Assembly: GCA_964391675.1 (NCBI GenBank)
Contig: CAYMMX010000006.1
Span: 33,546-97,545, forward strand
Source: an uncultured Muribaculaceae bacterium
GTDB lineage: Bacteria > Cyanobacteriota > Vampirovibrionia > Gastranaerophilales > Gastranaerophilaceae
DNA length: 64,000 nt
Direction of reading: 5' to 3'
Shown here: positions 1-64,000 of the stretch, one piece after another
Numbering within the stretch: position 1 is the first letter of the stretch
Layout of the letters: each line of letters starts with the position of its first letter
The notes under the pieces: generated by a model
The model's database searches: none
Told to the model about the DNA's origin: nothing
What the model saw: only the letters and a program-made list of their open reading frames with translations
Translations under genes and position numbers: made by a program

Positions 1-256
1 TAGCAAAGCTTTTTGCTATAACTGCTTTAACTCCGGAAGCTTTTATTGCAATAGGGGCATGTTCTCTTGATGAACCGCATCCAAAATTTTCACCTGCAAC
101 TATAACATCTCCTATCTGAACCTCTTTAGCAAAAGATTTATCTATATCTTCCATACAAAATTTTGCTAATTCTGATGGTTCTGAAGTATTTAAATACCTT
201 GCGGGAATTATAACATCAGTATCAACATTATCTCCATAAAGCCAAGCTCTGCCCAT
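1..256 (-). CDS. leuD: 3-isopropylmalate dehydratase small subunit (LeuD), N-terminal part; the gene runs off the window start
   Basis: Not in the ORF track because it is cut by the window edge. Reverse-strand translation from the ATG at 256 gives [22 protein letters not shown]...[35 protein letters not shown], which carries the LeuD/aconitase swivel-domain signature [13 protein letters not shown]. The ATG overlaps the hisB stop (TAATG). Confidence 0.8.
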
Positions 257-840
257 TACAACAACCCTTTCGTTGATGGAATTATATCTTTTTTTGTTTC
301 ATCAATTGAGCACGCAATATTTAAAGCTCTGGCAAATGATTTAAAAACAGCTTCGATAATATGATGTGTATCTGCTCCGTCTAACATTTTTATATGAATA
401 GTAGATAAACTTGACTGAGCAAAACTATTAAAAAAATGAGGAAGTAAAACCGTTTCGAAGTCAGAAGTTTTTTCATCTTTAATTATAACATCTGTTTTAG
501 AAAAGGCTCTTCCACTTAAATCAATTACTGATAAAGCCAAAGCTTCATCCATAGGCAAAACAAAACTGCCATATCTTATAATACCCTTTTTCTCACCTAA
601 TGCATCTTTAAAAGTATCACCTAAGGTTAGTGCAACATCTTCAATAACATGATGGTTATCTTTATCATGAGATTTAACATCTATTTTTAAGTCAAAGCTT
701 CCATGAACAGCAAATTGTTCCAACATGTGTGTAAAAAACTTAATGGGGGTGTTAATCTCTCTTATACCCGTACCATCAATATTAAGTTCGATTTTTACTT
801 CAGTTTCTAAAGTTTTTCTTTCTTTTATACTTGTCCGCAT
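256..840 (-). CDS. hisB: imidazoleglycerol-phosphate dehydratase (monofunctional HisB, no phosphatase domain)
   Basis: 194 aa. It has the IGPD His-rich metal motifs '[14 protein letters not shown]' and '[19 protein letters not shown]'. The length fits an IGPD-only protein. Confidence 0.93.
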
Positions 841-2567
841 TTTTCACCTTCAAGAAATTCAATTAAGTCCGTTACCTGATTTAATACTACCACAGCATTT
901 TTTGATTTCAATAATCCTCTTAAATCTTCTGATTTGTCTTGAGGTGGTAAAACACCTATACCCGTGACATTTCCCTTTAAAGCGCAAACCATATCATCAA
1001 CCGTATCACCTAAATAGTATATTCTATCAGTTATAATTTTACTTTTAATTATTTCGATTCCTCTACAATCAGGTTTCTGATGATTAATTGTAACATCTTC
1101 CATTGTTACAACAGGAGAAAAATATTTTGTAAGCCCATGCTTATCAAGAGTAAAATAAGCTTCTTTTTTTAATCTTCCCGTAAAAATAGCAAGATTAAAC
1201 TCACTGGATAAAACATCAAGAAAATCCTTATTAATTAATATATCCTCGCTATCTGCAAGTTTTTCATAATATGACTGAAAAACATTTATGATATTATCAT
1301 ATTCAATAACAAAGCCGTATTTTTTTAGTAAATACTGAGTTAAATCCCAATCATTATTTAGACCACCGAGTTTTTTTGCATCAGAAATTTCTTCGGGAGA
1401 AACTTTTTTATTTGTAAAATATTCAAAAGTATTTTGCACTGCAACTCTGTATGATTTAGAAGCATCTACAAGAACTCCATCCATATCAAAAGCAATCGTG
1501 GGTTTTATTTTTAAAGCTTCAATAATTTTCTGTACATTTTTAATCTTTGGAATAGCAATCCTGAAACAATTTTCTAACATTGGAGTTTGCTTAAAGTATT
1601 TAACTTTAATTTTATTTTTAAGTAATTTATGATAAATAAAATCAGCTTTTTCTCCAAAATCAACGCATAAAAAATTAGTTTTAGATGGATAAACCTTTGC
1701 GCCCAAATCTTTTAAAATACTAGTCAATAATTCTTTTGATTCTTCCATTTCGGATTTAACATTATTAAAATAATCTAAATCATCCAACGCTGCGATTCCT
1801 GCCTTTAGAGTTAAAGTAGAAACATTATATGGGCTTAAATACTTTCTTAACCACTGAATATTATTAACAGAAGAAATTATGTAGCCTAATCTAAGCCCCG
1901 CAAGAGCAAAATCTTTTGAAAAAGACCTGACAATAAAAATATTATCCCTATCTTTAATTAATTCTAAATTTGTTATTCCTGAATAATTTGCATATGTTTC
2001 GTCAATTAAAATTCCTTTTCCGTAAGCTTTATCAATAATTTTTTCGATATTTACAGAATCAATTACTTCACCCGTAGGAGAATTAGGAGTTGTCAAATGA
2101 ATAAAATCAGTGTTTGAAATATTATTTAGAAAATTTTCAAAAGGGAATTTCCATTTTTCATTATATTGAATTTCCTTATAATTTAAGCCATTTATTTTTG
2201 AATAAATTTTAGGCATTACAAATGAAGGACAAACAGTTAATACGGTTTGCCCGTATTCCATAAATGTACCTAAAATTGCACTAATTGCTTCATCTGCGCC
2301 TGCAGTTAATATTATGTTATCAATATTAACTTTATGAAATTCAGCAAGTTTTTTTAATAATTCTCCAAAGTAAGGATAGTATTGAATATCTCTAGCTTCA
2401 ATGTTTCTTAGCATGTTTAAGACTTTTGGTGAAGGTCCAAAATCACTTTCATTACTGTCTAATTTTAAATAATCCTGTTCGTCAAAAAGCGAAACATGAT
2501 ATGCTTGTAAGTTTTGAATTGTTTTCTTAGGCTTCATATCTATATTATATAATAAAAATTTAGTCAT
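825..2567 (-). CDS. hisC: histidinol-phosphate aminotransferase (HisC) fused to a C-terminal HAD-family phosphatase domain
   Basis: 580 aa. The N-terminal ~350 aa is aminotransferase class I/II with the PLP-lysine motif 'VRSFSKDFALAGLRLGY'. The C-terminal ~225 aa is HAD-like, with motif I 'FDMDGVLVD' and the Asp-rich motif 'GDTVDDM'. It overlaps the hisB start by 16 nt. Confidence 0.85.
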   Translation of the reverse strand: MTKFLLYNIDMKPKKTIQNLQAYHVSLFDEQDYLKLDSNESDFGPSPKVLNMLRNIEARDIQYYPYFGELLKKLAEFHKVNIDNIILTAGADEAISAILGTFMEYGQTVLTVCPSFVMPKIYSKINGLNYKEIQYNEKWKFPFENFLNNISNTDFIHLTTPNSPTGEVIDSVNIEKIIDKAYGKGILIDETYANYSGITNLELIKDRDNIFIVRSFSKDFALAGLRLGYIISSVNNIQWLRKYLSPYNVSTLTLKAGIAALDDLDYFNNVKSEMEESKELLTSILKDLGAKVYPSKTNFLCVDFGEKADFIYHKLLKNKIKVKYFKQTPMLENCFRIAIPKIKNVQKIIEALKIKPTIAFDMDGVLVDASKSYRVAVQNTFEYFTNKKVSPEEISDAKKLGGLNNDWDLTQYLLKKYGFVIEYDNIINVFQSYYEKLADSEDILINKDFLDVLSSEFNLAIFTGRLKKEAYFTLDKHGLTKYFSPVVTMEDVTINHQKPDCRGIEIIKSKIITDRIYYLGDTVDDMVCALKGNVTGIGVLPPQDKSEDLRGLLKSKNAVVVLNQVTDLIEFLEGEKCGQV

Positions 2568-2615
2568 TTATATAAATTTTGCCTTTAGATACAATATAAT
2601 GATATAATTTTTTTT

Positions 2616-3983
2616 ATGAAAAAAATATATTTACTAATTTTTGTATTCATTTTTTGTATGAGTAATGTAAAAGCATTTGAAATTGTTTACCCTAAAACAA
2701 ATCCTGTTAAAATAGATGCTCCATCGACTTTTTTTATAGGTTATGTATCTTCTGGTGAAAATTTAAAAATTAATAATACGATAATTGATATAGCTAAAAA
2801 TGGAGCATTTGCATATGTAGTACCGCTTAATTACGGGATAAACAAATTTGATTTAACTTCAGAAATAAAAACAATTAATTATAAAATAGAACGAGGACAA
2901 GACTCTAAGTCAAACAATAATGATACTATATTAGTAGAATATCCTGCTGTTAGCTTTTATGTAAAAAACGATAATACACCCCTTAGATTAACACCTGTTA
3001 ATAAAGGTATTAATAGATTATCTCATTTATGTGCCTGTACAAATGTGACAATAAACGGAGAAAAAGGAGCTTTTTACAGGGTTTATCTTAACTCTAAGTT
3101 AAACGGATGGATTGCAAAAACAGATGTAGAACAAACTAAAGATTCTTTTAAAAAAGCTATTTTAAAAGAATTAAAAATGGAAGAAGAAAAAAATTATTAT
3201 AAATATGAACTTATATTAGATAAAAAAATTCCATATATTTTGCAAGAAGAAAATGGTTTAACCTGCTATTTTTTTAACATAGAAGGAACAGAAGACAATA
3301 CCTATATACTTAAAATTCCGATAGATAAACTTTTCGGCTATGAGGCTTGCTATAAGAAAAATAATTTAATTATCAAAGTTAGAAAAACTCCCTGTTTAAA
3401 CAAACAAAAACTTTTGAATAATATAACTATAGCTGTAGATGCAGGCCATGGCGGATGTGAAAACGGTGCAATCGGAGGTTTTGGAGATAAAGAAAAAGAC
3501 ATCAATCTTGCAATTGCAAAAAAATTAAAGCAAGAATTGGAATCACGTGGAGCAAAAGTTATTATGACAAGAGAAGATGATATACAGATTCCGCTTAACA
3601 CAAGAGTTAAAATCGCACACGAAAAAGAAGCGTTAATTCTTATTAGTATACATTCAAATGCTCTTCCTGACGGGAAAGATCCTAATAAATACAGAGGAAC
3701 AAGTATTTATTACTATCATAATCAGGCAAAATCTCTTGCTGAAAATATATTAACAGAAATGACAACACAGCTTAAAACTCAAAATGACAAAGTTCGTCAG
3801 GGAAGTCTAGCTTTGGTAAGATCAACTTTTAACTTAAGCGTGCTTATTGAGGTTGCTTATATAATAAACCCTGATGACTATGCTCTTTTACTTGATAATA
3901 ATTTTCAAACCAATTGTGCAAAAGCTATTTCTGATGGGATTGAAAAATATTTATCCCATGATACTATAAATCTAGAAAGATGA
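2616..3983 (+). CDS. secreted N-acetylmuramoyl-L-alanine amidase (Amidase_3 / AmiC-like) with an N-terminal accessory domain
   Basis: Signal peptide 'MKKIYLLIFVFIFCMSNVKA'. The C-terminal catalytic domain carries 'IAVDAGHGGCENGA', 'DINLAIAKKLKQELESRGAKVIMTRE' and 'ISIHSNA'. Confidence 0.85.
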   Translation: MKKIYLLIFVFIFCMSNVKAFEIVYPKTNPVKIDAPSTFFIGYVSSGENLKINNTIIDIAKNGAFAYVVPLNYGINKFDLTSEIKTINYKIERGQDSKSNNNDTILVEYPAVSFYVKNDNTPLRLTPVNKGINRLSHLCACTNVTINGEKGAFYRVYLNSKLNGWIAKTDVEQTKDSFKKAILKELKMEEEKNYYKYELILDKKIPYILQEENGLTCYFFNIEGTEDNTYILKIPIDKLFGYEACYKKNNLIIKVRKTPCLNKQKLLNNITIAVDAGHGGCENGAIGGFGDKEKDINLAIAKKLKQELESRGAKVIMTREDDIQIPLNTRVKIAHEKEALILISIHSNALPDGKDPNKYRGTSIYYYHNQAKSLAENILTEMTTQLKTQNDKVRQGSLALVRSTFNLSVLIEVAYIINPDDYALLLDNNFQTNCAKAISDGIEKYLSHDTINLER

Positions 3984-3992
3984 GAAAGAAAT

Positions 3993-4958
3993 ATGCCAAA
4001 AAGACATTGTGCTATAGTTATTGGCACCACCAGTAATTTAACATTTGCCCTTGCAAATGTTATGATGGGGATAAAAAAACATTCTCCTGATTTTGATTGT
4101 GATTTTATAGTTTACCACAAAGATATAACCGAAAAAGATAAAGAAATAATAAATAATAAAATAACTCCTACGACTTTTATAGAATATGATTTTTTACTTA
4201 AGTCAAAAAATAATCAATTTTTTATTGATCGTTTTACTAACCTGGCTTTTTCCAGATACGAATGCTTTAATTTATTAAAAGAATATAAAAATGTTATATG
4301 GATTGATGTCGACACACTAATAATAAATGATATAAGTCAAATAATAGAATATGCAAAAGAAACGGGCTTTTCAATTCTTCAGGGGGGCTCCGTTGGATCC
4401 AACTTCAATACTCCTATTAATGGCTACAATATGAACAATATCGGTTGTAATTCTGGAGTTTTAGTCATTAATGAAAAATTACCCGAACAAGAAAAATTAT
4501 CACAATGGTGTTATAACAAAACAGAAGAATTAAAAGAAAAAGTAATAAGCCCTGATCAAGGAATCATATGTCTTATGATTGAAGAGTTTAATCTGGAAAT
4601 TAAACCATTACCAATCTTATACAATTGCTATCCTATTTATAATTTTGCAAATGAAGCATTTATATTACACACATGGGGACCAGAAAAATTCTGGAATTTT
4701 TATGATAATGCTCAATGGGATTCAGATTATAAAAGATGGATTGAATTTGGAGGAACTCCAGCCAATATAAGAAAGTTAACTGTCCTTCAAAAATTTATTT
4801 ATCAAAAAGTTAAAATAAGACAACACGAAATAAAATCATATAATTTGTTTTTAACTTACATGTTAAACAATTATAATATTAGTGAAGTCAGAGAAGCAAC
4901 AACAAAAGTTAAAGAATTAATAGAAAAGGGAATTATTCAAGCCGATAGTGTCGGTTAA
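3993..4958 (+). CDS. glycosyltransferase family 8-like protein
   Basis: GT8-type pattern 'FSRYECFNLLKEYKNVIWIDVDTLIINDI' (DxD), then 'CNSGVLVIN' and 'PDQGII'. It sits in an envelope-gene neighbourhood. Confidence 0.65.
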   Translation: MPKRHCAIVIGTTSNLTFALANVMMGIKKHSPDFDCDFIVYHKDITEKDKEIINNKITPTTFIEYDFLLKSKNNQFFIDRFTNLAFSRYECFNLLKEYKNVIWIDVDTLIINDISQIIEYAKETGFSILQGGSVGSNFNTPINGYNMNNIGCNSGVLVINEKLPEQEKLSQWCYNKTEELKEKVISPDQGIICLMIEEFNLEIKPLPILYNCYPIYNFANEAFILHTWGPEKFWNFYDNAQWDSDYKRWIEFGGTPANIRKLTVLQKFIYQKVKIRQHEIKSYNLFLTYMLNNYNISEVREATTKVKELIEKGIIQADSVG

Positions 4959-5542
4959 ATACTTAAGCTATTTCTTGCTTTTTTTAAATCTTCATGCATA
5001 AACCAACGTGGCGAATTCTCTTGTATTGAGTGGTTTCTTAGCAAATAGGAAGGATGAAATATTGGCATAGCCAAATACTTTTTTTGATTAATTTCGATTT
5101 TAAATGAACGTCCTCTTATTTTTGAAATTGGCTCTTTTGTTTTAATAAAAGATTTCATAGCAGTTGCTCCGCAAAGCAGTATAATTTCAGGGTTGATAAC
5201 ATCAATTTGAGAAATTAAAAAATGCTTACATGCCGCCTTTTCTTTATCTGTTGGAATTCTGTTTTTAGGTGGCCTGCATTTAACAGTATTTATAATATAT
5301 AAATCATTTTCTCTTGATATTTCTGCATTAGTTAAAAACTCATTTAATAATTTTCCTGCCCGTCCTACAAAGGGGGTTCCTTGTAAATCTTCATTTTCTC
5401 CGGGTGCTTCGCCTATTAATATAATCTTTGCCGTTTTAGGGTTTCCATCTGCAAAAACAATATTATTACGTGTTAAGTGTAAGTCACAAGCGTTACATTT
5501 ACTACATTTTAATTTTAATTCTTTTAACAATTTTTCTTTCAT
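4955..5542 (-). CDS. uracil-DNA glycosylase, family 4
   Basis: N-terminal Cys cluster 'CSKCNACDL', plus 'GEAPGENEDLQGTPFVGRAGKLL' and 'HPSYLLRN', which are the family-4 UDG motifs. Confidence 0.85.
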   Translation of the reverse strand: MKEKLLKELKLKCSKCNACDLHLTRNNIVFADGNPKTAKIILIGEAPGENEDLQGTPFVGRAGKLLNEFLTNAEISRENDLYIINTVKCRPPKNRIPTDKEKAACKHFLISQIDVINPEIILLCGATAMKSFIKTKEPISKIRGRSFKIEINQKKYLAMPIFHPSYLLRNHSIQENSPRWFMHEDLKKARNSLSI

Positions 5543-5544
5543 TT

Positions 5545-5573
5545 TATTAAAGAAGGTGCATCAAAGATGCACC
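5545..5573 (-). terminator. hairpin downstream of the phosphorylase gene (GGTGCATC-aaa-GATGCACC), followed by a T-rich tract on the minus strand
   Basis: Perfect 8-bp GC-containing stem at 5555-5562/5566-5573. On the minus strand it is followed by TTCTTTAATAAAA. Confidence 0.5.
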
Positions 5574-5598
5574 AACCTTCCATATTTCTATTATATTT

Positions 5599-7290
5599 TT
5601 ATTTTATATTAGAGAATGTCCACGCATCAAAACTTGGTTTTTCAGTAATTTTCATTTCCTGCTTTTCACCACCTGATGAATCATCATTATGAGCTATTGG
5701 ATTATATAATCTGTTAAAGTATTCTATAACCATTCTATCCGAGTTAAAATAAGCCTCAGAAGTTCTCATCGCTTGTCTGACTAATCTTGCCCATTCCTCC
5801 TTATTTTCATAATATGTAGGAATAATTTCATCTTCAATTTTACTCATTACACATTCATGATCTTTCCAGTGACGTTCTTCCCATGGCATTTCGTCATCAA
5901 GGCCCTCGTACTCAATAGTATAACCGTTAATACCATCGAATGTACCTTCAACAGTCCATCCATCAAATATTGATAGGTGGAGAGCCCCATTCATATTTGC
6001 AGACATGCCTGAAGTTCCTGAAGCCTCAAAAGGTCTTAAAGGAGTATTCAACCATATATCTGAACCCTTCTTTAATCTTGCACTTAAAGCAAGCTCATAT
6101 CCCGGAAGTACAACTACATTTTTCAATGTATGTGAACGATGAAGTATTTTATTAAACATTTCACGCCCCATAACATCATCAGGATGGAATTTTCCTGCAA
6201 AAATTATTTGAATTTTATTAGATTCTAACAATTTATTTAATCTGTCTTTATCCATTAAGATAAGCCAAGCACGCTTATAATCAGCAAATCTTCTTGCCCA
6301 TGTTATTGTCAAAACATCAGGATCAAATCTCTTACCTGCATGATCAGCTATATACTTAAATAATTCTACTTTCATCTGACGTTTCGCAGCAAGAATATCT
6401 TCAGGAGTTTTTGCAGAACCTATTCTTGAATCTTGCCAATAATGAAGATTTACAGCATTTGTTATTGCTCTAATAGGACATCTTCCATCAACCCATTCCC
6501 ACATTTTATTAGCAACTAAACCATGAAGCTGCGAAACAGCGTTTGCTATTCTGCTCATTCTCAAAGCTGCAACTGTTAATGAAAAATTTTCACCTCCGAG
6601 AGCAACGGCTTTTTCTCTGGGACATCCTGCAAAAAAGCCTCCCTGAATCAAAGTATCAACCCAATGAACTTCATTTCCGGCAGCTACAGGAGTATGTGTT
6701 GTAAAGACTGTTTTCTTTTTAACTTGTTCTAAATCGCCATTGTATTGCCTTAGTAATTCAAATGCAGCAGGAAGTGCATGACCTTCATTCATATGTATAA
6801 CATCAAATTTATAGCCTATTTGCTGTAAAATTTTAATCCCGGCAATTCCTAAAATTGTCTCTTGAGCAATTCTTATTTTTTCATCACCGTCATAAAGCTT
6901 ATAAGAAATACTTCTTGCCCACTCACTATTACCTTCAATATCTGTAGTTAATAAATAAACCGGGCATGCTCCAAATAATTCCTGTTCTACTCTATAAGCC
7001 TTAACTTTAACTTTTTCGCCAAAAGATTCAACTTCTGTATAAATATCTAAATCTGTTAAAAAATCATAATATTTTCTAATATAAGCAACTTCAACATTAC
7101 CTGTATGATCGATACGTTGATCATAATAACCGTATGACCATAACATAGTAATACCGACTATAGGTAATTGAAGATATCCTGCAGATTGCATGTGAGAACC
7201 TGCTAAAAAACCAAGTCCTCCGGAATATGTGCTTAGTGATTGATCTAATGCAATTTCCATTGAGAAATATGCTACATTTGGTAATGCCAT
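5599..7290 (-). CDS. glgP: alpha-glucan phosphorylase family (GT35) homologue; the likely start is the internal ATG at 7290
   Basis: Motifs 'GGLGFLAGSHMQSA', 'FTTHTPVAAGNEVH' and 'EASGTSGMSANMNGA'. The ATG at 7290 (MALPNVAYFSMEIAL) has AAAGGA 8 nt upstream. The 34-codon upstream extension in the ORF track is hydrophobic and has no SD. Confidence 0.85.
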   Translation of the reverse strand: MALPNVAYFSMEIALDQSLSTYSGGLGFLAGSHMQSAGYLQLPIVGITMLWSYGYYDQRIDHTGNVEVAYIRKYYDFLTDLDIYTEVESFGEKVKVKAYRVEQELFGACPVYLLTTDIEGNSEWARSISYKLYDGDEKIRIAQETILGIAGIKILQQIGYKFDVIHMNEGHALPAAFELLRQYNGDLEQVKKKTVFTTHTPVAAGNEVHWVDTLIQGGFFAGCPREKAVALGGENFSLTVAALRMSRIANAVSQLHGLVANKMWEWVDGRCPIRAITNAVNLHYWQDSRIGSAKTPEDILAAKRQMKVELFKYIADHAGKRFDPDVLTITWARRFADYKRAWLILMDKDRLNKLLESNKIQIIFAGKFHPDDVMGREMFNKILHRSHTLKNVVVLPGYELALSARLKKGSDIWLNTPLRPFEASGTSGMSANMNGALHLSIFDGWTVEGTFDGINGYTIEYEGLDDEMPWEERHWKDHECVMSKIEDEIIPTYYENKEEWARLVRQAMRTSEAYFNSDRMVIEYFNRLYNPIAHNDDSSGGEKQEMKITEKPSFDAWTFSNIK

Positions 7291-7472
7291 AAATTTATCC
7301 TTTTTCTGTCTAATTCTAATTTTAAATAATTGAACAATACTAAATACTGTTATAACAATAATATAGCATAATTTCAAGATATATGTGTTCATATATTTGA
7401 ATTATCTTAAAATAGGCTAAAACTATTACTAAACAGCAAACATGATAATATTAAGTTTTGTTAAGTTTAACA

Positions 7473-8480
7473 TTAATCATCTATTATTACTTGAAGTATA
7501 TCTTCCGGATTAATGTCAAGGCAACAAAGTTCATCGCATGTTGTTTGTCTTTTATCCCATAGGCAAGGTTTTAAAGGGCACTTATCATTTGCTAATATAG
7601 AAGTAACATTTTCACAATCAGGAATTAATTTTTTATAGTCTGTAGGCCCAAATATAACATATGTTTTAGTCTTTAAGGAAACAGCAATATGCAATGGTGC
7701 TGAGTCTGAACATAAAAATTTTTCCGAAGCACTGATAATTTTTGCTAAATCTTTTAAATTCTTCGTTTCTCCGTAATAATCTATAAACTTAGGGTTATTA
7801 CTATTATTAAGATTTTTCTTTATTGATTCAATACATTCTTTATCATCAGGTCCGCCAGCCAAAATAACCCTTTTGCCATTTTCTATCAATAAATCAATAA
7901 CCTTAGCCCATTTTTCCGCAGAAATTGTTTTTACAATTCCCATGTTAATGCTCATTTTACTTACACCCGGATGAATCAATACAGTATTTTTTTCTTTAGC
8001 TATAGAATCAATTTTAATTTCAGGCAAATATGTTTTTATATCCGTTAACGGTGTAACTAAGTCATGATACATATTACACGCATATTGCATTTTATTTAGC
8101 TTAACGGCTTTTGTAAGCAGAATCTTGCTTAATTTACCGGTATCATAACCATAACACTTCTTAATTCCGGTTAAAAAAAGGATAATGCTCATAAATTTAT
8201 TTCCGCCGGCAGTTATAGCCAAATCGAAATTACCTTTACGAGCTAAAAAAATAAGTTTTAAAAGTTCAAAATATTTGCTTTTTGATTTAATATCAACTAA
8301 AAACATCTCGTCAATAACATCAGTTAAATCCTTAATTCCTTTGCTTCTTGGTTCTAAAGCAAGTGTTATTTTAGAATTAGGAAACTCTTTCTTTAAAGAA
8401 ATTAATGCAGGCAGGAAAAGAATTTCATCTCCGATTCCTCCAAAATTTATTACAAGAATTTTTTTTACAGTCTTTGGCAT
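7473..8480 (-). CDS. glycosyltransferase family 9 (LPS heptosyltransferase-like)
   Basis: N-terminus 'KILVINFGGIGDEILFLPALISLKKEFPNSKITL', and C-terminal 'CSDSAPLHIAVSL...YVIFGPT'. This is the typical RfaF/RfaC-family pattern. Confidence 0.8.
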   Translation of the reverse strand: MPKTVKKILVINFGGIGDEILFLPALISLKKEFPNSKITLALEPRSKGIKDLTDVIDEMFLVDIKSKSKYFELLKLIFLARKGNFDLAITAGGNKFMSIILFLTGIKKCYGYDTGKLSKILLTKAVKLNKMQYACNMYHDLVTPLTDIKTYLPEIKIDSIAKEKNTVLIHPGVSKMSINMGIVKTISAEKWAKVIDLLIENGKRVILAGGPDDKECIESIKKNLNNSNNPKFIDYYGETKNLKDLAKIISASEKFLCSDSAPLHIAVSLKTKTYVIFGPTDYKKLIPDCENVTSILANDKCPLKPCLWDKRQTTCDELCCLDINPEDILQVIIDD

Positions 8481-8533
8481 TTTATTATTATAATTTAAAA
8501 ATATATAACATAAAGTTATATAATAATATTTAC

Positions 8534-9505
8534 TTACTGTTCTGAAAGTTTTCTGAGTAAAGGATTAAACTGGCAGTTAGGACTTTTAAATATATCATTG
8601 GATATTACATTAAGAAATTTATCATGATCAGGATGGTTTTGTTCAAAAATTGCCATATCATCATACTTCATGCTAAATTGAGAACCCCAATCACGAAACT
8701 CCCAAAAAGAAGCCTTAGCCCCTAAGTTTTCAGCAATTTTAACAAATCCCGGCATTTCTTTATAATTTAAACTATGAACAACAAAAGACAACTGTAAATT
8801 TTTTAAAAATCCTTCTTTTTTAATAGATGATAACCATTTTACATTTTCCATAACAGTTTTAAAATCACCATTTCTGGTTATTGTCTTATATGTGTTTTCA
8901 TTAATTGCATGAATTGAAACCTCAACGTTTAATAATTTTTCTAATATACCTAAGTCTTTGCAATTTTGCATATTACATAACAGACCATTTGTGTGAAGAT
9001 TAAATTTTATATCTGGATAAGTTTGACAAATAACTTTAATCAACTTTCTATAATGCTTACTTACAAAAGTTTCACCGCTTCCACAGAAACAAACTTCTTC
9101 AGCATTTTTCAACATTGGAATAAATATCGTTTCAATATTGCTGTCTAAAAAATCTGTATATTCTTTATCACTTAAGATAATATCATCTCTACAGGTAATA
9201 CATTTGTAATTACATGCTCTATCATTCGAAAATTTGATGTATTTAGGATAATCCGCTATTTCTTTAAACTCAGAACTGTTTAAGTCACCATTATAGCCAC
9301 AAATATTTCTGTTACAATACTTGTAACTATTATCTAAAATACTCCTACGAAAATCCCTGGCTTTATCAGAATTCCAAACATCCTCAAATGATTGTTCATA
9401 AAAGTTGCCAAAGGTATAATCGTTACACCAGGAAGGACAACATGGATTAATGTTTCCGTTTATAGAAACTTCCATGAAAAGAAAAGGATTAGGACAAACT
9501 GTCAT
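8534..9505 (-). CDS. radical SAM protein with an N-terminal SPASM/twitch-like Cys motif
   Basis: The core is 'ACNYKCITC' (CxxxCxxC) and 'CGSGETF'. Residues 4-25 read 'CPNPFLFMEVSINGNINPC' (C-x12-G-x4-C), followed by 'FGNFYEQSFEDVWNS'. The likely start is the ATG at 9505, with GAGGA 5 nt upstream; the ORF-track start at 9517 is TTG. Confidence 0.7.
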   Translation of the reverse strand: MTVCPNPFLFMEVSINGNINPCCPSWCNDYTFGNFYEQSFEDVWNSDKARDFRRSILDNSYKYCNRNICGYNGDLNSSEFKEIADYPKYIKFSNDRACNYKCITCRDDIILSDKEYTDFLDSNIETIFIPMLKNAEEVCFCGSGETFVSKHYRKLIKVICQTYPDIKFNLHTNGLLCNMQNCKDLGILEKLLNVEVSIHAINENTYKTITRNGDFKTVMENVKWLSSIKKEGFLKNLQLSFVVHSLNYKEMPGFVKIAENLGAKASFWEFRDWGSQFSMKYDDMAIFEQNHPDHDKFLNVISNDIFKSPNCQFNPLLRKLSEQ

Positions 9506-9711
9506 AAACATCCTCAATTAATTACTTACAACTAAAATTTTAGCATTATCCTAAAAGATTTGCAAACAAAAAGTGCATTATGACAAACTTTAACCTTCCT
9601 ATAAAAGGCACTTGAAACAATTCAAGATAATTTTATCATACATGCACTTTACACTTACATTTTAATAAATTTTTAAATAAAAAACATCCCCATTAAGGCT
9701 AATAAAATAAA

Positions 9712-12162
9712 TCACAAGCAACTGCTATAAGGTAAAGACTTTATAAATTTTTCTATAAATTCAAAATCTATATGCCCTAATTTATCAACGGGTAATTTTA
9801 TCTTATGTTTTTGAACATGCTTTAACCTATATTGTCTACCATAAGAAAACTTAAATTTATACTTATTTATTAAGGTTAAGATGAATAAAGCAACATATTT
9901 ATTTAATTTAAAATTAGGCTTAAGAACTATAATGTTATCATCGCAACAAAAAACATAATCCCTGTAAAAACAATTGCAAAACATATCAATTGTTAGACAA
10001 GAACTGTATTTATCCATTTCTTCATTTTCTATATAATTACTAATACCTTGATTTTGATATCCTGCAGTAACCAGGGGTATATTTCCGTCAAGACGGTTTT
10101 CTTTTATAAGTCTGTCACCTCGTTCAATTGTAAATAATCCTTTATTTTTTGAATCTAAATAAAATTCTGCCCACTGTACAGAATCTAAATTCAAATTAAT
10201 ATTGCTTTTAGGAGTTTTTAAATCTGTTTTACCGTAAAATTCGGTCATTAATTCAAACAAAGTTATTTCATCAATATCTTTGTCAAATAAATTCATTTGA
10301 AATTTAACATTAAAAGTTAATCTGTCTTTAATTACTTTTACAAAATCATTTACATTTAACTTGTTATAATCAGACATTGAATGTGCCTGAATAAGCCACT
10401 CATCATCTGATTTTATTTTTGTTTTTACAAGTTTAAGCCCATCTTGATATTTATCTGCATTAAATATTCTTTTTAATAAATCTGATTTAATTGAATTCCA
10501 CTTATTATAAGTATCTGTTCTTCCTTTTGCTTTAGAAAGGACAAATCCATCATCATCCAAATCATAAAAAACCACTTCTTGATTTGCATGAGGCTTATTG
10601 GTTTCAAATACTGCTATTGCTGTATTTGTTGCAGCATTTGGCATAAATAATTCTTTTGGCATGTTAATAACATATTTTAGGGTATTATTAGTTAAAATTT
10701 GTTTTCTTATTTTATCATCCTTAAAATATGTACTTAAAGGTGCTATAACTACTACATACCTTGAACAATGCGAAATTAACCTTTGGAGAAATTGTATCTC
10801 TTTTTTAGTGGGGTCATCCTTATTATCTTTTCCGCCATAAGGGGGGTTTATAAAACCTATTGTAGGAATAATTCCTTCATTTTTAAGGTTTTCTAATTCT
10901 ATATCAGCTTCCTTGGAAAAATAATCACATTTAAAAATCTGCGATTTTCCGTCTCCACGAAATAACATATTTGAAATAGCTAAAGAAAACATTGTAGAGT
11001 TACTTTCAAATCCGATTAATTGTTTTTTCTTTAATTTATTAATTTTATCTGATTTATTGGACATTTGGGAACTGTTAATTAATTTTGTCAACTTATTCAT
11101 TGCAGCAATCAAGAAAGCTCCCGTTCCACAGCAAGAATCCAAAATTATATCATTAGACTTCAAATCAATTAATTCCGTAAAAAGTTCTGTAATATGACGC
11201 GGCGTTAAAACAATTCCTTTTTTAACATTGGCTAACCCGGCATAGCGTAAAAATTCCTCATAAAATTTTCCTATAACATCATAGTTTAATTCTTTTTTAA
11301 ATAATGGAATAATTTTTTCCTTTAATTCATTCAATAATTTTATCAATATCTTAGAATTATCATTTAATAATTCTTCATTATTCTTAAATGAGGCTAATTC
11401 ATCAATAAGAATATTTATTTTTGATTCCGGTATATTTTCTCCGGATAAAACCTCTTTTATTGTATAAGACATTGAGTTTAAAATCATAGAAGGAGACCAA
11501 CCGTTATAATCATTTCTAAAATCATTCTTTTTATTTCTCTCAAAAAGGCATATCATTAATGCAGATAAAAGAATAGGTCTTTTTTGAGAATCAACAGAGC
11601 GTAACCATTTATTTACCTTTTTAGATGAAGTAGAAATTTCACTTATCAATTTTTCTTCGTTAAAATTATCAAAAAGCGATAAATAATCCCTTTCATTCAA
11701 AATGTTTGTAATAAGTGACTGCTCTTGAATTCTATTATTTAAAATTACAAAAGTACTTACCCTGTGGTTATATTCAGTATTTAAATCCCCTGAAACAGCT
11801 ACCCCTAAGATTTTCCAACTTCTAAAAAAAGCCTTCAAATCTTCGCTTTGCAAATTATCATTTAAAAAAAACTTAAGGTAATGCTTAACACCATCAACAG
11901 CATATTTAATCGGTTCGGATAAATTATCAGATGAAGAATGTAGGGAAATATTTGGCTTTATTTCAACAATTATTAATAATTGTTCATCTTCATTAATATA
12001 AATATAATCAGGAAATCCCTGATTATTAGTTTGTTTTTTTGATGCATTTGATAAAACAGATTTTATATTATCATTTTTAGGGTAATTTCCCCAGTTTTTT
12101 TTATATTCAAGGCTGCTTAAGTAAACACCGATATCAAAATCGTTTTTATCTTTTATTGCCAT
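9712..12162 (-). CDS. single-polypeptide restriction-modification enzyme: PD-(D/E)xK nuclease, gamma-class N6-adenine methyltransferase and one HsdS-like specificity domain
   Basis: 816 aa. The N-terminus 'GFPDYIYI...IVEIKP' has a D...ExK motif. Methyltransferase motif I is 'LDSCCGTGAFL' and motif IV is 'NPPYGG'. The C-terminal ~170 aa ('ERGDRLIKENRLDGNIPLVTAG...') resembles an HsdS target-recognition domain. An SD, GAGAGGAAG, lies upstream. Confidence 0.72.
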   Translation of the reverse strand: MAIKDKNDFDIGVYLSSLEYKKNWGNYPKNDNIKSVLSNASKKQTNNQGFPDYIYINEDEQLLIIVEIKPNISLHSSSDNLSEPIKYAVDGVKHYLKFFLNDNLQSEDLKAFFRSWKILGVAVSGDLNTEYNHRVSTFVILNNRIQEQSLITNILNERDYLSLFDNFNEEKLISEISTSSKKVNKWLRSVDSQKRPILLSALMICLFERNKKNDFRNDYNGWSPSMILNSMSYTIKEVLSGENIPESKINILIDELASFKNNEELLNDNSKILIKLLNELKEKIIPLFKKELNYDVIGKFYEEFLRYAGLANVKKGIVLTPRHITELFTELIDLKSNDIILDSCCGTGAFLIAAMNKLTKLINSSQMSNKSDKINKLKKKQLIGFESNSTMFSLAISNMLFRGDGKSQIFKCDYFSKEADIELENLKNEGIIPTIGFINPPYGGKDNKDDPTKKEIQFLQRLISHCSRYVVVIAPLSTYFKDDKIRKQILTNNTLKYVINMPKELFMPNAATNTAIAVFETNKPHANQEVVFYDLDDDGFVLSKAKGRTDTYNKWNSIKSDLLKRIFNADKYQDGLKLVKTKIKSDDEWLIQAHSMSDYNKLNVNDFVKVIKDRLTFNVKFQMNLFDKDIDEITLFELMTEFYGKTDLKTPKSNINLNLDSVQWAEFYLDSKNKGLFTIERGDRLIKENRLDGNIPLVTAGYQNQGISNYIENEEMDKYSSCLTIDMFCNCFYRDYVFCCDDNIIVLKPNFKLNKYVALFILTLINKYKFKFSYGRQYRLKHVQKHKIKLPVDKLGHIDFEFIEKFIKSLPYSSCL

Positions 12163-12298
12163 ACTTCCTCTCTAATCCACTTTACTAATGATAAAATAAA
12201 TAGTTGTAAAAAACAAATTGTAAATATAAATACTCCATGTTTGTTTATATTTATGTTAACATTCCTAATAAAAACCGTTTAAACCAAAGAAAGATTAT

Positions 12299-13855
12299 AT
12301 GGTATCAAAAATAATAACAGCAACAACCATGGGTTTAAATGCCTATAAAATAGATGTGGAAGTTGATTTTGTAAATTCACTACCAAATATATCAATTGTG
12401 GGATTACCTGATATTGCGGTAAATGAAGCAAAAGAAAGAGTTCGCTCGGCTGTTAAAAACTCCGGTTTTACATTTCCAGGACAAAGAGTAATAGTTAATT
12501 TAGCCCCTGCTGATATAAAAAAAGAAGGAACAAATTTTGATCTGCCTATTGCCGTAGGAATTTTAACTCGAGGGGGATTCATAAATGAAATCTTTCTTGA
12601 AAATACGGCTTTTTTAGGTGAATTATCTCTCGATGGCAGTCTAAGAGGAATAAACGGAATTTTACCACTTGTTTCAGGACTTAAAGAACTTGGTATCAAA
12701 AAAGTAATAGTACCCCAAGTAAATACTAAAGAAGCTGCGCTAGTAGACGGAATAGATGTATATGGTGCAGAATATTTGATAGACGTAATTAATCATTTTA
12801 GCGATGATTCTGAGTCTAAATTAATTAAGTCAACAAAAAATATAGAAAATTATCTTAATGAAAACACCCCAAATACATATATTTATGACTTTAAAGACGT
12901 AAAAGGACAACAAAAAGCAAAAAAAGCTCTGGAAATAGCTGCAGCAGGTGCCCATAATATACTAATGATGGGGTCTCCCGGATCAGGCAAAACATTAATG
13001 GCAAAATGTTTTGCCTCTATACTACCACCTTTAAATATTCAAGAATCACTGGAATTAACAAAAATATATAGCATAAGTGGCTTATTGCCATCAGATAAAC
13101 CTTTAATTACTCAAAGACCTTACCGGGCAGTACATCATTCTGCATCTTCTGTAGGAATAATCGGAGGTGGAAGCAACCCAAAACCTGGAGAAATAACTCT
13201 GGCTCATAGAGGTGTTTTATTCCTTGATGAAATGGTTGAATTTCCAAGAAATGTTTTGGAAACCTTAAGACAACCTTTAGAAGACGGTGAAGTTACAATC
13301 TCTCGTGCCCAAACTTCAATTAAATACCCCGCCGATTTCATGCTGCTTGGGGCTATGAATCCTTGTCCTTGCGGCTTTTTAGGCGATAGCCAGAAAAATT
13401 GTACCTGTTCTGAATTTCAAATACAAAGATATCGTTCAAGATTATCGGGACCTCTTCTTGACAGAATTGATTTACAAATTGAAGTGCCAAGACTAACACC
13501 GCAAGAGCTTATTAATATGAAAGATTCTTCAGAACCTTCCTGCGAAATAAGAAAACGGGTTGTTAACGCCAGAAACATACAATTTCAAAGGTATAAAGGA
13601 CTAGGAATATTAACTAATTCCGAGCTTAATACTGATTTAATCAAAAAATTCTGTCAAATAGATAAAGAATCAGAAGATATTCTTAAAAATGCCATTATAA
13701 AATTTAATTTGTCAGGAAGAAGTTATGACAGAACTCTAAAACTCGCAAGGACAATTGCTGATTTATCCGGTGAAAAAAATATACTTAAAACACATATTGC
13801 TCAGGCCCTACAATACAGAACTTTTATTGCTGAAAATATTCATGCCAATCTATAA
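12299..13855 (+). CDS. comM: YifB/ComM family Mg-chelatase-like AAA+ ATPase
   Basis: N-terminal Lon-protease-like domain, Walker A 'GSPGSGKT', Walker B 'RGVLFLDE', and a Cys cluster 'NPCPCGFLGDSQKNCTC'. Confidence 0.9.
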   Translation: MVSKIITATTMGLNAYKIDVEVDFVNSLPNISIVGLPDIAVNEAKERVRSAVKNSGFTFPGQRVIVNLAPADIKKEGTNFDLPIAVGILTRGGFINEIFLENTAFLGELSLDGSLRGINGILPLVSGLKELGIKKVIVPQVNTKEAALVDGIDVYGAEYLIDVINHFSDDSESKLIKSTKNIENYLNENTPNTYIYDFKDVKGQQKAKKALEIAAAGAHNILMMGSPGSGKTLMAKCFASILPPLNIQESLELTKIYSISGLLPSDKPLITQRPYRAVHHSASSVGIIGGGSNPKPGEITLAHRGVLFLDEMVEFPRNVLETLRQPLEDGEVTISRAQTSIKYPADFMLLGAMNPCPCGFLGDSQKNCTCSEFQIQRYRSRLSGPLLDRIDLQIEVPRLTPQELINMKDSSEPSCEIRKRVVNARNIQFQRYKGLGILTNSELNTDLIKKFCQIDKESEDILKNAIIKFNLSGRSYDRTLKLARTIADLSGEKNILKTHIAQALQYRTFIAENIHANL

Positions 13856-14050
13856 TATATAAAAATGTCCGTAAAAATACTTAAATAAGGTGGAGTAGGT
13901 GCTACTGCGGACTTTTCAAACTTTAATAATGGTTTATACTAAAAATATAAATCACGATTGGTTTATAGGTTATTAATTAAGGCTCACGCCCTTTGATGGC
14001 AAAGCTATTTATTAATAAAACAGGAAGAGATATGTATATAAGAGGAAATT

Positions 14051-14413
14051 ATGGGCTATATTCATTGTTGTTCTGGATTAAGAAAAAGTAAAAGCTATTC
14101 TATATCTCCTGAAGAAAATTATTCTTATGCTCAAATAGATTATCTGGAAGAATGTCCTGTATGTGGTCATACAGTAGCTCAAATAACCAGAATAGACTGC
14201 GAAAATAATGTCTCTGTATGCAGAAAAATCAATGAAAAAGCCAGAAAGCTGTTTGAGAAATTAAAAAATAATATCCTCTTTGAAAAAAATAAAGAAAGAA
14301 AATTTCTCGAACACTCATCAAAGTTTTTCCTCTACTATAATGAATTTGGAATAAAGAAAAAATGTTATTCGAATCTAAGTTCATTAAAAATAGGATTATT
14401 TGAAAACAAATAA
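14051..14413 (+). CDS. hypothetical small Cys-rich protein (possible zinc ribbon)
   Basis: 120 aa with an SD (AGAGGAAA) 4 nt upstream. It contains 'CC...CPVCGH...C...C'. I recognise no family. Confidence 0.5.
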   Translation: MGYIHCCSGLRKSKSYSISPEENYSYAQIDYLEECPVCGHTVAQITRIDCENNVSVCRKINEKARKLFEKLKNNILFEKNKERKFLEHSSKFFLYYNEFGIKKKCYSNLSSLKIGLFENK

Positions 14414-14487
14414 AAATATTTTTTAGAATCATAAACCACAACTATCCTAAAACAGGCCCTTGGCCTTCTAAATTATCTTACTCTACT

Positions 14488-14517
14488 ATGGGGAACTTAT
14501 GTTTCCCCATTTTTTTA
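14488..14517 (+). terminator. Rho-independent terminator
   Basis: ATGGGGAA-(7 nt loop)-TTCCCCAT, followed by T7. Confidence 0.65.
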
Positions 14518-14610
14518 CAAGAAAATACATTAGAAAAAGTCATTTTTTAACGTGTAGTATTAAGTAACTAGCTAGTGTTGAGAATATAAATAAAATAAAT
14601 CTAAGGAATT

Positions 14611-14814
14611 ATGATGAATCTATCAAAAAGAGAGTTGGAAGTTCTTGAGTTGATTAGTCAAGGCTATTCTGATAAAGAAATTGCTTGCAACTTAAAAATA
14701 TCAGCAAGAACGGTTCAAACACATGTTACAAGAATAGTTATCAAGTTAGGTGCAAGAAACAGACCAAATGCAGTTGCAAACTATCTCATGCAACATTATA
14801 TACGAGTCACTTAA
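14611..14814 (+). CDS. stand-alone LuxR/GerE-type HTH transcription regulator
   Basis: 67 aa: 'LSKRELEVLELISQGYSDKEIACNLKISARTVQTHVTRIVIKLGARNR'. This is a GerE-type HTH with no receiver or ligand domain. An SD, TAAGGAA, lies upstream. Confidence 0.8.
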   Translation: MMNLSKRELEVLELISQGYSDKEIACNLKISARTVQTHVTRIVIKLGARNRPNAVANYLMQHYIRVT

Positions 14815-14824
14815 AGGAACATAT

Positions 14825-15325
14825 ATGAAAAGAATAATAATACACTGGACAGCAGGCGGATATATTCCGACATCTTATGAAAAAGAACGTTATCACTATT
14901 TAGTAGATAGCGCAGGTAAAGTACATTGTGGAAAATTCAAGCCGGAAGTAAATTTAAATTGTAAAAAAGGATTATATGCAATGCATACAGGAGGAGGAAA
15001 TACAGGTTCAATAGGAGTATCTATGTGTGCAATGGCCGGCTTTAAAGGAAAAAATAATCAAGGAATTTTTCCTATTACAAAAATACAGTTTGAAGCAACG
15101 ATGAAGCTATGTGCAAAGCTTGCTGCAAAATACAATATAAAAACAACAGCTGAAAATATTATGACTCATTATGAATTTGGGCAAAAACATCCTAAAACAA
15201 GCAGCAATGGGAAAATAGATATTATTTTTATCCCGCCTTATCCATGGATATCAAAAGATGATATAGGTAGTTTTATTCGCTCAAAAATAAGATGGTATGA
15301 AGAAAATTTAAAAGAGGAAAACTAA
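14825..15325 (+). CDS. N-acetylmuramoyl-L-alanine amidase (Amidase_2/PGRP, T7-lysozyme-like), probably the endolysin
   Basis: 'IIIHWTAGGY' and 'IMTHYEFGQKHPKTSSNGKIDI' fit the Zn-amidase pattern. The ATG at 14825 has AAAGGAA upstream; the ORF-track start at 14750 would overlap the LuxR gene. Confidence 0.75.
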   Translation: MKRIIIHWTAGGYIPTSYEKERYHYLVDSAGKVHCGKFKPEVNLNCKKGLYAMHTGGGNTGSIGVSMCAMAGFKGKNNQGIFPITKIQFEATMKLCAKLAAKYNIKTTAENIMTHYEFGQKHPKTSSNGKIDIIFIPPYPWISKDDIGSFIRSKIRWYEENLKEEN

Positions 15326-16866
15326 TGCAAACTTATTTTTATAATTTATCAGGAGGAATAAATCAATCTGCCAGCAAAACTGCTTTGGGACTGGATACAA
15401 AAAAATTATACTGGGCTGATGCAAAAAATATCGAAATCCTTCAAAATAATGGTATTGCAAGACAAAAGGGGAATATTCTTTTATTTGAATTAACTCAAAC
15501 AGAAAAAATAATCGCATTACATCCATTAAAAGACGGAACAACCTTTAATTTACTAATAGCTACTGAAGCTGGCAATTTGTATGTTTATAACACAAAAAGC
15601 CTTAATATTACAAAACTTGATAAGGTAATTGACGGGTCCTCAAAAATAGTATTTACAGATTTTTTAGATGGAGTTGTTGCCGGAAGCAAAAGAGATACAA
15701 TTTTTTATATTAATAATGATAACGGTTATTTAATTGAAAGTTGTAACTTAAAAGATGCTAATGATAATGATATTAAAAGCGATGTTGTTAGTGTCTTTGC
15801 CGGTAGATTATGGATAGCCGGAGGATCAACTTTGTATTATTCTGCACTTGGAAAATACAATGATTTTATAACACAAAATGATGCGGGATATATTAATAAT
15901 TTTCACTTAGATACAAATAATATAACGGCATTAAAACCTTATAAAGATTATCTGGCTGTGTATAAAGAGAATTCTGTTTACTTATTATCAGGCACAAGTA
16001 GTGAAGATTTCAAAATAATACCTTTTGCAGATAAAGGAACCTACTCAACAAAAAGTGTTGTTAATGTAAATAATAAACAATATTTTGTAAGTCAAGGTAT
16101 TTTTTCAATGGAACAAGCCGGTTTGCTAAGTCAAATTCAACTTGGAGATGAAATTTCATTAAATATTAAGCCTGAATTCGAAAATTTTGATAAATCAAGA
16201 TTTAATGAAGTTGTTGTAATACATTATAGTAAGAAAAATCAGGTTTGGTACTTCATTCCATATAAGAATGATGAATATTTTCATACTATTTGGATCTATA
16301 ATTATGTGAATCAAGCTTGGTTTAAAAGAAATATTCCGCAAGACATAAGTTCGGTTTGTTTATTTGATGATTATGTTTTAACAGCTGATAAAAATGGTAA
16401 AATTTACAGGGAAGATTTTGGAAATACCTTTAATGGACTAGCCATAGATTTTTTTTGGAAATCACCTTTTTTAGCTGCAGGTGACTCAAATGTGAGAAAA
16501 ACTATAGAAGAGTTCTATTTTGTATTAGATGAATCTAATGATAATAATTTTGATTTTTCTGTTTGTAAAAACTATGACGATACTTATAAAGATGATGAAG
16601 ATAAGATATATTCCTCTAATTCAACTAATTTAATTTGGGACGGAGACAATTTATCTTCAAGCTTAAATACTTATTGGAATTACGACACAAATAACTCAAA
16701 TGAAGAAAACATTTATTCTCTTTGGGCTATAGGTACAAATTCAATACAAAAAGCTGAAATTTCAGAATCTAATTATTCTGTTCAATTATGTATAAACGGT
16801 CAATCATTGGATCAAAACATGGCCATAATAGGATTAGAGTTTAAAGAAGTATATTTTGACGAATAA
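15325..16866 (+). CDS. hypothetical 513-aa protein of the phage island (structural or tail-associated candidate)
   Basis: It is translationally coupled to the amidase gene (TAATG) and has an SD, AGAGGAAA. Repeated beta-strand-like blocks (LYVYN, IFYIN, LYYSA, VYLLSG, VWYFIP, IWIYN) suggest a propeller or sandwich fold. No family recognised. Confidence 0.55.
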   Translation: MQTYFYNLSGGINQSASKTALGLDTKKLYWADAKNIEILQNNGIARQKGNILLFELTQTEKIIALHPLKDGTTFNLLIATEAGNLYVYNTKSLNITKLDKVIDGSSKIVFTDFLDGVVAGSKRDTIFYINNDNGYLIESCNLKDANDNDIKSDVVSVFAGRLWIAGGSTLYYSALGKYNDFITQNDAGYINNFHLDTNNITALKPYKDYLAVYKENSVYLLSGTSSEDFKIIPFADKGTYSTKSVVNVNNKQYFVSQGIFSMEQAGLLSQIQLGDEISLNIKPEFENFDKSRFNEVVVIHYSKKNQVWYFIPYKNDEYFHTIWIYNYVNQAWFKRNIPQDISSVCLFDDYVLTADKNGKIYREDFGNTFNGLAIDFFWKSPFLAAGDSNVRKTIEEFYFVLDESNDNNFDFSVCKNYDDTYKDDEDKIYSSNSTNLIWDGDNLSSSLNTYWNYDTNNSNEENIYSLWAIGTNSIQKAEISESNYSVQLCINGQSLDQNMAIIGLEFKEVYFDE

Positions 16867-16937
16867 ACCTGCGCCACTTAAATTTCAGATAAATTTAAAA
16901 TCTGAAAGTATTTACATTAACACGAAAGGGAGAAAAA

Positions 16938-17795
16938 ATGACAGATGAAACATCAACAGCTCATTATTCTGCGTTTATACCGGAAATTTGGAGCCAAAAA
17001 CTAAACAACATGCTTACAAAAAACTGCGTAATGCTTCAATGCGTTAACAAAAATTATGAAGGAGAAATTAAAAATCAGGGTGATACTGTAAAAATTATAA
17101 CACCAGCAACAGTTTCAATCTCTACAGTTACAGATTCTGCTATAACATATAGTGAACTAAATCCTACTGAAATAGATCTGGTCATCGACCAAAAAAAATT
17201 CTTTGCATTTAAAATCGGAGATATCGCACAAGCCCAAGCAAATCAAGACATAATGGAAGCACATCTACAAAACGCCAAAAGTGCCATCGAAGAAGTACAA
17301 GATTCACATTTATTGGGACAGCATGCATATGTTGATTCTGACAATATTGTAGGCGGCACAACTCCGGTAACGCTAAATAAAACAACAATCTATTCAAATT
17401 TTGTTGATTTAGCTCTTAAACTAAAAAACTCAAATGCTGTTAATAATAATCAAAAACCATGGGTGGTAATAAATCCGACTATTGAATCGTATTTACTACA
17501 AAGCACTGAGTTCATTAGTGCCTATAATGTTGCAGATGAAACATTACGAGAAGGTGCTATAGGTCGGATTGCAGGGATGGACGTACTTGTAAGCACAAAC
17601 TTAACAGAAACCGACGACAAATATTATGTTCTTGCCGGTACAAACGAAGCCATTACATTTGCATCTCAATTATCAAAAATCGAAAGCCTCAGAGATAAAG
17701 ACAGTTTTTCAGACCTTGTAAGGGGTCTTTATTTATACGGAGCTAAAACTGTGCAACCGAAATCTTTAGCTAAAATGGTAGTTACAGCCCCTTAG
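16938..17795 (+). CDS. phage major capsid protein (small HK97-fold / P22-coat-like family)
   Basis: 285 aa. 'FIPEIWSQKLNNMLTKNCVMLQCVNKNYEGEIKNQGDTVKI' is a pattern I associate with P22-coat-like capsid proteins. It has a strong SD (AAAGGGAG) and is followed by a strong terminator. Confidence 0.68.
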   Translation: MTDETSTAHYSAFIPEIWSQKLNNMLTKNCVMLQCVNKNYEGEIKNQGDTVKIITPATVSISTVTDSAITYSELNPTEIDLVIDQKKFFAFKIGDIAQAQANQDIMEAHLQNAKSAIEEVQDSHLLGQHAYVDSDNIVGGTTPVTLNKTTIYSNFVDLALKLKNSNAVNNNQKPWVVINPTIESYLLQSTEFISAYNVADETLREGAIGRIAGMDVLVSTNLTETDDKYYVLAGTNEAITFASQLSKIESLRDKDSFSDLVRGLYLYGAKTVQPKSLAKMVVTAP

Positions 17796-17813
17796 CCAAG
17801 GGTTTCAATTATA

Positions 17814-17853
17814 AATAATGCAGCTTAAATTTCTCAAGCTGCATTATTTTTTT
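17814..17853 (+). terminator. Rho-independent terminator after the capsid gene
   Basis: 13-bp stem AATAATGCAGCTT/AAGCTGCATTATT with a 9-nt loop, followed by a T-run. Confidence 0.75.
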
Positions 17854-17869
17854 AAAAGAAAGGAGTTTT

Positions 17870-18115
17870 ATGTTTATAAGCTTAAAAGCAACAATAAAAG
17901 AATTAGCATATTCTGCAGTAATAATGGCAGAAGAAACACTATCTTCATCAAATGGACAAAGCAAAAAAACAGCAGCTATTGAATACATAATTTCAATGCT
18001 ACCAATACCATCAATGTTTAAATGTATTATTTCAATAATCTTATCAAAATTTATAGATGAAGCCGTTGAAAATGCTGTTACGTACATGAAAGATATTCAA
18101 AATCCGGAGGAATAA
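17870..18115 (+). CDS. small phage-island protein with one hydrophobic segment (holin-like is only a possibility)
   Basis: 81 aa with an SD, AAAGGAG. It has a hydrophobic stretch 'MLPIPSMFKCIISIILSKFI'. Confidence 0.5.
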   Translation: MFISLKATIKELAYSAVIMAEETLSSSNGQSKKTAAIEYIISMLPIPSMFKCIISIILSKFIDEAVENAVTYMKDIQNPEE

Positions 18116-19003
18116 ATGGATAAAGAACATATAAATAATTCATCTTACACCGAAACCCAAGATTTACAAACAACTGATGCTGAGGATAAAATTGAAAACT
18201 CAACTGAAGAATATGAAAAAAGTCCTTTAATAAAGGATGTTCAAGACAAGGATTATAGAGAAAATATTATATCCGAAGACTTACACAATGAAATTCTAAA
18301 AAAGCTTGATATTATAAATGATGAAAAAAATAATTCTCAAGCAAAATCTGAATTAGAAAAAACCAAATTCAATGAAAATTTAGGCAAAATTAAAACTTCA
18401 GAATCACTAGTTGAAAATAATCAATTAAAATTAAATTTGAAACAAGATTTTAATAAAATACAACTGTTAATGAATGCCGGACTAATTAATTCTGCACAAG
18501 GACAAAATTTAAAAAAAGAAGTACTTAAAAAAACGTTTGATAAGCTAGTACAAACAGAAAAAATTAGACGGAATTTAACTAAACTTTCAGTGAGTAATAA
18601 TATACCATTAAATAAATCAAGTATAACTAACGGCATACAAGAGTTTAATAACGAAAATCCAAGTTTTTTTGATACAGAAGGAAGAAAAGAAGTCTTAAAC
18701 TATTTAACGTCAGCTAATATAAAACTTGGTAAAGATGAAGTTAAGAAGATATCAGATATTATAAGGTCAATTGAAAAAATTGCTATTAACAGATATCTTC
18801 AAAAAACGACTCACGAGAAGAATCTAAAAGAATCAAATGAAACCGCCAAACAAAAATTAAAAGCAAATGCTCAAAAAAACGGTATAAATACAAATTTCTC
18901 AAGAACTTTTACTCGTGAACAAATCGGTAACATGAGTGGTGCGGAGTTCGCAAAGTATGAGTCCGTAATAATGGATCAACTAAAAAAAGGACAAATACGA
19001 TAA
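18116..19003 (+). CDS. coiled-coil, Lys/Glu/Asn-rich phage protein; scaffolding-protein candidate
   Basis: 295 aa with an SD, GGAGGA. It has low-complexity helical composition. The C-terminus 'FTREQIGNMSGAEFAKYESVIMDQLKKGQI' resembles scaffold (GP20-like) C-termini, from memory. Confidence 0.4.
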   Translation: MDKEHINNSSYTETQDLQTTDAEDKIENSTEEYEKSPLIKDVQDKDYRENIISEDLHNEILKKLDIINDEKNNSQAKSELEKTKFNENLGKIKTSESLVENNQLKLNLKQDFNKIQLLMNAGLINSAQGQNLKKEVLKKTFDKLVQTEKIRRNLTKLSVSNNIPLNKSSITNGIQEFNNENPSFFDTEGRKEVLNYLTSANIKLGKDEVKKISDIIRSIEKIAINRYLQKTTHEKNLKESNETAKQKLKANAQKNGINTNFSRTFTREQIGNMSGAEFAKYESVIMDQLKKGQIR

Positions 19004-19087
19004 ACGAAAAATGATTAATAGGAAATTGAAAATAGTTTTAAACCTATTTTACTTTTTCCTATTTTCATTTTCTAAAAAGGAGAAAAA

Positions 19088-19726
19088 ATGAATTATTTTG
19101 AATTAATAAATAAATGCTTAATTGAACTTAACTATAAAAAATGTAGTGAATTCACTGACCTTGTTAAAAATGACCACGAAAAAATTAAAAATATATTAAA
19201 TATAATAAACTCAGAAGTCTGTAGTTTTGACACCTGGAATTTCTTGCTCAGAAAACAGCAAATAGAATTACCAAAAAATTATTGTGAAATATATAATAAT
19301 ATACAAGGAAGAATTCATTCATTGTATATAGAAAATAAAAAATATGACTTTGAAAGTAATTTCGAAAAATTTTTACTAAACAAACAACCAACAAATTCAT
19401 TTACTGTTTTTAATGATAAAATCTTGCTTCCTATTTTTGATAAAAATAAAACAATAGAAATAATCTATTATACAAATAATTTTGCACAAGATTCAAATGG
19501 TTCAGACATATCTAAAATGAGCGCAGAAGATGATGTTTCAATTATACCATTTCCTTTTGTAGAACCGATTTTAGTATATGGAACATGCATGAGACTAAAA
19601 GGAAACGCTCAATACAGCAAGTTTTCATATTGGTATGGAATGTATAAAGATTCTCTTTCTAATATGAGGTCAAAAATAGGAATAAATGCACAAGAAACAC
19701 CTCAAATAAGAATAAACAGACTTTGA
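19088..19726 (+). CDS. hypothetical phage-island protein (212 aa)
   Basis: SD AAAGGAG upstream. No recognisable motif. Its position after the capsid and scaffold-like genes is compatible with a head-completion or adaptor role (inference). Confidence 0.55.
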   Translation: MNYFELINKCLIELNYKKCSEFTDLVKNDHEKIKNILNIINSEVCSFDTWNFLLRKQQIELPKNYCEIYNNIQGRIHSLYIENKKYDFESNFEKFLLNKQPTNSFTVFNDKILLPIFDKNKTIEIIYYTNNFAQDSNGSDISKMSAEDDVSIIPFPFVEPILVYGTCMRLKGNAQYSKFSYWYGMYKDSLSNMRSKIGINAQETPQIRINRL

Positions 19727-19952
19727 AAATACGGCAAATAATTTTAGAAAATAATGAAAAACAGGAGGGCTAGAACAGTTCAACTAAAAACAGACATGTA
19801 AAATAAAAGGAAATATTAAAACATGCCTTAAATTTATTAGTTCCCCAAATTCTGTCCCCCCTGTTAAGATTTTACACTAGCCGAAATATAAATAGCATGA
19901 CTATTATATAATTTTTTTTAAAAAAACACAAATAAATAATAAGAAATGTAAA

Positions 19953-20387
19953 ATGAAAAACTTAACAAATAAACAAAAAAAATTCATTACAGAATACATA
20001 AAGTCACTAAATGCAGAGCTTTCAGCAAAAAACGCAGGATATAAATCAACCGACTTAAATAGAACTGTAGAGAAATTATTATCTAACAATTCTGTAATAT
20101 ATGAGATTAAAAATAAAATAAAAAAACACATGTCTTCTTTTAGAATAAATAAAGGATATGTTGTTCAAAAATTATTAGAGATAGCAGAATTTTCACTCGA
20201 AGAAGAAGAAATTCTTGATAAAGAGGGAAGTTATACTGGGAAAAAAAAACTTCGAGATGCAGCTACTGGATTAAAATCTCTTGAATATTTATGCAAATAT
20301 CTGGGTTTTAATACTAAACCTGATGATAATCTTGACTATGGGTCAAAAATAATTACTATAAAAAATTTGGACGATGAAAAAATCTAA
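19953..20387 (+). CDS. phage terminase small subunit
   Basis: The N-terminus 'LTNKQKKFITEYIKSLNAELSAKNAGYKS' is the typical Terminase_2-type HTH opening. Confidence 0.7.
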   Translation: MKNLTNKQKKFITEYIKSLNAELSAKNAGYKSTDLNRTVEKLLSNNSVIYEIKNKIKKHMSSFRINKGYVVQKLLEIAEFSLEEEEILDKEGSYTGKKKLRDAATGLKSLEYLCKYLGFNTKPDDNLDYGSKIITIKNLDDEKI

Positions 20388-20413
20388 AAACAAATCTTAC
20401 AAAGGAGTAAATA

Positions 20414-20773
20414 ATGACAAAAAAAGATGAAAATGATATTGAACAAAAATTATTAAATAGCACGTCTTTTGATGAATTAATCAAAAAAAAAATAGAAACA
20501 GAGCTGAAAAATGAAATAGAAAAAGCAAAAATTAAAACTCAAACTCAAACAATAACAGATATTTCAAAAGTTCCGTCTGAATTAATTTTCAGTAAAAAGT
20601 CTACCTACAGAATATTTAATAAAGTAAACAAAACAGAAAGTTTTATAAATGGACTTCAGGCAGAATCAATGTTGGGACTGCAAAATAATGTAAGAGAAAA
20701 AATAAAAAATGGAAAAGTCGATGTATTTTCAACTGAAGAACTATATATTAAATTTGAGAAAACTGAATATTAA
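20414..20773 (+). CDS. hypothetical phage-island protein (119 aa)
   Basis: SD AAAGGAG upstream. No motif recognised. Confidence 0.55.
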   Translation: MTKKDENDIEQKLLNSTSFDELIKKKIETELKNEIEKAKIKTQTQTITDISKVPSELIFSKKSTYRIFNKVNKTESFINGLQAESMLGLQNNVREKIKNGKVDVFSTEELYIKFEKTEY

Positions 20774-20798
20774 AAAGAGCGGATAAACCGCTCTTTTT
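20772..20798. terminator. bidirectional terminator between convergent genes
   Basis: AAAAAGAGCGG-ataaa-CCGCTCTTTTT. The A and T tracts on both sides allow termination in either direction. Confidence 0.7.
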
Positions 20799-20816
20799 AA
20801 TTATAGCATTAAAATA

Positions 20817-21272
20817 TTATGACAATACTACTGATAATACTTCATTAATAAATAATACAAAAAATAAGATAAATACTAATGTAGCTAATGCTTTCTGAAT
20901 ATCAGCAAATAAAAATTCTCTTCTGTTTTTTCTTATGTCATTAATAGCTGTAATTTCTTCAGTATATGGTTTTACCGGAAACTGTTTTTCTATTTGTTCT
21001 AAAACATTAGAAAGCTTAACTTTAATAAGAAAATTATAAGAATCTACATTAATCCACCATAAAATACAAACGGCTAAACCGGCTGCACTAAATACTAAAG
21101 TTGAAGATAAACCAAAAATGAATGAATAATCCTTAACTAAATACATAGTCAAAATTAAACCTAAAATTAAAATTAAATAAAATTTATTAGTACAGAAGCT
21201 TCTATCAACAAATTTTTCTTTCTGTTCAGAGTAAATTTTATATAATTGTAAAACTATCTCTTCTGAAGTCAT
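20817..21272 (-). CDS. small integral membrane protein, the only minus-strand gene in the island (moron-like)
   Basis: 151 aa with an SD, AAAGGATGG. An amphipathic N-terminal helix is followed by two TM segments (FYLILILGLILTMYLV, LVFSAAGLAVCILWWINV) and a C-terminal TM (LATLVFILFFVLFINEVL). Confidence 0.65.
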   Translation of the reverse strand: MTSEEIVLQLYKIYSEQKEKFVDRSFCTNKFYLILILGLILTMYLVKDYSFIFGLSSTLVFSAAGLAVCILWWINVDSYNFLIKVKLSNVLEQIEKQFPVKPYTEEITAINDIRKNRREFLFADIQKALATLVFILFFVLFINEVLSVVLS

Positions 21273-21333
21273 ATAAACACCATCCTTTCATTTGAGATAA
21301 TTGTATAAGTTTATTTGGAAAAAGTCAAGAGCT

Positions 21334-21876
21334 ATGAGCAAATTTATAAAAATAATAGTAAATAAGAATGAAGGTAAATTCTTAAATATTGAATATTTAC
21401 CTAATATTATAACCTTATACGAAAAATTCTCCCGCTATATTCATGATGATTATTTTTTAGAAAATAAATCTATTGTGGATGCTGTAATTAATCTAGTTGA
21501 AAAAACAACTCCATTTTTTTGGGGGATTCTAGATAAAAAAAATGAAAAATTTGCAGGGTTTTGTTTCTTAGAAAATTTAACAGGGAATAGTAAAAATTTA
21601 CACAGTGCAGATATTACAACTTGCTTTGAACCTGAATTTTGGGGAAACTACACAAAAAAATGTGCTCAGAAATTCATAAAATACTGTTTTAAAAAATATA
21701 AGTTCGAGAAATTAAAAGCATATATTTTTCCTCAAAACTCAAGAGTTAAAGCTCTTTTAAAAAAAAGTGGGTTTAAAAAAGAAGCTTTATTAAAGGCTGA
21801 AACATATAAAAATGGTATTTTACAAGATATTGAAATATATTCACTTATTAAAACAAGCAACAAAAAGGAGATTTAA
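21334..21876 (+). CDS. GNAT-family N-acetyltransferase (RimJ/RimL-like)
   Basis: 'FAGFCFLENL...', 'WGNYTKKCAQKFIKYCFKKYKFEKLKAYIFPQNSRVKALLKKSGFKKEALLK' fits the Acetyltransf_3-like pattern. I prefer the ATG at 21334 over the TTG at 21301. Confidence 0.72.
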   Translation: MSKFIKIIVNKNEGKFLNIEYLPNIITLYEKFSRYIHDDYFLENKSIVDAVINLVEKTTPFFWGILDKKNEKFAGFCFLENLTGNSKNLHSADITTCFEPEFWGNYTKKCAQKFIKYCFKKYKFEKLKAYIFPQNSRVKALLKKSGFKKEALLKAETYKNGILQDIEIYSLIKTSNKKEI

Positions 21877-21878
21877 TA

Positions 21879-23540
21879 ATGAAATTTGAAAAAACCAATG
21901 AGGATTTAACAAAAACACTGGATTTAGACGAAGAGCTGATTCTTATCCAAAAAATCCCCGAAAAATATGACCATATGGATAATGATAGAGCTGAACAATT
22001 AAATGACATAAAATTATTAAGAAGCACAATATATCGTAACCAAATACCACAAATTAACGGATGGGGGTCAAAAATTGAACTTCCTGATATATATGAGCTT
22101 GCCCAAACACTTAAATCTCATATAAGTGATAATTTATATTCGCATCCCGATGCAATGTTTGATGTTACAGGCACTAATCCTCAAGCACAAAGTTTTGCAA
22201 ACAGACAAAAAGCAATGCTTGTAAATACATTTGATAATATGAAACTGGAGAACGAACTAGAAAAAATAATAGACTCAATAGTCGAAACAGGTGAAAGTAC
22301 CATCTTTTTGGGATGGGAAACAAAAATTAAAACAATAAGAAGAGCTCAAAGTATTGAAGAACAATTGGTCACACCAACAGAAGACGGTTTTATTATAGAA
22401 AACAAAGTTGTTTATGACAACCCAATTGTTAAACACGTAAAATCAGAAGATTTTGTTTTTGATAAAAACAAAAAAGATAACTGGGACAGTTGTGCCAAAA
22501 TATACAGAACTTACTGCGAATTAGAAGAACTAATGGATAATAAAGCAAACAATCTTTTAACCAAAGAAAAAATAAGTGCTTTGAAAGGAGTGATGAACAA
22601 TAAATTTAAAAAAGAAACAGATAAAGCAGTTGATGATAAAAGAATTGAAATTCTGGAGTACTGGGGAGATATTGAATTAAACAACGGTGATATATTAAAA
22701 AATTGGCTTATTGTATTAGCAGGAAGAAAAGAAATAATAAGATTTGAACCAAATCCATTTATAATAAATCCTTTTATTCATTCTAATATAATTGAAAATC
22801 CCGAAACATTAAGAGGAATTTCACCACTGAGAGTTGCTCTAATTTTAAATAATATTTCATCAACTATCTTAAATAAACAAATTGATGCCCTTGCATTAAT
22901 GATGAACCCTCCTTACTTAGCACCCAAAGGTAGTTTTAAAGGAGAGCAAATAGTAAAACCCGGTAAAATCATTGAATATGATGCTACATTAATGCCAAGC
23001 GCTCCAACCGCACTAAGTTTTGATAAAGCAATGCAAGGATGGGATTTTTTAAGATATTTTAAAACAACAATAGAAAGCGCAACAGGAATTTTTAATAATA
23101 TGAGTGGAAATCTTCAATCAGAACAAAGAACTGCAACTGAATTAAATTATTCGGTAAATGGACAAACTGCCAGATTAAATATGTTATTGGAAACAATAAA
23201 CAGAAAAATAATTATACCAATGGTAGAAAAAACAGCAGAATTAATTGCTAACTTTAAGATTGGCAAAGAAATTATCAGTATAAATGATAGAGGAAGAACT
23301 TTGTTTATAGAAGTTGATGAAAACATAAGAAATGGAAATTATATCTACAAATATGGAGATAGAAAAGCATCACTGGAAAGAAAAACAAAAATGAACGAAA
23401 TCTTTAATATTGTAAAAGCATTTGCCGAAGTACCAACAATAGCCAACCAAATTAATTGGATAGAATGTTTTAAATTTGCATTGGAACAATACGGCATCGA
23501 AAATTCCAGTAATTTCCTGTTGGAAGGGAATACAAACTAA
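21879..23540 (+). CDS. phage portal protein candidate
   Basis: 553 aa with an SD, AAAGGAG. Its size and its position directly upstream of the large terminase fit a portal. No signature motif was verified by eye. Confidence 0.5.
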   Translation: MKFEKTNEDLTKTLDLDEELILIQKIPEKYDHMDNDRAEQLNDIKLLRSTIYRNQIPQINGWGSKIELPDIYELAQTLKSHISDNLYSHPDAMFDVTGTNPQAQSFANRQKAMLVNTFDNMKLENELEKIIDSIVETGESTIFLGWETKIKTIRRAQSIEEQLVTPTEDGFIIENKVVYDNPIVKHVKSEDFVFDKNKKDNWDSCAKIYRTYCELEELMDNKANNLLTKEKISALKGVMNNKFKKETDKAVDDKRIEILEYWGDIELNNGDILKNWLIVLAGRKEIIRFEPNPFIINPFIHSNIIENPETLRGISPLRVALILNNISSTILNKQIDALALMMNPPYLAPKGSFKGEQIVKPGKIIEYDATLMPSAPTALSFDKAMQGWDFLRYFKTTIESATGIFNNMSGNLQSEQRTATELNYSVNGQTARLNMLLETINRKIIIPMVEKTAELIANFKIGKEIISINDRGRTLFIEVDENIRNGNYIYKYGDRKASLERKTKMNEIFNIVKAFAEVPTIANQINWIECFKFALEQYGIENSSNFLLEGNTN

Positions 23541-23559
23541 AAAGCTGGAAGTAGAGAGA

Positions 23560-23591
23560 AGACGCAGAATCAATTAATTGATTCTGCGTCT
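23560..23591. repeat. 32-nt perfect palindrome between the portal candidate and the large terminase gene
   Basis: AGACGCAGAATCAATT|AATTGATTCTGCGTCT. It starts 20 nt after the portal stop and ends 17 nt before the terL ATG. Confidence 0.95.
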
Positions 23592-23608
23592 ATTTAAAAT
23601 AGGAAAAA

Positions 23609-24901
23609 ATGGAATATAATTTATTAAAAGCACAAAGAGAATTTTTAGAAATTCCACATGATTACAGTCTAGATGTTGCAGTGTATCAAGGAGGTTTCGG
23701 GTCTGGAAAAACTTTTTCCGGCTCTCTTCTTGGAATACTCTTATGCATAAAATTCCCCGGAATAAGAGGGCTTGTTGGGGCACAAACTTATACTCTGGTT
23801 AGAGATACAACATTACAAACATATTTTGAACACTTTGAAAACTTGAATTTTAAAGATGGAAAAGACTATGAATGGTCGACTTCATTACAAAAATTGACGT
23901 TTAAAAATGGTTCGGAAATATTATTTAGGCATTTTGACGAGCCAAACAAACTTAAATCCCTAAATTTGGGGTTTGCTGAAATTGAAGAAATGTCTGATAT
24001 TCCCTTTTCTACTTTTAAAATGCTTCTTGGTAGAATGAGACAAACAATAAAAAAAGAATGGAAAAATTTTACTTATAGAATTTTTGGACACACAAACCCT
24101 GAAATACAAAGAGGGTGGATTTATAAAACATTTATAGAAAATTATAAACCGAATTACCGTATAATTTCCGCGCCAACAACTGAAAATGTATATCTTCCCG
24201 AAGGCTTTTGTGAAGAACTTAAAAAATTATATGATGAAGAATATTATAGGATTTTTGTTCTTGCTCAAAATGGAGAATATAATTCGGGACTAGTTATAAA
24301 AGATTTTACACATGAGAACATAAAAGAAATTTACTACCAACAAGATATGAACTTACATATAACATGTGATTTTAACGTAGATCCGATGGCTTGGATTTTA
24401 GCTCATAAAACTGATGATAAAGTTTTCTTTTTTGATGAAATAGTAATGGAAAATACAACAACCGCAAAAGCTTGTGATGAATTTTATTACAGATATCCTA
24501 ATCACAAAGGAAAAATTATTATAAACGGTGATGCATCCGGAGACAATAGAAGTTGTACCAGTGAATTCACTAATTACGTAATTATAAAGAAAAAACTTGA
24601 AAGATTTGGGTATGAAGATATTGAAGTACAAATTAAAGCCTTTAACCCACCAATAAAAAACAGAATAATGGCTTTCAATTCAAGGATAAGGTCAGCAGAT
24701 TCTCAAATAAGGCTTTATGTTGATAAAAAATGCGAAAAACTTCTCTATAATATCTATAATTTAAAATACAAAGAAGGTTCTTCTAAAATTGATTTGCCAT
24801 CACACTCTCAAATTAAACAAGCAAAAGAACTGAAGTTTTTAGGTCACCCAATGGATGCTGCATCATATTTAGTTGAGTTTTATTGGCCGATAACAATATG
24901 A
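23609..24901 (+). CDS. phage terminase large subunit
   Basis: Walker A 'YQGGFGSGKTFSG', Walker B-like 'LGFAEIEE', and a C-terminal nuclease half with 'ITCDFNVDP' and 'INGDASGDNRS'. Confidence 0.85.
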   Translation: MEYNLLKAQREFLEIPHDYSLDVAVYQGGFGSGKTFSGSLLGILLCIKFPGIRGLVGAQTYTLVRDTTLQTYFEHFENLNFKDGKDYEWSTSLQKLTFKNGSEILFRHFDEPNKLKSLNLGFAEIEEMSDIPFSTFKMLLGRMRQTIKKEWKNFTYRIFGHTNPEIQRGWIYKTFIENYKPNYRIISAPTTENVYLPEGFCEELKKLYDEEYYRIFVLAQNGEYNSGLVIKDFTHENIKEIYYQQDMNLHITCDFNVDPMAWILAHKTDDKVFFFDEIVMENTTTAKACDEFYYRYPNHKGKIIINGDASGDNRSCTSEFTNYVIIKKKLERFGYEDIEVQIKAFNPPIKNRIMAFNSRIRSADSQIRLYVDKKCEKLLYNIYNLKYKEGSSKIDLPSHSQIKQAKELKFLGHPMDAASYLVEFYWPITI

Positions 24902-24912
24902 GAAAGGAATAA

Positions 24913-25149
24913 ATGGAAAAACTTTTACATTACTCTCCTATATTAATTGCAGTTATGATTTTTTTAATTCAGCAAAGAATAGTAATTACACCAGAGCAAC
25001 TGGAAAAAAAACATCGTGAAATTCTTAAAGATGCAGAAGAAAGATTTGCAACACTAAGCAGTGTTCGAGATTTAAAAGAACAGTTTACAGACATGAAAGA
25101 CAAAATAGACAAAATTTATGACTGTATCATTGCAGTTAAAAAAAACTAA
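24913..25149 (+). CDS. small membrane-anchored coiled-coil protein (78 aa)
   Basis: SD GAAAGGAA upstream. An N-terminal TM 'YSPILIAVMIFLIQQRIVI' is followed by a charged helix. Confidence 0.5.
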   Translation: MEKLLHYSPILIAVMIFLIQQRIVITPEQLEKKHREILKDAEERFATLSSVRDLKEQFTDMKDKIDKIYDCIIAVKKN

Positions 25150-25169
25150 CCAAAAAATTAAAAATTAAT

Positions 25170-25205
25170 AGGCGCCAAATAGTTTTAAAAAACTATTTGG
25201 CGCCT
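25170..25205. terminator. bidirectional terminator at the right edge of the island
   Basis: 15-bp stem AGGCGCCAAATAGTT/AACTATTTGGCGCCT, lying between the convergent 78-aa gene and speE. Confidence 0.7.
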
Positions 25206-25223
25206 TACATAGTCAATTAAGTC

Positions 25224-26063
25224 TTACAATAATTCTTTTAAAAAATTTGGGAGGGCAAAGCGAGCCAAATGATATTCTTTATTATAAATTTTACACGTTT
25301 TCGTAATCTCTTCACAACGTTTTTCATCAAAATAAGAAAGGGGGTTAATATCGACAGAGCAAAAAGCCCAAGCCCAATATCCACCAGGATATGTAGGGAT
25401 TGGAGATGTATATGTTGACGTTATCGGGAACACTTTTTTTAATAAATTATACATTTTCATTATTTCATTCTTATTTACAACTGGAGATTCCGATTGTGCA
25501 GCAACTATACCACCTTTTTTCAAAGATTTTTTAACATTATTATAAAATTCTTCAGTAAATAGACCTTCACCAGGGCCCATAGGATCAGTAGAATCAATTA
25601 ATACAATATCAAATTCATTTTCTTTATTCTTAATATATTCAATAGCATCTTCAACCAAAACCTCTACTTTTGAATCATCTAACTTAGCGGCAATCGTGGG
25701 TAAATACTTTTTACATGCATCAATAACCATTCCGTCGATTTCACAAAGTATAACCTTTTCTACCGTATTATGCTTAAGAACTTCTCTTACTGTTCCTCCG
25801 TCACCTCCACCGATTACAAGAACCGTTTTAGGATTTGGATGATTAATCATTGGTATATGAGAAATCATTTCATGATAGAAAAATTCATCACCTTCTGTTG
25901 TCATCATTAAATCATCTAATGTTAGAATTTTTCCCAAAGCTGAATCAGTATCAATAATTTCAACTTTTTGAAATTGCGATTGTTCTGAAAACAAAACATC
26001 TTTTACTTTAATTGCTATACCAAAACCTGCCGGTGTAATTTCTTTATAAAAATTTTCGCTCAT
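25224..26063 (-). CDS. speE: spermidine synthase (polyamine aminopropyltransferase)
   Basis: Motifs 'VLVIGGGDGGTVREVLKH' and 'DSTDPMGPGEGLF'. Confidence 0.9.
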   Translation of the reverse strand: MSENFYKEITPAGFGIAIKVKDVLFSEQSQFQKVEIIDTDSALGKILTLDDLMMTTEGDEFFYHEMISHIPMINHPNPKTVLVIGGGDGGTVREVLKHNTVEKVILCEIDGMVIDACKKYLPTIAAKLDDSKVEVLVEDAIEYIKNKENEFDIVLIDSTDPMGPGEGLFTEEFYNNVKKSLKKGGIVAAQSESPVVNKNEIMKMYNLLKKVFPITSTYTSPIPTYPGGYWAWAFCSVDINPLSYFDEKRCEEITKTCKIYNKEYHLARFALPNFLKELL

Positions 26064-26065
26064 TT

Positions 26066-26389
26066 TTACTCCTGTGATAATGTATTAGACAAAACGTGAA
26101 AATGGAGGTGAAAAACAACCTGTCCTTCTTCTTTTCCTGTATTAACATGAACTCTGTATGCTTTTACTTTTTTAATTTTAGCAACTTCTTTAACTGCTTT
26201 AAGAATTTCTGACATAACTTTTTCATCTTCAAGTTCACTTAAAGAATCGACATGATTTTTGGGTATAACCAATGAATGCACTTTTGCTTTTGGATTAATA
26301 TCTTCTATTGCAATTACATAATCATTTTCGTAAATTTTTTTTGAAGGAATTTCACCATTGATTATTTTACAAAAAATACATTCAGTCAT
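26066..26389 (-). CDS. HIT-family (histidine triad) protein
   Basis: 'CIFCKII' and the triad 'HLHFHVL'. Confidence 0.88.
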   Translation of the reverse strand: MTECIFCKIINGEIPSKKIYENDYVIAIEDINPKAKVHSLVIPKNHVDSLSELEDEKVMSEILKAVKEVAKIKKVKAYRVHVNTGKEEGQVVFHLHFHVLSNTLSQE

Positions 26390-26477
26390 TATTCTTCTCC
26401 TTACCCGTATTAGTTAATTGTACCATAAAATTATTTATGTTTTATGATATAATTATTAAAAATTAAAAGGAGCGAAT

Positions 26478-26996
26478 ATGGAATTTTTAGAGTTATTAAA
26501 AAATAGATATTCAGTAAGAAAATTTAATGAAAAAGAAGTAGAAACAGAAAATATTCAAAAGATACTAGAAGCCGGAAGAGTTGCTCCAACTGCATGTAAT
26601 CTTCAACCACAAAGAATTCTTGTGTTGAATGAACCTGAAAGTTTAAATAAATTAAAAAATTGCACTCCTTATCATTTTGATGCAAAACTAGCAATCTTAG
26701 TTTGTTATGATAAAACAGTAAGTTGGAAAAGAAAATATGACAATGAGGATGGTGGAATTATTGATGCAAGTATTGTAACAACACAAATGATGCTACAAAT
26801 AGCTAATTTAGGACTTGGAACAACTTGGGTTGGCTCTTTTGATCCGCAAAAAGTTAAAGAAGAGTTTAAATTAAAACAAAATTTAGTGCCTGTCGCAATT
26901 TTACCTATCGGTTATCCTGCAGAAGATGCCCAACCAAGTCCGGTGCACGAAAAAAGATTAGAGTTAAGCCAAACAACTTTTTATAATAATTTTTAA
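26478..26996 (+). CDS. nitroreductase-family protein
   Basis: 'RYSVRKF', 'APTACNLQPQRILV' and 'LGLGTTWVG'. Confidence 0.85.
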   Translation: MEFLELLKNRYSVRKFNEKEVETENIQKILEAGRVAPTACNLQPQRILVLNEPESLNKLKNCTPYHFDAKLAILVCYDKTVSWKRKYDNEDGGIIDASIVTTQMMLQIANLGLGTTWVGSFDPQKVKEEFKLKQNLVPVAILPIGYPAEDAQPSPVHEKRLELSQTTFYNNF

Positions 26997-27622
26997 TTAG
27001 CACTCATATATTTTTCTTCACAAAATTTAAGAAATTCTTTACCTCTCAAATTAAAAAGGGTTTCATATTTTAATATGATATCATTTGCTGATCCGCTTTC
27101 TTTAAGCCACGCATCTACAATTACAGCATTATTACCCCAGGTTTTCGGGTTTTTAATTAAAGCATCTTTAGCCAAATTAATTACAACAAATGTATGATCA
27201 TTAACATTTCTGCTTACTTCATCGTTATCCACAACACACATAACAAGAGTAGATTTTATACCTTTTTCTCTTAATTTATATTGAGCTAGTCGATTCATTT
27301 CGGAACAATTTGCTATATTCTTTGTTTTAAGAAAATCTAATAATTTTTTTATATAGTTATCAAAAGATAAATTCAACATTTTATCTCTCATAATATCAAT
27401 AGATTGCATATTACGATTATAAATATCGGCTAAACAAGGGGTGCATTTATTGCTCAGATTAACAGGATAAGTATTACCCATTTTTATAGATAACATTGCC
27501 GGAGAAAAAATTCTTGGATATTCTGTTTTAATTTCCTGAATTATTTTTTCCCCAATTTTAATACTTGGTTTAATGCTTTTAAATGTTATTTGATTTTGAT
27601 TAATAGGAGATATAGATAACAT
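26993..27622 (-). CDS. hypothetical protein with a possible Cys-His-Asp arrangement
   Basis: 209 aa. 'IANCSEMNRLAQ', 'NDHTFVVI' and 'AVIVDAW' are spaced as in papain/transglutaminase-like folds. This is inference only. Confidence 0.55.
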   Translation of the reverse strand: MLSISPINQNQITFKSIKPSIKIGEKIIQEIKTEYPRIFSPAMLSIKMGNTYPVNLSNKCTPCLADIYNRNMQSIDIMRDKMLNLSFDNYIKKLLDFLKTKNIANCSEMNRLAQYKLREKGIKSTLVMCVVDNDEVSRNVNDHTFVVINLAKDALIKNPKTWGNNAVIVDAWLKESGSANDIILKYETLFNLRGKEFLKFCEEKYMSAN

Positions 27623-27699
27623 ATTTACACATAAAACAATAAAGAATAATTTTTGCTGTTATTTTAATAAGGGAATACAAAAATTTACAAATTAACTCT

Positions 27700-27729
27700 A
27701 AAAAAAAGGGATAAACATTGTTTACCCCC
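27700..27729 (-). terminator. Rho-independent terminator-like hairpin on the minus strand
   Basis: The minus strand reads GGGGGTAAAC-aat-GTTTATCCC followed by T8. It lies 78 nt upstream of the 209-aa gene start. Confidence 0.5.
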
Positions 27730-27833
27730 TCACCCTTAGATTAGGTTAGTGCAAGACAAAACAATAAATGTTCTGCTTACATTTTCCCCTCCCTTTTGTC
27801 TAGTGCGTTGGAATTAAGATAGGAATATATGGT

Positions 27834-27935
27834 TTATTTTTTTCTTAGGTTTTCTGATACATTTATTAAAAAAGCATCAAATTTTAAAAGCCAACAAATA
27901 GATTTATAAGCTGTATTACTCATTTCATTTAACAT
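27834..27935 (-). CDS. candidate 33-aa small ORF (below the ORF-track cutoff)
   Basis: The minus strand has GGAGG, 8 nt, then ATG. Translation is MLNEMSNTAYKSICWLLKFDAFLINVSENLRKK. The only support is the strong SD. Confidence 0.25.
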   Translation of the reverse strand: MLNEMSNTAYKSICWLLKFDAFLINVSENLRKK

Positions 27936-28008
27936 ATTACTTGCCTCCAGTACCCAACACATGCATGATATGGGCATATGGCATGTTTTAAATCCACTAA
28001 ATATATGA

Positions 28009-29730
28009 TTATTTGAATTCAGTTAATATTTTTTCGATCACTTGATTAGGAGTTAACGTAATTGACTCTCCGGTTTTTCTGGTTTTAAATTCAATTAATC
28101 CGTCTTGAATTGTTTTGCCTACTGTAATTCTATAAGGAAAACCAATTAAGTCTGCATCTTTAAATTTAACTCCCGGACGTTCATCTCTATCATCTAAAAC
28201 CACTTCGATACCTGATACTGATAATTTTTCGTAAATTTCATTTGCTGTATTCATCTGTAGTTCATCTTTTATATTCACCGGAACAATTGAAACGTGATAT
28301 GGTGCGATGGAGATTGGCCAAATTATCCCGTTTTCATCATGATATTTCTCTACCGCAGCCTGAGCTGTTCTGGTTACACCAATTCCATAGCAACCCATAA
28401 CAAAAGGTTTTTCTTTTCCGTCAACATCAGCAAAAGTTGCTTTCATTGGTTTAGAATATTTTGTTCCCAATTTAAAAATATTACCAACTTCAATTCCTTG
28501 ACATACATTTAAAGGAGCAGAGCATTGTATACAAAATTCTCCTTTTTCAACAAGTCTTATATCAAAGAATTTATCAAAATTTTTGACTTCGGAACCGAAA
28601 TTTGCACCGACTAAGTGTTTATCTGTTTGATTGCATCCTACAACAAAATTTTTCAAATTTTTAATTGATTCATCAGCCACCATCCAAATACCATCTATAT
28701 TTACAGGGCCTATAAAGCCGGCTTCCGAATTAAATCCTTTTTCTATCATTAATTCTTTAATTTCAACAGCTGATGCAATTCTAAGTTCATTAACTTTAAG
28801 CACATTTTTCAACTTTGTTTCTTCAACGTTTTTATCTCCGCGTATTAAAACCAAAACCGGCTTTTTATCTGCAATATAAACTAAAGTTTTCAATATAACA
28901 GTTTTTTCAATTTTTAAAAATTCAGCTAAATCATCAATAGATTTAGTATCAGGTGTATCTATAATTTTAGGTTCGCTAAATCCGCCATTAAGGTTCTCTT
29001 CCGGTAATACTGAAACAGCACGCTCTGAATTAGCGGCATAACCACATTTATCACAGAAAAAAACATCATTTTCCCCTGCATCGGTATCAATTATTACCAT
29101 ATATTCATGACTAACGCTTCCGCCTATAGCCCCTGAATCTGATTGAACAACTTTTGTATCCAAACCGCAACGATCAAATATTTTTGTATAAGCAGCAGCC
29201 ATATTATCGTATTCTTTATCAAGACCTTCTTCATCGATATCAAAACTGTATGCATCTTTCATTATAAATTCACGCCCTCTTAAAAGCCCAAACCTCGGAC
29301 GAATTTCATCTCTAAATTTTAGTTGTATCTGGTATAAATTTAGTGGTAATTGTTTATATGACTTAGCAATATCACGAGCTATTGTTGTTATTATTTCTTC
29401 ATGAGTCGGACCAAGACACATACCGCGATCATGACGATCTTTCATTCTCATAAGTTCTTTACCGTAAACGTCCCATCTGCCTGATTCTTCCCAAAGCTCC
29501 TGAGGTTGAACAAAAGGCATTAAAAGTTCTTGAGCACCTGCTGCATTCATTTCTTCTCTAATGATATTTTCAATTTTTTTTAAAACCCTGCTCATTAAAG
29601 GAAGATAACTGTATATACCACTTGATAGTTTTTTGATAAAACCTGCTCTAACCAATAATTTATGAGAAATAACTTCTGCATCAGCCGGAAATTCTCTTAA
29701 AGTTTGCACAAAAAGTTTTGACATTTTCAT
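28009..29730 (-). CDS. proS: prolyl-tRNA synthetase (bacterial type with editing insertion)
   Basis: 573 aa. Class II motifs 'FRDEIRPRFGLLRGREFIMKDAYSF' and 'GCYGIGVTR', plus an INS domain in the middle. Confidence 0.95.
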   Translation of the reverse strand: MKMSKLFVQTLREFPADAEVISHKLLVRAGFIKKLSSGIYSYLPLMSRVLKKIENIIREEMNAAGAQELLMPFVQPQELWEESGRWDVYGKELMRMKDRHDRGMCLGPTHEEIITTIARDIAKSYKQLPLNLYQIQLKFRDEIRPRFGLLRGREFIMKDAYSFDIDEEGLDKEYDNMAAAYTKIFDRCGLDTKVVQSDSGAIGGSVSHEYMVIIDTDAGENDVFFCDKCGYAANSERAVSVLPEENLNGGFSEPKIIDTPDTKSIDDLAEFLKIEKTVILKTLVYIADKKPVLVLIRGDKNVEETKLKNVLKVNELRIASAVEIKELMIEKGFNSEAGFIGPVNIDGIWMVADESIKNLKNFVVGCNQTDKHLVGANFGSEVKNFDKFFDIRLVEKGEFCIQCSAPLNVCQGIEVGNIFKLGTKYSKPMKATFADVDGKEKPFVMGCYGIGVTRTAQAAVEKYHDENGIIWPISIAPYHVSIVPVNIKDELQMNTANEIYEKLSVSGIEVVLDDRDERPGVKFKDADLIGFPYRITVGKTIQDGLIEFKTRKTGESITLTPNQVIEKILTEFK

Positions 29731-29814
29731 AATAAATCTTCCCTTAATCTCGTTTGAAATTATTTTAACATAAAATCAAGTTATTAAAAAAAGACTTTTA
29801 ATATAAAAATTATC

Positions 29815-30405
29815 ATGTATGATTTATACATGGAAAACTTGAACACTAATAAAAAATTATTTGTAATATCAGGTTCATCTGGTGTTGGTAAAGGTACAGT
29901 TATAAAAGGACTTCTTAAAAAAAATCCTGATATAATATTTTCTGTTTCTTGTACAACAAGACCTATAAGAGAGGGTGAAACAGAGGGTGTAAATTACTTC
30001 TTTGTTACAAAAGAAGAATTTAAAAATAGCATTAATAATGATGAATTTTTAGAATGGGCAGAATTTTCAGGAAATTACTACGGAACTAAAAAAGATTTTG
30101 TTGAAAGTGTTTTTAAACAAAATAAAGATATAATTTTAGAAATTGACACTCAAGGTGCTTTGCAAATTAAAGAAAAAATGCCCGAATCTATATTGATTTT
30201 TATAGCTCCACCTTCATATCAAGATTTAGAATTTAGATTAAGAAACCGTCAAACGGAAAGTGAAGAAGCAATCGCAAAACGTTTAGATTTTGTAAAGCTT
30301 GAAATAAGAAATTCGGAAAATTTCGATTACAGAATAGTGAATGACAAAGTAGAACTTACAATTGAAGAGCTCGAAAGAATTATTAAAACCGAGAGGGCAT
30401 ATTAA
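29815..30405 (+). CDS. gmk: guanylate kinase
   Basis: P-loop 'GSSGVGKGT', plus 'TTRPIREGETEGVNYFF' and 'YYGT'. Confidence 0.9.
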   Translation: MYDLYMENLNTNKKLFVISGSSGVGKGTVIKGLLKKNPDIIFSVSCTTRPIREGETEGVNYFFVTKEEFKNSINNDEFLEWAEFSGNYYGTKKDFVESVFKQNKDIILEIDTQGALQIKEKMPESILIFIAPPSYQDLEFRLRNRQTESEEAIAKRLDFVKLEIRNSENFDYRIVNDKVELTIEELERIIKTERAY

Positions 30406-31583
30406 TGCTTAGCGGGAAAAAAATACTAATAGGGATAACAGGCGGAATAGCCGCTTACAAAATTTGTGAGCTTATTCGCTTATATAAAAAAAATAATGCG
30501 CAGGTAAAAGTTATAGTAACCGAAAACGCTCTTAATTTTGTAACTAAGCTTACACTGCAAACTTTAAGCCAAAATGAAGTATACTTAAACCAGTTTGATA
30601 TAGAAGAATACAAACCTGAACATATTTCACTGGCAGATGAATCTGATATTTTTATAATAGCACCTGCAAGTGCTAATACTATTTCTAAATTAGCTACAGG
30701 AATTTGTGATAATTTGCTGACCTCAGTTGCTTGTGCATTTAAAAACTCTATATTAATAGCACCTGCAATGAATTGCAATATGTGGGGGAATCCTGTCATT
30801 CAAAATAACATTGAGAAATTAAATGAATTAGGTTATTACATTTACCCCCCTGAAGAAGGTTATTTAGCTTGCGGATACGAAGGTAACGGGAGATTAGCTT
30901 CTATAGAAAAAATTTACGGAAAAACTGTTGAAATTTTAGACTCTAAAAAAAAACTTTTGAATAAAAAAATTGTAGTTACAGCAGGCGGAACAAAAGAAAA
31001 AATTGATTCTGTAAGATATATTTCAAATTTCTCTTCAGGTAAAATGGGTATAGCATTAGCTGATGAAGCTCACGGCCAAGGAGCGAATGTTACATTAATA
31101 ACTACAGTAAATACTAAAAGACCATATAATATAAAAATAGTTGAATCTGCAATTGAAATGAAAGAGATGGTGGAAAAAGAATTTAAAAATTCTGATTGTC
31201 TTATCATGGCGGCCGCTGTAGCTGATTACAGAGCTAAAGAAATCGCAGATAATAAAATTAAAAAAACATATGATGATGAAATTTCAATAAATTTAATTAA
31301 AACACCTGATATTTTAAAAGAAATTTGTAAAAATAAACAACAAAACCAACTGGTAATAGGTTTTGCAGCAGAAAGCGAAAATGTAATCGATTATGCAAAA
31401 GAAAAAATTCAAAAAAAAGGTTGTGATTATATAATCGCAAATGACATATCTCGCAATGACATAGGATTTTCAAGCGATTATAACGAAGTTTCAATTATAG
31501 ATAAAAATTTAAACATTGTAAAAACAGACCGCTGTACAAAAAAAGAAATCGCAAAAAAAATTCTTGGGGAAATATGGAAATAA
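30405..31583 (+). CDS. coaBC: bifunctional phosphopantothenoylcysteine decarboxylase / phosphopantothenate-cysteine ligase
   Basis: 'GITGGIAAYK', 'PAMNCNMW' and 'VTAGGTKEKIDSVRYISNFSSGKMG'. The start overlaps the gmk stop (TAATG). Confidence 0.92.
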   Translation: MLSGKKILIGITGGIAAYKICELIRLYKKNNAQVKVIVTENALNFVTKLTLQTLSQNEVYLNQFDIEEYKPEHISLADESDIFIIAPASANTISKLATGICDNLLTSVACAFKNSILIAPAMNCNMWGNPVIQNNIEKLNELGYYIYPPEEGYLACGYEGNGRLASIEKIYGKTVEILDSKKKLLNKKIVVTAGGTKEKIDSVRYISNFSSGKMGIALADEAHGQGANVTLITTVNTKRPYNIKIVESAIEMKEMVEKEFKNSDCLIMAAAVADYRAKEIADNKIKKTYDDEISINLIKTPDILKEICKNKQQNQLVIGFAAESENVIDYAKEKIQKKGCDYIIANDISRNDIGFSSDYNEVSIIDKNLNIVKTDRCTKKEIAKKILGEIWK

Positions 31584-32281
31584 ATAAAGTTATTGACCTG
31601 ATTGAAAAATTTGCACCGATTTATTCTCAAGAACCTTGGGATAATTCCGGATATCAAATTAGCTTTGAAAATAGAGAAATTAAAAAGATACTTTTATGCC
31701 TTACCATAACAAAACAAATTATTGATCAAGCAAAAGAAAAAAAATGTGATATGATAATTTCCCATCACCCGCTTTTTTTTATTCCATTTGAGTTTAATAA
31801 AAATATCCCGATTTATTCTGCACATACAAATTTGGATAAATCGGATAATGGGACTACAGATACTTTAATAGATGTTTTAGGATTTTCAAATAACAAGGCG
31901 CAAAAAATCGGAGATTTTTTGCGCCTTGTTACCCTCGATAGAAGTATACCAGTTAAAGACTTTGCTGATTTATTAAAATCTAAATTAGAAATTAAAAATA
32001 TTCGAATTGTAAACAATTTAAATAAACAAGAGATTAAAGAAATAGCCTTTTGTTCAGGAAGCGGGGCAGATTTTATTTCACTTGCAGAGCAATATTGCGC
32101 AGATGGATTTGTAACAGGTGATGTTAAATACCATACAGCAATGGAAAGTAATGTTATAATATTTGATATAGGGCATTTTGAAAGTGAAAAGCCGGTATTA
32201 AAAACATTAGAAAAAGTTATAAAACAGCTTGGAGTTGAAACAGTTATCGCAGATGAAAAGAGTCCTTTTATTACTTGTTAG
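31574..32281 (+). CDS. Nif3-like dinuclear metal-centre protein
   Basis: 'WDNSGYQ', 'ISHHPLFF', 'YSAHTNLD' and 'TGDVKYH'. Confidence 0.8.
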   Translation: MEINKVIDLIEKFAPIYSQEPWDNSGYQISFENREIKKILLCLTITKQIIDQAKEKKCDMIISHHPLFFIPFEFNKNIPIYSAHTNLDKSDNGTTDTLIDVLGFSNNKAQKIGDFLRLVTLDRSIPVKDFADLLKSKLEIKNIRIVNNLNKQEIKEIAFCSGSGADFISLAEQYCADGFVTGDVKYHTAMESNVIIFDIGHFESEKPVLKTLEKVIKQLGVETVIADEKSPFITC

Positions 32282-32801
32282 CTTATTTATAAGTCAAACT
32301 GTTTGGGCTTATCAAACAGTTCTGGTTGATTTTCCAAAGAATCAAGGTTGGCGCTCGGTTTATTATGATAGCCAATATTCAGAAGCGATTTTACAATATG
32401 TTCCGGCAGGGCAAACATATACAAACTGGACAAAAACTGTTATTTTTCACTCCTATAAAAACATATGGACAGATAGTGCTGCACAACTTATGAACAGATT
32501 AACCCAACAAATGGAATTACAAAATTCGAGTCAATTATATAAATATACAAAGTATTCCGATGCAGATTCTATTTCTACAAGATGTGTACAAAAAAATGCA
32601 AATATTCCCACGCAATGTGAAATTTTTAGAATATCTAAATCTTATGATGGGCTTATATCAATGCATTACATAAATAAAAACGTAATTGATTTTAGAAATT
32701 CATATGATGTATGGTATGACATTATGAAAAATATTACTATTTATTATAGCTACTATATGGACGATAGAATTATGAATAAAGCAACATCTTTTGAACTGTA
32801 A
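32253..32801 (+). CDS. hypothetical secreted protein (182 aa)
   Basis: Starting from the ATG at 32253 gives a signal peptide 'MKRVLLLLVSLFISQTVWA'; the ORF-track start at 32229 is TTG. No family recognised. It lies directly upstream of the GT-C array. Confidence 0.55.
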   Translation: MKRVLLLLVSLFISQTVWAYQTVLVDFPKNQGWRSVYYDSQYSEAILQYVPAGQTYTNWTKTVIFHSYKNIWTDSAAQLMNRLTQQMELQNSSQLYKYTKYSDADSISTRCVQKNANIPTQCEIFRISKSYDGLISMHYINKNVIDFRNSYDVWYDIMKNITIYYSYYMDDRIMNKATSFEL

Positions 32802-32850
32802 AAAGAGTTTTTATTGACAGTAATTATTTTTCTAAATAAAATTAGTTAAA

Positions 32851-34614
32851 ATGAAAAAGATTAAAAATATTATTTGTAATAAGTATTTTATCATCTGCTT
32901 AATAACTTTATTTGGTTTATTTATTCGTTTGCTTAATATTGATAAACCTACCGGACTTTGGTGGGATGAAATGAGTACATATATTTTTTCATCCAAACCA
33001 CTACCTTTTGGAATTATTAAAAGTCTATGGAATTCGGATGTACATATGCCATTGTTTTTTATTTATTTAGGGACATGGATTAAACTTTTTGGTACAAAAG
33101 ATATTATCTTAAGGCTTGCATCTGTTTTTTGGAGTATTTTATCAATCCCTGCCTTCTTTTATCTGGGCAAGACCTATAAATCAGAAAAATTAGGCTATTT
33201 ACTTGCAATAATAGCGTGCCTTAATCCTATTATTATTTATTATTCACAAGAAATAAGATTTTATTCTATGGTTATTTTTCTTGGAATTATTTCTTTAATA
33301 TTTTTTCTAAAAACAATCGAAACACCAAGTTATAAAAACTTAATTATCCTCTCTTTTATTAATTTAGTGCTGTTATATACATATTCTATGGGAATTATTT
33401 TTGTCCTAGCAGAACTGTTTATAATTATATCTGATTTTTATTCACATAATAGAACTTCATTAAAAAAAGTACTTAAAGTAAAAACCGTTTTATTTATATT
33501 ATTAATACCTTATTTTATACTACTGTTTCACTATCTTCTTAGAGAAACTTTATTTGAAATACCTGCGTGGGGGCCTTTATTTTGCAAATATCCTATTTTA
33601 GTAATAAATGACTGGTTTAGTCCTTTTTTAGCGAGTGTGCATGGAAATCAAAAAAACTTATACGAATTTTATTTAAGTAGTAATAAAGGCATATTATATT
33701 TAATAATACAACTTATCCCAACATTTTGTTTTATAACTGGATTCGCTCTAAACATAAGAGAAACAAACAAAAAATTTCTTTATGTTTTAACAATACTTTT
33801 GGCATTTATTTTAGCAGAGACGATATTATGGGCAAAAGGTCCTTTTGTTTTTATAGTCAGATATACATTAATAGTACTACCGATAATTCTGCTACTTTGC
33901 ACTAATGGACTAATGCTTATAAAAAATCTAAAAATACAATATTTAATATTCAGTTTAATAATAATAATTTATATAAATAATATCTTTCATTATAAAACAG
34001 CAAGGACATTTGAACAAAATCCTGCAGGATTAAGACCACCGTCAGAAAGGTTAATGAAACTAAATCCTGATAAAGATTACTTAATGGCATTAGACGGCTC
34101 TATTATTTTTAAAAAATATATTAAAAATTTTAACTTTCTCAATTTCGATATAAATGAAATATTATACCAATCAGACAAACAAAAAGAAGCCTATAAAGTA
34201 TTCGACAAAAACTTTATAGAAACAATAAATAAAAAGAACTATTTACAGAAATTTATTCCTTTTTTAAAAAATCCTGAACCAACTTATGAACTGAAAGTTT
34301 TTCTTAATTCTGAGGTAAATAAAATCCCAGAAGGGAAGAGATTGATTTACATCGAAGGTCCCTTTGCCGTAGAAGATTGGCCAATGAATTCAATTAATAA
34401 TTTTATATTTGCTTTAGAAAACAATCTTGTCAGTAAAAAAGATTATAAGGATTTTGTTTATTATTTTGTTCGTGCAAAAATTAGTGATAATGTAAAAATA
34501 TCATTGAAAAATAATCCTTCATTAATTAAAATAAATGAATTCAAAATGAATTCACCTTACACAAAATATTTAATGCCGGTAAAATATACCTTTTATGTAT
34601 ATAAAAAAGTTTAA
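32851..34614 (+). CDS. GT-C fold membrane glycosyltransferase (GT39/ArnT/PMT_2-like), tandem paralogue 1
   Basis: 587 aa and polytopic. First-loop 'GLWWDEMS' (DE catalytic motif), 'HMPLFFIYLG' and 'YYSQEIRFYS'. It has a ~200-aa C-terminal soluble domain ending 'FYVYKKV'. Confidence 0.8.
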   Translation: MKKIKNIICNKYFIICLITLFGLFIRLLNIDKPTGLWWDEMSTYIFSSKPLPFGIIKSLWNSDVHMPLFFIYLGTWIKLFGTKDIILRLASVFWSILSIPAFFYLGKTYKSEKLGYLLAIIACLNPIIIYYSQEIRFYSMVIFLGIISLIFFLKTIETPSYKNLIILSFINLVLLYTYSMGIIFVLAELFIIISDFYSHNRTSLKKVLKVKTVLFILLIPYFILLFHYLLRETLFEIPAWGPLFCKYPILVINDWFSPFLASVHGNQKNLYEFYLSSNKGILYLIIQLIPTFCFITGFALNIRETNKKFLYVLTILLAFILAETILWAKGPFVFIVRYTLIVLPIILLLCTNGLMLIKNLKIQYLIFSLIIIIYINNIFHYKTARTFEQNPAGLRPPSERLMKLNPDKDYLMALDGSIIFKKYIKNFNFLNFDINEILYQSDKQKEAYKVFDKNFIETINKKNYLQKFIPFLKNPEPTYELKVFLNSEVNKIPEGKRLIYIEGPFAVEDWPMNSINNFIFALENNLVSKKDYKDFVYYFVRAKISDNVKISLKNNPSLIKINEFKMNSPYTKYLMPVKYTFYVYKKV

Positions 34615-34629
34615 GGATAGAGAAATTAG

Positions 34630-36408
34630 ATGAAAACAGATAAGTTAAAAAAAATACTAACAAATCGTTATTTCATATTGTTAATAATCACAATATTTGC
34701 ATTATTTATACGACTGCTAAACATAGATAAAATATACGGCTTATGGAATGATGAAGCAATAACTTATCTTTTTGCATCTCAAAAATTTCCTTTTGGTATA
34801 ATAAAAGTATTTTTGAAAGAAGATTTTCATATGCCTTTTTATTACATATACCTCGGCGGATGGATGAGAATTTTTGGGACAGATGATATTACATTAAGAC
34901 TTACATCTGTTATTTGTGGAGTTTTAACAATTCCTGCTTTATTCTATTTAGGCAAGACTTGCTGTTCAGAAAAAACAGGTTACCTGCTTTCTTTAATAGG
35001 CTGCTTGAATCCTGCTATGATTTACTATTCACAAGAGATAAGATTTTATTCTATGGTAACTTTTTTCTCAACTGTTTCACTAATATTTTTGCTAAAAATA
35101 TTAGATACCCCGGACAAAAAAAATATTATACCGTTTTTTCTAACAAACTTACTAATTTTGTATACATATACAATGGGAATAGTTTTTGTTGCAGTTGAAA
35201 TGGCTGTGATATTTTTTCATTTTTATAAATATAAAAAAGAATTCTTAAAAACATTTTTCATACATTCACTTATTTTTCTATTTTTAAGTATTCCTTATTT
35301 TATATTATTGTCAATACACATATATGGGGCTAATCAAACAATCATCGAACCAATTGCTTGGGGCTATATACGGAAACCATTTCTTCTTTTGCTAATAAAT
35401 GATTGGTTCAGTATATTTTTTTCTTGCCACCTTCAACAAGATGTCAGTAAATATCTTGCTCTCTTCAAAAGCATAAGCGGATTTTTCTATTTTTTATTTT
35501 TTACAAGTGCTTCTCTTTGCTTTATAACAGGATTTATATTTAGCCTTAAAAATTTAAACAGAAAAATCAGTTATCTTTTAATAATAGCCGGAACTTTCAT
35601 TTTAACAGAAATATTTCTACAACTCAAAGGTAATTTAATAATTATTACAAAGTATACCCTCATTGTTCTTCCTATAATTTTACTTATTTGTGCAAACGGG
35701 ATAACACTTATAAAAAATAAGAAAATAAGTTATACATTAATCAGTATAATATTTTTAGTTTATATATTTAATTTGATTAATTATAAAAACATGAATGCCT
35801 TCATGCACAGATATAATGGATTTAAATACCCCGCGCAAAAAATAATGCAACTAAACCCAAATAATGATTACTTTATGGCACTAAACAGAGCGCAATTATA
35901 CAGAAAATACCTTAAAAATTTAATTTATATCGATTTTGATGTACCGGGGATTGTATATTTATATAAAGATAAGACCGCTAGTTTTAATTTTTTTAATAAA
36001 GATTTTATCCTCGCAACAAATAAACATAATTCCAACAATAGAATGATTCCTTATTTATTAAGCCCCTTTCCGACAATAGAATTACAAAATTATATAAATT
36101 CAAACATACAAAAGATACCGAAAGGCAAAAGATTAATATATCTTGAAGGCCCTTATTTTGGTAAAGATACAGACTTTGAACCATATATTAATGATTTTGT
36201 TAGAAGATATCTGACTGGGATAATTAAACCTCAGACTTATCAAGCGGATTTACTTCTCTTTTTAATATCAAAAATCAGTATAGATACAAAAAAAATCCTA
36301 AAAAATAACAGTTCATTAATTAAGGTAAACGAAATAAGATTTAGTTCGCCGGATTATTCTATGGACAAATATGTTCACTATAAAATTTTCGTTTACAAAA
36401 AATTGTAG
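34630..36408 (+). CDS. GT-C fold membrane glycosyltransferase, tandem paralogue 2
   Basis: 592 aa. 'GLWNDEAI', 'HMPFYYIYLG', 'YYSQEIRFYS', and C-terminal 'IFVYKKL'. There is a 15-nt gap to paralogue 1 and an SD, AAGGA. Confidence 0.8.
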   Translation: MKTDKLKKILTNRYFILLIITIFALFIRLLNIDKIYGLWNDEAITYLFASQKFPFGIIKVFLKEDFHMPFYYIYLGGWMRIFGTDDITLRLTSVICGVLTIPALFYLGKTCCSEKTGYLLSLIGCLNPAMIYYSQEIRFYSMVTFFSTVSLIFLLKILDTPDKKNIIPFFLTNLLILYTYTMGIVFVAVEMAVIFFHFYKYKKEFLKTFFIHSLIFLFLSIPYFILLSIHIYGANQTIIEPIAWGYIRKPFLLLLINDWFSIFFSCHLQQDVSKYLALFKSISGFFYFLFFTSASLCFITGFIFSLKNLNRKISYLLIIAGTFILTEIFLQLKGNLIIITKYTLIVLPIILLICANGITLIKNKKISYTLISIIFLVYIFNLINYKNMNAFMHRYNGFKYPAQKIMQLNPNNDYFMALNRAQLYRKYLKNLIYIDFDVPGIVYLYKDKTASFNFFNKDFILATNKHNSNNRMIPYLLSPFPTIELQNYINSNIQKIPKGKRLIYLEGPYFGKDTDFEPYINDFVRRYLTGIIKPQTYQADLLLFLISKISIDTKKILKNNSSLIKVNEIRFSSPDYSMDKYVHYKIFVYKKL

Positions 36409-36416
36409 GTATAAAA

Positions 36417-38189
36417 TTGAATAAAAGTAAAATTAAATCAATATTACATAATAAATATTTTATAATAACAGTATTAACTATACTTGCATTTCTTATACGG
36501 TTATTAAATATAGACAAGCCATTAGGGCTTTGGTACGATGAAATGATTTGTTATATCTTCGCTTCAAAAGAATTTCCTTTTGGTATTTTAAAAGCACTGC
36601 TAAGAGAAGATTGTCATATGCCTCTTTATTATCTATATCTAAATTTTTGGATGAATTTTTTAGGGACCGAAGATATTGCTTTAAGACTATCATCAGTAAT
36701 TTGGGGTGTTTTAACTATTCCCGCTTTATTCTTTTTAGGTAAAACTTACAGGTCTGAAAAATTAGGTTATTTATTAGCAAGTGTAGGATGTATAAGTCCT
36801 GTGCTAATTTATTTTTCTCAAGAATTAAGATTTTATTCTTTATTAATATTTTTATCGACAATATCAATTACATATTTTTTAAAATTATTACAAGACAAAA
36901 ATAATAAAAATATAATTATATTTTTTATTACAAATTTAATAATTTTATATATTTATACAATGGGTATTGCTTTTGTATCTTTAGAATTACTAATCCTATT
37001 TTATGACTCTTATATTAGCAAAAAAAATGATTTGCTTAATTTGTCAAAAGCCGTTTTAATTTTTTTAATATTATCAATACCATATTTTATGTTCCTGATC
37101 TTCCAAATATATGGTTTTAGTCAAGTATTTGCAGATCCTTTCGGGTCAGGGAAATTAAGCTGGTTTGCGCCTTTAATATTACTAAACGATTGTTTTAGTC
37201 CATTTATGACAACATTCTTTAACCACGATGTACAAATTTATAAATTATTTGCAACTACACCAATAAAAACACTTCAATTAATATTTATGTCAAGTTCGAC
37301 CGTATGCTTTATCAGTGGTTTTATAATCAGCTTAAAAAATAATAGTAGAAATTTTTATTACCTTCTTTTTATAACGACTGCTTTTATCCTAATACAATAC
37401 GTTCTTTCTGTTTTAGATTGCTACATAATATTAGTAAAATATACTTCGGTATTTTTGCCTATACTTTTTTTATTATGTTTAGACGGATTACTTTTAATCA
37501 AAAATAAATACCTGAAAATATCTTTAATAAGCATAATTTTTATAGTATTTGTTTGGAATATAATAAATTATAAAGAAACCAGAGCATTTGAATACCGATA
37601 TGGAGGATTAAAACCTGCAGCAGATATATTAATGAGCCTAAATCCCGATGGAGACTATGTTCTTGAGCTTGAAAGAACGGAGTTATTAAAAAAATATGTT
37701 AAAAACTATAATTTTATTGACTTTGACTCACATAGAGTAATATATCTTGATAGACAAAAAAAAGAAGCTTTAAAAATATTTGATGAAAATTTTGTAAAAG
37801 AAACAAATAAGCATAACTCACCTGAAAAATTGGTCAGCTACTTTATAAATCCGGAACCCACGGATAAATTTAAAAATTATATTAATTCACAACTAAATAC
37901 AATTCCAAAAAATAAACGATTTATATTTATTGAAGGTCCATTTTATGGCGGGGAATCAGACATAACTATAATTAATCAATATGTAACCAATTACCATTTA
38001 GGCTTTGTAAAAAGAAAAGAATATAAAAAAGAATTATTCTTTTTAATAAACGAAAAGATATCTGCTGATATTAAAAATATTCTTAAAAATAATCCGACAT
38101 TAATAAAGATTGATGAAATTAAAATGAGACAATCATATTATGCAGCACGAAATATAAGATATAATTTTTACATATATAAAAAGATATAG
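36417..38189 (+). CDS. GT-C fold membrane glycosyltransferase, tandem paralogue 3 (TTG start)
   Basis: 590 aa. 'GLWYDEMI', 'HMPLYYLYLN', 'YFSQELRFYS', and C-terminal 'FYIYKKI'. There is an 8-nt gap to paralogue 2. Confidence 0.78.
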   Translation: MNKSKIKSILHNKYFIITVLTILAFLIRLLNIDKPLGLWYDEMICYIFASKEFPFGILKALLREDCHMPLYYLYLNFWMNFLGTEDIALRLSSVIWGVLTIPALFFLGKTYRSEKLGYLLASVGCISPVLIYFSQELRFYSLLIFLSTISITYFLKLLQDKNNKNIIIFFITNLIILYIYTMGIAFVSLELLILFYDSYISKKNDLLNLSKAVLIFLILSIPYFMFLIFQIYGFSQVFADPFGSGKLSWFAPLILLNDCFSPFMTTFFNHDVQIYKLFATTPIKTLQLIFMSSSTVCFISGFIISLKNNSRNFYYLLFITTAFILIQYVLSVLDCYIILVKYTSVFLPILFLLCLDGLLLIKNKYLKISLISIIFIVFVWNIINYKETRAFEYRYGGLKPAADILMSLNPDGDYVLELERTELLKKYVKNYNFIDFDSHRVIYLDRQKKEALKIFDENFVKETNKHNSPEKLVSYFINPEPTDKFKNYINSQLNTIPKNKRFIFIEGPFYGGESDITIINQYVTNYHLGFVKRKEYKKELFFLINEKISADIKNILKNNPTLIKIDEIKMRQSYYAARNIRYNFYIYKKI

Positions 38190-38203
38190 GAATCAAATAA
38201 CGA

Positions 38204-39967
38204 ATGATAAAAGATAAAATTAAATTTATTCTTAAAAATAAATACTTACAAATAATATTAATAACAATATTAGCAGCTATTGTTAGATTAATCAGTATAA
38301 ATAGAGAAACAGGGCTTTGGTATGATGAAATGATAACTTACATTTTATCTTCTAAAGATTCATTTTCAGCAATAATGCAGGGACTCTTAAAAGAAGAATA
38401 TCATATGCCGCTTTATTATTTTTATATAAATATTTGGACAAAATTATTTGGAACAAACGACATAATTTTACGATTATCGTCTGCTATTTGGGGAATTCTA
38501 ACAATTCCCGCTTTGTATATTTTGGGAAGTATTTATAAATCAAAAAAAGTCGGTTGCTTGCTTGCTTTAATAGGAAGTCTTAGCCCAATATTAATTTACT
38601 ATTCACAAGAATTTAGATTTTATGCTTTAGCAATTTTTTTAGCAACCGTTTCCGTAATTTTTTTACTTAAAAGTATTGATGCTCCAAATAAGACTAATTT
38701 GTTTTTTTTATATTCAACTAATTTGATTTTAATATATATATATTCTTTGAGTATTATTTTTGTGGGTTTGGAGATTTTATTACTTTTAATACATTTTTTT
38801 AGCGAAAAAAAAGAATTTCTAAAAAACTTTACCATAATTACAACAATATTTTTTATATTGACAATTCCATACTGCTTAATACTCTTAAATTTTTTATACA
38901 CTTCAAATCAAGTTTTTGTAGATGCTATGGGTTGGGCAATACTTAATAATTTATCAATTTTATTTATATTAAACGATTTGCTCTCACCTTTTATAACTTG
39001 CTATTACGGGCATGATCCAAATGCATATTTTCAATTGATACAAAACCCAGCTACAATTAGTTTAAGCTTATTTTTATATTTACCATGCATTTGTCTAATT
39101 TGTGGATTGATATTCGAACTTCTAAATCTAAGCAAAAAAAGTAAATACATGTTAATAATTCTATTTTCTTTTATGTCCATAGAATTGCTGCTTGCATACC
39201 TTGGAAATATTTCATTAATAAGCAGATATACATTAATAGTGGTTCCTATTATTTTATTAATGTCCGCAAGCGGAATACTTTCATTAAAAAATAAATTCAT
39301 AAAATATGCTATGATTGGAATTATATTAACGTCTTTCTCTTATTTTGCATTAGAAAATAATAAATATCCGAATATAAAAGTTGATGGGGTAAAACCGCCT
39401 GCAGATATATTAATGCAAGAAAATCCTGATAATGATTATTTAATCGCAACAGAACGTTCAGAAATATTAAAAAAATATGTTAAAAGGTTTAATTTTATTG
39501 ATTTTGATTCGCATAAAATAATAGTAATGGATAAAACAAAACAAGAAAATTTAAAAATATTTGATAAAAATTTTGTAAAAACAACAAATATACATAATTC
39601 TACAAAAAAATTGGTTAAGTACTTCTTAGACTCAAATCCTACACCTGATTTACAAAATTTTGTAAATAATCAAATATCTATAATCCCAAAAAATAAATAC
39701 CTATACTTTGTTGAAGGACCCAATTACTACGGAAAAACAGATAATAATAGTATGATAATGTATACATTAGCTTACATAAATGGATTGATAAGTGAAAAGG
39801 AATACAGAAATACAATGTTTTTAAGATTAAATGAAAAAATAAATTTTGATTTAAAAAATGCATTAAAAAATAATATTTCATTAAAAGAAATTGAAGTAAA
39901 AACTACAACAATATCAAATGGTTTTATTAACTGCAGGTGGGATATAACAATTTATAAAAAATTATAA
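38204..39967 (+). CDS. GT-C fold membrane glycosyltransferase, tandem paralogue 4
   Basis: 587 aa. 'GLWYDEMI', 'HMPLYYFYIN', 'YYSQEFRFYA', and C-terminal 'ITIYKKL'. There is a 14-nt gap to paralogue 3 and an SD, AGGAA. Confidence 0.8.
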   Translation: MIKDKIKFILKNKYLQIILITILAAIVRLISINRETGLWYDEMITYILSSKDSFSAIMQGLLKEEYHMPLYYFYINIWTKLFGTNDIILRLSSAIWGILTIPALYILGSIYKSKKVGCLLALIGSLSPILIYYSQEFRFYALAIFLATVSVIFLLKSIDAPNKTNLFFLYSTNLILIYIYSLSIIFVGLEILLLLIHFFSEKKEFLKNFTIITTIFFILTIPYCLILLNFLYTSNQVFVDAMGWAILNNLSILFILNDLLSPFITCYYGHDPNAYFQLIQNPATISLSLFLYLPCICLICGLIFELLNLSKKSKYMLIILFSFMSIELLLAYLGNISLISRYTLIVVPIILLMSASGILSLKNKFIKYAMIGIILTSFSYFALENNKYPNIKVDGVKPPADILMQENPDNDYLIATERSEILKKYVKRFNFIDFDSHKIIVMDKTKQENLKIFDKNFVKTTNIHNSTKKLVKYFLDSNPTPDLQNFVNNQISIIPKNKYLYFVEGPNYYGKTDNNSMIMYTLAYINGLISEKEYRNTMFLRLNEKINFDLKNALKNNISLKEIEVKTTTISNGFINCRWDITIYKKL

Positions 39968-39971
39968 TAAC

Positions 39972-40652
39972 TTAATATTCGAAGTGCTCTTTTGTCTGCA
40001 GATATTCTCTAATATTATTTAATGATGCCTGAACAATCCTCGTAATTCTAGAAGAAGAAAGCCCAACCTGTCTTGCAATATCTTTAACCTGCATATTTCT
40101 ATAGAACCTGTATTCTACAATGGTTCTGTCTTTTTGTGGCAAGGTTGAAATAGCTTCTCTAATCATTCTTCCCATTTCTGTAATTTCAGCCTTTTCATCA
40201 GGCATAGCCGACATATCTTTAATAAAATCAAACGGAGAATCATTATCAGAAGATGCAGAAGCAATACTATCAATTGATAATATTGTTTCATAAATAGCTT
40301 CTCTAACTTTACCCGGAGAAATTGCCAAACCGTCTGTTTCCTCTGATGTCTCATCAGATGTAAATTCTTCGGCAGATTCTTCTGTTTTGGTATGCTTAAG
40401 AGTATACCATTTATAACGATTTCTTAATTCATTTCTAATTGCCCACCTAACAGCTGTTCCAATATAAGCTGAATTATATTTTTCTAACTGTTCCTCGGTT
40501 TTGTTTTTTATCATTACTTGCACAGCAATAATACCAATACTGACAAGTTCCTCGTATTCTATCATATGCGAAGGAATACGCCTGTGTTCAACCTTGGCAA
40601 CCTTTTGGACTATTTCTAAATATTCTTTAATCTTTGATTTTTCTTGCATCAA
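39972..40652 (-). CDS. fliA: sigma-70 family sigma factor, FliA/sigma-28-like
   Basis: Region 2 'YIGTAVRWAIRNELRNRY', and region 4 HTH 'RTIVEYRFYRNMQVKDIARQVGLSSSRITRIVQASL'. It lies 5 nt downstream of flhB. An acidic Ser/Glu/Thr-rich linker separates the two regions. Confidence 0.72.
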   Translation of the reverse strand: MMQEKSKIKEYLEIVQKVAKVEHRRIPSHMIEYEELVSIGIIAVQVMIKNKTEEQLEKYNSAYIGTAVRWAIRNELRNRYKWYTLKHTKTEESAEEFTSDETSEETDGLAISPGKVREAIYETILSIDSIASASSDNDSPFDFIKDMSAMPDEKAEITEMGRMIREAISTLPQKDRTIVEYRFYRNMQVKDIARQVGLSSSRITRIVQASLNNIREYLQTKEHFEY

Positions 40653-40657
40653 CGTGT

Positions 40658-41755
40658 TTATTTATTTTTCTCCGTATTGTCTATTATTCTACCTTGATTT
40701 TGATTATTTTTCAAGCTGTAAACAAAAAGTAAAATTTCTGCTACTGCTTTATATAAATCCGGCGGTATTAATTGATTAACCTCAACCATCCTAAAAAGAG
40801 CTCTGGCAACAGGTGCATTGTCAATAACAGGGATTCCTTTATTAATTGCAATATCTATAATTTTTTTTGCAATAAGCTCTGTACCTTTTGCAATAAGCAT
40901 TGGTGATTCCATCTCATTTGCTACATATTTAAGAGCACAGGCAACGTGAATAGGGTTTCTTACAACGAAATCCGCTGTTTCAACTGCATCCATCATACTT
41001 TTTTGTAACATTTGTGTTCGTCTTTGACGAAGTGCAGCCTTAACATTAGGATCACCTTCTGTGTTTTTGTATTCATCTTTTATTTCTTTAAAAGACATTT
41101 TTTGATCTTTTAAAAACTTCCATTTTGTAACCATATAGTCAGCTGCAGAAATAACCAAAAAAGCGATACAAGCCTTAAACACAAACTCAACTACCAACTT
41201 ACCGAATTCAATTAATACCGCGAAATTATTATCAATTGAGGCTAAGCTTAAAATATTTTCGATATGTGCTGAATAAACCAGCCAGCCAATCCAACCTAAT
41301 ATAACAACTTTTAATATATTCTTAAAAAGTTCAAATAAAGTTTTAATCGACATAATATTTTTAAAATACTTAGTGGGATTTAATTTATCAAGTTTTGGAG
41401 ACAAAGGTGCAAACGAAACAAGAGGACCAACCTGTATAAAATCCGCAAGTATAGCAACAAGCCAGGCAACAAATAAAATAGGGCCTATAATTAACACTGT
41501 AGGAACAATTGCAATAGTAAAAATATAGGGTAAACCAATATTACTTAAATGTTGGTTTGGAATTTGCTCATAACAAAGTACAAATAGTTTTGAAATTTGA
41601 TCCCAAATTAAAGGAGATAAGGCATATATAGCACTAAATACAATAAGCAAAGAAATAGCCGTTGAAAAATCCTTTGATTTAACAACCTGTCCCTCTTTTC
41701 TTGCCTGTTCCAATTTTCGAGGGGTGGCTTCAAACTGCTTATCTTCATCACCCAT
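40658..41755 (-). CDS. flhB: flagellar type III export apparatus protein FlhB
   Basis: 'FEATPRKLEQARKEGQV' at the N-terminus, four TM segments, and the autocleavage region 'VVRNPIHVACALKY' (NPIH in place of canonical NPTH). Confidence 0.88.
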   Translation of the reverse strand: MGDEDKQFEATPRKLEQARKEGQVVKSKDFSTAISLLIVFSAIYALSPLIWDQISKLFVLCYEQIPNQHLSNIGLPYIFTIAIVPTVLIIGPILFVAWLVAILADFIQVGPLVSFAPLSPKLDKLNPTKYFKNIMSIKTLFELFKNILKVVILGWIGWLVYSAHIENILSLASIDNNFAVLIEFGKLVVEFVFKACIAFLVISAADYMVTKWKFLKDQKMSFKEIKDEYKNTEGDPNVKAALRQRRTQMLQKSMMDAVETADFVVRNPIHVACALKYVANEMESPMLIAKGTELIAKKIIDIAINKGIPVIDNAPVARALFRMVEVNQLIPPDLYKAVAEILLFVYSLKNNQNQGRIIDNTEKNK

Positions 41756-41863
41756 TCGTTATCTCACTAAATCTATTGTTACATTATCTAAAATAAATTT
41801 TACCCTGCTCAACATTAATATGCATAACTTCTACCAACATATTATCATATTAATAATAAATAC

Positions 41864-42514
41864 TTATTTTACAATTTCTATACCAGAACTTGTACCTAAC
41901 CTTGAAGCCCCTACATTAATTAAGGATATAGCTTTTTGTTTATCGCGAATTCCCGCTGAAGCTTTAACCTGCAACCCAAATGGGGAAATTATTCGATACA
42001 TTAATTCAACATCTTCTATTTTTGCCCCCACACCGTTTTTTACAAAACCGGTGGAAGTTTTAACAAAATCTGCTTTAGCATTAATACATAACTTGCAAGC
42101 ATTTTCTATTTCTTCTTTGTTTAATAAATCTGTTTCAATAATTACTTTTAAAGGCTTATCAGCACATGCCATTTTAACTGTTTCTATATCTTTTTGCACA
42201 GCATTAAAATTTTTATCTTTTAATAAGCCTACATTTATAACCATATCAATTTCATCCGCGCCATCACCTACTGCAAGTTTTGTTTCGTATGCTTTAGCAT
42301 CAGACCTGCTTGCACCAAGAGGAAATCCAACAACTGTAATTATTTTAATCTCTTTATCGATTAAATAATCTTTTGCAAACCTTACATTAACAGGGTTTAT
42401 ACAAACACCTAAAAATTCATTTTCTATAGCTTCTTCAAAAAGTTTTTTTAATTCTTCTTTTGTAGCATCCGGTTTTAAAAGAGTATGCTCAATGTACTTA
42501 CTTAAATTTTCCAT
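41864..42514 (-). CDS. deoC: deoxyribose-phosphate aldolase
   Basis: 'IEHTLLKPDAT', 'VCINP', 'DMVINVG' and the Schiff-base Lys in 'FVKTSTGF'. Confidence 0.9.
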   Translation of the reverse strand: MENLSKYIEHTLLKPDATKEELKKLFEEAIENEFLGVCINPVNVRFAKDYLIDKEIKIITVVGFPLGASRSDAKAYETKLAVGDGADEIDMVINVGLLKDKNFNAVQKDIETVKMACADKPLKVIIETDLLNKEEIENACKLCINAKADFVKTSTGFVKNGVGAKIEDVELMYRIISPFGLQVKASAGIRDKQKAISLINVGASRLGTSSGIEIVK

Positions 42515-42548
42515 GAATTAATATCCTTATATTTTTATTATTATAGAA

Positions 42549-43379
42549 TTATTCTGCACGTCTTAACTGAGTATAAACGTTATAACCTTTTTTATCGTTG
42601 CCTACTATTTCTACAACTTTATAATTATGCGGAGGCTCCATAAGTGCAGGAGTACTAACATGATAAACACCATTTACTAATTTTTCTGCATTTGCATGAT
42701 AATGACCTGAAAAAATAGCAATAATATTTTTATGCTTGTTAATAACATCCTTATACTCTTCAGCATTATATGTTGAGTGAGTTCTATTATAATATGGTGC
42801 TTCTATAGGAAAATGCTGGAATATTATTACATTCTCATGCTTATAATGGGTTAATTTTTTATTCAACCACCTCAAAGTATCTTTTTTATAATACCCTGCA
42901 GGACCGGGAATTATTTCTTTTGCCCCGTCAACAACTAAAAAAACAAAACCTTTTTTAGTAAAAACATAATTTGCACCACTTGGGCGACAGTTCTTAGAAT
43001 ATCTTCTTACAACTTTCATATAATCTTTTTTATCAAAATGTTGAGATCTGAAAACTTCATGGTTACCAATCACAACATAATACGGAGCTTTAAGTCTGTT
43101 AGCTATTTTTAAAAATGCTTTTAAATCCTCATCATCAGCCTGATCAATATTATCACCGGTAAAAACAACAAAATCTACATTCGCAATAGAATTAATATCA
43201 TCCACTGTTTTTTCCAAAACACTTTTGGATTTAACAACTCCTCTGTTTGCATATTCCAAACCACTTGCCGAAAAATGGGTATCAGTTAACTGCACAAATT
43301 TTAAATCTTTTGCATATACATTAGATACAATAAAAATTAGTGCTATAAAAACAAAATAAATTTTTAATAAAAATTTCAT
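42549..43379 (-). CDS. secreted metallophosphoesterase (calcineurin-like)
   Basis: It has a signal peptide and the motifs 'LTDTHF', 'TGDNID', 'GNHE' and 'GHYH'. Confidence 0.82.
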   Translation of the reverse strand: MKFLLKIYFVFIALIFIVSNVYAKDLKFVQLTDTHFSASGLEYANRGVVKSKSVLEKTVDDINSIANVDFVVFTGDNIDQADDEDLKAFLKIANRLKAPYYVVIGNHEVFRSQHFDKKDYMKVVRRYSKNCRPSGANYVFTKKGFVFLVVDGAKEIIPGPAGYYKKDTLRWLNKKLTHYKHENVIIFQHFPIEAPYYNRTHSTYNAEEYKDVINKHKNIIAIFSGHYHANAEKLVNGVYHVSTPALMEPPHNYKVVEIVGNDKKGYNVYTQLRRAE

Positions 43380-43467
43380 TAACTTGAAAAACCCCTTGTG
43401 CTATGTTAGACTTCTCTTATTGTAATTGTAGCACAAAAACTAATTGCCGAAATCTAAAGGAGAATAA

Positions 43468-45246
43468 ATGAACAACTCTTTACAAAAGAATAAAAAACAA
43501 TTATTAACTGAAAAAATTGAAACAATCGCAAAAAATCATCCTGAAATACTTTGTTTAAGTATAATTGCAATCAGTTGTTTATTCTTTTTATTCTTTGGCT
43601 TGGGTTTTTACCCCTTAATAGATGTTGATGAAACAAGATATGCAGTTATGGCAAGAGATTTAATATATTCCAACGACTGGAACAGTTTAATGCTTAACAA
43701 AATTCCGTTTCTGGAAAAACCTCCGTTATATTTTTGGATTGTTGGTGCATCAATAAAGATATTCGGTGATTTTAATCCATTTATAGTAAGATTGCCTATA
43801 GCAATCTTAACTTCTTTTTTAGTTTTCTTTACATATTTTTTAGGCCGCAGGGTAATATCAAGAAAATTTGGCGTTATTAGCTCTATTACCCTGCTTTCCA
43901 GTACGTTTTTTTTAATATTATCACATATTGCCATTCTTGATATGGTTCTAACGATATTCATGACAAGTGCAATATATTTTGGATTTTTAACCCATTTTTG
44001 CAAAGAAGAAAATAAAGAGTATTATTGGTTTTTGTTTTATGTTTTTATGGGGCTTGGTTTTTTGGCAAAAGGTATTTTAGCCCTTGTAATTCCCGTTACA
44101 ATAATGTTTATATGTAATTTTCTAACAAAGTCAATTAAAGATATTTTTAAACCGATAAACTTACTACCCGGGCTAATTGTCTTTATTGCAATAATTACAC
44201 CATGGCATGTAATCATGTATCAAAAATATGGTTATTTATTTGTTAAAGATTATTTTTTAATCCACCATTTCGGAAGATTTATGGGTTCGGAATATCTTGG
44301 CAGAGAAAGACCTATATGGTATTTTATACCCGTATTTTTAGCAGGTTTTATGCCTTGGACTTTTGTATTTATATCTTATGTTGTTAACAACTTTAAAAAA
44401 CTGAAAGTAAAATTTAAAAGTATAAACGGGAATTTTTTAATAAAATTACAAAATATACTTACTGTCGAAAATAATGAACAAAAACTAATTTTATTTGCAA
44501 CGGTAAGTTTCATAATAATATTTTGTTTATTTAGCAGTTCAAGTACTAAATTACCTACGTACATCTTGCCTGTTTTTCCTTTTGCAGCAATCTTAATAGG
44601 ACATTTTTGGTACACAAGCGAAGAAAAAAATGAAAACCAAAAAACAATCTATTCTACAGGAATGTTTTTTGCAATATTATTGATAACAATAGCTATAAGC
44701 GCAACATTTTCTTATTATTTTATGCCTGAAGATTTAAAAGTAAAATTACTTACTGTAATGGATTTTTCAATACTAGGATTATATTTAATCGGAACATTTA
44801 TGCTTTTCAGGACAAATACAAAAAAAATTATGGCGATATATTCCGGCTATATAGTCACAATGATCTTTATAATAACACTTGCTGTAAATCAAATATTTTT
44901 ACTTGTGTATAACGGCGGTGAAAATGAGCTGATAGAATATTCTACATATAGCGCAAATTCTATAACCAAATCTCAGCTAGTAACTTTTGATTTTGCAGTA
45001 AAGCCGAGTATATTAATCAATTATAAGGATAAAGTGGATTTTATAACCGACCCGGACTTCAAAAAGTTAGATAATGCTTTAAGCTACAATAAAGGTCCGA
45101 CTTTTGTCATTGTAAAAAATAAAAATTTTAAAGATAATGAAAAATACAAACAAGAAATAGACAAACGATTAAACTTATTAAAAATAGGTGATAGATACTC
45201 CTTATACGTGAGAAATCCTAAAAACAGAATTTTAACCTATTATTAA
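43468..45246 (+). CDS. GT-C fold membrane glycosyltransferase, canonical ArnT/PMT_2-like (fifth GT-C gene in the window)
   Basis: 592 aa. 'YPLIDVDETRYAVMARDL', 'FLEKPPLYFWI' and 'GFLAKG'. Its C-terminal domain is unrelated to that of the tandem array. Confidence 0.85.
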   Translation: MNNSLQKNKKQLLTEKIETIAKNHPEILCLSIIAISCLFFLFFGLGFYPLIDVDETRYAVMARDLIYSNDWNSLMLNKIPFLEKPPLYFWIVGASIKIFGDFNPFIVRLPIAILTSFLVFFTYFLGRRVISRKFGVISSITLLSSTFFLILSHIAILDMVLTIFMTSAIYFGFLTHFCKEENKEYYWFLFYVFMGLGFLAKGILALVIPVTIMFICNFLTKSIKDIFKPINLLPGLIVFIAIITPWHVIMYQKYGYLFVKDYFLIHHFGRFMGSEYLGRERPIWYFIPVFLAGFMPWTFVFISYVVNNFKKLKVKFKSINGNFLIKLQNILTVENNEQKLILFATVSFIIIFCLFSSSSTKLPTYILPVFPFAAILIGHFWYTSEEKNENQKTIYSTGMFFAILLITIAISATFSYYFMPEDLKVKLLTVMDFSILGLYLIGTFMLFRTNTKKIMAIYSGYIVTMIFIITLAVNQIFLLVYNGGENELIEYSTYSANSITKSQLVTFDFAVKPSILINYKDKVDFITDPDFKKLDNALSYNKGPTFVIVKNKNFKDNEKYKQEIDKRLNLLKIGDRYSLYVRNPKNRILTYY

Positions 45247-45253
45247 TAAAACA

Positions 45254-45387
45254 AGATTGTATAAACTTCCTTAAAAAATTTTCAAGGTTTGATATTATGC
45301 TAAATTTTTATTACCACACCAAAATAAATAATTTTGTGCCTTGATTTAAAATATCAAAGTAATATCATACAAACATTTATACAATCT
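45254..45387. repeat. 12-bp inverted repeat pair bracketing a convergent intergenic region
   Basis: AGATTGTATAAA (45254-45265) pairs with TTTATACAATCT (45376-45387). A shorter inner inverted repeat pairs TTTGATATT with AATATCAAA. Confidence 0.8.
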
Positions 45388-45406
45388 CATCTAATTTATT
45401 ATTTTT

Positions 45407-45592
45407 TTAATATTCTTCAATTTTAATCGCATTAACGGGACAAGCTAAAGCAGCATCAATACAATCATCTTCGTTGCCTTCAACATATTCCTGATTAACG
45501 GTTGCAAAATTATTATAAATTTCAAAAACCTCGGGATTAATCGCAGAACATGCGCCACATCCCGTACAATTATTTGATATTGAAACTATCAT
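45407..45592 (-). CDS. small ferredoxin (single [4Fe-4S]/[3Fe-4S] type)
   Basis: 61 aa. 'CTGCGACSAINPEVF...CIDAALACPVNAI'. An SD, GGGAG, lies upstream. Confidence 0.8.
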   Translation of the reverse strand: MIVSISNNCTGCGACSAINPEVFEIYNNFATVNQEYVEGNEDDCIDAALACPVNAIKIEEY

Positions 45593-45722
45593 TAAAAATT
45601 CTCCCTAACACTAATACATTATCAATAATTACATATTTGAAGAAACAAAAAATCAGTAAAATTGCTAATTTAGCGTTAGTCAAATTAACTATTCAAATAA
45701 TATAGAAATTTAAAATAAGTAA

Positions 45723-45959
45723 CTAAGCCTCAATGAAAAGTCTTTGACCTACTATATTCGCCTTTCCATTATAATATCCAGCAAAATATCCTCCCTGCAT
45801 CGGGTTATTTTTAGCATAAGTCCTATAGCTATTACTATTTTCTGATGAAACAAAAGGGTTTGTAAAAGGATTATTGGAAACAGCTCTAATTGAAGTACTT
45901 CTTTGGGTTTTTTCGGGCAAAAATGTTTTTGATAATAAATTTACGATATTTGCAACCAT
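45723..45959 (-). CDS. hypothetical 78-aa protein
   Basis: SD AAAGGAG upstream. It is Asn/Ser/Gly/Tyr-rich and likely disordered. No family recognised. Confidence 0.5.
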   Translation of the reverse strand: MVANIVNLLSKTFLPEKTQRSTSIRAVSNNPFTNPFVSSENSNSYRTYAKNNPMQGGYFAGYYNGKANIVGQRLFIEA

Positions 45960-46127
45960 AAAGCTCCTTTCACTTCACTTTGCATAAATATATTTAATGA
46001 TTTATTTGATATTGTCAATTATATTATTAAATCGAATAAAATTGTTTGAATCTTTATTAAAATCATTCGTTTATTTGATTTATGACAATCATATCAATTT
46101 GATGATTATTGTAGTATAATTCCGTTT

Positions 46128-47372
46128 ATGGATAAAAAAACGGCTAAAAAAGTACTAATCATAGGTTCTTCTGCAGAGGAATATTCTCTTGCAAAAAAAT
46201 TGTCTCAACTTGAAGAGATTTCAGATGTTTTTGTAGCCCCCGGTAATGATGCAATGAAAGAATTCTCAACCGTTGTCGATATAAGAGAAAAAAACATTGA
46301 AGAATTGTTAGATTTTGCACTTGAAAACGAAATTAGTTTAACAGTAGCATCTAGCGAATCAGCAATAAAAGAAGATATTGCAACAATATTTCAACAAAAT
46401 AATCAAATGATATTTGCTCCAACAAAAGACAGTGCCTATATTTGCTTGAACAAATCCGCATGTAAAAAATTTATGTATAAAATAAAAATTCCATGTCCAA
46501 GGTTTGGTATTTTTGATAAAGCGACATTAGCTATTGATTACGTAAGAAAATCCAATATGCCGTTAGTAATAAAAACCGACATTCACCAAAATAAAGGTGT
46601 GCTAATTTGTAATTCTTTTTCTTACGCTAAAGATTTTATTGAATATCTTTTTGAAAATAACGAAAAAAAAGTAATAATAGAAGATTACATTTTTGGACAC
46701 GAATTTTCTTTTTATGTCATAACTGACGGATATCATGCCCTCCCTATAGGAACTGTAGCGAATTACAAACATGAACTGGAAGGCAATGGTGGTCATTTAA
46801 CCTCCGGTCTGGGTTCTTATGCTCCAGATTATAAAATTTCAAAGCAAACAGAAGACAAAATTCTAAAACAAATAATTTATCCTTTGTTAGACACTCTCGC
46901 AAAACAACAAACTCCATATGTAGGTATTCTTGGTGTGAGCTTGGTTATTGATGATTTAGAACAATTATTTGCTCTCGAATTTAACACATTCTTAAAGTCA
47001 CCTGATTGCCAAACAATTTTGCCACTTATTGATGAAAATATTTATAATTTGTTTGAAGCATGCTCAATAGGTTCTTTTGCAGACGATTATGAAACAATAG
47101 ATATTTCAGATAATGCTGCTGTTTCTTGCGTCATTTCAACAAAAGAGAAAGATTCTATTATTTATGGACTGGATGATTTAGATGAAAACACCTTAGTTGC
47201 TCATTTTAATACAATAAAAAATAAATATCTTGAATATGAAACTGTTGAAGGCAGAACTTTAATTTTAACAAGAAAAGCAAGGGTTCTATCAAAAGCAATA
47301 AACGATTTATATGATGAAATTCCTATAATAAAATTTAATGGCATGAAATATCGTAAAGATATTGGGAAATAA
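46128..47372 (+). CDS. PurD-like ATP-grasp protein with substituted hallmark motifs; function uncertain
   Basis: 414 aa, colinear with phosphoribosylamine-glycine ligase ('VFVAPGN', 'PLVIKTD', 'IEDYIFGHEFSF', C-terminal 'RKDIG'). However 'GGREHA' reads 'SSAEEYS', 'GPNTGGMG' reads 'GHLTSGLG', and 'RFGDPE' reads 'FLKSPD'. Confidence 0.65.
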   Translation: MDKKTAKKVLIIGSSAEEYSLAKKLSQLEEISDVFVAPGNDAMKEFSTVVDIREKNIEELLDFALENEISLTVASSESAIKEDIATIFQQNNQMIFAPTKDSAYICLNKSACKKFMYKIKIPCPRFGIFDKATLAIDYVRKSNMPLVIKTDIHQNKGVLICNSFSYAKDFIEYLFENNEKKVIIEDYIFGHEFSFYVITDGYHALPIGTVANYKHELEGNGGHLTSGLGSYAPDYKISKQTEDKILKQIIYPLLDTLAKQQTPYVGILGVSLVIDDLEQLFALEFNTFLKSPDCQTILPLIDENIYNLFEACSIGSFADDYETIDISDNAAVSCVISTKEKDSIIYGLDDLDENTLVAHFNTIKNKYLEYETVEGRTLILTRKARVLSKAINDLYDEIPIIKFNGMKYRKDIGK

Positions 47373-47407
47373 ATAAGCGAAATTTCATTATGAAATTTCG
47401 CTTATTT
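47371..47407. terminator. bidirectional hairpin between the purD-like gene and the convergent HEAT-like gene
   Basis: AAATAAGCGAAATTTC-(loop)-GAAATTTCGCTTATTT, starting at the stop codon. Confidence 0.6.
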
Positions 47408-47428
47408 ATAATTTAAACTTTAATATTT

Positions 47429-47731
47429 TTAATTAATTTCACTTATTAAATATCTTGCAACCCATTCAAAGTCTTTATTTGTTTCAGCAGCTTGTTTAAG
47501 GTATTCAACAGAAGCGTTACCGATTCTAATTAGAGTCATTGCAACAACACCTCTTTTAACACCTTGCACTACTTGCAATTGATCTACTAATTCAGGAACA
47601 GCATGTTTTCCGATACTAACTAGTTTATTTTCAATTTCGTTTTTAGATATATTATCAGCATTTTCTAATTTTGATAAAAAGTACTGAATTGAATTTGTTG
47701 TATCTTCTACCTTATTAAGCACTGCTTGCAT
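47429..47731 (-). CDS. small HEAT-repeat-like protein
   Basis: 'GKHAVPELVDQLQVVQGVKRGVVAMTLIRIGNASVEYL' is HEAT/PBS-lyase-like. I prefer the ATG at 47731, which has AGGAG 10 nt upstream, over the TTG at 47788. Confidence 0.5.
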   Translation of the reverse strand: MQAVLNKVEDTTNSIQYFLSKLENADNISKNEIENKLVSIGKHAVPELVDQLQVVQGVKRGVVAMTLIRIGNASVEYLKQAAETNKDFEWVARYLISEIN

Positions 47732-48123
47732 TTTTTGATATCTCCTACTTGTCTTTTTAAATATTGGGGTATTTACTCCCATATTCAATCTTCTTTTACT
47801 AATTATTATTATATGGTAAAAAATAATTAAATATGGTTTTCCTTACATAATCTTAATATGCATATAAAGAAATAAAATATTTAAATTTCAAATTATATTT
47901 ATTTTTTAACTTCTTACTTAATATTAAATAAAACTACCCACTCATCTGATGGTGTTATAGTCTAAAAGGGGATTTTTTACCATATAAAAACATTTAAACT
48001 TATTTCAGAAAGAAGAAATAAATACAATGGCAGTAGTGTCTTTTTCAATAAAATTGAAATTATATAAACACAAACAGAAATGTATTTGTTTTGATAGTAC
48101 TCAATACATTGGGAGTGGTCGTT

Positions 48124-48432
48124 ATGTTAATGGAGAATTGCCAGGCGGACTGTAACAAATACGGTCACATGGAATTAAAAAATGTCAATAAAGACATCAT
48201 ATCATGGCTTGAAGACATAATTGAAGAAAACAATAGCAGAATAGAACGAAAAGAATGGAAAAGTAAATACAACAGCTATGTAGTATATGATTATGAACCG
48301 TTCTGTGCTGATGGTTTTGAGATTAATTTGCTTATAAGCTCATATGATTATTCCTATCTGAATTTCATTAAATATCTATATGAAGAAAAAATTAATACTA
48401 TTGAATATTTAAACAATTGTATAAGTGTTTAA
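48124..48432 (+). CDS. hypothetical 102-aa protein
   Basis: The ATG at 48124 has GGGAG upstream. No family recognised. A terminator follows. Confidence 0.45.
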   Translation: MLMENCQADCNKYGHMELKNVNKDIISWLEDIIEENNSRIERKEWKSKYNSYVVYDYEPFCADGFEINLLISSYDYSYLNFIKYLYEEKINTIEYLNNCISV

Positions 48433-48439
48433 TGAACCA

Positions 48440-48469
48440 AAAAGACTATTCAAAATGAATAGTCTTTTT
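48440..48469 (+). terminator. Rho-independent terminator
   Basis: AAAAGACTATTC-aaaat-GAATAGTCTTTT followed by T-rich sequence. Confidence 0.65.
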
Positions 48470-48658
48470 ATTTATAAAGGCATGACTAAAATTAATTTCA
48501 ATTATTTTTTATCAAAGAAATTTGTATTGTCAATAAATTTATTATTTAATTTTTACGTAAATTCATTAAATTTGCTTCATTAAGAATGTAAAAAAATATT
48601 TTTTTAAAGCCAGTAAAAGAATTTAGTCTATTGTAAAAATTATTTTAATTTTTGTTAC

Positions 48659-48687
48659 TTGTCAAGTAATTTACATAAAGTTAAAAT
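48659..48687 (+). promoter_or_regulatory. sigma-70-like promoter candidate
   Basis: TTGTCA, a 17-nt spacer, then TAAAAT. Such hexamers also arise by chance in AT-rich DNA. Confidence 0.3.
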
Positions 48688-48908
48688 TTAATAAGTAAAG
48701 AGAAGTAGGAAAAAAGAATTAGAATAAAAAAGGGGTGATGGTAAAGTACTTTACAAATCTTGGGGCAAATTAAAGCTGATGAATAAGGTGGAGAAAGTTA
48801 ATAAGTTTAAAATACTAAATTATCAATAAGATAAAAAGTTAAAATTAGATTTGAAAGTATAAATAAGAAATAGCTGTAGGCTAGTACTTTAGACATGGGG
48901 ATGTTGCA

Positions 48909-48950
48909 AAATAGCGAAAATTTTATCAGAAAATAAAATTTTCGCTATTT
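48909..48950 (+). terminator. 17-bp hairpin ending 25 nt upstream of the anmK start (terminator or attenuator candidate with a weak U-tract)
   Basis: AAATAGCGAAAATTTTA-(8 nt)-TAAAATTTTCGCTATTT, followed by ATGTATTTTA. Confidence 0.5.
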
Positions 48951-48975
48951 ATGTATTTTAATTTATAATTAACTT

Positions 48976-50100
48976 ATGAATAATTTAGAAACAAAAAAAA
49001 TAATATCACTTATGTCAGGTACATCATGTGATTCAATTGATGTAGGGCTATGCGAAGTAATGCCTGATTTTAGCTGCAAATTAATTGAAGGCATAAATTA
49101 TAAATATCCTGACTCAATTAGGAATAAGCTGTTTGAATTTTTTCAGCAAAATGCTACATTACAAGATATATGTCAAATGAATTTTGTCGTAGGAAAATGT
49201 TTTGCCAATGCAGCAACCGAACTAATTAAAAAGTATGGAAAACCTGATTTTATATCATCGCACGGGCAAACTATATTTCATTATCCGTTTGAAGATAAAC
49301 TGGATGATATAAAATTAAAAAGCACTTTACAAATAGGTGAATCCTCTGTTATTGCACAAGATACCGGATGCATGACCATATCAAACTTTAGAGAAGCAGA
49401 TATTGCACAAGGAGGACAAGGTGCACCATTAGTTTGTTTTGCTGATAATATCTGGTTTAAAGGTAAAAATGTTGCCATTCAAAATATAGGTGGGATTTCA
49501 AATGTTACGGTTATATCCGATAATTGTGAAACTTTTGGTTTTGATACAGGAGTAGGAAACATTATGATTGATTATTGCTGCCAGAAGTTTTTTAATATGC
49601 CTTATGACAAAGATGGAGAAATTGCCATTCAGGGAACCGTTTCAGAAAACTGGCTAAATTGCTTACTTGAAGATGAATACTATATTTATCCTCCGCCTAA
49701 AACAACCGGAAGAGAATATTTTTCAGCACAATATATTGAAAATGCTTTGAAATTAGCACCTGAAAATTCTAAAGATACTATTGCAACATTAACTGCACTA
49801 ACTGCAAAATCTATAGCAAATGCTTATGAAAGATTTATATATCCGCAGACAAAAATTGAAGAAATTATACTTGGCGGAGGCGGATCTTACAACAAAACCC
49901 TAATTAATTTTTTAAGAACCTATTTACCTAAACATGTACAAATAAAGACACATGAAGATTATGAAATATCCAATAATTTTAAAGAAGTCATGGCTTTTGC
50001 TTTACTTGGATATTGCACATTCTACGGAATTCCAAATAACCTCCCGTCTTGTACCGGTGCAAATAAAAAAATTGTATTAGGCAAAATAACACCTGCTTAA
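48976..50100 (+). CDS. anmK: anhydro-N-acetylmuramic acid kinase
   Basis: 'ISLMSGTSCDSIDVGL', 'SHGQTIFH' and 'QNIGGISN'. Confidence 0.9.
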   Translation: MNNLETKKIISLMSGTSCDSIDVGLCEVMPDFSCKLIEGINYKYPDSIRNKLFEFFQQNATLQDICQMNFVVGKCFANAATELIKKYGKPDFISSHGQTIFHYPFEDKLDDIKLKSTLQIGESSVIAQDTGCMTISNFREADIAQGGQGAPLVCFADNIWFKGKNVAIQNIGGISNVTVISDNCETFGFDTGVGNIMIDYCCQKFFNMPYDKDGEIAIQGTVSENWLNCLLEDEYYIYPPPKTTGREYFSAQYIENALKLAPENSKDTIATLTALTAKSIANAYERFIYPQTKIEEIILGGGGSYNKTLINFLRTYLPKHVQIKTHEDYEISNNFKEVMAFALLGYCTFYGIPNNLPSCTGANKKIVLGKITPA

Positions 50101-50474
50101 ATTTATGTTTTAGTGATTATTTTTATAATATTAGCCTAGATTCCCATGCCCACATGGTTGCAATAGTTTTTAACGAAAATTTACCAAAAATAATGTAAAA
50201 TTTTTGGCATGGAATGAAGTCCATAAAATCCCCATCAAATAAGAATATCAACTTTTTTATAAAATTAATTGTAAAAAATACGGTTAATTTTTGCTTTTTC
50301 ATGCCCGTTTGTTCTATCATAATAAATACAAAGTTTTACCAGATTGTAATTATAATTAGGTAAATAACTTGGGCGGAGTTTATAAAAGTACTTCACTTAA
50401 CCGAGGCGGGGCGTATCAAACATAATTTATAATGTTATTGTACGTATTTAGTTTTATCTTTGGAGGAATAAAAG

Positions 50475-51008
50475 TTGTTAGAGCATGGATATATTCAAAT
50501 ATACACCGGAGATGGAAAAGGGAAAACTACAGCCTCTTTAGGACTTGCTTTAAGAGCATTGGGACATGGTTGGAACGTCTTAATTATTCAATTCACAAAA
50601 GGAGATTCTGCTACTTCGTATGGAGAAATTGTTTCTGCTTCAAAATTTTTACCAAATTTGGATGTAAAACAATTTGGAATGGACAGAGTCGTTTATTCTC
50701 ATAATATATGCATGGATGATTTTAAAGAAGCCAAAAAAGGTTGGGAATATGCAAAACAAGCTATTCAAAGCGGTAAATATCAGCTTGTAATTTTAGATGA
50801 AATAAATATTTGTATTGCAATGAATATGATTAAAGCATCAGAAGTTAAAGACGTATTAATAAACAAGCCTGAAAGCTTGGAAATAGTATTAACAGGAAGA
50901 TATGCTCATCCTGAACTTAAAGCTTTGGCGCATTTGGTAACAGAAATGAAACCAATAAAACATTACTTTGATGTAGGAGTAATGGCAAGGCAAGGTATTG
51001 AGTACTAA
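50475..51008 (+). CDS. cobO: cob(I)yrinic acid a,c-diamide adenosyltransferase (CobO/BtuR type), TTG start
   Basis: 'IQIYTGDGKGKTTASLGLALRALGHG' and 'LDEINI'. GGAGGA lies 7 nt upstream of the TTG. Confidence 0.88.
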   Translation: MLEHGYIQIYTGDGKGKTTASLGLALRALGHGWNVLIIQFTKGDSATSYGEIVSASKFLPNLDVKQFGMDRVVYSHNICMDDFKEAKKGWEYAKQAIQSGKYQLVILDEINICIAMNMIKASEVKDVLINKPESLEIVLTGRYAHPELKALAHLVTEMKPIKHYFDVGVMARQGIEY

Positions 51009-51040
51009 ATTAGTTGGGAGAATTTGAGAGAGATAGTTGT

Positions 51041-51079
51041 AAAGACTGTAAGCAAAATGTTTACAGTCTTTTTATTTTT
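51041..51079 (+). terminator. Rho-independent terminator after cobO
   Basis: AAAGACTGTAA-(loop)-TTACAGTCTTT followed by TTATTTTT. Confidence 0.7.
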
Positions 51080-51248
51080 CTAATCTTAAAAGATTAGAAA
51101 AATAACGTTTTTCCACTATATAGCTGATGGTCTAAACCACTAATATTCATCATTAGATTGATGTTTTAAATTGTAGAATTTGGCAAAATATATTTAAAGA
51201 AAGAGATAGCAAGCTTTTCTGCAGTCAGGAATTAATTAAAGGTTATTT

Positions 51249-51413
51249 ATGAATATAAATGAAGAATGTCTTTTAAAATATTTAAAAAGCCCCGATGAAT
51301 TATCTTATTATACGGATGTTTTAAAAATAAATAACCAAATACTGGAACAACATTTTATACTGGAAAATATTCTTACCAAAAATTTTAATTTAAGCTATAA
51401 TGATAAAAGATAA
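51249..51413 (+). CDS. candidate 54-aa small ORF (below the ORF-track cutoff)
   Basis: AAAGG lies 7 nt upstream. Translation is MNINEECLLKYLKSPDELSYYTDVLKINNQILEQHFILENILTKNFNLSYNDKR. No other support. Confidence 0.25.
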   Translation: MNINEECLLKYLKSPDELSYYTDVLKINNQILEQHFILENILTKNFNLSYNDKR

Positions 51414-51437
51414 TAATTAATAGTATGTTGAGGCATT

Positions 51438-53243
51438 ATGAAAATTTTTGGGAATAAAATTGTAAAAGCCGTAATTGGTTATATTTTATTATTCATTGTT
51501 TTGGTTGCATGTGTTTTCTTATTTTTTAAGAACGCAAAAATAAATCTGTTTTTAGAATCAATTGAGAATAAAACCTTCGATTTGCGTCAAAACGTATTAG
51601 CAAACTCAAAATATAAAAAACCTAGTAATGATATAGTAATTCTTGTTATCGATGATTCCAGCTACGAATATTTACTTAAAAAATATGGCGAATGGCCTAT
51701 TCCAAGAGATATTTATGCTGATTTAATATATTATTTGGAAAAACAAAATCCAAAAGCAATTGCCTTTGACTTAATGTTTGTAAAATCATTAAAAAGCAAA
51801 ACTCAAGCAGATGAAGCCCTTGTAAATGCAATTAAAAAATATGACAATGTCTATACCTCTATGAATTTTGATAATGCTTCATTTGATCTTAGGCAACCTG
51901 CCAAACTGCCCAAATATTTAACCGTAAATATAAATAACAAATCGAATATAAATTTTTCTGATGATTTAACTTTCACTAATTGTCGTACAATTTTACCCCA
52001 AATAATAAACGGAACAAAAAATATAGGATTAATAAATGTTTCGAGAGAGGAAGATGGAATCTTAAGGAAAATACCTCCTTTTATGGTATATCAAAATAAT
52101 TTTTATCCTCACTTAGCCTTATTGGTAGGATTAAAATCATTATATAAAAATGGAGATATAAGAGATTTTTATATTGATAAAAATTCAAATTTAATTTTAA
52201 AAAACAGGATTATACCTATTGATAAAAACGGAGGTGCAATTCTAAACTGGTATGGTCCAGCAGGACAAACTTTTAAACAAGTACCTTTATATAAAGTTAT
52301 AAAAGCCATAAATGAAAAATCAAATACGCCTGTATATAACTTTAAAGATAAAATTGTATACGTAGGAACAACAGCAATAAGCCTATATGATACAAAAAGC
52401 GTTCCTGTTGATAAATTATATCCGGGAGTAGAAGTTCATGCAACATATATAAATAATTTAATAGACAATAATTTTATAAGAAGAGTTAATATTATAGTTG
52501 ATGTAATTATAAGTATTTTATTAGCTATATCCGTAGGATACATTGTATATAAAAACACCTCTGTTTTTGTAGCTTTAGGTTCCACAATATTAATATCACT
52601 GGGATATATTATTTTAAGTTACTTTTTAATGAAATTTCTTAATTTATGGATAGGCATCGTAATGCCTATATCTTCTGTAGCTTTAATCTTTGTTGCTGCA
52701 TATATAATTAAATATATTCTTAAATCAAGAGATTTTGAATATCAGTATAAATTAGCAACAACTGACGGATTAACTGAGCTTTATAATCATAGATATTTTC
52801 AAGAACAAATGCTTTTACAAGTTGAGAACTGCAAAAGATATAATTCAAATTTTTCACTTATACTAATAGATATTGACTTTTTTAAAAAATTTAATGATAC
52901 ATATGGTCATCAATCGGGAGATGCAGTTTTAAAACAAGTTGCGCAAAAACTTAAAAAAAATGTACGTGCAACAGATTTTGTATGTAGATACGGTGGTGAA
53001 GAAATGTCCATTATACTACCAAATACAGATAAAGATGAAGCGGTTATTACAGCGGAAAAAATTTGTCAACTAATAGCTGAAAAACCTTTTAAACTTGCGA
53101 ATAATCAAGAAAGTAAAGTAACAATAAGTGTTGGCGTGTCTACTTATCCTCAAAATGGGGATAATCCTGCAAAACTTATAGAATATGCAGATCAATGCTT
53201 ATATGTAGCAAAAGAAAATGGAAGAAATCAAGTCAGATATTAA
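51438..53243 (+). CDS. CHASE2-sensor diguanylate cyclase (GGDEF)
   Basis: An N-terminal TM, a ~330-aa extracytoplasmic domain, then three TMs. The GGDEF domain carries 'DGLTELYNHRYF', 'DIDFFKKFNDTYGHQSGD' and 'RYGGEEM'. Confidence 0.85.
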   Translation: MKIFGNKIVKAVIGYILLFIVLVACVFLFFKNAKINLFLESIENKTFDLRQNVLANSKYKKPSNDIVILVIDDSSYEYLLKKYGEWPIPRDIYADLIYYLEKQNPKAIAFDLMFVKSLKSKTQADEALVNAIKKYDNVYTSMNFDNASFDLRQPAKLPKYLTVNINNKSNINFSDDLTFTNCRTILPQIINGTKNIGLINVSREEDGILRKIPPFMVYQNNFYPHLALLVGLKSLYKNGDIRDFYIDKNSNLILKNRIIPIDKNGGAILNWYGPAGQTFKQVPLYKVIKAINEKSNTPVYNFKDKIVYVGTTAISLYDTKSVPVDKLYPGVEVHATYINNLIDNNFIRRVNIIVDVIISILLAISVGYIVYKNTSVFVALGSTILISLGYIILSYFLMKFLNLWIGIVMPISSVALIFVAAYIIKYILKSRDFEYQYKLATTDGLTELYNHRYFQEQMLLQVENCKRYNSNFSLILIDIDFFKKFNDTYGHQSGDAVLKQVAQKLKKNVRATDFVCRYGGEEMSIILPNTDKDEAVITAEKICQLIAEKPFKLANNQESKVTISVGVSTYPQNGDNPAKLIEYADQCLYVAKENGRNQVRY

Positions 53244-54714
53244 AAATAAAATAATGGTTGTTCATCCTCCCGGAAGACTTTTTCAAAGAGGAGAAGATCG
53301 ATGTCAGGTTAATCTTGAAGCGTCAGTAGCACAATCCCTTAGAGCCTGTAATGATTTAGGCTATGCTGCATCTGCACTTCTGAAGGAAAACTATGAAGTA
53401 AAGCTTAGAGACTATCAGGGAGAATCTGCAAGTGAAAATGACTTCTTTAATGACTTGGAAATTTTTAATCCTGATATGCTAGTAATGAGTATAACTGATA
53501 CTACTATCTTTCAAGATCTTGAATTGATTGAACGTATTAAAAAACATTATAACCCGATTATAGTCTTAAAAGGAGTTATATTTTGGGATTATAATCAAGA
53601 CTTTATTAATGAGCTAAACTTAGACAAAGTTGATTATTTAATAGGAGCAGAACTTGAATTTTCTATTTCAAAATTAGCCGACTTTGCCTTAAAATCATCC
53701 GGCGATATAAAAGAAATTGCTAACCTGTTTTACAAAAACAAAGAAGGAAAGTTTATACCAACTAAATTTGGGCAGTGGGAACACGACCTAGATAAAATTA
53801 TTTTCCCTGCCAGAGATTTAATGAATAATGATTTATACACAAGACCCGATACAGGGGAAGCCATGGCAACAATACAAACATCAAGAGGATGTCCGTGCAG
53901 TTGTATTTTTTGTCTTGTTGGTTCAGTTTCAGGTAAAAAGGTTCGTTTCAGAAGCCCTGAGAATGTTTTTGATGAAATAGTTGAATGTTATAAAAAATAT
54001 AATATTAAAAATTTCTTTTTTAGATCAGATTGTTTTACAATAGATGAAAATTGGACAAGAGAGTTGTGCAAACTTATAATTAATTCTGATTTGTGGAAAA
54101 AAATTGAATTTACCGCAAATTCCAGAGTAAATCCATTAAAAAAAGAAACTTTAGAAATAATGAAAAAAGCCGGTTGTTTTTTAGTTGCTTTTGGATGCGA
54201 ATCAGGCTCGGAAGATACTATGAAAAGAATTAAAAAAGGTGCTACTGTTCAAGACAATCTTCAGGCAATAAAATGGACAAAAGAACTCGGGCTGGAATCT
54301 TTTGGAATGTTTGTAATAGGATTTCCCTGGGAGACTAAAAAACACTTTCGAGAAACAAAAAAATTCATTAATGAAGCCAATCCTGATTTTGTTGAAATAA
54401 ATTTGGCTATACCTTTTAGAGGAACAAACTTATACGATTTATGTATTGAAAACTTTAAAAATAACAATTTATTCGGTACAGATTTTTATAATCCTAAAAT
54501 ATCTATAAATCCCAATTTTACCATTAACGAACTTATAAATATTAGAAGAAATATTTTACTGACCTATTATCTGAAACCAAGTTATATTTTAAATAAAATA
54601 TTTAAAACAATATCAAATAGAAAATATAAAGTTTTAAAAAATTATATTTTCTATGGAGTTAGCATGATTAAGAGACTTGTTTTTAAATCGTTTTTAAAAA
54701 AGAGTAAGAATTAA
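53218..54714 (+). CDS. B12-binding-domain radical SAM protein (class B-like)
   Basis: An N-terminal Rossmann-like B12-binding region is followed by the core 'TSRGCPCSCIFC' (CxxxCxxC). It overlaps the GGDEF gene by 26 nt. Confidence 0.78.
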   Translation: MEEIKSDIKNKIMVVHPPGRLFQRGEDRCQVNLEASVAQSLRACNDLGYAASALLKENYEVKLRDYQGESASENDFFNDLEIFNPDMLVMSITDTTIFQDLELIERIKKHYNPIIVLKGVIFWDYNQDFINELNLDKVDYLIGAELEFSISKLADFALKSSGDIKEIANLFYKNKEGKFIPTKFGQWEHDLDKIIFPARDLMNNDLYTRPDTGEAMATIQTSRGCPCSCIFCLVGSVSGKKVRFRSPENVFDEIVECYKKYNIKNFFFRSDCFTIDENWTRELCKLIINSDLWKKIEFTANSRVNPLKKETLEIMKKAGCFLVAFGCESGSEDTMKRIKKGATVQDNLQAIKWTKELGLESFGMFVIGFPWETKKHFRETKKFINEANPDFVEINLAIPFRGTNLYDLCIENFKNNNLFGTDFYNPKISINPNFTINELINIRRNILLTYYLKPSYILNKIFKTISNRKYKVLKNYIFYGVSMIKRLVFKSFLKKSKN

Positions 54715-54753
54715 TTCTTACTCTTTTTAATTATGTATTAAGTTATCACTATA

Positions 54754-56232
54754 TTACTTAAGTTTTTGTATTCCAATTAATTTTTGTTTAACAACTTGAG
54801 CACCTTCAACCATTACAAGCAAGGTATTAACAATTTCTTTTACACTGGAAGATTGACTTGATAGCTCACGTGAAGCAGAGGCACTTTGCTCTGCAGCTGA
54901 AGCGTTTGTTTGAAGCACTTGCTCCATTTGCTGAATTGCTTTATTAATCTGCTCAATTCCTTGAGCTTGTTCTTGACTGGCTACAGAAATTTCGTTTAAT
55001 AATTCACTTACTTTTTGTGCTTCGGCATCAATTTGCATAATATTTTCATTAACATTATGCGTAATCTGTACGCTTTGCTTTGATAAAGTAATATTACTTT
55101 CAATAATTTTTGCAGTATCTCTTGTAGCTTGAGCAGATTTTTGTGCCAAATTTCTTACTTCTTCTGCAACAACAGCAAATCCTTTTCCTGCATCTCCGGC
55201 ACGTGCAGCCTCTACAGCAGCATTTAACGCAAGAATATTGGTTTGAAAAGCAATTTCGTCAATGACTTTAATAATTTTTGCGATTTCATCACTTGATTTT
55301 TTCAGTTCGTCCATTGACTGCATCATCTTTTTCATTTCGGTTGCACTGCTGTCTGCAAAGTTTTTTGTATTTTTAGCCAGTATTGCTGCTTGTTTTGTAT
55401 TATCAGCATTTTGCTTAACCATAGAATCTGATTCTTCAATTGAAGCTGAAGTTTCTTGAATTGCAGCAGCTTGTTGGGAAGTTCCTGAGGCAAGTTTTTC
55501 ACTTGCAACTGATAATTGTTCAGAAGCAGAAGCAACTTGATTAGCACCTTCTTCAAGCTCTTCAACTGCTTGAGTTATAGGTGCGGCAATCATTTTAGTT
55601 ATCATTAAACCTAAAACGACTATAAGAGCAAACGAAGATAAGATTGTAGTAACAAGTATAAAATTAGCGATCTTTGCATCTAAAATATTTTTTTGATTAA
55701 TTTCTTCTGCAATTTTTATATTTATATCAATTAAAGACTGTAAGCATTTTTCATAATTTGTAAAAACAGTTTTTGTTTCTCTTCTATATATATCTAAGCC
55801 TACTTTAGTTTTTCCAGAAAATGCCATTTTTGCAACTTTTTCTCGTGATGCAACATAATCATCTCTGTATTTTTTCATTTTTGGAAGAACTTCTTGCTCT
55901 TCTTTTACTAAGAATGTAGATTCATATGCTTTTAAAAAACCATTATTTTCTTTGCCTCGCTTTTTTAAATCATTATAATAATCCTGTTTTTTTGCATATG
56001 TATCAGAAAGCAACATCGCTAAAAGATCTGCATTGCTTACATTTGAGTTTATACTCATTGCACTTAAGTCTCTTATTGGGATTACTCTGTCATTATACAA
56101 AGTTTTTACATCTTTATTTGCTTTGTTGGTATAAAATAGTCCAAAACTCCCAACCACTAAAACAAAAATTAAAGAAACACAAACCAAAAATAATAGTTTG
56201 TTTGAAATCTTTAAATTTTTAATCCATTCCAT
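54754..56232 (-). CDS. methyl-accepting chemotaxis protein
   Basis: Two TMs flank a four-helix-bundle-type sensor. The signalling hairpin is conserved: '[42 protein letters not shown]'. Confidence 0.92.
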
Positions 56233-56261
56233 ATTGATACTCCTTTACTATAACTAATCTA

Positions 56262-56765
56262 TTATTCTTCAATTTTACTGTTTTGCATTAATTTGAGCAT
56301 TTCTTGAGAATTAATAATAGAATCTATATCCAATAGCATTACAACTTTATCCTTAACTTTACCGATACCAGTTAAAAATCCTGTTTCATCCTCTTGGCCA
56401 TACTGAGGAGGCAGTTCAATATCTTTACTGTATACGTTTACAACTTCAGCAACTTTATCGACAACAATACCAATAAATTTTTTATTACCTTCTACCTGAA
56501 TTTCAACAATTATTATACAAGTTAATTGATCATATTCTCTTTCTTCCATCGAAAACTTTAATCTTAAATCCATAACAGGAATAATTTTTCCTCTTAAGTT
56601 TATTATACCTTTCATATAACTTGGTGTTTTAGGTATAGGTGTAATTCCCATAACTCCTATAATTTCATTTACGTGTAAAATAGGAATACCATAATTTTCA
56701 TCATTTAAATAAAACATTAAATATTTTTTTTCATCTTGACTAACTGCTTCTTTAATTCCATCCAT
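56262..56765 (-). CDS. cheW: chemotaxis coupling protein CheW
   Basis: 'YLMFYLNDENYGIPILHVNEIIG' and 'GIINLRGKIIPVMDLR'. The ATG at 56765 has AAAGGAG 8 nt upstream. The ORF-track extension is hydrophobic and has no SD. Confidence 0.88.
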   Translation of the reverse strand: MDGIKEAVSQDEKKYLMFYLNDENYGIPILHVNEIIGVMGITPIPKTPSYMKGIINLRGKIIPVMDLRLKFSMEEREYDQLTCIIIVEIQVEGNKKFIGIVVDKVAEVVNVYSKDIELPPQYGQEDETGFLTGIGKVKDKVVMLLDIDSIINSQEMLKLMQNSKIEE

Positions 56766-56906
56766 GTATAAAGCTCCTTTCACAAAGTAAATCAGGCATA
56801 TAATAGCTAAATATATTAAAACCAAAAATACTTACACTAATTCAACACTTAAGATTCCATATCTTATCTAAAATATATTGTATATCATATTTTACCTAAA
56901 ATCAAC

Positions 56907-56947
56907 AAAAAAATATGATTTTTATACAAAAAATCATATTTTTTTTT
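56907..56947. terminator. AT-rich 17-bp hairpin between the 124-aa gene and cheW
   Basis: AAAAAAATATGATTTTT-atac-AAAAATCATATTTTTTT. Confidence 0.5.
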
Positions 56948-57003
56948 GCGTTTTTTATGTTTTTTTTTAAAAAAATCATAAAATTTTTAAAATATTTTGA
57001 TAA

Positions 57004-57378
57004 TTAAGCTAACTGAAAATTATCTGACAAAGAAAGTTTAACTTTACCTGCTTCAGGATTCATCAATTCAATAATAATTTGATTAATCCCTTCTTTTAGA
57101 CATTTGGCACCTTGTAAAATTAAAGTTCCTTCCTGACCTAATCTAAAACCAATCGGATTATCTTCACTAACAGTTTCCGCAGAAATTTCTGTTCCTTGTG
57201 TAACGAATTTTACCTTTTCAGCTTCAAAAGTAAACTCATTGATTTTTACAAAATTGAAGCCGCTAATAAATCCGGGGCCTAAGACATTTTTTAATTCAAA
57301 ACAAACACCTTCATCTGTTTGTTTTAGAGAGCCTTTTTTGTAAACGCGCTTAATTAAAAACTCGGGTATGATACTCAT
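57004..57378 (-). CDS. hypothetical 124-aa protein downstream of the GH35 gene
   Basis: The ATG at 57378 has AAAGGAG 7 nt upstream. The sequence looks beta-rich. No family recognised. Confidence 0.55.
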   Translation of the reverse strand: MSIIPEFLIKRVYKKGSLKQTDEGVCFELKNVLGPGFISGFNFVKINEFTFEAEKVKFVTQGTEISAETVSEDNPIGFRLGQEGTLILQGAKCLKEGINQIIIELMNPEAGKVKLSLSDNFQLA

Positions 57379-57415
57379 GACCTTGCTCCTTTTGGGGTAA
57401 TAATATGGACTAAAA

Positions 57416-59893
57416 TTAGTATATCTGATGAACAGATTCGTCACCTAATAACATTATAACATGTTTTAATTCATTTTTAAAGTCCCATGGGGCTTTAATA
57501 TTAGACGCTCTTTCCCATATTACAATGTCAAGAGTATTATGCTTGCCTAAGAATTCATTTATCAGATAAAATTTTTCCTGTAATGCTTTGTCCTGACTGT
57601 TTTTTAAATATCTTCCTATTTTAATTCCGTTTAAAAATATTGTTGCTCTATCGTATGGGAAATCTTTAAACATTAAATATTTTGAAAAAATAACATTATC
57701 TTTAAATTCAATATCAAAAGACGATGAAAGTTTTACTAAGTAAGGATTAACGCTTTCTCCAAAATCACCTCTTTCAAAAGATAATTTTTCTTGAACACTA
57801 AATTCAATTTCACAATCAGGATTAACAGCAAACCCAACCAATCCTCTCGGATGATTTGTTTCACCCGAAAAACCTTTATCAAAACCTAAATTTTGAACAA
57901 GTATCGTTAATTCATTTCGTTCAAGATTCAAAATGGTTTCATCTAAAGGTATACAAATTGTTTCTTCAATTTGCTGAAGTTTCTCATATTTATAGCTGTT
58001 TCTGTTTAGAACTTCTTTTGCATTTACATAAACAGAAAATAAATGTCTTGCACTTAATGTAATTTCTTTTACAACTTTTGGTATTTTAGCTTTATACCAA
58101 ATAAATTCATCATACTTTCCAACAGAAAGACTATCTGTTTGTTTCTTAACTTTATCCCAATTAGAATAATTATATCCGGTATCAATTTCCGGTGCACAAA
58201 AACTAACTTCAAAATCTTTTAACTCAATTATTTTTGACTCTTGTTCAAATTTAAAATATTTTTTAGAAAATCCGTTAATCAAATCAAAATAAGCAACTTC
58301 TGTTGTCTTTGAAAGCGCAATTCTACCGTTAGAATAAACAAAATCCGAATTAAAAATAACTCTGTCATTTATAATCCAAGTCTTATCAGCAAGTTCTTTT
58401 GTCAAAAATAAAAATTGAGTAGTCTTGCCATCTTTTTCATATTTTAAATTCTCATAATTTTGTTTATTCGCAGAAATTTTAATCTTTTCTCCGTTAACAT
58501 TCAAATATATATTTGAATCTTTATTTGAAATAATAAAAACAACTTCTTCATTCTCATTTCTAACTCGTGCAAAAATCTCGGCATCAGAAAACTCTATCTT
58601 ACAAGTATTTAACTGTAAATTTTCGGGAATAATTTTCATATCATAAGGATTAATAGAAAAATCAAAAGAATTAATTGAAGATTCTAGCTTTTCGGGGTTC
58701 ATGTTTCTTATAAATAACCAATTACAATTATTTTCATAATCTTTTCTTCTTACAGCGTAAATATCTTGCCCCAAATCTAAGTTTTCACGTTCACCTGTAT
58801 CTGTAAGTCCAAATGAATTTAAAAAATAATTAATAGCTTTTGCTCTATAAAAATTGGGATGAATATTCCCATATTCATCAATTCCTGCGGTAAATTCATA
58901 ACTTGTGTAAACTTCGTCACACGCCAAATCATCCCAAGAAGTCCCCCCAATTGCCATATAATGATTAAACATTGTACATCCTTGTGATATAGCCGTTTTA
59001 GTCATTATATTTATATGTTCATCACCTAAAGCTTCTCGCATTGCGCTATAACCGATTCCATCCCATTTATCAAACCAACCGCCCTGCATTTCTGCTATAA
59101 AGATGGGGGCATTTTCTTTTACAGAACGAACCATATCTTCAAGATTATCTACTGTATCAAAACAAAAATGATCTTGTTTCCAATTTTGATTTGGATTTAT
59201 ATATGGATAAATATCACAAGCATAAATATCAATTATATCTGCCCAAAGACCTGCATTATAAGCATCATTATGAAAAATAGGGCATTTGATACCTCTATCA
59301 CGAGCCATTTTATACAGTTCCTGCATATACTCTTCATTCATATCATCTGTTGCATATTCGTTTTCTATTTGGAATGCAATTACATTATCAAACTTATTAA
59401 TTATAGGAATAGTTTTGTCATACCATTCATTTATAAATTTCATGTACTCTGGCGAATAATGATATTCTGAGCCTATTCTGTTTCTCGGAATAACATTTTT
59501 ATCTCTTAATACCCAAAAAGGCAATCCACCAGCATTAACTTCTGCATTAATAAATGGACCGGGACGGGCAATAACAAAAAGACCAACCTCTTTTGCAACC
59601 TCTAAAATTTCTGTTACATCTTTTATTCCGTTAAAATCGTATTCATGCTCATTTCTTGAATGATAATTAGCATTAAAATAAAAATCAACCGTATTATATC
59701 CGGCTGCTTTCAATTTCATGAATCTATCTTTAGCAGCATGCACTCCCGGAGTTCTGAAATAATGAAAAGCTCCGCTTCTTATAAACACTCGATTACCATC
59801 AATTATTAATGAGCTCTTGTCAAAATTTATCTGCATTTCTCTATTCTGCAATATTTTTTGAATTTTTGCAAATTTTTTGAAATCTGTTAACAT
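57416..59893 (-). CDS. glycoside hydrolase family 35 beta-galactosidase
   Basis: 'SGAFHYFRTP', 'RPGPFINAEVNAGGLPFWV' and 'QIENEY' (acid/base Glu). 825 aa with C-terminal beta-sandwich domains. Confidence 0.88.
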   Translation of the reverse strand: MLTDFKKFAKIQKILQNREMQINFDKSSLIIDGNRVFIRSGAFHYFRTPGVHAAKDRFMKLKAAGYNTVDFYFNANYHSRNEHEYDFNGIKDVTEILEVAKEVGLFVIARPGPFINAEVNAGGLPFWVLRDKNVIPRNRIGSEYHYSPEYMKFINEWYDKTIPIINKFDNVIAFQIENEYATDDMNEEYMQELYKMARDRGIKCPIFHNDAYNAGLWADIIDIYACDIYPYINPNQNWKQDHFCFDTVDNLEDMVRSVKENAPIFIAEMQGGWFDKWDGIGYSAMREALGDEHINIMTKTAISQGCTMFNHYMAIGGTSWDDLACDEVYTSYEFTAGIDEYGNIHPNFYRAKAINYFLNSFGLTDTGERENLDLGQDIYAVRRKDYENNCNWLFIRNMNPEKLESSINSFDFSINPYDMKIIPENLQLNTCKIEFSDAEIFARVRNENEEVVFIISNKDSNIYLNVNGEKIKISANKQNYENLKYEKDGKTTQFLFLTKELADKTWIINDRVIFNSDFVYSNGRIALSKTTEVAYFDLINGFSKKYFKFEQESKIIELKDFEVSFCAPEIDTGYNYSNWDKVKKQTDSLSVGKYDEFIWYKAKIPKVVKEITLSARHLFSVYVNAKEVLNRNSYKYEKLQQIEETICIPLDETILNLERNELTILVQNLGFDKGFSGETNHPRGLVGFAVNPDCEIEFSVQEKLSFERGDFGESVNPYLVKLSSSFDIEFKDNVIFSKYLMFKDFPYDRATIFLNGIKIGRYLKNSQDKALQEKFYLINEFLGKHNTLDIVIWERASNIKAPWDFKNELKHVIMLLGDESVHQIY

Positions 59894-59921
59894 TAATGAT
59901 TTTTTGGATTAAAATAATAAA

Positions 59922-61271
59922 ATGGAATTGAATTTAAAAGAAATTTTGAAAGCTACTAAAGCTAAAATACTTAAAAATGAAACAGACGAAAATACTAAAT
60001 TTAACTTTTCGACAGATACAAGAACAATAAAAAAAGGTGAAATATACCTACCTTTAAAAGGTGAATTTTTTGATGGTGAAAAATTTATTAAAAAGGCTTT
60101 AGAAGCAGGTGCTGCCGGGTTTTTTTGTACAGAAGAAAAAAATTTATTAGGAAATGAAAAATCTAATCTGATTTTGAAAGTTAATAATACATTAATTACT
60201 TATTTGGAATTAGCGCGATTTTGCAAACGCAAAATTGCACCCAAAACTATTGCAATAACAGGAAGTAGCGGAAAAACAACAACAAAGGAAATGGCATTTT
60301 GTGTCGCTAAGGAGAAATTCACAACACACAAGTCAGAGCTAAACTATAATAATGAAATTGGTTTATGTAAAACAATGTTATCTATGCCGGAAAAAACTGA
60401 AGTTTTAATTTTAGAAATGGGAATGAGAGGTTTAGGGGAAATTGAATTGTTGTCAAAATATTCAGAACCGGATATTGGGATAATTTCAAATGTGGGTTCC
60501 GCACATATAGGACGTTTGGGTTCAAAAGAAAATATTGCAAAAGCTAAATGCGAAATTATTAACCATATAAAAAATAATGGGACACTAATAGCAAATGATG
60601 ATGAATTTATTAAGGCACAGCAATGTAACAATACTGAAATACAAAATATTTATTTTTCTTTAGCTTCTGCAAAAATTTTAAAACGTTCCATTGGTCATTC
60701 GATATTTAAATACAAAGGATTTGAATATGAATTAAATATCGAAGGTGATTATAATATTCAAAATGCCCTTGCCGTAATTGAAATGGGAAAAAAATTAGGA
60801 TTATCTGAAGATATAATAGCAAAAGGTCTAAAAAACTACTCTCCCATAGAAAAACGCTGGGAAATAGAAAATATTAAAGGTTTTAAAGTAATAAATGACA
60901 GCTATAATGCAAATCCCGAATCAATGCAGGCAGCTATTAAAACAGCTATGGATATATATATACCTTCGCTAACGTTAGTATTAGGTGACATGGGTGAACT
61001 TGGGAATGAAGAAATTAAATATCATAAAGAAATTGGCGATTTCCTTGCTCAAAATTATATAGAAGGTATTAGTATTATTACTGTCGGAAAACTTGCAAAT
61101 CAAATATCAAAGGTTTTAGAAAAAAAAGGTATTTATTCTAAAAATTTTAATGATAATATTAATACAGCACAATATATCTTAAAAAACATAAAACCTGAAT
61201 CAACTATTATATTAAAAGCTTCTCGTTCTATGAAATTTGAAGAAATAATAAATGAAATGAAGAAAAACTAA
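59922..61271 (+). CDS. murF: UDP-N-acetylmuramoyl-tripeptide--D-alanyl-D-alanine ligase
   Basis: 'ITGSSGKTTTKEM', 'NYNNEIG', 'DSYNANP'. It sits upstream of mraY. Confidence 0.9.
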   Translation: MELNLKEILKATKAKILKNETDENTKFNFSTDTRTIKKGEIYLPLKGEFFDGEKFIKKALEAGAAGFFCTEEKNLLGNEKSNLILKVNNTLITYLELARFCKRKIAPKTIAITGSSGKTTTKEMAFCVAKEKFTTHKSELNYNNEIGLCKTMLSMPEKTEVLILEMGMRGLGEIELLSKYSEPDIGIISNVGSAHIGRLGSKENIAKAKCEIINHIKNNGTLIANDDEFIKAQQCNNTEIQNIYFSLASAKILKRSIGHSIFKYKGFEYELNIEGDYNIQNALAVIEMGKKLGLSEDIIAKGLKNYSPIEKRWEIENIKGFKVINDSYNANPESMQAAIKTAMDIYIPSLTLVLGDMGELGNEEIKYHKEIGDFLAQNYIEGISIITVGKLANQISKVLEKKGIYSKNFNDNINTAQYILKNIKPESTIILKASRSMKFEEIINEMKKN

Positions 61272-61314
61272 TTTTGAAAGGGGCGAAGTTAAATTCGTTA
61301 AAAGGTAAATATAT

Positions 61315-62271
61315 ATGATAATGATAACAGTAGCATTTCTTTTAGGACTTATATTTTGTCTTCTTTTTGGTGTACCATATATTGAATTTTTAATGAAAAA
61401 TCAATACACTCAATACATAAAAGATGTTGCGCCTGAAACACATAAAGAAAAATCTGGAACACCCACAACCGGAGGAGTATTTATTGTTGGAGCAATAATA
61501 ATTTCTTCTATAATATCCTTACTATTAGCTGAAAAATTAACTCCTATATCCTTAATTGTATTGATAACATTACTATTTTATACTCTTGCAGGTTATCAGG
61601 ATGATATCCTAAAAATAAAAGGCAAAGCAAATAAAGGATTATCAGCTAAAGGTAAATTAATGAGACAAATTGGTATAGCCTTGTTACCGGCACTATACAT
61701 TACAATGACAGGAAACACTTCTATTGATATCGGTGGAATAAATTTTAATTTATATTGGTTATACCCTGTATTAGCAGTATTTCTAATCACCGGATTTTCT
61801 AATGCATTTAATTTAACAGATGGATTAGACGGGCTTGCGGCCTCAGTGGGAGTTCCTGTTTTCTTAGCAATAGTAGCAATAACACAAATGAAATTTACAC
61901 CCGAAATAGCAATTATAGCCGCTTCTACAGCAGGAGCACTTTTAGGGTTCCTTAGATATAACAGTGCAAAAGCACTGGTTTTTATGGGAGATACCGGTTC
62001 TTTGGCAATCGGAGGGTTACTTGGGACACTTGCCGTTATGGGAAAAATAGAATTTTTTATTCTTATAATTGCAGGAGTATTTGTAATAGAAACATTATCA
62101 GTAATAATTCAAGTAGCAAGTTTTAAAAGAACAGGAAAAAGGGTTTTTAAAATGGCTCCTTTGCATCATCATTTTGAACTTGAAGGTTGGAGTGAGAAAA
62201 AAATAGTTGATTACTTTACCGTATTTTCTATTATGTTCTCAATACTTGCTGTTTTTGTTTTTATGAGCTAA
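61315..62271 (+). CDS. mraY: phospho-N-acetylmuramoyl-pentapeptide transferase
   Basis: 'KSGTPTTGG', 'NAFNLTDGLDGLA', 'GDTGSLAIGG' and 'APLHHHFE'. Confidence 0.95.
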   Translation: MIMITVAFLLGLIFCLLFGVPYIEFLMKNQYTQYIKDVAPETHKEKSGTPTTGGVFIVGAIIISSIISLLLAEKLTPISLIVLITLLFYTLAGYQDDILKIKGKANKGLSAKGKLMRQIGIALLPALYITMTGNTSIDIGGINFNLYWLYPVLAVFLITGFSNAFNLTDGLDGLAASVGVPVFLAIVAITQMKFTPEIAIIAASTAGALLGFLRYNSAKALVFMGDTGSLAIGGLLGTLAVMGKIEFFILIIAGVFVIETLSVIIQVASFKRTGKRVFKMAPLHHHFELEGWSEKKIVDYFTVFSIMFSILAVFVFMS

Positions 62272-62293
62272 AAATAGACTAGGGGAGATAGAG

Positions 62294-63664
62294 TTGAATT
62301 GGTATAATAAAAAAGTATTAATACTCGGCTTGTCAAAAAGTGGAATTTCAGCTGCAAAATACTTAAACAAACATGGCGCTGATGTTTTTATAACAGAACT
62401 TAAAAAAAACAGTAATGAAGATAATATAAAAATTCAAGAACTTAATAAATTAGGAATTCAAGTTGAAACAGGTGGGCATTCAAAGGATTTTATTAATAAC
62501 TCATACATTGCTGTCACAAGCCCCGGAATACCACCTTCAAGTGAAATTTTCAAAATGCTTAAAAATGAAAATATTCCTATAATTTCTGAAATAGAACTCG
62601 CATATAAAGAAGGTACAAAGCCATTTATTGCAGTAACCGGAACAAATGGAAAAACAACAACTACAGCATTAATATCACATATCTTGAGTGAAGAATTTAA
62701 AGCCCCTGCTTGCGGGAACATAGGAAACCCTCCTTGTGATTTAATTGACGAAGATATAGATTATTTTATCTGTGAAATGAGCTCCTACCAAATAGCCCTG
62801 AGTAACTCTATTCAACCTCAAATAGCCTGTTGGCTTAATTTTACACCAGATCATCTTGAATGGCATGAGGGACTGGAAAATTATTTTGAGGCAAAAGCAA
62901 AACTTTTTAAAAGTCCTCAAAATCCTGCTTTTGCAATATTTAACGGTAGTGATGAAAAATTACTGGAGTTTTCTAAAACTTGTCCGAGTGATGTTTTTCT
63001 TTTTGCAAAAGAAACTGATGGAAATTGTTGTTATATAAAAGATAATTCTATATATTTTAAAAGAAAAAAGAACTTGTCATTAGCAAAAGAGGAATTTATT
63101 ATTGATATTAAGGACTCTCCATTAGTTGGGGAACATAATTATCAAAACATAATGTGCGCAGTAATTGTTGCAAAAATTATTGGACTAGACAATGAAAAAA
63201 TTAAATCAGCAATTAAATCCTTTAAAGCACCGCCTCATAGACTTGAATTTGTTAGAAATTATAAAGGAATTAATTTTTATAACGATTCTAAAGCTACAAA
63301 TCCCGAAGCTGCAATTGTAGCAATTAAATCTTTTAATAATACCAATGTAATACTAATTGCCGGGGGCAGGGATAAAAATACAAATCTGACTGAATTTTGC
63401 AAAGAAATAAAAGACCATATCAAAACTGTAATATTAATTGGAGAAGCTGCTGAAAGATTTGCACAAAACTTGAATAAGAATGGTTTTAATAATATAATTT
63501 TTGAAAGGTCAACTGATAAAGGGCTGGAAAATGCTATTGATAAGGCAATAGAACTAAACCCTCAGGTAATTCTTCTATCACCTGCCTGTGCAAGTTTTGA
63601 TATGTTTACAAGTTATGAAAATCGAGGAGAAATTTTTAAAGAATATGTCTTATCAAAGAATTAG
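62294..63664 (+). CDS. murD: UDP-N-acetylmuramoylalanine--D-glutamate ligase (TTG start)
   Basis: 'VTGTNGKTTTT', 'HRLE' and 'NDSKATN'. GGGGAG lies upstream of the TTG. Confidence 0.93.
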   Translation: MNWYNKKVLILGLSKSGISAAKYLNKHGADVFITELKKNSNEDNIKIQELNKLGIQVETGGHSKDFINNSYIAVTSPGIPPSSEIFKMLKNENIPIISEIELAYKEGTKPFIAVTGTNGKTTTTALISHILSEEFKAPACGNIGNPPCDLIDEDIDYFICEMSSYQIALSNSIQPQIACWLNFTPDHLEWHEGLENYFEAKAKLFKSPQNPAFAIFNGSDEKLLEFSKTCPSDVFLFAKETDGNCCYIKDNSIYFKRKKNLSLAKEEFIIDIKDSPLVGEHNYQNIMCAVIVAKIIGLDNEKIKSAIKSFKAPPHRLEFVRNYKGINFYNDSKATNPEAAIVAIKSFNNTNVILIAGGRDKNTNLTEFCKEIKDHIKTVILIGEAAERFAQNLNKNGFNNIIFERSTDKGLENAIDKAIELNPQVILLSPACASFDMFTSYENRGEIFKEYVLSKN

Positions 63665-64000
63665 CAACAGAAGACCATCTAATTATGAACCTCAAATGAG
63701 TGTAATAATTTCATCTCCAGACAGAACACTTCTGGTAGTAGTTGCTTTTTTAGTAATTCTTGGTCTTATGTCAATTTTTTCAGCAAGTGCACCAAAATGT
63801 ATGGAAATGGGAACAAACCCTGCAGGATTTGTTTTTAACCAATTAATTTTCTTAATTTTAGGATTAATAGGAATGAATTTTTTTACAAGATTTGACTACA
63901 AAAATCTTGTTGCGTGGACTATGCCTTTTCTGTTTTTTGTCTTACTAATGTTAATATTAGTCAATTTCACTCCTCTAGGAGTAACAGTAAACGGAGCAAG
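63644..64000 (+). CDS. ftsW: SEDS-family peptidoglycan polymerase FtsW/RodA-like, N-terminal part; the gene runs off the window end
   Basis: Not in the ORF track. From the ATG at 63644: MSYQRISNRRPSNYEPQMSVIISSPDRTLLVVVAFLVILGLMSIFSASAP... The 'GL.SIFSAS' pattern and the position after murD are typical of ftsW. Confidence 0.8.

Follow-up and report, generated by a model that had tools for sequence, protein, structure and literature searches.

A candidate GTA-like podovirus particle locus in the chromosomes of Gastranaerophilales

Introduction

Structural, packaging, and lysis genes of a phage (major capsid protein [MCP], portal, terS, terL, adaptor, nozzle, holin, and endolysin) that sit among chromosomal housekeeping genes raise the question of whether they are what is left of a virus, a satellite that depends on one, or a particle system owned by the host. 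Such a cluster of ~11 kb occupies positions 14051–25149 of the window, the whole 64,000-nucleotide stretch that was analyzed, and includes genes for a LuxR-type HTH protein, an Amidase_2 protein, a capsid protein, terS, an SU10-type portal, and terL. Its hosts, the Gastranaerophilales, are non-photosynthetic gut relatives of cyanobacteria. A first-pass annotation had proposed either a domesticated particle-forming system or a satellite that borrows tails. The former agrees with a cluster that is conserved, selected, and immobile, whereas the latter is contradicted by the adaptor and nozzle that the cluster itself encodes. On the sequence evidence described below, we interpret the island as a chromosomally fixed, vertically inherited, GTA-like podovirus particle locus of the Gastranaerophilales, with a probability of roughly 0.6.

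Results

Gene content and boundaries of the cluster

The open reading frames (ORFs) of the first-pass annotation were confirmed, coordinates included. Its capsid, terS, terL, endolysin, and LuxR HTH assignments are borne out by Pfam and PHROG matches, and its portal-sized ORF is a portal of the SU10 type (Table 1). The run of genes is not uninterrupted, as had been described: a minus-strand gene of the 8xMP family lies within it, and a GNAT gene had also been overlooked. AGGAG-like Shine–Dalgarno sequences precede most starts, and terminator-like hairpins (the two in Table 1 and a third at 20769–20801) are in line with the strong ribosome-binding sites and clean terminators reported earlier.

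The flanking genes comM (12299–13855) and speE (25224–26063, minus strand) are both intact, and the GC content of the island is that of its flanks and host-like. No tRNA was found within the window, and a search around the island revealed no convincing flanking direct repeats and no att repeats. As noted previously, no integrase, repressor, or replication family matched any cluster ORF; profile searches yielded no gene for replication, integration or excision, or lysogeny control, and three small ORFs are without assignment. An integrase or att site just outside the boundaries would have pointed to a conventional prophage. None was found in the flanks of the island. No integrase occurs among recurrent or singleton flank families, and none recurs in the flanks of ~70 loci.

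Table 1. Features of the cluster, in window coordinates.
Feature	Position	Strand	Evidence
o120, Cys-rich 120-aa protein (MGYIHCC...CPxC...C), opens the conserved block	14051..14413	+	48/48 complete loci
Terminator-like hairpin, o120/luxR gap	14488..14510	+	hairpin search
Solo LuxR/GerE HTH, 67 aa, candidate cluster regulator	14611..14814	+	PF00196 1.3e-19; 47/48 loci
Amidase_2 endolysin	14825..15325	+	PF01510 4e-13; phrog_5867 endolysin 3e-32
Predicted tail nozzle (o513), beta-propeller (T7 gp12/P22 gp10/SU10 nozzle type), 513 aa	15325..16866	+	AF2 model and Foldseek
Major capsid protein, 285 aa	16938..17795	+	phrog_267 1.2e-52
Holin-like membrane protein, LL-H type, 81 aa	17870..18115	+	Phage_holin_6_1 5e-5; phrog_6918 holin 8e-8
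Probable scaffolding protein, 295 aa	18116..19003	+	position, weak similarity
Predicted tail adaptor (o212; T7 gp11/tail tubular protein A type)	19088..19726	+	AF2 model and Foldseek
Predicted small-RNA gene, ~67 nt, inside the o212/terS spacer	19748..19941	-	conservation, promoter, terminator
terS, small terminase subunit	19953..20387	+	PF03592 (Terminase_2) 3.5e-15; phrog_51 8e-19
o119, conserved 119-aa protein	20414..20773	+	48/48 loci
Accessory 8xMP-family membrane protein	20817..21272	-	PF24838 7e-16; only 7/48 complete loci
GNAT acetyltransferase (RimJ/RimL-like)	21301..21876	+	PF13302 4e-11; 48/48 loci
Portal, SU10 type	21879..23540	+	PF23899 3.9e-22
32-nt perfect palindrome, portal/terL spacer	23560..23591	.	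accessory-insertion site in other species
terL, large terminase, PBSX/Terminase_3 type	23609..24901	+	PF04466 7e-20
o78, 78 aa	24913..25149	+	48/48 loci
Strong hairpin terminator, o78/speE (convergent) gap, right cluster end	25170..25205	- (as called)	16-bp stem

Head and packaging genes

The closest true-phage matches of the MCP (dN/dS 0.11) are ~35% identical, and the genomes of its phage relatives, taken as record lengths, range from ~23 to 274 kb and are mostly 37–54 kb. The 295-aa ORF had no family match in Pfam or PHROG. It is weakly similar (5.7e-5) to a gene that occupies the scaffold position between portal and MCP in another locus, L081, and its product is therefore probably the scaffolding protein; the protein has ~205–235 residues in most species compared with 295 here, and its C-terminal third is conserved. 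The terS match covers the N-terminal part of the PF03592 model (dN/dS 0.13). The terL product also matched TIGR01547 (1.7e-23, under the cut-off) and has a dN/dS of 0.035. The GNAT gene, whose true start is probably the ATG at 21334, ends 2 nt before the portal gene, which suggests that the two are coupled.

The cluster encodes predicted tail proteins

The first-pass annotation had seen only head, packaging, and lysis genes and considered the island tail-less. The structure search that it recommended revealed hidden tail folds in 2 of its unassigned ORFs. For the model of o513 (pLDDT 70, pTM 0.69), (i) the top 21 Foldseek matches in the PDB were podovirus nozzle or tail chains (Pa223, PhiM1, VP1, P22, SU10, and T7), with Pa223 as the best (E 3.4e-16, TM 0.65); (ii) the BFVD matches included "P22 Gp10 DNA-stabilising"; and (iii) tblastn matched tail proteins of HMO-2011-type podoviruses. 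For the model of o212 (pLDDT 72), all 16 PDB matches at E <1e-3 were chains of podovirus or crAss-like portal–tail complexes (among them KHP30, cyanophage A4, VP1, SU10, N4, and GP4), and T7 gp11 came lower in the list; the best E value was 2.6e-7 at a probability of 1.00, with a TM of only 0.44–0.47, and the sequence matched the tail protein family phrog_6013 (1e-3). Thus, the models assign the podovirus adaptor fold to o212 and the nozzle fold to o513. Pfam and PHROG searches returned no candidate for a fibre, spike, or receptor-binding protein, a tail plug, or an ejection protein in the cluster of the window; fibres or other adsorption and entry functions may be encoded at another locus.

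Regulatory, lysis, and small conserved genes

The o120 protein has 6 invariant residues (H5, C6, C7, C35, P36, and C38) and a dN/dS of 0.19, and had no match in Pfam, PHROG, PDB, or PADLOC. The best named match of the LuxR HTH (dN/dS 0.27) is cyanobacterial PedR (2e-14, under the cut-off). The analogy drawn earlier to LuxR-type control of the Rhodobacter GTA is, for a 67-aa solo HTH of this kind, a resemblance only. The stop codon of the Amidase_2 gene overlaps the start of the nozzle gene. The Phage_holin_6_1 score of the holin-like protein is marginally under the cut-off, and its gene was detected in 42 of 48 loci. No match to o119 was found in Pfam, PHROG, or PADLOC. The o78 protein has a hydrophobic N-terminal stretch, read by eye as one transmembrane segment followed by a coiled coil, and is a candidate holin or lysis accessory; in L081, its homologue is followed, after a 70-nt spacer, by a 124-aa ORF with a peptidase M15-like motif, also recognized by eye.

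A predicted small-RNA gene in the o212/terS spacer

The spacer between o212 and terS contains a predicted minus-strand small-RNA gene that is new here. Its promoter has a −35 element at about 19934–19939 and a −10 TATAAT within 19906–19915; the 5′ part (19872–19903), nearly invariant across the order, is followed by a terminator hairpin (arms 19754–19763 and 19856–19865) and a U-run. The block is identical or near-identical in 89 loci, and no other nucleotide stretch of the cluster is as conserved: it is found in 71 distant loci, whereas no coding segment is found in more than 43. All 206 copies have the minus-strand hairpin and U-run, with compensatory stem types, and 179 of the 206 have TATAAT and a TTGnnn −35 element at 17-nt spacing; the fold z-score is −4.0. 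Rfam gave no match at gathering scores across the whole window and chance-level ones only (E ~0.5) in 19650–20000. Identical copies of this module, gene and promoter, occur elsewhere in the chromosome, as would fit wiring at the level of the host. The small RNA would be antisense to the point where the head/tail genes give way to the packaging genes, and may well gate the expression of terS, portal, and terL.

Distribution, chromosomal site, and selection

Relatives of the portal were found in at least 209 GTDB species representatives, and nearly all of these carry a Gastranaerophilales or Melainabacteria label; the contigs reach 482 kb, and all genomes with the cluster are MAGs of uncultured bacteria. 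Gene order and strand are kept in 48 of 48 complete loci (those spanning both ends), in which the cluster measures 9.4–15.6 kb; the ORFs are intact, and HSP coverage is ≥0.8 for essentially all genes. Two lineages (L066 and L102) lack the nozzle, holin, and GNAT genes, and a third (L025) lacks a larger block.

In most species, FliI–ZupT–radical SAM genes lie on one flank and a 574-aa protein and SecA on the other; the hypervariable 574-aa protein is found 3′ of the cluster in 48 other loci. The comM/speE site is confined to close relatives of the window, so the cluster has relocated at least once. The functional link to competence that had been suggested by comM is not supported, and its adjacency is clade-specific and coincidental.

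The median dN/dS is below 1 for all 15 genes, ranging from 0.035 (terL) to 0.34, with SecA at 0.046, across divergences at which SecA differs by up to 19%. Cluster divergence follows that of the adjacent SecA (Mantel r 0.886; none of 2,000 permutations as high), and the mean p-distance of terL is 0.124 compared with 0.123 for SecA. SecA is a marker linked to the cluster, however, and transfer of the whole region could produce the same correlation. The constraint on terL equals that on SecA. Judged by this linked marker, the sequences indicate vertical inheritance across the host clade with purifying selection. The synteny and dN/dS analysis proposed at the outset thus upheld selection and gene order but not a common comM–speE site, and the earlier view that the island is not decaying is supported by order-wide collinearity, SecA co-divergence, dN/dS below 1 for all genes, and the lack of an integrase or a larger phage.

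Accessory genes and a possible antagonistic role

Accessory genes are gained and lost among the loci at hot spots. In many species, variable cassettes occupy the portal/terL, terS/o119, and terL/o78 spacers; hairpins are common at the portal/terL position, their sequence not being conserved. The cassette products include DUF6973 (7), Mbeg1/lipase-like (5), and BD-FAE esterase-like (4) proteins and one GH108 muramidase, all by weak and heterogeneous Pfam matches, and their neighbors are signal-peptide proteins of ~150–170 aa and LprI lysozyme-inhibitor-like proteins. The layout recalls effector/immunity pairs. Two of these proteins in L079 contain a CxxC...HPNCxC motif resembling, by eye, that of MuF head proteins.

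These cassettes bear on the reading that the particle was selected for antagonism, as a PBSX-like killer or a carrier of head-borne enzymes, with DNA as a by-product. The hydrolases and their LprI or signal-peptide neighbors, the MuF-like motif, a TerL of the PBSX family, and the lack of detected fibre or ejection proteins would all suit such a particle. By contrast, the cluster of the window has no effector-type cassette (its portal–terL gap is 68 nt), the cassette proteins had no PADLOC or PHROG match, and the MuF-like motif is restricted to a single genome. We consider this role unlikely.

Phage relatives and origin

No larger phage with these genes was found: megablast against 50,697 phage records gave no match, and the 36 IMG/VR contigs with the cluster are all ≤34 kb, have the same architecture, and lack terminal repeats. 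Near-identical complete phage genomes, which would have marked the island as a random fragment, are thus absent from both collections beyond the cluster itself, and no circular or terminally repeated form was found. An intact or recently decayed prophage was considered and rejected, given intact ORFs and the lack of near phage relatives in the 50,697 records and IMG/VR.

The nearest phages overall are ~21–35% identical. In the phage collection, the portal has relatives only among podoviruses of filamentous cyanobacteria (13 records, ~21% identity); a fourteenth matching record is MW495066. The podoviruses include A-4L, Pf-WMP3, PP, LPP-2, and CHP58, which are Saffermanviridae-related, short-tailed phages of filamentous freshwater cyanobacteria. 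The portal–tail complex of cyanophage A4 is the second-best PDB match of the adaptor model and ranks 12th for the nozzle model. Taken together, the portal, adaptor, and nozzle matches fit an origin from a cyanobacterial-type podovirus. The podoviruses listed above are 40–45 kb long and have genes for replication, polymerase, and fibres, all of which the cluster lacks.

A related island lies in bacterial DNA adjoining lepA–proS in MW495066 ("Microcystis phage PhiMa05/MaAM05"), in Vampirovibrio, and in a landfill Melainabacteria MAG. It encodes portal, scaffold-like, MCP (42.6% identical), 214-aa adaptor-like, 512-aa nozzle-like, and o78-like proteins. It differs from the present cluster in that (i) its gene order is the canonical podovirus one; (ii) it has a fibre-like 385-aa gene and an ORF with an M15-like motif; and (iii) it has no LuxR, o120, or GNAT gene. 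No terS or terL homologue was found near it in ~270 kb examined. Its MCP/portal genes have been discussed both as a prophage remnant (PMC13623518) and as a phage (PMC13623530).

Discussion

Alternative origins

A capsid-forming satellite or other helper-dependent element would take its fibres, replication, and induction from a co-resident phage. Like a cf-PICI, the island is small and has its own capsid, portal, terS, and terL, with no fibre gene. cf-PICIs are mobile, with an integrase, att sites, and a replication module, and have no tail genes. By contrast, no integrase, att site, primase, replication gene, or AlpA-type regulator was found in the cluster or its flanks, an adaptor and a nozzle are encoded, and no circular or terminally repeated contig was ever found. 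Mobility is also hard to reconcile with the presence of the island in at least 209 species, with a divergence that follows SecA, and with flanks of housekeeping genes that are mostly stable; the satellite idea of the first-pass annotation fails on these grounds; we regard it as quite improbable.

A cryptic remnant without present function, retained by chance or by selection on 1 or 2 genes such as the amidase, would accord with the description of similar Melainabacteria islands (PMC13623518) and with the gene losses in 3 lineages. Against this stand the intactness and purifying selection of all 15 genes, a terL constrained like SecA, and strict collinearity in every complete locus, and the probability of this reading is very low. 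A minimal autonomous temperate podovirus, with integration and replication supplied by the host or hidden in o120, o119, or o78, is close to negligible: several of the conserved ORFs could not be assigned and the site differs between clades, but those ORFs (78–120 aa) are below the size of known recombinases and replicases, distances track SecA with one site per clade, and neither IMG/VR nor the phage collection holds a free genome.

Comparison with known particle systems

Among known systems, the kind to which the GTA-like locus is closest by description is the podovirus-like GTA. FpGTA of Faecalibacterium prausnitzii (Nat Commun 2026, PMC12946183) is a phage-derived operon of ~10.5 kb with terS, terL, portal, scaffold, and MCP genes that resemble those of short-tailed phages; it has no integration or replication genes, is near-ubiquitous in its gut lineage, and is interpreted as a podovirus-like GTA. 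Its genes for the fibre/receptor-binding protein and for lysis lie apart, in another locus of 5.5 kb. FpGTA is documented by particle, proteomic, and packaged-DNA evidence (8.4–8.9 kb), and its TerS has no obvious DNA-binding domain (PMC12946183). The present system, predicted from its genes, belongs to a different phylum, combines lysis, adaptor, and nozzle genes in a single locus, and retains the N-terminal region of TerS.

The locus shares with the RcGTA type of Alphaproteobacteria a head-centered, phage-derived cluster, vertical inheritance, purifying selection, the lack of integrase and replication genes, and release by holin and endolysin, here predicted from the genes. RcGTA is siphovirus-like, with a tape measure and tail tube, is regulated by CtrA/GafA, and combines random packaging with competence-dependent uptake; the present cluster is podovirus-like and from another phage lineage, and its regulation is unrelated as far as visible. 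With PBSX of Bacillus subtilis it shares the terL family and the character of a non-replicating chromosomal element that would package host DNA. PBSX is ~28 kb and myovirus-like, has a contractile tail, and kills sensitive cells; unlike in PBSX, no tail sheath, tube, or baseplate gene is present here. PBSX does not inject its packaged DNA (PMC12946183).

A model of the particle

The recognizable genes of the cluster are those of a DNA-filled capsid with a podovirus-type short tail, and none would support autonomous life as a phage. In the GTA-like model, o120 and the solo LuxR HTH would form a regulatory head that switches the operon on. The portal, scaffold-like, and capsid proteins would assemble procapsids without a protease, and TerS and the PBSX-type TerL would fill them by a headful mechanism. 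Because the locus seems unable to excise or replicate, the packaged substrate would have to be the host chromosome, taken either at random or, as in lateral transduction, in one direction from a pac site; the retained N-terminal Terminase_2 region of TerS means that packaging may be site-specific. The adaptor and nozzle would seal the portal and form the tail, and the holin-like proteins and Amidase_2 would lyse the producer cell. If the ancestral head size was kept, all 11 kb of the cluster could fit into one particle, which may then depart from the classical GTA, whose capacity is smaller than its locus.

A cluster kept intact and collinear in at least 200 species is probably a particle system that belongs to its host, rather than a defunct virus. 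Its particles, GTA-like and of podovirus ancestry, would bring host DNA to neighboring cells.

Gene content of the island and predicted tail proteins

The cluster between comM and speE is a real, conserved, phage-derived particle locus. The ORF positions of the first-pass annotation were confirmed, and the genes were assigned as listed in the table. In profile searches, no island ORF matched integrase, repressor, replication, tape-measure, tube, sheath, or baseplate families, in agreement with the annotation. The window contains no tRNA genes and no credible flanking repeats, and comM and speE are intact. The sole repeat that spans the flanks (13545/25330; 29 nt, 79%) falls within the comM and speE genes at chance level and was rejected as att sites. 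The GC content is ~28% across the window, with no difference between the island and its flanks. Housekeeping genes surround the island, among them coaBC, purD, and proS, the last ~3 kb downstream of the cluster. A likeness to Brachyspira VSH-1, suggested by the low GC, was dropped because the relatives are Gastranaerophilales. The short non-coding block upstream of o120, which is at least 90% conserved in ~10 distant loci, may serve the regulatory end of the cluster as its promoter or operator.

The first-pass annotation described the island as a GTA-like or tail-less capsid island candidate and proposed structural modeling of its unknown ORFs. Comparison between AlphaFold2 models, built on close-homolog alignments, and the PDB revealed hidden tail folds in two of these ORFs: (i) the 212-aa model (pLDDT 72) had 16 PDB matches at E < 1e-3, all of which were chains of podovirus or crAss-like portal–tail complexes, including those of KHP30, cyanophage A4, VP1, SU10, and N4, with T7 gp11 lower in the list; and (ii) the 513-aa model (pLDDT 70, pTM 0.69) matched tail nozzle proteins, with Pa223 as the best match (E 3e-16, TM 0.65), followed by PhiM1, VP1, P22 gp10, SU10, and T7 gp12, and it also matched predicted "P22 Gp10 DNA-stabilising" proteins in BFVD. 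An independent tblastn search likewise matched the 513-aa protein with HMO-2011-type podovirus tail proteins. Because these 2 ORFs, hereafter the adaptor (o212) and the nozzle (o513), match tail proteins, the tail-less description does not stand, and the island encodes head, packaging, and lysis proteins together with a minimal short tail. No fiber, spike, plug, or ejection protein was recognized in the island, and the profiles of o295 (the probable scaffold), o120, and o119 matched nothing among PDB sequences.

Outside the island, comM is directly preceded by the gene for a Type IIG restriction-methyltransferase fusion of 816 aa (PADLOC REase_MTase_IIG, 1e-51; N6_Mtase). The window also contains, in its lowest-GC part (0.23–0.26), 4 tandem paralogous genes of ~590 aa, very hydrophobic and by eye apparently multi-pass membrane proteins, the first of which had no Pfam match at 1e-5, and another hydrophobic ORF of 592 aa.

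Features of the window and of the loci compared with it (L handles; positions without a handle refer to the window), with median dN/dS of the genes
Feature	Position	Strand	Basis or remark	Median dN/dS
o120				0.19
GerE/LuxR solo HTH, 67 aa			profile search	0.27
Amidase_2 endolysin			profile search	0.20
Nozzle				0.23
Major head protein (MCP)			phrog_267, 1e-52	0.11
Scaffold (probable)				0.31-0.34 (range of four genes)
Holin-like protein, LL-H-type, 81 aa			profile search	0.31-0.34 (same range)
Adaptor				0.26
Small terminase subunit (terS), Terminase_2			profile search	0.13
o119				0.31-0.34 (same range)
GNAT acetyltransferase			profile search; adjoins portal gene; unlisted in first-pass annotation	0.31-0.34 (same range)
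Portal, SU10-type			profile search	0.12
Large terminase subunit (terL), Terminase_3/PBSX-type			profile search	0.035
o78				0.16
8xMP membrane protein		minus	profile search; unlisted in first-pass annotation	
SecA			host comparison	0.046
Predicted small-RNA gene, ~67 nt	19748-19941	minus	in o212–terS spacer; also in L001-L117, L124-L243	
Non-coding block upstream of o120	13977-14003			
Type IIG fusion	9712-12162	minus		
Four ~590-aa paralogs	32851-39967			
Hydrophobic ORF, 592 aa	43468-45246			
FliA-like and FlhB-like ORFs	39972-41755	minus	by eye	
Cassette hot spots	L010-L080, e.g. L029:11737-15018		portal–terL, terS–o119, and terL–o78 spacers	
~574-aa lineage-specific protein	L095:8375-10099 and 47 other loci	same as cluster	47-350 nt downstream of o78	
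MW495066 island	L081 6208-14936		L081 = MW495066.1 203663-222499, reverse complement	

Conservation and vertical inheritance

The locus is not confined to one strain: the portal has at least 209 relatives (66%–79% identity) among the one-genome-per-species GTDB representatives, almost all labeled as Gastranaerophilales, Melainabacteria, or Cyanobacteria MAGs, on contigs of up to 482 kb. From o120 to o78, gene order and strand were unchanged in the 80 fetched loci. Among the 48 loci spanning both ends, o120, o212, terS, o119, GNAT, portal, terL, and o78 were present in all, and LuxR, amidase, nozzle, MCP, and scaffold in 47; the holin-like gene, which is short and divergent and possibly under-detected, was found in 42, and 8xMP in only 7. 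HSP coverage was at least 80% for nearly every cluster gene. The cluster length in these 48 loci ranges from 9.4 to 15.6 kb as a result of insertions at 3 hot spots. A few lineages have deletions: L066 and L102 carry a variant cleanly without nozzle, holin-like, and GNAT genes that keeps adaptor, MCP, portal, and terminase, and in L025 the genes from LuxR through scaffold are missing.

Near-identical complete phage genomes, which would mark the island as a random phage fragment, were not found; no phage record is similar to the cluster at the DNA level, and the 36 IMG/VR contigs with the portal, all of 34 kb or less and without terminal repeats, show the unchanged cluster architecture. The cluster is flanked by comM and speE solely in the closest relatives of the window; the adjacency to comM is therefore coincidental, and the proposed functional link with comM is not borne out. 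In most species, FliI, ZupT, and radical SAM genes lie upstream, and a 574-aa protein and SecA downstream. Further recurrent neighbors, assigned partly by eye, are YchF, RsmI, S16, BamA-like, and CNNM/CorC, and no integrase family recurs among 71 further neighboring ORFs. Since the site differs between clades, at least one relocation took place.

In the 19 loci where a full-length SecA adjoins the cluster and is thus physically linked to it, pairwise distances between cluster proteins followed those of SecA (Mantel r 0.886, a value reached in none of 2000 permutations), and the mean divergence was 0.124 for terL versus 0.123 for SecA. With the caveats of this linkage, the relocation, and the deletions in a few lineages, distances that track SecA together with low dN/dS (Nei-Gojobori medians of pairs with dS 0.05–1.5) mark the cluster as a functional unit that has long been maintained and vertically transmitted. 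The synteny and dN/dS analysis proposed in the annotation thus revealed purifying selection and conserved gene order, but not a comM–speE site shared across the order.

Ancestry and the MW495066 island

A portal homolog was detectable in 14 phage records, 13 of which are short-tailed phages of filamentous freshwater cyanobacteria (A-4L, Pf-WMP3, PP, LPP-2, CHP58; ~21% identity). The best matches of terL were Synechococcus phages (28%), and those of MCP among genuine phages reached ~35%. Such similarities fit an old capture from a cyanobacterial-type podovirus.

The 14th record, MW495066 ("Microcystis phage MaAM05/PhiMa05"; 274 kb), also gave the best MCP match overall (42.6%). It carries ribosomal proteins, aminoacyl-tRNA synthetases, flagellar genes, and smc, and is plainly bacterial (Vampirovibrio-like) DNA labeled as phage. 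A 2026 comment likewise argues that the record is bacterial (PMC13623518), a reading that the original authors contest (PMC13623530). Its island, which adjoins lepA–proS, has the canonical gene order of podoviruses and comprises portal, scaffold-like, MCP, adaptor-like, nozzle-like, fiber-like, and o78-like genes as well as one ORF carrying an M15-like motif. No terS or terL homologs were found in the ~270 kb of MW495066 examined.

A predicted small-RNA gene in the o212–terS spacer

The o212–terS spacer, kept in nearly all loci with a median length of ~150 nt, holds the most conserved nucleotide stretch of the cluster: 89 loci share a nearly invariant core, CCTGTTAAGATTT(T)ACACTAGCCGAAATATAAATAGCAT, even though the adjoining proteins there are only 45%–70% identical. 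The minus strand of the spacer is predicted to have all parts of a small-RNA gene (median length 67 nt), namely a promoter (TTGnnn-17 nt-TATAAT; 179 of 206 copies), a nearly invariant 5′ part of ~30 nt (UGCUAUUUAUAUUUCGGCUAGUGUAAA...) with the potential to fold into a hairpin of 8 bp, two of them G·U, and a UCGGCU loop, and, in 206 of 206 copies, a terminator hairpin with a U-run behind it. The minus strand is preferred because the orientation of the A-run and hairpin, the TATAAT box, and the TTG −35 all suit it; a sigma-70 or sigma-28 promoter on the plus strand and a lux box were both rejected because of wrong spacing. With the stems out of register, RNAalifold on MAFFT alignments of the spacer gave no consensus terminator, and the terminators were scored by per-sequence folding instead. 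The stems vary by compensatory changes (CAGG/CCUG, UAGG/CCUA, CCGG/CCGG, GGGGA/UCCC), and in the clade of the window this stem has grown to about 105 nt (fold z-score −4.0). No Rfam family matches the spacer RNA.

Gastranaerophilales carry identical copies of the module elsewhere on the chromosome. Scanning metagenome contigs for exact matches found at least 120 loci; among the matches listed, 83 are cluster copies (terS within 400 nt) and 37 are without terS downstream, some of them contig-end cases. Nineteen of the 37 listed lie 200–270 nt upstream of a conserved 155–175-aa protein with no PDB relative, which is followed by pilin-like, FlgB-like, and two-component genes in the few loci long enough (L143, L204, L164, and L189); the remaining ones listed have unrelated contexts. 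In other genomes, the other small-RNA copies lie close to flagellar and pilin genes. The window has ORFs that by eye resemble FlhB and a FliA-like sigma factor, which would place its host among the flagellated members of the order.

The RNA promoter is located 12–45 nt upstream of the terS start codon, and any terS mRNA starting upstream would therefore be antisense to the small RNA. As a hypothesis, this layout points to the small RNA as a gate that separates the packaging genes from the head/tail genes; alternatively, the module could function as a DNA site. A search of the window for trans targets of the RNA gave one 12-nt match, in terL (24300), which was judged to be chance.

Accessory cassettes and the 574-aa protein

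In other species, the hot spots contain cassettes encoding DUF6973, Mbeg1/lipase-like, BD-FAE esterase-like, and GH108 proteins, which neighbor small signal-peptide proteins and LprI-like lysozyme inhibitors. The equivalent site of the window (23541–23608) is empty, and its cluster is without cassettes. The cassette layout recalls effector/immunity pairs, and the cassettes leave room for a less likely rival reading, in which the particles would serve antagonism. The cassette proteins had no PADLOC or PHROG match. As readings of the cassettes, defense systems were rejected for want of a PADLOC match, and MuF toxins because the motif occurs in L079 only. A palindrome in the portal–terL spacer was rejected as a conserved site because hairpins are common there but the sequence is not conserved.

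The 574-aa protein that follows the cluster in most species is absent from the window. Its dN/dS is 0.35; its N- and C-terminal helical ends are conserved, its center is hypervariable and indel-rich, and a paralog lies inside the cluster in L052. The family, with 703 relatives of which none is annotated, had no Pfam, PHROG, or PADLOC match. A surface protein is one possibility for it, the missing receptor-binding component another.

Relation to gene transfer agents

The annotation had favored a GTA-like or satellite system over a dead prophage. The GTA-like part of this reading is supported, since the cluster combines resident structural genes, absence of autonomy genes, clade-wide vertical inheritance, and purifying selection, the genomic features of a GTA; the features that define satellites or decaying prophages do not apply to it. 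Judged from its genes, the cluster, for which the closest concept is the gene transfer agent, is most likely a GTA-like system of podovirus type that is new for the phylum. The closest described case is FpGTA of Faecalibacterium, which has a 10.5-kb head/packaging operon and a separate fiber/lysis operon and for which particles of ~40 nm and packaged DNA of 8.4–8.9 kb are reported (PMC12946183). A literature search found no paper linking Melainabacteria or Gastranaerophilales to GTAs or describing the cluster. To our knowledge, very few GTA families are known, and FpGTA (2026) is the only podovirus-like candidate described.

A more far-reaching joint reading, to which we give a probability of roughly one in four, is that of an order-wide Melainabacteria GTA of cyanophage-like podovirus ancestry, in which an embedded copy of a host small RNA, multi-copy and nearly invariant, would gate the terS/portal/terL packaging module, and exchangeable hydrolase/immunity cassettes in the portal–terL spacer would arm the particle in many species. 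If true, this would be a domesticated capsid for DNA exchange and inter-strain antagonism under host RNA control.

The cluster reframes the "prophage remnant versus jumbo phage" dispute over the related Vampirovibrio/PhiMa05 islands, and it would be a further, independent domestication, in a phylum other than that of FpGTA and with conservation across at least 200 species. The unusually conserved small-RNA module may link particle production to host regulation. The hosts form the non-photosynthetic sister group of Cyanobacteria, which is uncultured and common in animal guts, and for tests of capsid-mediated gene flow in this group by virome read mapping the locus offers a defined target.

Follow-up and report, generated by a model that had tools for sequence, protein, structure and literature searches.

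The 64-kb stretch of DNA analyzed here (64,000 nucleotides, hereafter the window) raises the question of why a bacterium should keep four diverged copies of one membrane-protein gene side by side, and what these copies do. The organism belongs to the Melainabacteria (Vampirovibrionia), and its genome is Gastranaerophilales-like. In these uncultured gut and environmental relatives of cyanobacteria, the cell envelope is, to our knowledge, essentially unstudied. An earlier note on the DNA described four same-strand ORFs of 587-592 aa, and the ORF list bears this out, with intact frames and intergenic gaps of 15, 8 and 14 nt (Table 1). We think it fairly probable that the four paralogues transfer sugars from polyprenyl phosphate on the periplasmic side, have diverged in specificity and decorate a glycan of the envelope, a reading in which donor, topology, acceptor and specificities are what we infer.

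Table 1. Features of the array and its surroundings (positions in the window)
Feature	Position	Strand	Remarks
u190, secreted-looking conserved protein	32229..32801	+	190 aa from TTG; 182 aa from ATG at 32253; signal-peptide-like N-terminus
Promoter-like site, sigma-70-like, best of the region	32814..32842	+	TTGACA-17-TAAAAT, 11/12, inside the 49-nt gap before copy 1
GT-C paralogue 1 (ortholog group 1, fastest-evolving)	32851..34614	+	587 aa ORF; Asp39-Glu40 codons 32965-32970
GT-C paralogue 2 (ortholog group 2)	34630..36408	+	592 aa ORF; Asp41-Glu42 codons 34750-34755
GT-C paralogue 3 (ortholog group 3; modelled copy)	36417..38189	+	590 aa, TTG start; Asp41-Glu42 codons 36537-36542
Soluble C-terminal domain, copy 3 (about residues 393-590)	37593..38186	+	stand-alone AF2 model
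Equivalent C-terminal segments, copies 1, 2, 4	about 34018-34611, 35815-36405, 39374-39964	+	equivalent to the copy 3 segment
GT-C paralogue 4 (ortholog group 4)	38204..39967	+	587 aa ORF; Asp41-Glu42 codons 38324-38329
Separate ArnT-type GT-C, not a member of the array family	43468..45246	+	592 aa; DETRYA...FLEKPPLYFW first-loop motif

Full-length pairwise identity among the four copies is 39-47% (BLASTP). They are diverged, as had been claimed, and the earlier estimate of "about half identical" was slightly high. By segment, identity is 43-51% over the N-terminal ~395 aa and 36-50% over the C-terminal ~195 aa (BLASTP), so the C-terminal domains, whose mutual similarity had been in question, do resemble one another. 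In the alignment all four copies keep the Asp-Glu dyad after the first TM helix. The motifs quoted in the earlier note were recovered (GLW[WNY]DE, HMP[LF][FY][FY], Y[YF]SQE.RFY[SA], [RK]YT, NP.PT, IP[EK][GN]K, EGP and YKK[VLI]), with two deviating details in copy 2, which reads LEGP and FVYKKL. Only 4 nt separate the stop codon of copy 4 from that of fliA, which runs convergently. If the promoter-like site upstream of copy 1 is real, the array would be transcribed from a promoter of its own, with a leader that is very short; sigma-70-like matches in this AT-rich region are no more numerous than in shuffled sequence, which makes the site weak evidence. An Rfam scan found no RNA families in the window.

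By their N-terminal polytopic module the array copies are assigned, from structure prediction, to the GT-C fold superfamily (GT-C_A, the OST/ArnT/PMT/DPY19 type). The AlphaFold2 model of copy 3 (pLDDT 91.5, pTM 0.91) matched STT3, PglB, ArnT, DPY19, PMT, AftD and Emb at a Foldseek probability of 1.0, and every one of the 27 matches with E <= 0.001 was a GT-C protein (STT3, PglB, ArnT, DPY19, Pmt4, AglB, ALG9, AftD; TMq 0.40-0.53). STT3 and PglB rank among the top matches via the TM core only. The four copies have no WWDYG/WWD motif, and the copy 3 C-domain lacks any Trp, which leaves the array outside GT66. The dyad D41-E42 (copy 3 numbering) is invariant in 37 homologues and occurs in 27/27 array and outgroup proteins, in agreement with the earlier description of diverged GT-C paralogues that all retain it. 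Judging from the fold, it would sit in an extracytoplasmic first loop after TM1; counts of K+R in the loops (positive-inside) do not by themselves fix the topology.

Curated sequence models say less about the array. PMT_2 (PF13231), the only curated sequence family that detects its proteins, covers residues about 66-220 and scores 18.5, 27.8, 19.2 and 25.6 bits for copies 1-4, the gathering threshold being 26.1, so that copy 2 alone passes. The archaeal Agl23 and the MT1671 mannosyltransferase models gave weak NCBIfam matches, and a distant Gastranaerophilales relative is named "glycosyltransferase family 39 protein" by NCBI. Pfam found neither PF02366 (PMT) nor MIR in the array proteins, which are not GT39 PMTs by these marks. 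The DExRYA...(Y)FEKPP..W first-loop motif and an ArnT equivalog match are likewise missing from the array, which reads GLWxDE(M/A)xxY...HMP[LF][FY][FY]. No PDB chain sequence matched the family profiles (A1 at E <= 1; A2 at E <= 10), and the family is tied to known enzymes through comparison of the predicted fold only. The label "GT39/ArnT/PMT-like" holds at the level of fold (AF2 and Foldseek) and is weak at that of sequence; it is the fifth gene that carries the ArnT motif and matches the models for ArnT and PMT.

The C-terminal domain had been called private to the family, and a search of 1.84 billion representatives confirms this: the ~195-aa profile retrieved 117 clusters, in which the domain invariably forms the C-terminal end of ~545-620-aa proteins or stands in fragments. 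Modelled alone (pLDDT 93.0, pTM 0.90), the domain has an alpha/beta fold with a long beta-hairpin at its end; its conserved residues are G5, K34, Y35, F63, N75, P89, K155, Y195 and K197. The top 50 Foldseek matches in the PDB were all class-I methyltransferase Rossmann folds, and weak (TM 0.28-0.38, rmsd about 10-16 A). We rejected an active methyltransferase because of these low TM-scores, the missing SAM-binding motif and the inferred periplasmic location; there is no glycine-rich motif I (GxGxG) after beta-1 and no Pfam methyltransferase match. By homology with 13-TM GT-C enzymes the domain should face the periplasm, where it might conceivably recognize the acceptor. The array genes belong to an uncharacterized subfamily of GT-C that is restricted to Melainabacteria.

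The relatives share one chromosomal site, with the order NIF3, u190, in some an FAD oxidoreductase gene, a variable number of GT-C genes, fliA and flhB. The number of copies there is four in the window, L001 and L082, three in L083, L087 and L088, and one in L084/L085 and L089. Ortholog groups 1-4 were recovered with bootstraps of 80, 100, 100 and 99%, and three genomes keep all four together. Identity to the orthologs is 43-49% for copy 1 (L001, L082, L087 and L088), 54-65% for copy 2 and 44-58% for copy 4. Group 3 is missing from L087 and L088, where the order is type 2-1-4, and L083 and L086 have undergone independent duplications (100% bootstrap). When repeats were sought at the DNA level as traces of gene conversion, identity over 300 nt did not exceed 71%. 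The duplications are thus old, as the earlier note had it, with no recent gene conversion. Nor are there decaying copies in related strains: 25/25 array genes in nine loci are complete ORFs that retain the DE dyad, nearly all with SQE.RFY and [RK]YT. Read from the compared sequences, the array is an in-lineage tandem expansion of one gene at the same site, and its changing copy number among relatives suggests a fast-evolving system for cell-surface decoration.

Two neighbors had been considered alongside the array. The secreted 182-aa protein upstream (u190) does exist and looks signal-peptide-bearing, without any Pfam or NCBIfam match, but its proposed membership of the array is improbable. 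More probably it is the tail of the gmk-coaBC-NIF3 operon: its ORF overlaps the NIF3 gene, the FAD-oxidoreductase gene lies between it and the first GT-C gene in L082, L083, L084, L085 and L089, the arrays of L086, L002 and L003 have no such gene beside them, and the best promoter-like site stands between it and copy 1. In all syntenic relatives it is 63-78% identical, whatever the GT-C copy number. The fifth GT-C gene, at 43468, matches PMT_2 with 64.5 bits, PMT with 43.2 bits and PRK13279 with 148.9 bits; against the array copies it reaches E values of at least 0.002 (BLASTP), and the array N-domain HMM does not match it. It had been stated to lack the array C-domain, and it shows no detectable similarity to that domain (hhalign probability 0.1%), having a roughly 110-aa soluble C-terminal tail of its own. 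A terminal hairpin that appeared by eye to be common to both was discarded, as hhalign shows no relationship. The gene keeps its position in L001, L082, L087 and L088. The window also holds a GT9 heptosyltransferase-like, a GT8 and an ArnT-like gene, which makes an envelope of the LPS type likely.

A search by tblastn found no family-associated GT2 in the 64-kb window or in L001 and L082-L089, the partner GT2 was not found in two extra flanking contigs of the same organism (L090/L091) either, and there is no polyprenyl-phosphate sugar synthase or flippase in the window, in L090/L091 or beside the syntenic arrays. Among the window ORFs Pfam detected neither a GT2 nor a GtrA gene, and the array lacks the adjacent GtrB-like GT2 and GtrA-like flippase genes of a gtr-type locus. 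Because no synthase lies near the arrays, the donor is deduced from what accompanies the sister subfamily and from clusters in two outgroups. In the sister subfamily (b-type), 60 of the 76 cases have in the same locus a GT2 of ~318 aa with C-terminal TM helices, mostly adjacent and divergent, whose closest NCBIfam models are AglJ, PpgS, ArnC and Dol-P-hexose transferase. In L003 and L002, the outgroups nearest to the array, a gene of the window's type (a-type) is part of the cluster GT2(polyprenyl-P)-GT-C(b)-GT4-FAD oxidoreductase-GT-C(a), together with a further GT2 and a methyltransferase. By analogy, the array enzymes would use a lipid-phosphate-linked sugar.

According to our hypothesis, a GT2 polyprenyl-phosphate sugar synthase from another part of the genome would load a sugar on polyprenyl phosphate at the cytoplasmic face, and the lipid-linked sugar would be flipped across the membrane. 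On the periplasmic side each paralogue would then attach it to a position or acceptor of its own in an envelope glycan, which would be LPS/O-antigen-like or some other polysaccharide of the surface. A single ancestral gene would have given rise, at the same chromosomal site, to three or four copies by tandem duplication, with gain, loss and reordering still ongoing. Relative to L001, array orthologs are 49-65% identical and flanking genes 72-92%, among them the ArnT-like gene with 75%, and such faster evolution than that of the neighbors is what surface-glycan diversification predicts. Loop residues 241-300 and C-domain residues 511-540 are the most variable segments. The residue that immediately precedes the DE dyad varies with the ortholog group, with Asn (GLW-N-DE) in 5/5 group-2 proteins. 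However, strict group-specific signature columns number 2 of about 590, and this near absence makes the case for distinct conserved specificities thin and gives no strong support to subfunctionalization.

Rapid divergence could also mean weak constraint, the copies being largely redundant duplicates that drift under relaxed selection. The rate itself, a copy number ranging from 1 to 4 and the rarity of columns fixed within every group yet different between groups would agree with this. We nonetheless hold it to be very improbable, as all 25 array genes in the nine loci have remained full-length with the DE dyad, the four groups predate the split of the window, L001 and L082 lineages (at 49-65% identity), 55 columns are invariant across the 18 ortholog-group members, and the C-domain is well folded in the models. 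The retention of all four groups in three genomes would suit paralogues that cooperate as hetero-oligomers or an assembly line (like mycobacterial EmbA-EmbB/EmbC or yeast Pmt1-Pmt2) and add successive residues to a periplasmic polymer, instead of each serving a site of its own. Co-oriented tandem genes with 8-15 nt gaps suggest co-expression in fixed proportions, and Emb and Aft structures occur among the fold matches. Yet one copy suffices in L084 and L089, and L087 and L088 have three, in another order and with no type 3; this argues against an obligate four-part complex, and cooperation of this kind appears distinctly unlikely to us.

It is also rather unlikely, in our judgment, that the acceptors are proteins. 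Here the paralogues would be O-glycosyltransferases (PMT/TfpW-like) that transfer polyprenyl-phosphate sugars onto Ser/Thr of secreted or surface proteins (pilins, flagellar or S-layer proteins, for example), with one protein set per paralogue. PMT_2 as Pfam's sole match, the PMT structures retrieved by Foldseek and the weak Agl23 and MT1671 matches all point this way, but PF02366 matches the fifth gene only and the array proteins have no MIR or other known protein-binding module. The array always adjoins fliA-flhB; these genes, however, are convergent on the opposite strand and adjacent even beside a single copy, and the association is therefore one of synteny and not of an operon. Furthermore, the cytoplasmic GT4 and GT2 of the outgroup clusters are typical of polysaccharide assembly. 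We retain the decoration of an envelope glycan as the preferred reading, although the observations would fit protein or lipid A acceptors as well.

The array might have been an already characterized operon type, and none of this type was found in the literature or in curated models. ArnT (GT83; undecaprenyl-phosphate-L-Ara4N:lipid A transferase; PDB 5EZM/5F15) gave the best TM-scores of the fold matches (0.52-0.57) and resembles the array proteins in its polytopic N-module followed by a soluble alpha/beta C-domain, its acidic dyad after TM1 and its length of about 550-590 aa; by analogy, the donor would be a polyprenyl-monophosphate sugar. In contrast, there is no sequence-level match, the DExRYA...FEKPP motif and the PRK13279 match being found in the fifth gene only, and the C-terminal domain of that ArnT-type gene is unrelated to the array's at sequence level. 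The mycobacterial embC-embA-embB genes, like those of the array, lie in tandem on one strand and encode diverged GT-C paralogues that each end in an extracytoplasmic domain (predicted to be so for the array); they use polyprenyl-phosphate sugar on envelope polysaccharides, as the array may do. Their donor is made with an FAD-dependent step (DprE1), to which the FAD oxidoreductase found with the GT-C gene in relatives offers a loose parallel. That enzyme, however, is of the amine-oxidase/PRK07208 family and not DprE1, and it is absent from the window. The Emb proteins also differ in size (about 1,050-1,100 aa) and in their carbohydrate-binding C-terminal modules, their structures match the model in the TM core only (TMq 0.33-0.40), and the variable copy number of the array contrasts with embC-embA-embB. 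The logic we propose is shared with the GtrA/GtrB/GtrC systems (also CsbB/YfhO and PpgS/Rv3779), in which a GT2 synthase and a variable, specificity-determining polytopic transferase decorate a finished surface glycan. Unlike gtr loci, the array has no adjacent GT2 or GtrA-like flippase in the window or in syntenic relatives; four tandem paralogues are atypical of them, and none of the known GtrC or YfhO models is related to the family in sequence.

In conclusion, tandem GT-C paralogues are already known elsewhere, e.g. embCAB, and the array is a variation, peculiar to its lineage, on a familiar class of enzymes, neither a new kind of system nor one that overturns knowledge of GT-C enzymes. 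A bolder version of our hypothesis, which we regard as doubtful, sees in it a copy-number-variable, rapidly evolving surface-glycan diversification module of gut Melainabacteria, in which each paralogue would add a distinct decoration and the methyltransferase-like periplasmic domain would be a new acceptor-recognition module. If true, gain, loss and reordering of paralogues would lead to strain-level variation of surface antigens or phage receptors, and the array would be a functional analogue of serotype-converting gtr loci, yet chromosomal, multi-copy, GT-C-based and with a previously undescribed periplasmic domain. What the locus delineates is a small subfamily of GT-C enzymes, limited to Melainabacteria, with its own putatively periplasmic domain and a traceable tandem expansion. 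Its genes are tangible candidates in the search for enzymes behind the surface glycans of the organism, and the array as a whole offers a compact natural experiment in the evolution of GT-C specificity.

The four GT-C genes described in the earlier note as a close tandem array on one strand were borne out, with 15, 8 and 14 nt between successive ORFs, and all the motifs listed for their products were recovered, copy 2 carrying two trivial variants (LEGP and FVYKKL). In BLASTP comparisons the copies are 39–47% identical over their full length, with 43–51% identity across the N-terminal ∼395 aa and 36–50% across the C-terminal ∼195 aa. They vary most at residues 241–300 (24–31% identity) and, within the C-terminal domain, at residues 511–540. 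The closest stretch at the DNA level is 300 nt at 62–71% identity, so that no gene conversion has taken place recently. The G+C content of the array region (23–27%) is similar to that of the remainder of the window.

Features of the window and of related loci
Feature	Locus	Position	Strand	Remarks
GT-C copy 1	window	32851-34614	+	ORF, 587 aa
GT-C copy 2	window	34630-36408	+	ORF, 592 aa
GT-C copy 3	window	36417-38189	+	ORF, 590 aa, TTG start
GT-C copy 4	window	38204-39967	+	ORF, 587 aa
Promoter-like TTGACA-17-TAAAAT	window	32814-32850		ends just 8 nt before copy 1 ATG
Fifth GT-C	window	43468-45246		first-loop motif DETRYA...FLEKPPLYFW
GT8/GT9 (heptosyltransferase-like) genes, radical-SAM/SPASM protein, 816-aa N6-adenine DNA methylase	window	3993-4958, 7473-8480, 8534-9517, 9712-12162		
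comM-like Mg-chelatase gene	window	12299-13855		intact
Prophage or prophage remnant	window	14000-25000		e.g. 21879-23540, 23609-24901
Stretch of ∼1.6 kb, downstream of purD	window	47372-48976		no ORF ≥120 aa start-to-stop; short stop-to-stop frames only
FAD oxidoreductase	L082	5015-6469		overlaps first GT-C start
FAD oxidoreductase	L083	4932-6497		overlaps first GT-C start
FAD oxidoreductase	L084	8446-10020		overlaps first GT-C start
FAD oxidoreductase	L089	8467-10032		overlaps first GT-C start
FAD oxidoreductase	L003	8425-10005		overlaps first GT-C start
FAD oxidoreductase	L002	8506-10017		overlaps first GT-C start
Three-copy array	L087	8232-13480		order type 2, type 1, type 4 by phylogeny
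Three-copy array	L088	6474-11743		order type 2, type 1, type 4 by phylogeny
538-aa GT-C	L088	19601-21217		downstream of purD

Curated sequence models barely detect the array proteins. Pfam PMT_2 (cutoff 26.1 bits) scored copies 1 to 4 at 18.5, 27.8, 19.2 and 25.6 bits, NCBIfam gave sub-threshold matches only (Agl23, the MT1671 mannosyltransferase and the LA_3751/LA_3752 family), and a search of PDB sequences with family profiles returned zero matches even at E ≤ 10. The proteins failed the tests for PMT (PF02366) and OST (WWDYG), as well as the ArnT motif test, whereas the separate fifth GT-C passes the ArnT-type tests. Copy 3, modelled with AlphaFold2 on an alignment of 37 sequences, gave a confident structure (mean pLDDT 91.5, pTM 0.91), and all 27 of its Foldseek matches at E ≤ 0.001 were GT-C enzymes. 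These included STT3 and PglB (E about 4e-7 to 5e-6, TMq about 0.5), ArnT with the top TM-scores (0.52–0.57), and DPY19, Pmt4, AglB, ALG9 and AftD. Asp41 and Glu42 (copy 3 numbering) directly follow TM1, are invariant in the 37 homologues, and are kept in 27/27 array and outgroup sequences; the claim that every copy retains the catalytic Asp-Glu holds for all 25 array genes, each of them intact. From the model, in which a soluble domain comes after about 13 membrane helices, and from loop 236–281, which is long, poorly conserved and occupies the place of PglB EL5, we infer an N-in/C-out topology that would make the C-terminal domain periplasmic; counting K+R in the loops gave no independent decision.

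That the C-terminal region is a domain of its own was upheld insofar as it folds confidently when modelled by itself from 35 sequences (pLDDT 93.0), as an alpha/beta fold closing in a long beta-hairpin with the conserved Y-K-K terminus. Its resemblance to PDB entries is weak, and Foldseek returned only class-I SAM-methyltransferase Rossmann folds (TM 0.28–0.38, rmsd around 10–16 Å). We rejected an active methyltransferase on these scores and on the absence of the glycine-rich SAM motif, and read the predicted structure as a Rossmann-like scaffold. An HMM of the domain matched 117 clusters among 1.84 billion representative proteins, in every case as the C-terminus of a ∼545–620-aa protein or as a fragment; the domain is therefore private to the family at HMMER sensitivity, as the earlier note proposed. 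Between this domain and the C-terminal tail of the fifth GT-C no relationship could be detected.

In a pattern scan with each GTDB species represented by a single genome, 145 relatives turned up. Identity reached only about 30% in the best of them, and almost all came from Melainabacteria/Gastranaerophilales MAGs, some of them labelled ‘Brachyspira sp. CAG:484’. NCBI annotates one distant relative as ‘glycosyltransferase family 39 protein’. The window ProRS is 71% identical to that of L065, a Gastranaerophilaceae MAG, and this collection therefore holds no species representative of the window's own lineage; closer array homologues (38–63% identical) came almost all from Logan metagenome assemblies.

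Eight related contigs share the window synteny, in the order ProRS, gmk, coaBC, NIF3, u190 (a secreted-looking protein of ∼185 aa), GT-C gene(s), convergent fliA, flhB and deoC. At this site there are four GT-C copies in the window, L001 and L082, three in L083, L087 and L088, and one in L084/L085 and L089; L086 carries a pair of copies, in another genomic context. In a bootstrapped NJ tree, four ortholog groups (80, 100, 100 and 99% support) correspond to positions 1–4 of the four-copy arrays. Relative to the window, L087 and L088 have types 1 and 2 swapped and type 3 missing, and the L083_1/L083_2 and L086 pairs are independent duplications (100% bootstrap each). The array thus grew within the lineage through tandem expansion of one ancestral gene at this site, and it has gone on changing since. 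The residue just before the Asp-Glu dyad tracks the groups (group 1, W or F; group 2, N in 5/5 proteins; groups 3 and 4, Y), and beyond it an alignment scan found nearly no strict group-specific columns (2 columns). Judged by identity to L001, the array evolves markedly faster than its surroundings, because its orthologs are 49–65% identical and flanking genes 72–92% (the ArnT-like gene 75%). That gene, the fifth GT-C, is conserved in position in four relatives, and at 72–75% identity in L001 and L082 it evolves far more slowly than the array does. Some relatives have a further GT-C downstream of purD; that of L088 scores near-equally against references for the two subfamilies described below (157 v 155 bits, a- and b-type), and the window has no counterpart at that position.

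Among GTDB loci the family splits into an a-type, to which the window array belongs, and a widespread, mostly single-copy b-type that lacks the C-terminal domain. In 60/76 cases the b-type locus also encodes a GT2 of ∼318 aa that has TM helices at its C-terminus, mostly immediately adjacent and divergent; its best NCBIfam matches, all below cutoffs, are the polyprenyl-phosphate sugar synthases AglJ, PpgS, ArnC and Dol-P-hexose transferase. In L082, L083, L084/L085 and L089, and in the outgroups L002 and L003, an FAD oxidoreductase gene overlaps the start of the first a-type GT-C and is probably translationally coupled to it. The enzyme has an amine-oxidase/NAD_binding_8 fold and scores above the curated cutoff for PRK07208.1-2, an NCBIfam equivalog without known function. 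This tight coupling suggests a shared pathway. The L003 order is GT2 (polyprenyl-P), GT-C (b), GT4, FAD oxidoreductase and GT-C (a), and L002 adds another GT2 and a methyltransferase; these clusters and the b-type GT2 linkage support a polyprenyl-phosphate-sugar-dependent envelope-glycan pathway. The FAD oxidoreductase has been lost in L001, L087, L088 and the window, where it is missing from the interval 32801–32851. Neither it nor the GT2 sought as a partner synthase was found in the 64-kb window or in two extra flanking contigs from the same organism (L090, L091).

The earlier note's suggestion that u190 (182 or 190 aa in the window) may belong to the array probably does not hold. Its gene overlaps the NIF3 end, it is 63–78% identical across all syntenic relatives regardless of GT-C copy number, the FAD oxidoreductase stands between it and the first GT-C in five relatives, and it is missing next to the L086, L002 and L003 arrays; its most likely affiliation is with the upstream operon. 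The 49-nt gap between u190 and copy 1 holds the best promoter-like match in the region (11/12, weak evidence), and if functional it would leave the array mRNA nearly leaderless.

Elsewhere in the window, genes for GT9 heptosyltransferase-like, GT8 and ArnT-type enzymes fit the picture of a diderm with LPS, and the GT8 and GT9 genes suggest LPS core synthesis. The N6-adenine DNA methylase is probably part of a restriction-modification system. The prophage or prophage remnant, directly downstream of the comM-like gene, has an SU10-type portal, a large terminase, several ORFs without a family match and elevated AT skew; L091, a stretch from another assembly of the organism, covers up to just after comM, where the 10-kb flank limit, not the contig end, is reached.

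By fold and architecture the nearest known enzymes are ArnT and PglB; the nearest analogies are mycobacterial embCAB in genomic organisation and the gtr/CsbB-YfhO decoration systems in logic. We consider it somewhat probable that the array proteins act at the periplasmic side with polyprenyl-phosphate sugars as donors and would decorate a putative envelope-glycan acceptor, that the paralogues may differ in acceptor or linkage specificity, and that changes in copy number could produce surface diversity. Protein O-glycosylation by these enzymes seems unlikely. Hetero-oligomeric or sequential action of the paralogues, in the manner of Emb or Pmt1-Pmt2, is weakened by genomes with one or three copies and is quite improbable, and relaxed, redundant duplicates, a reading weakened by ortholog groups having been kept intact over the long term, are highly implausible.

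The array family is described in no publication that we found, nor in the curated models searched. In conclusion, envelope-glycan decoration remains our preferred reading, and the array is a lineage-restricted version of a known enzyme class, with a private, predicted-periplasmic domain and a well-resolved duplication history. This domain and the dynamic array are noteworthy to the specialist, rather than surprising.
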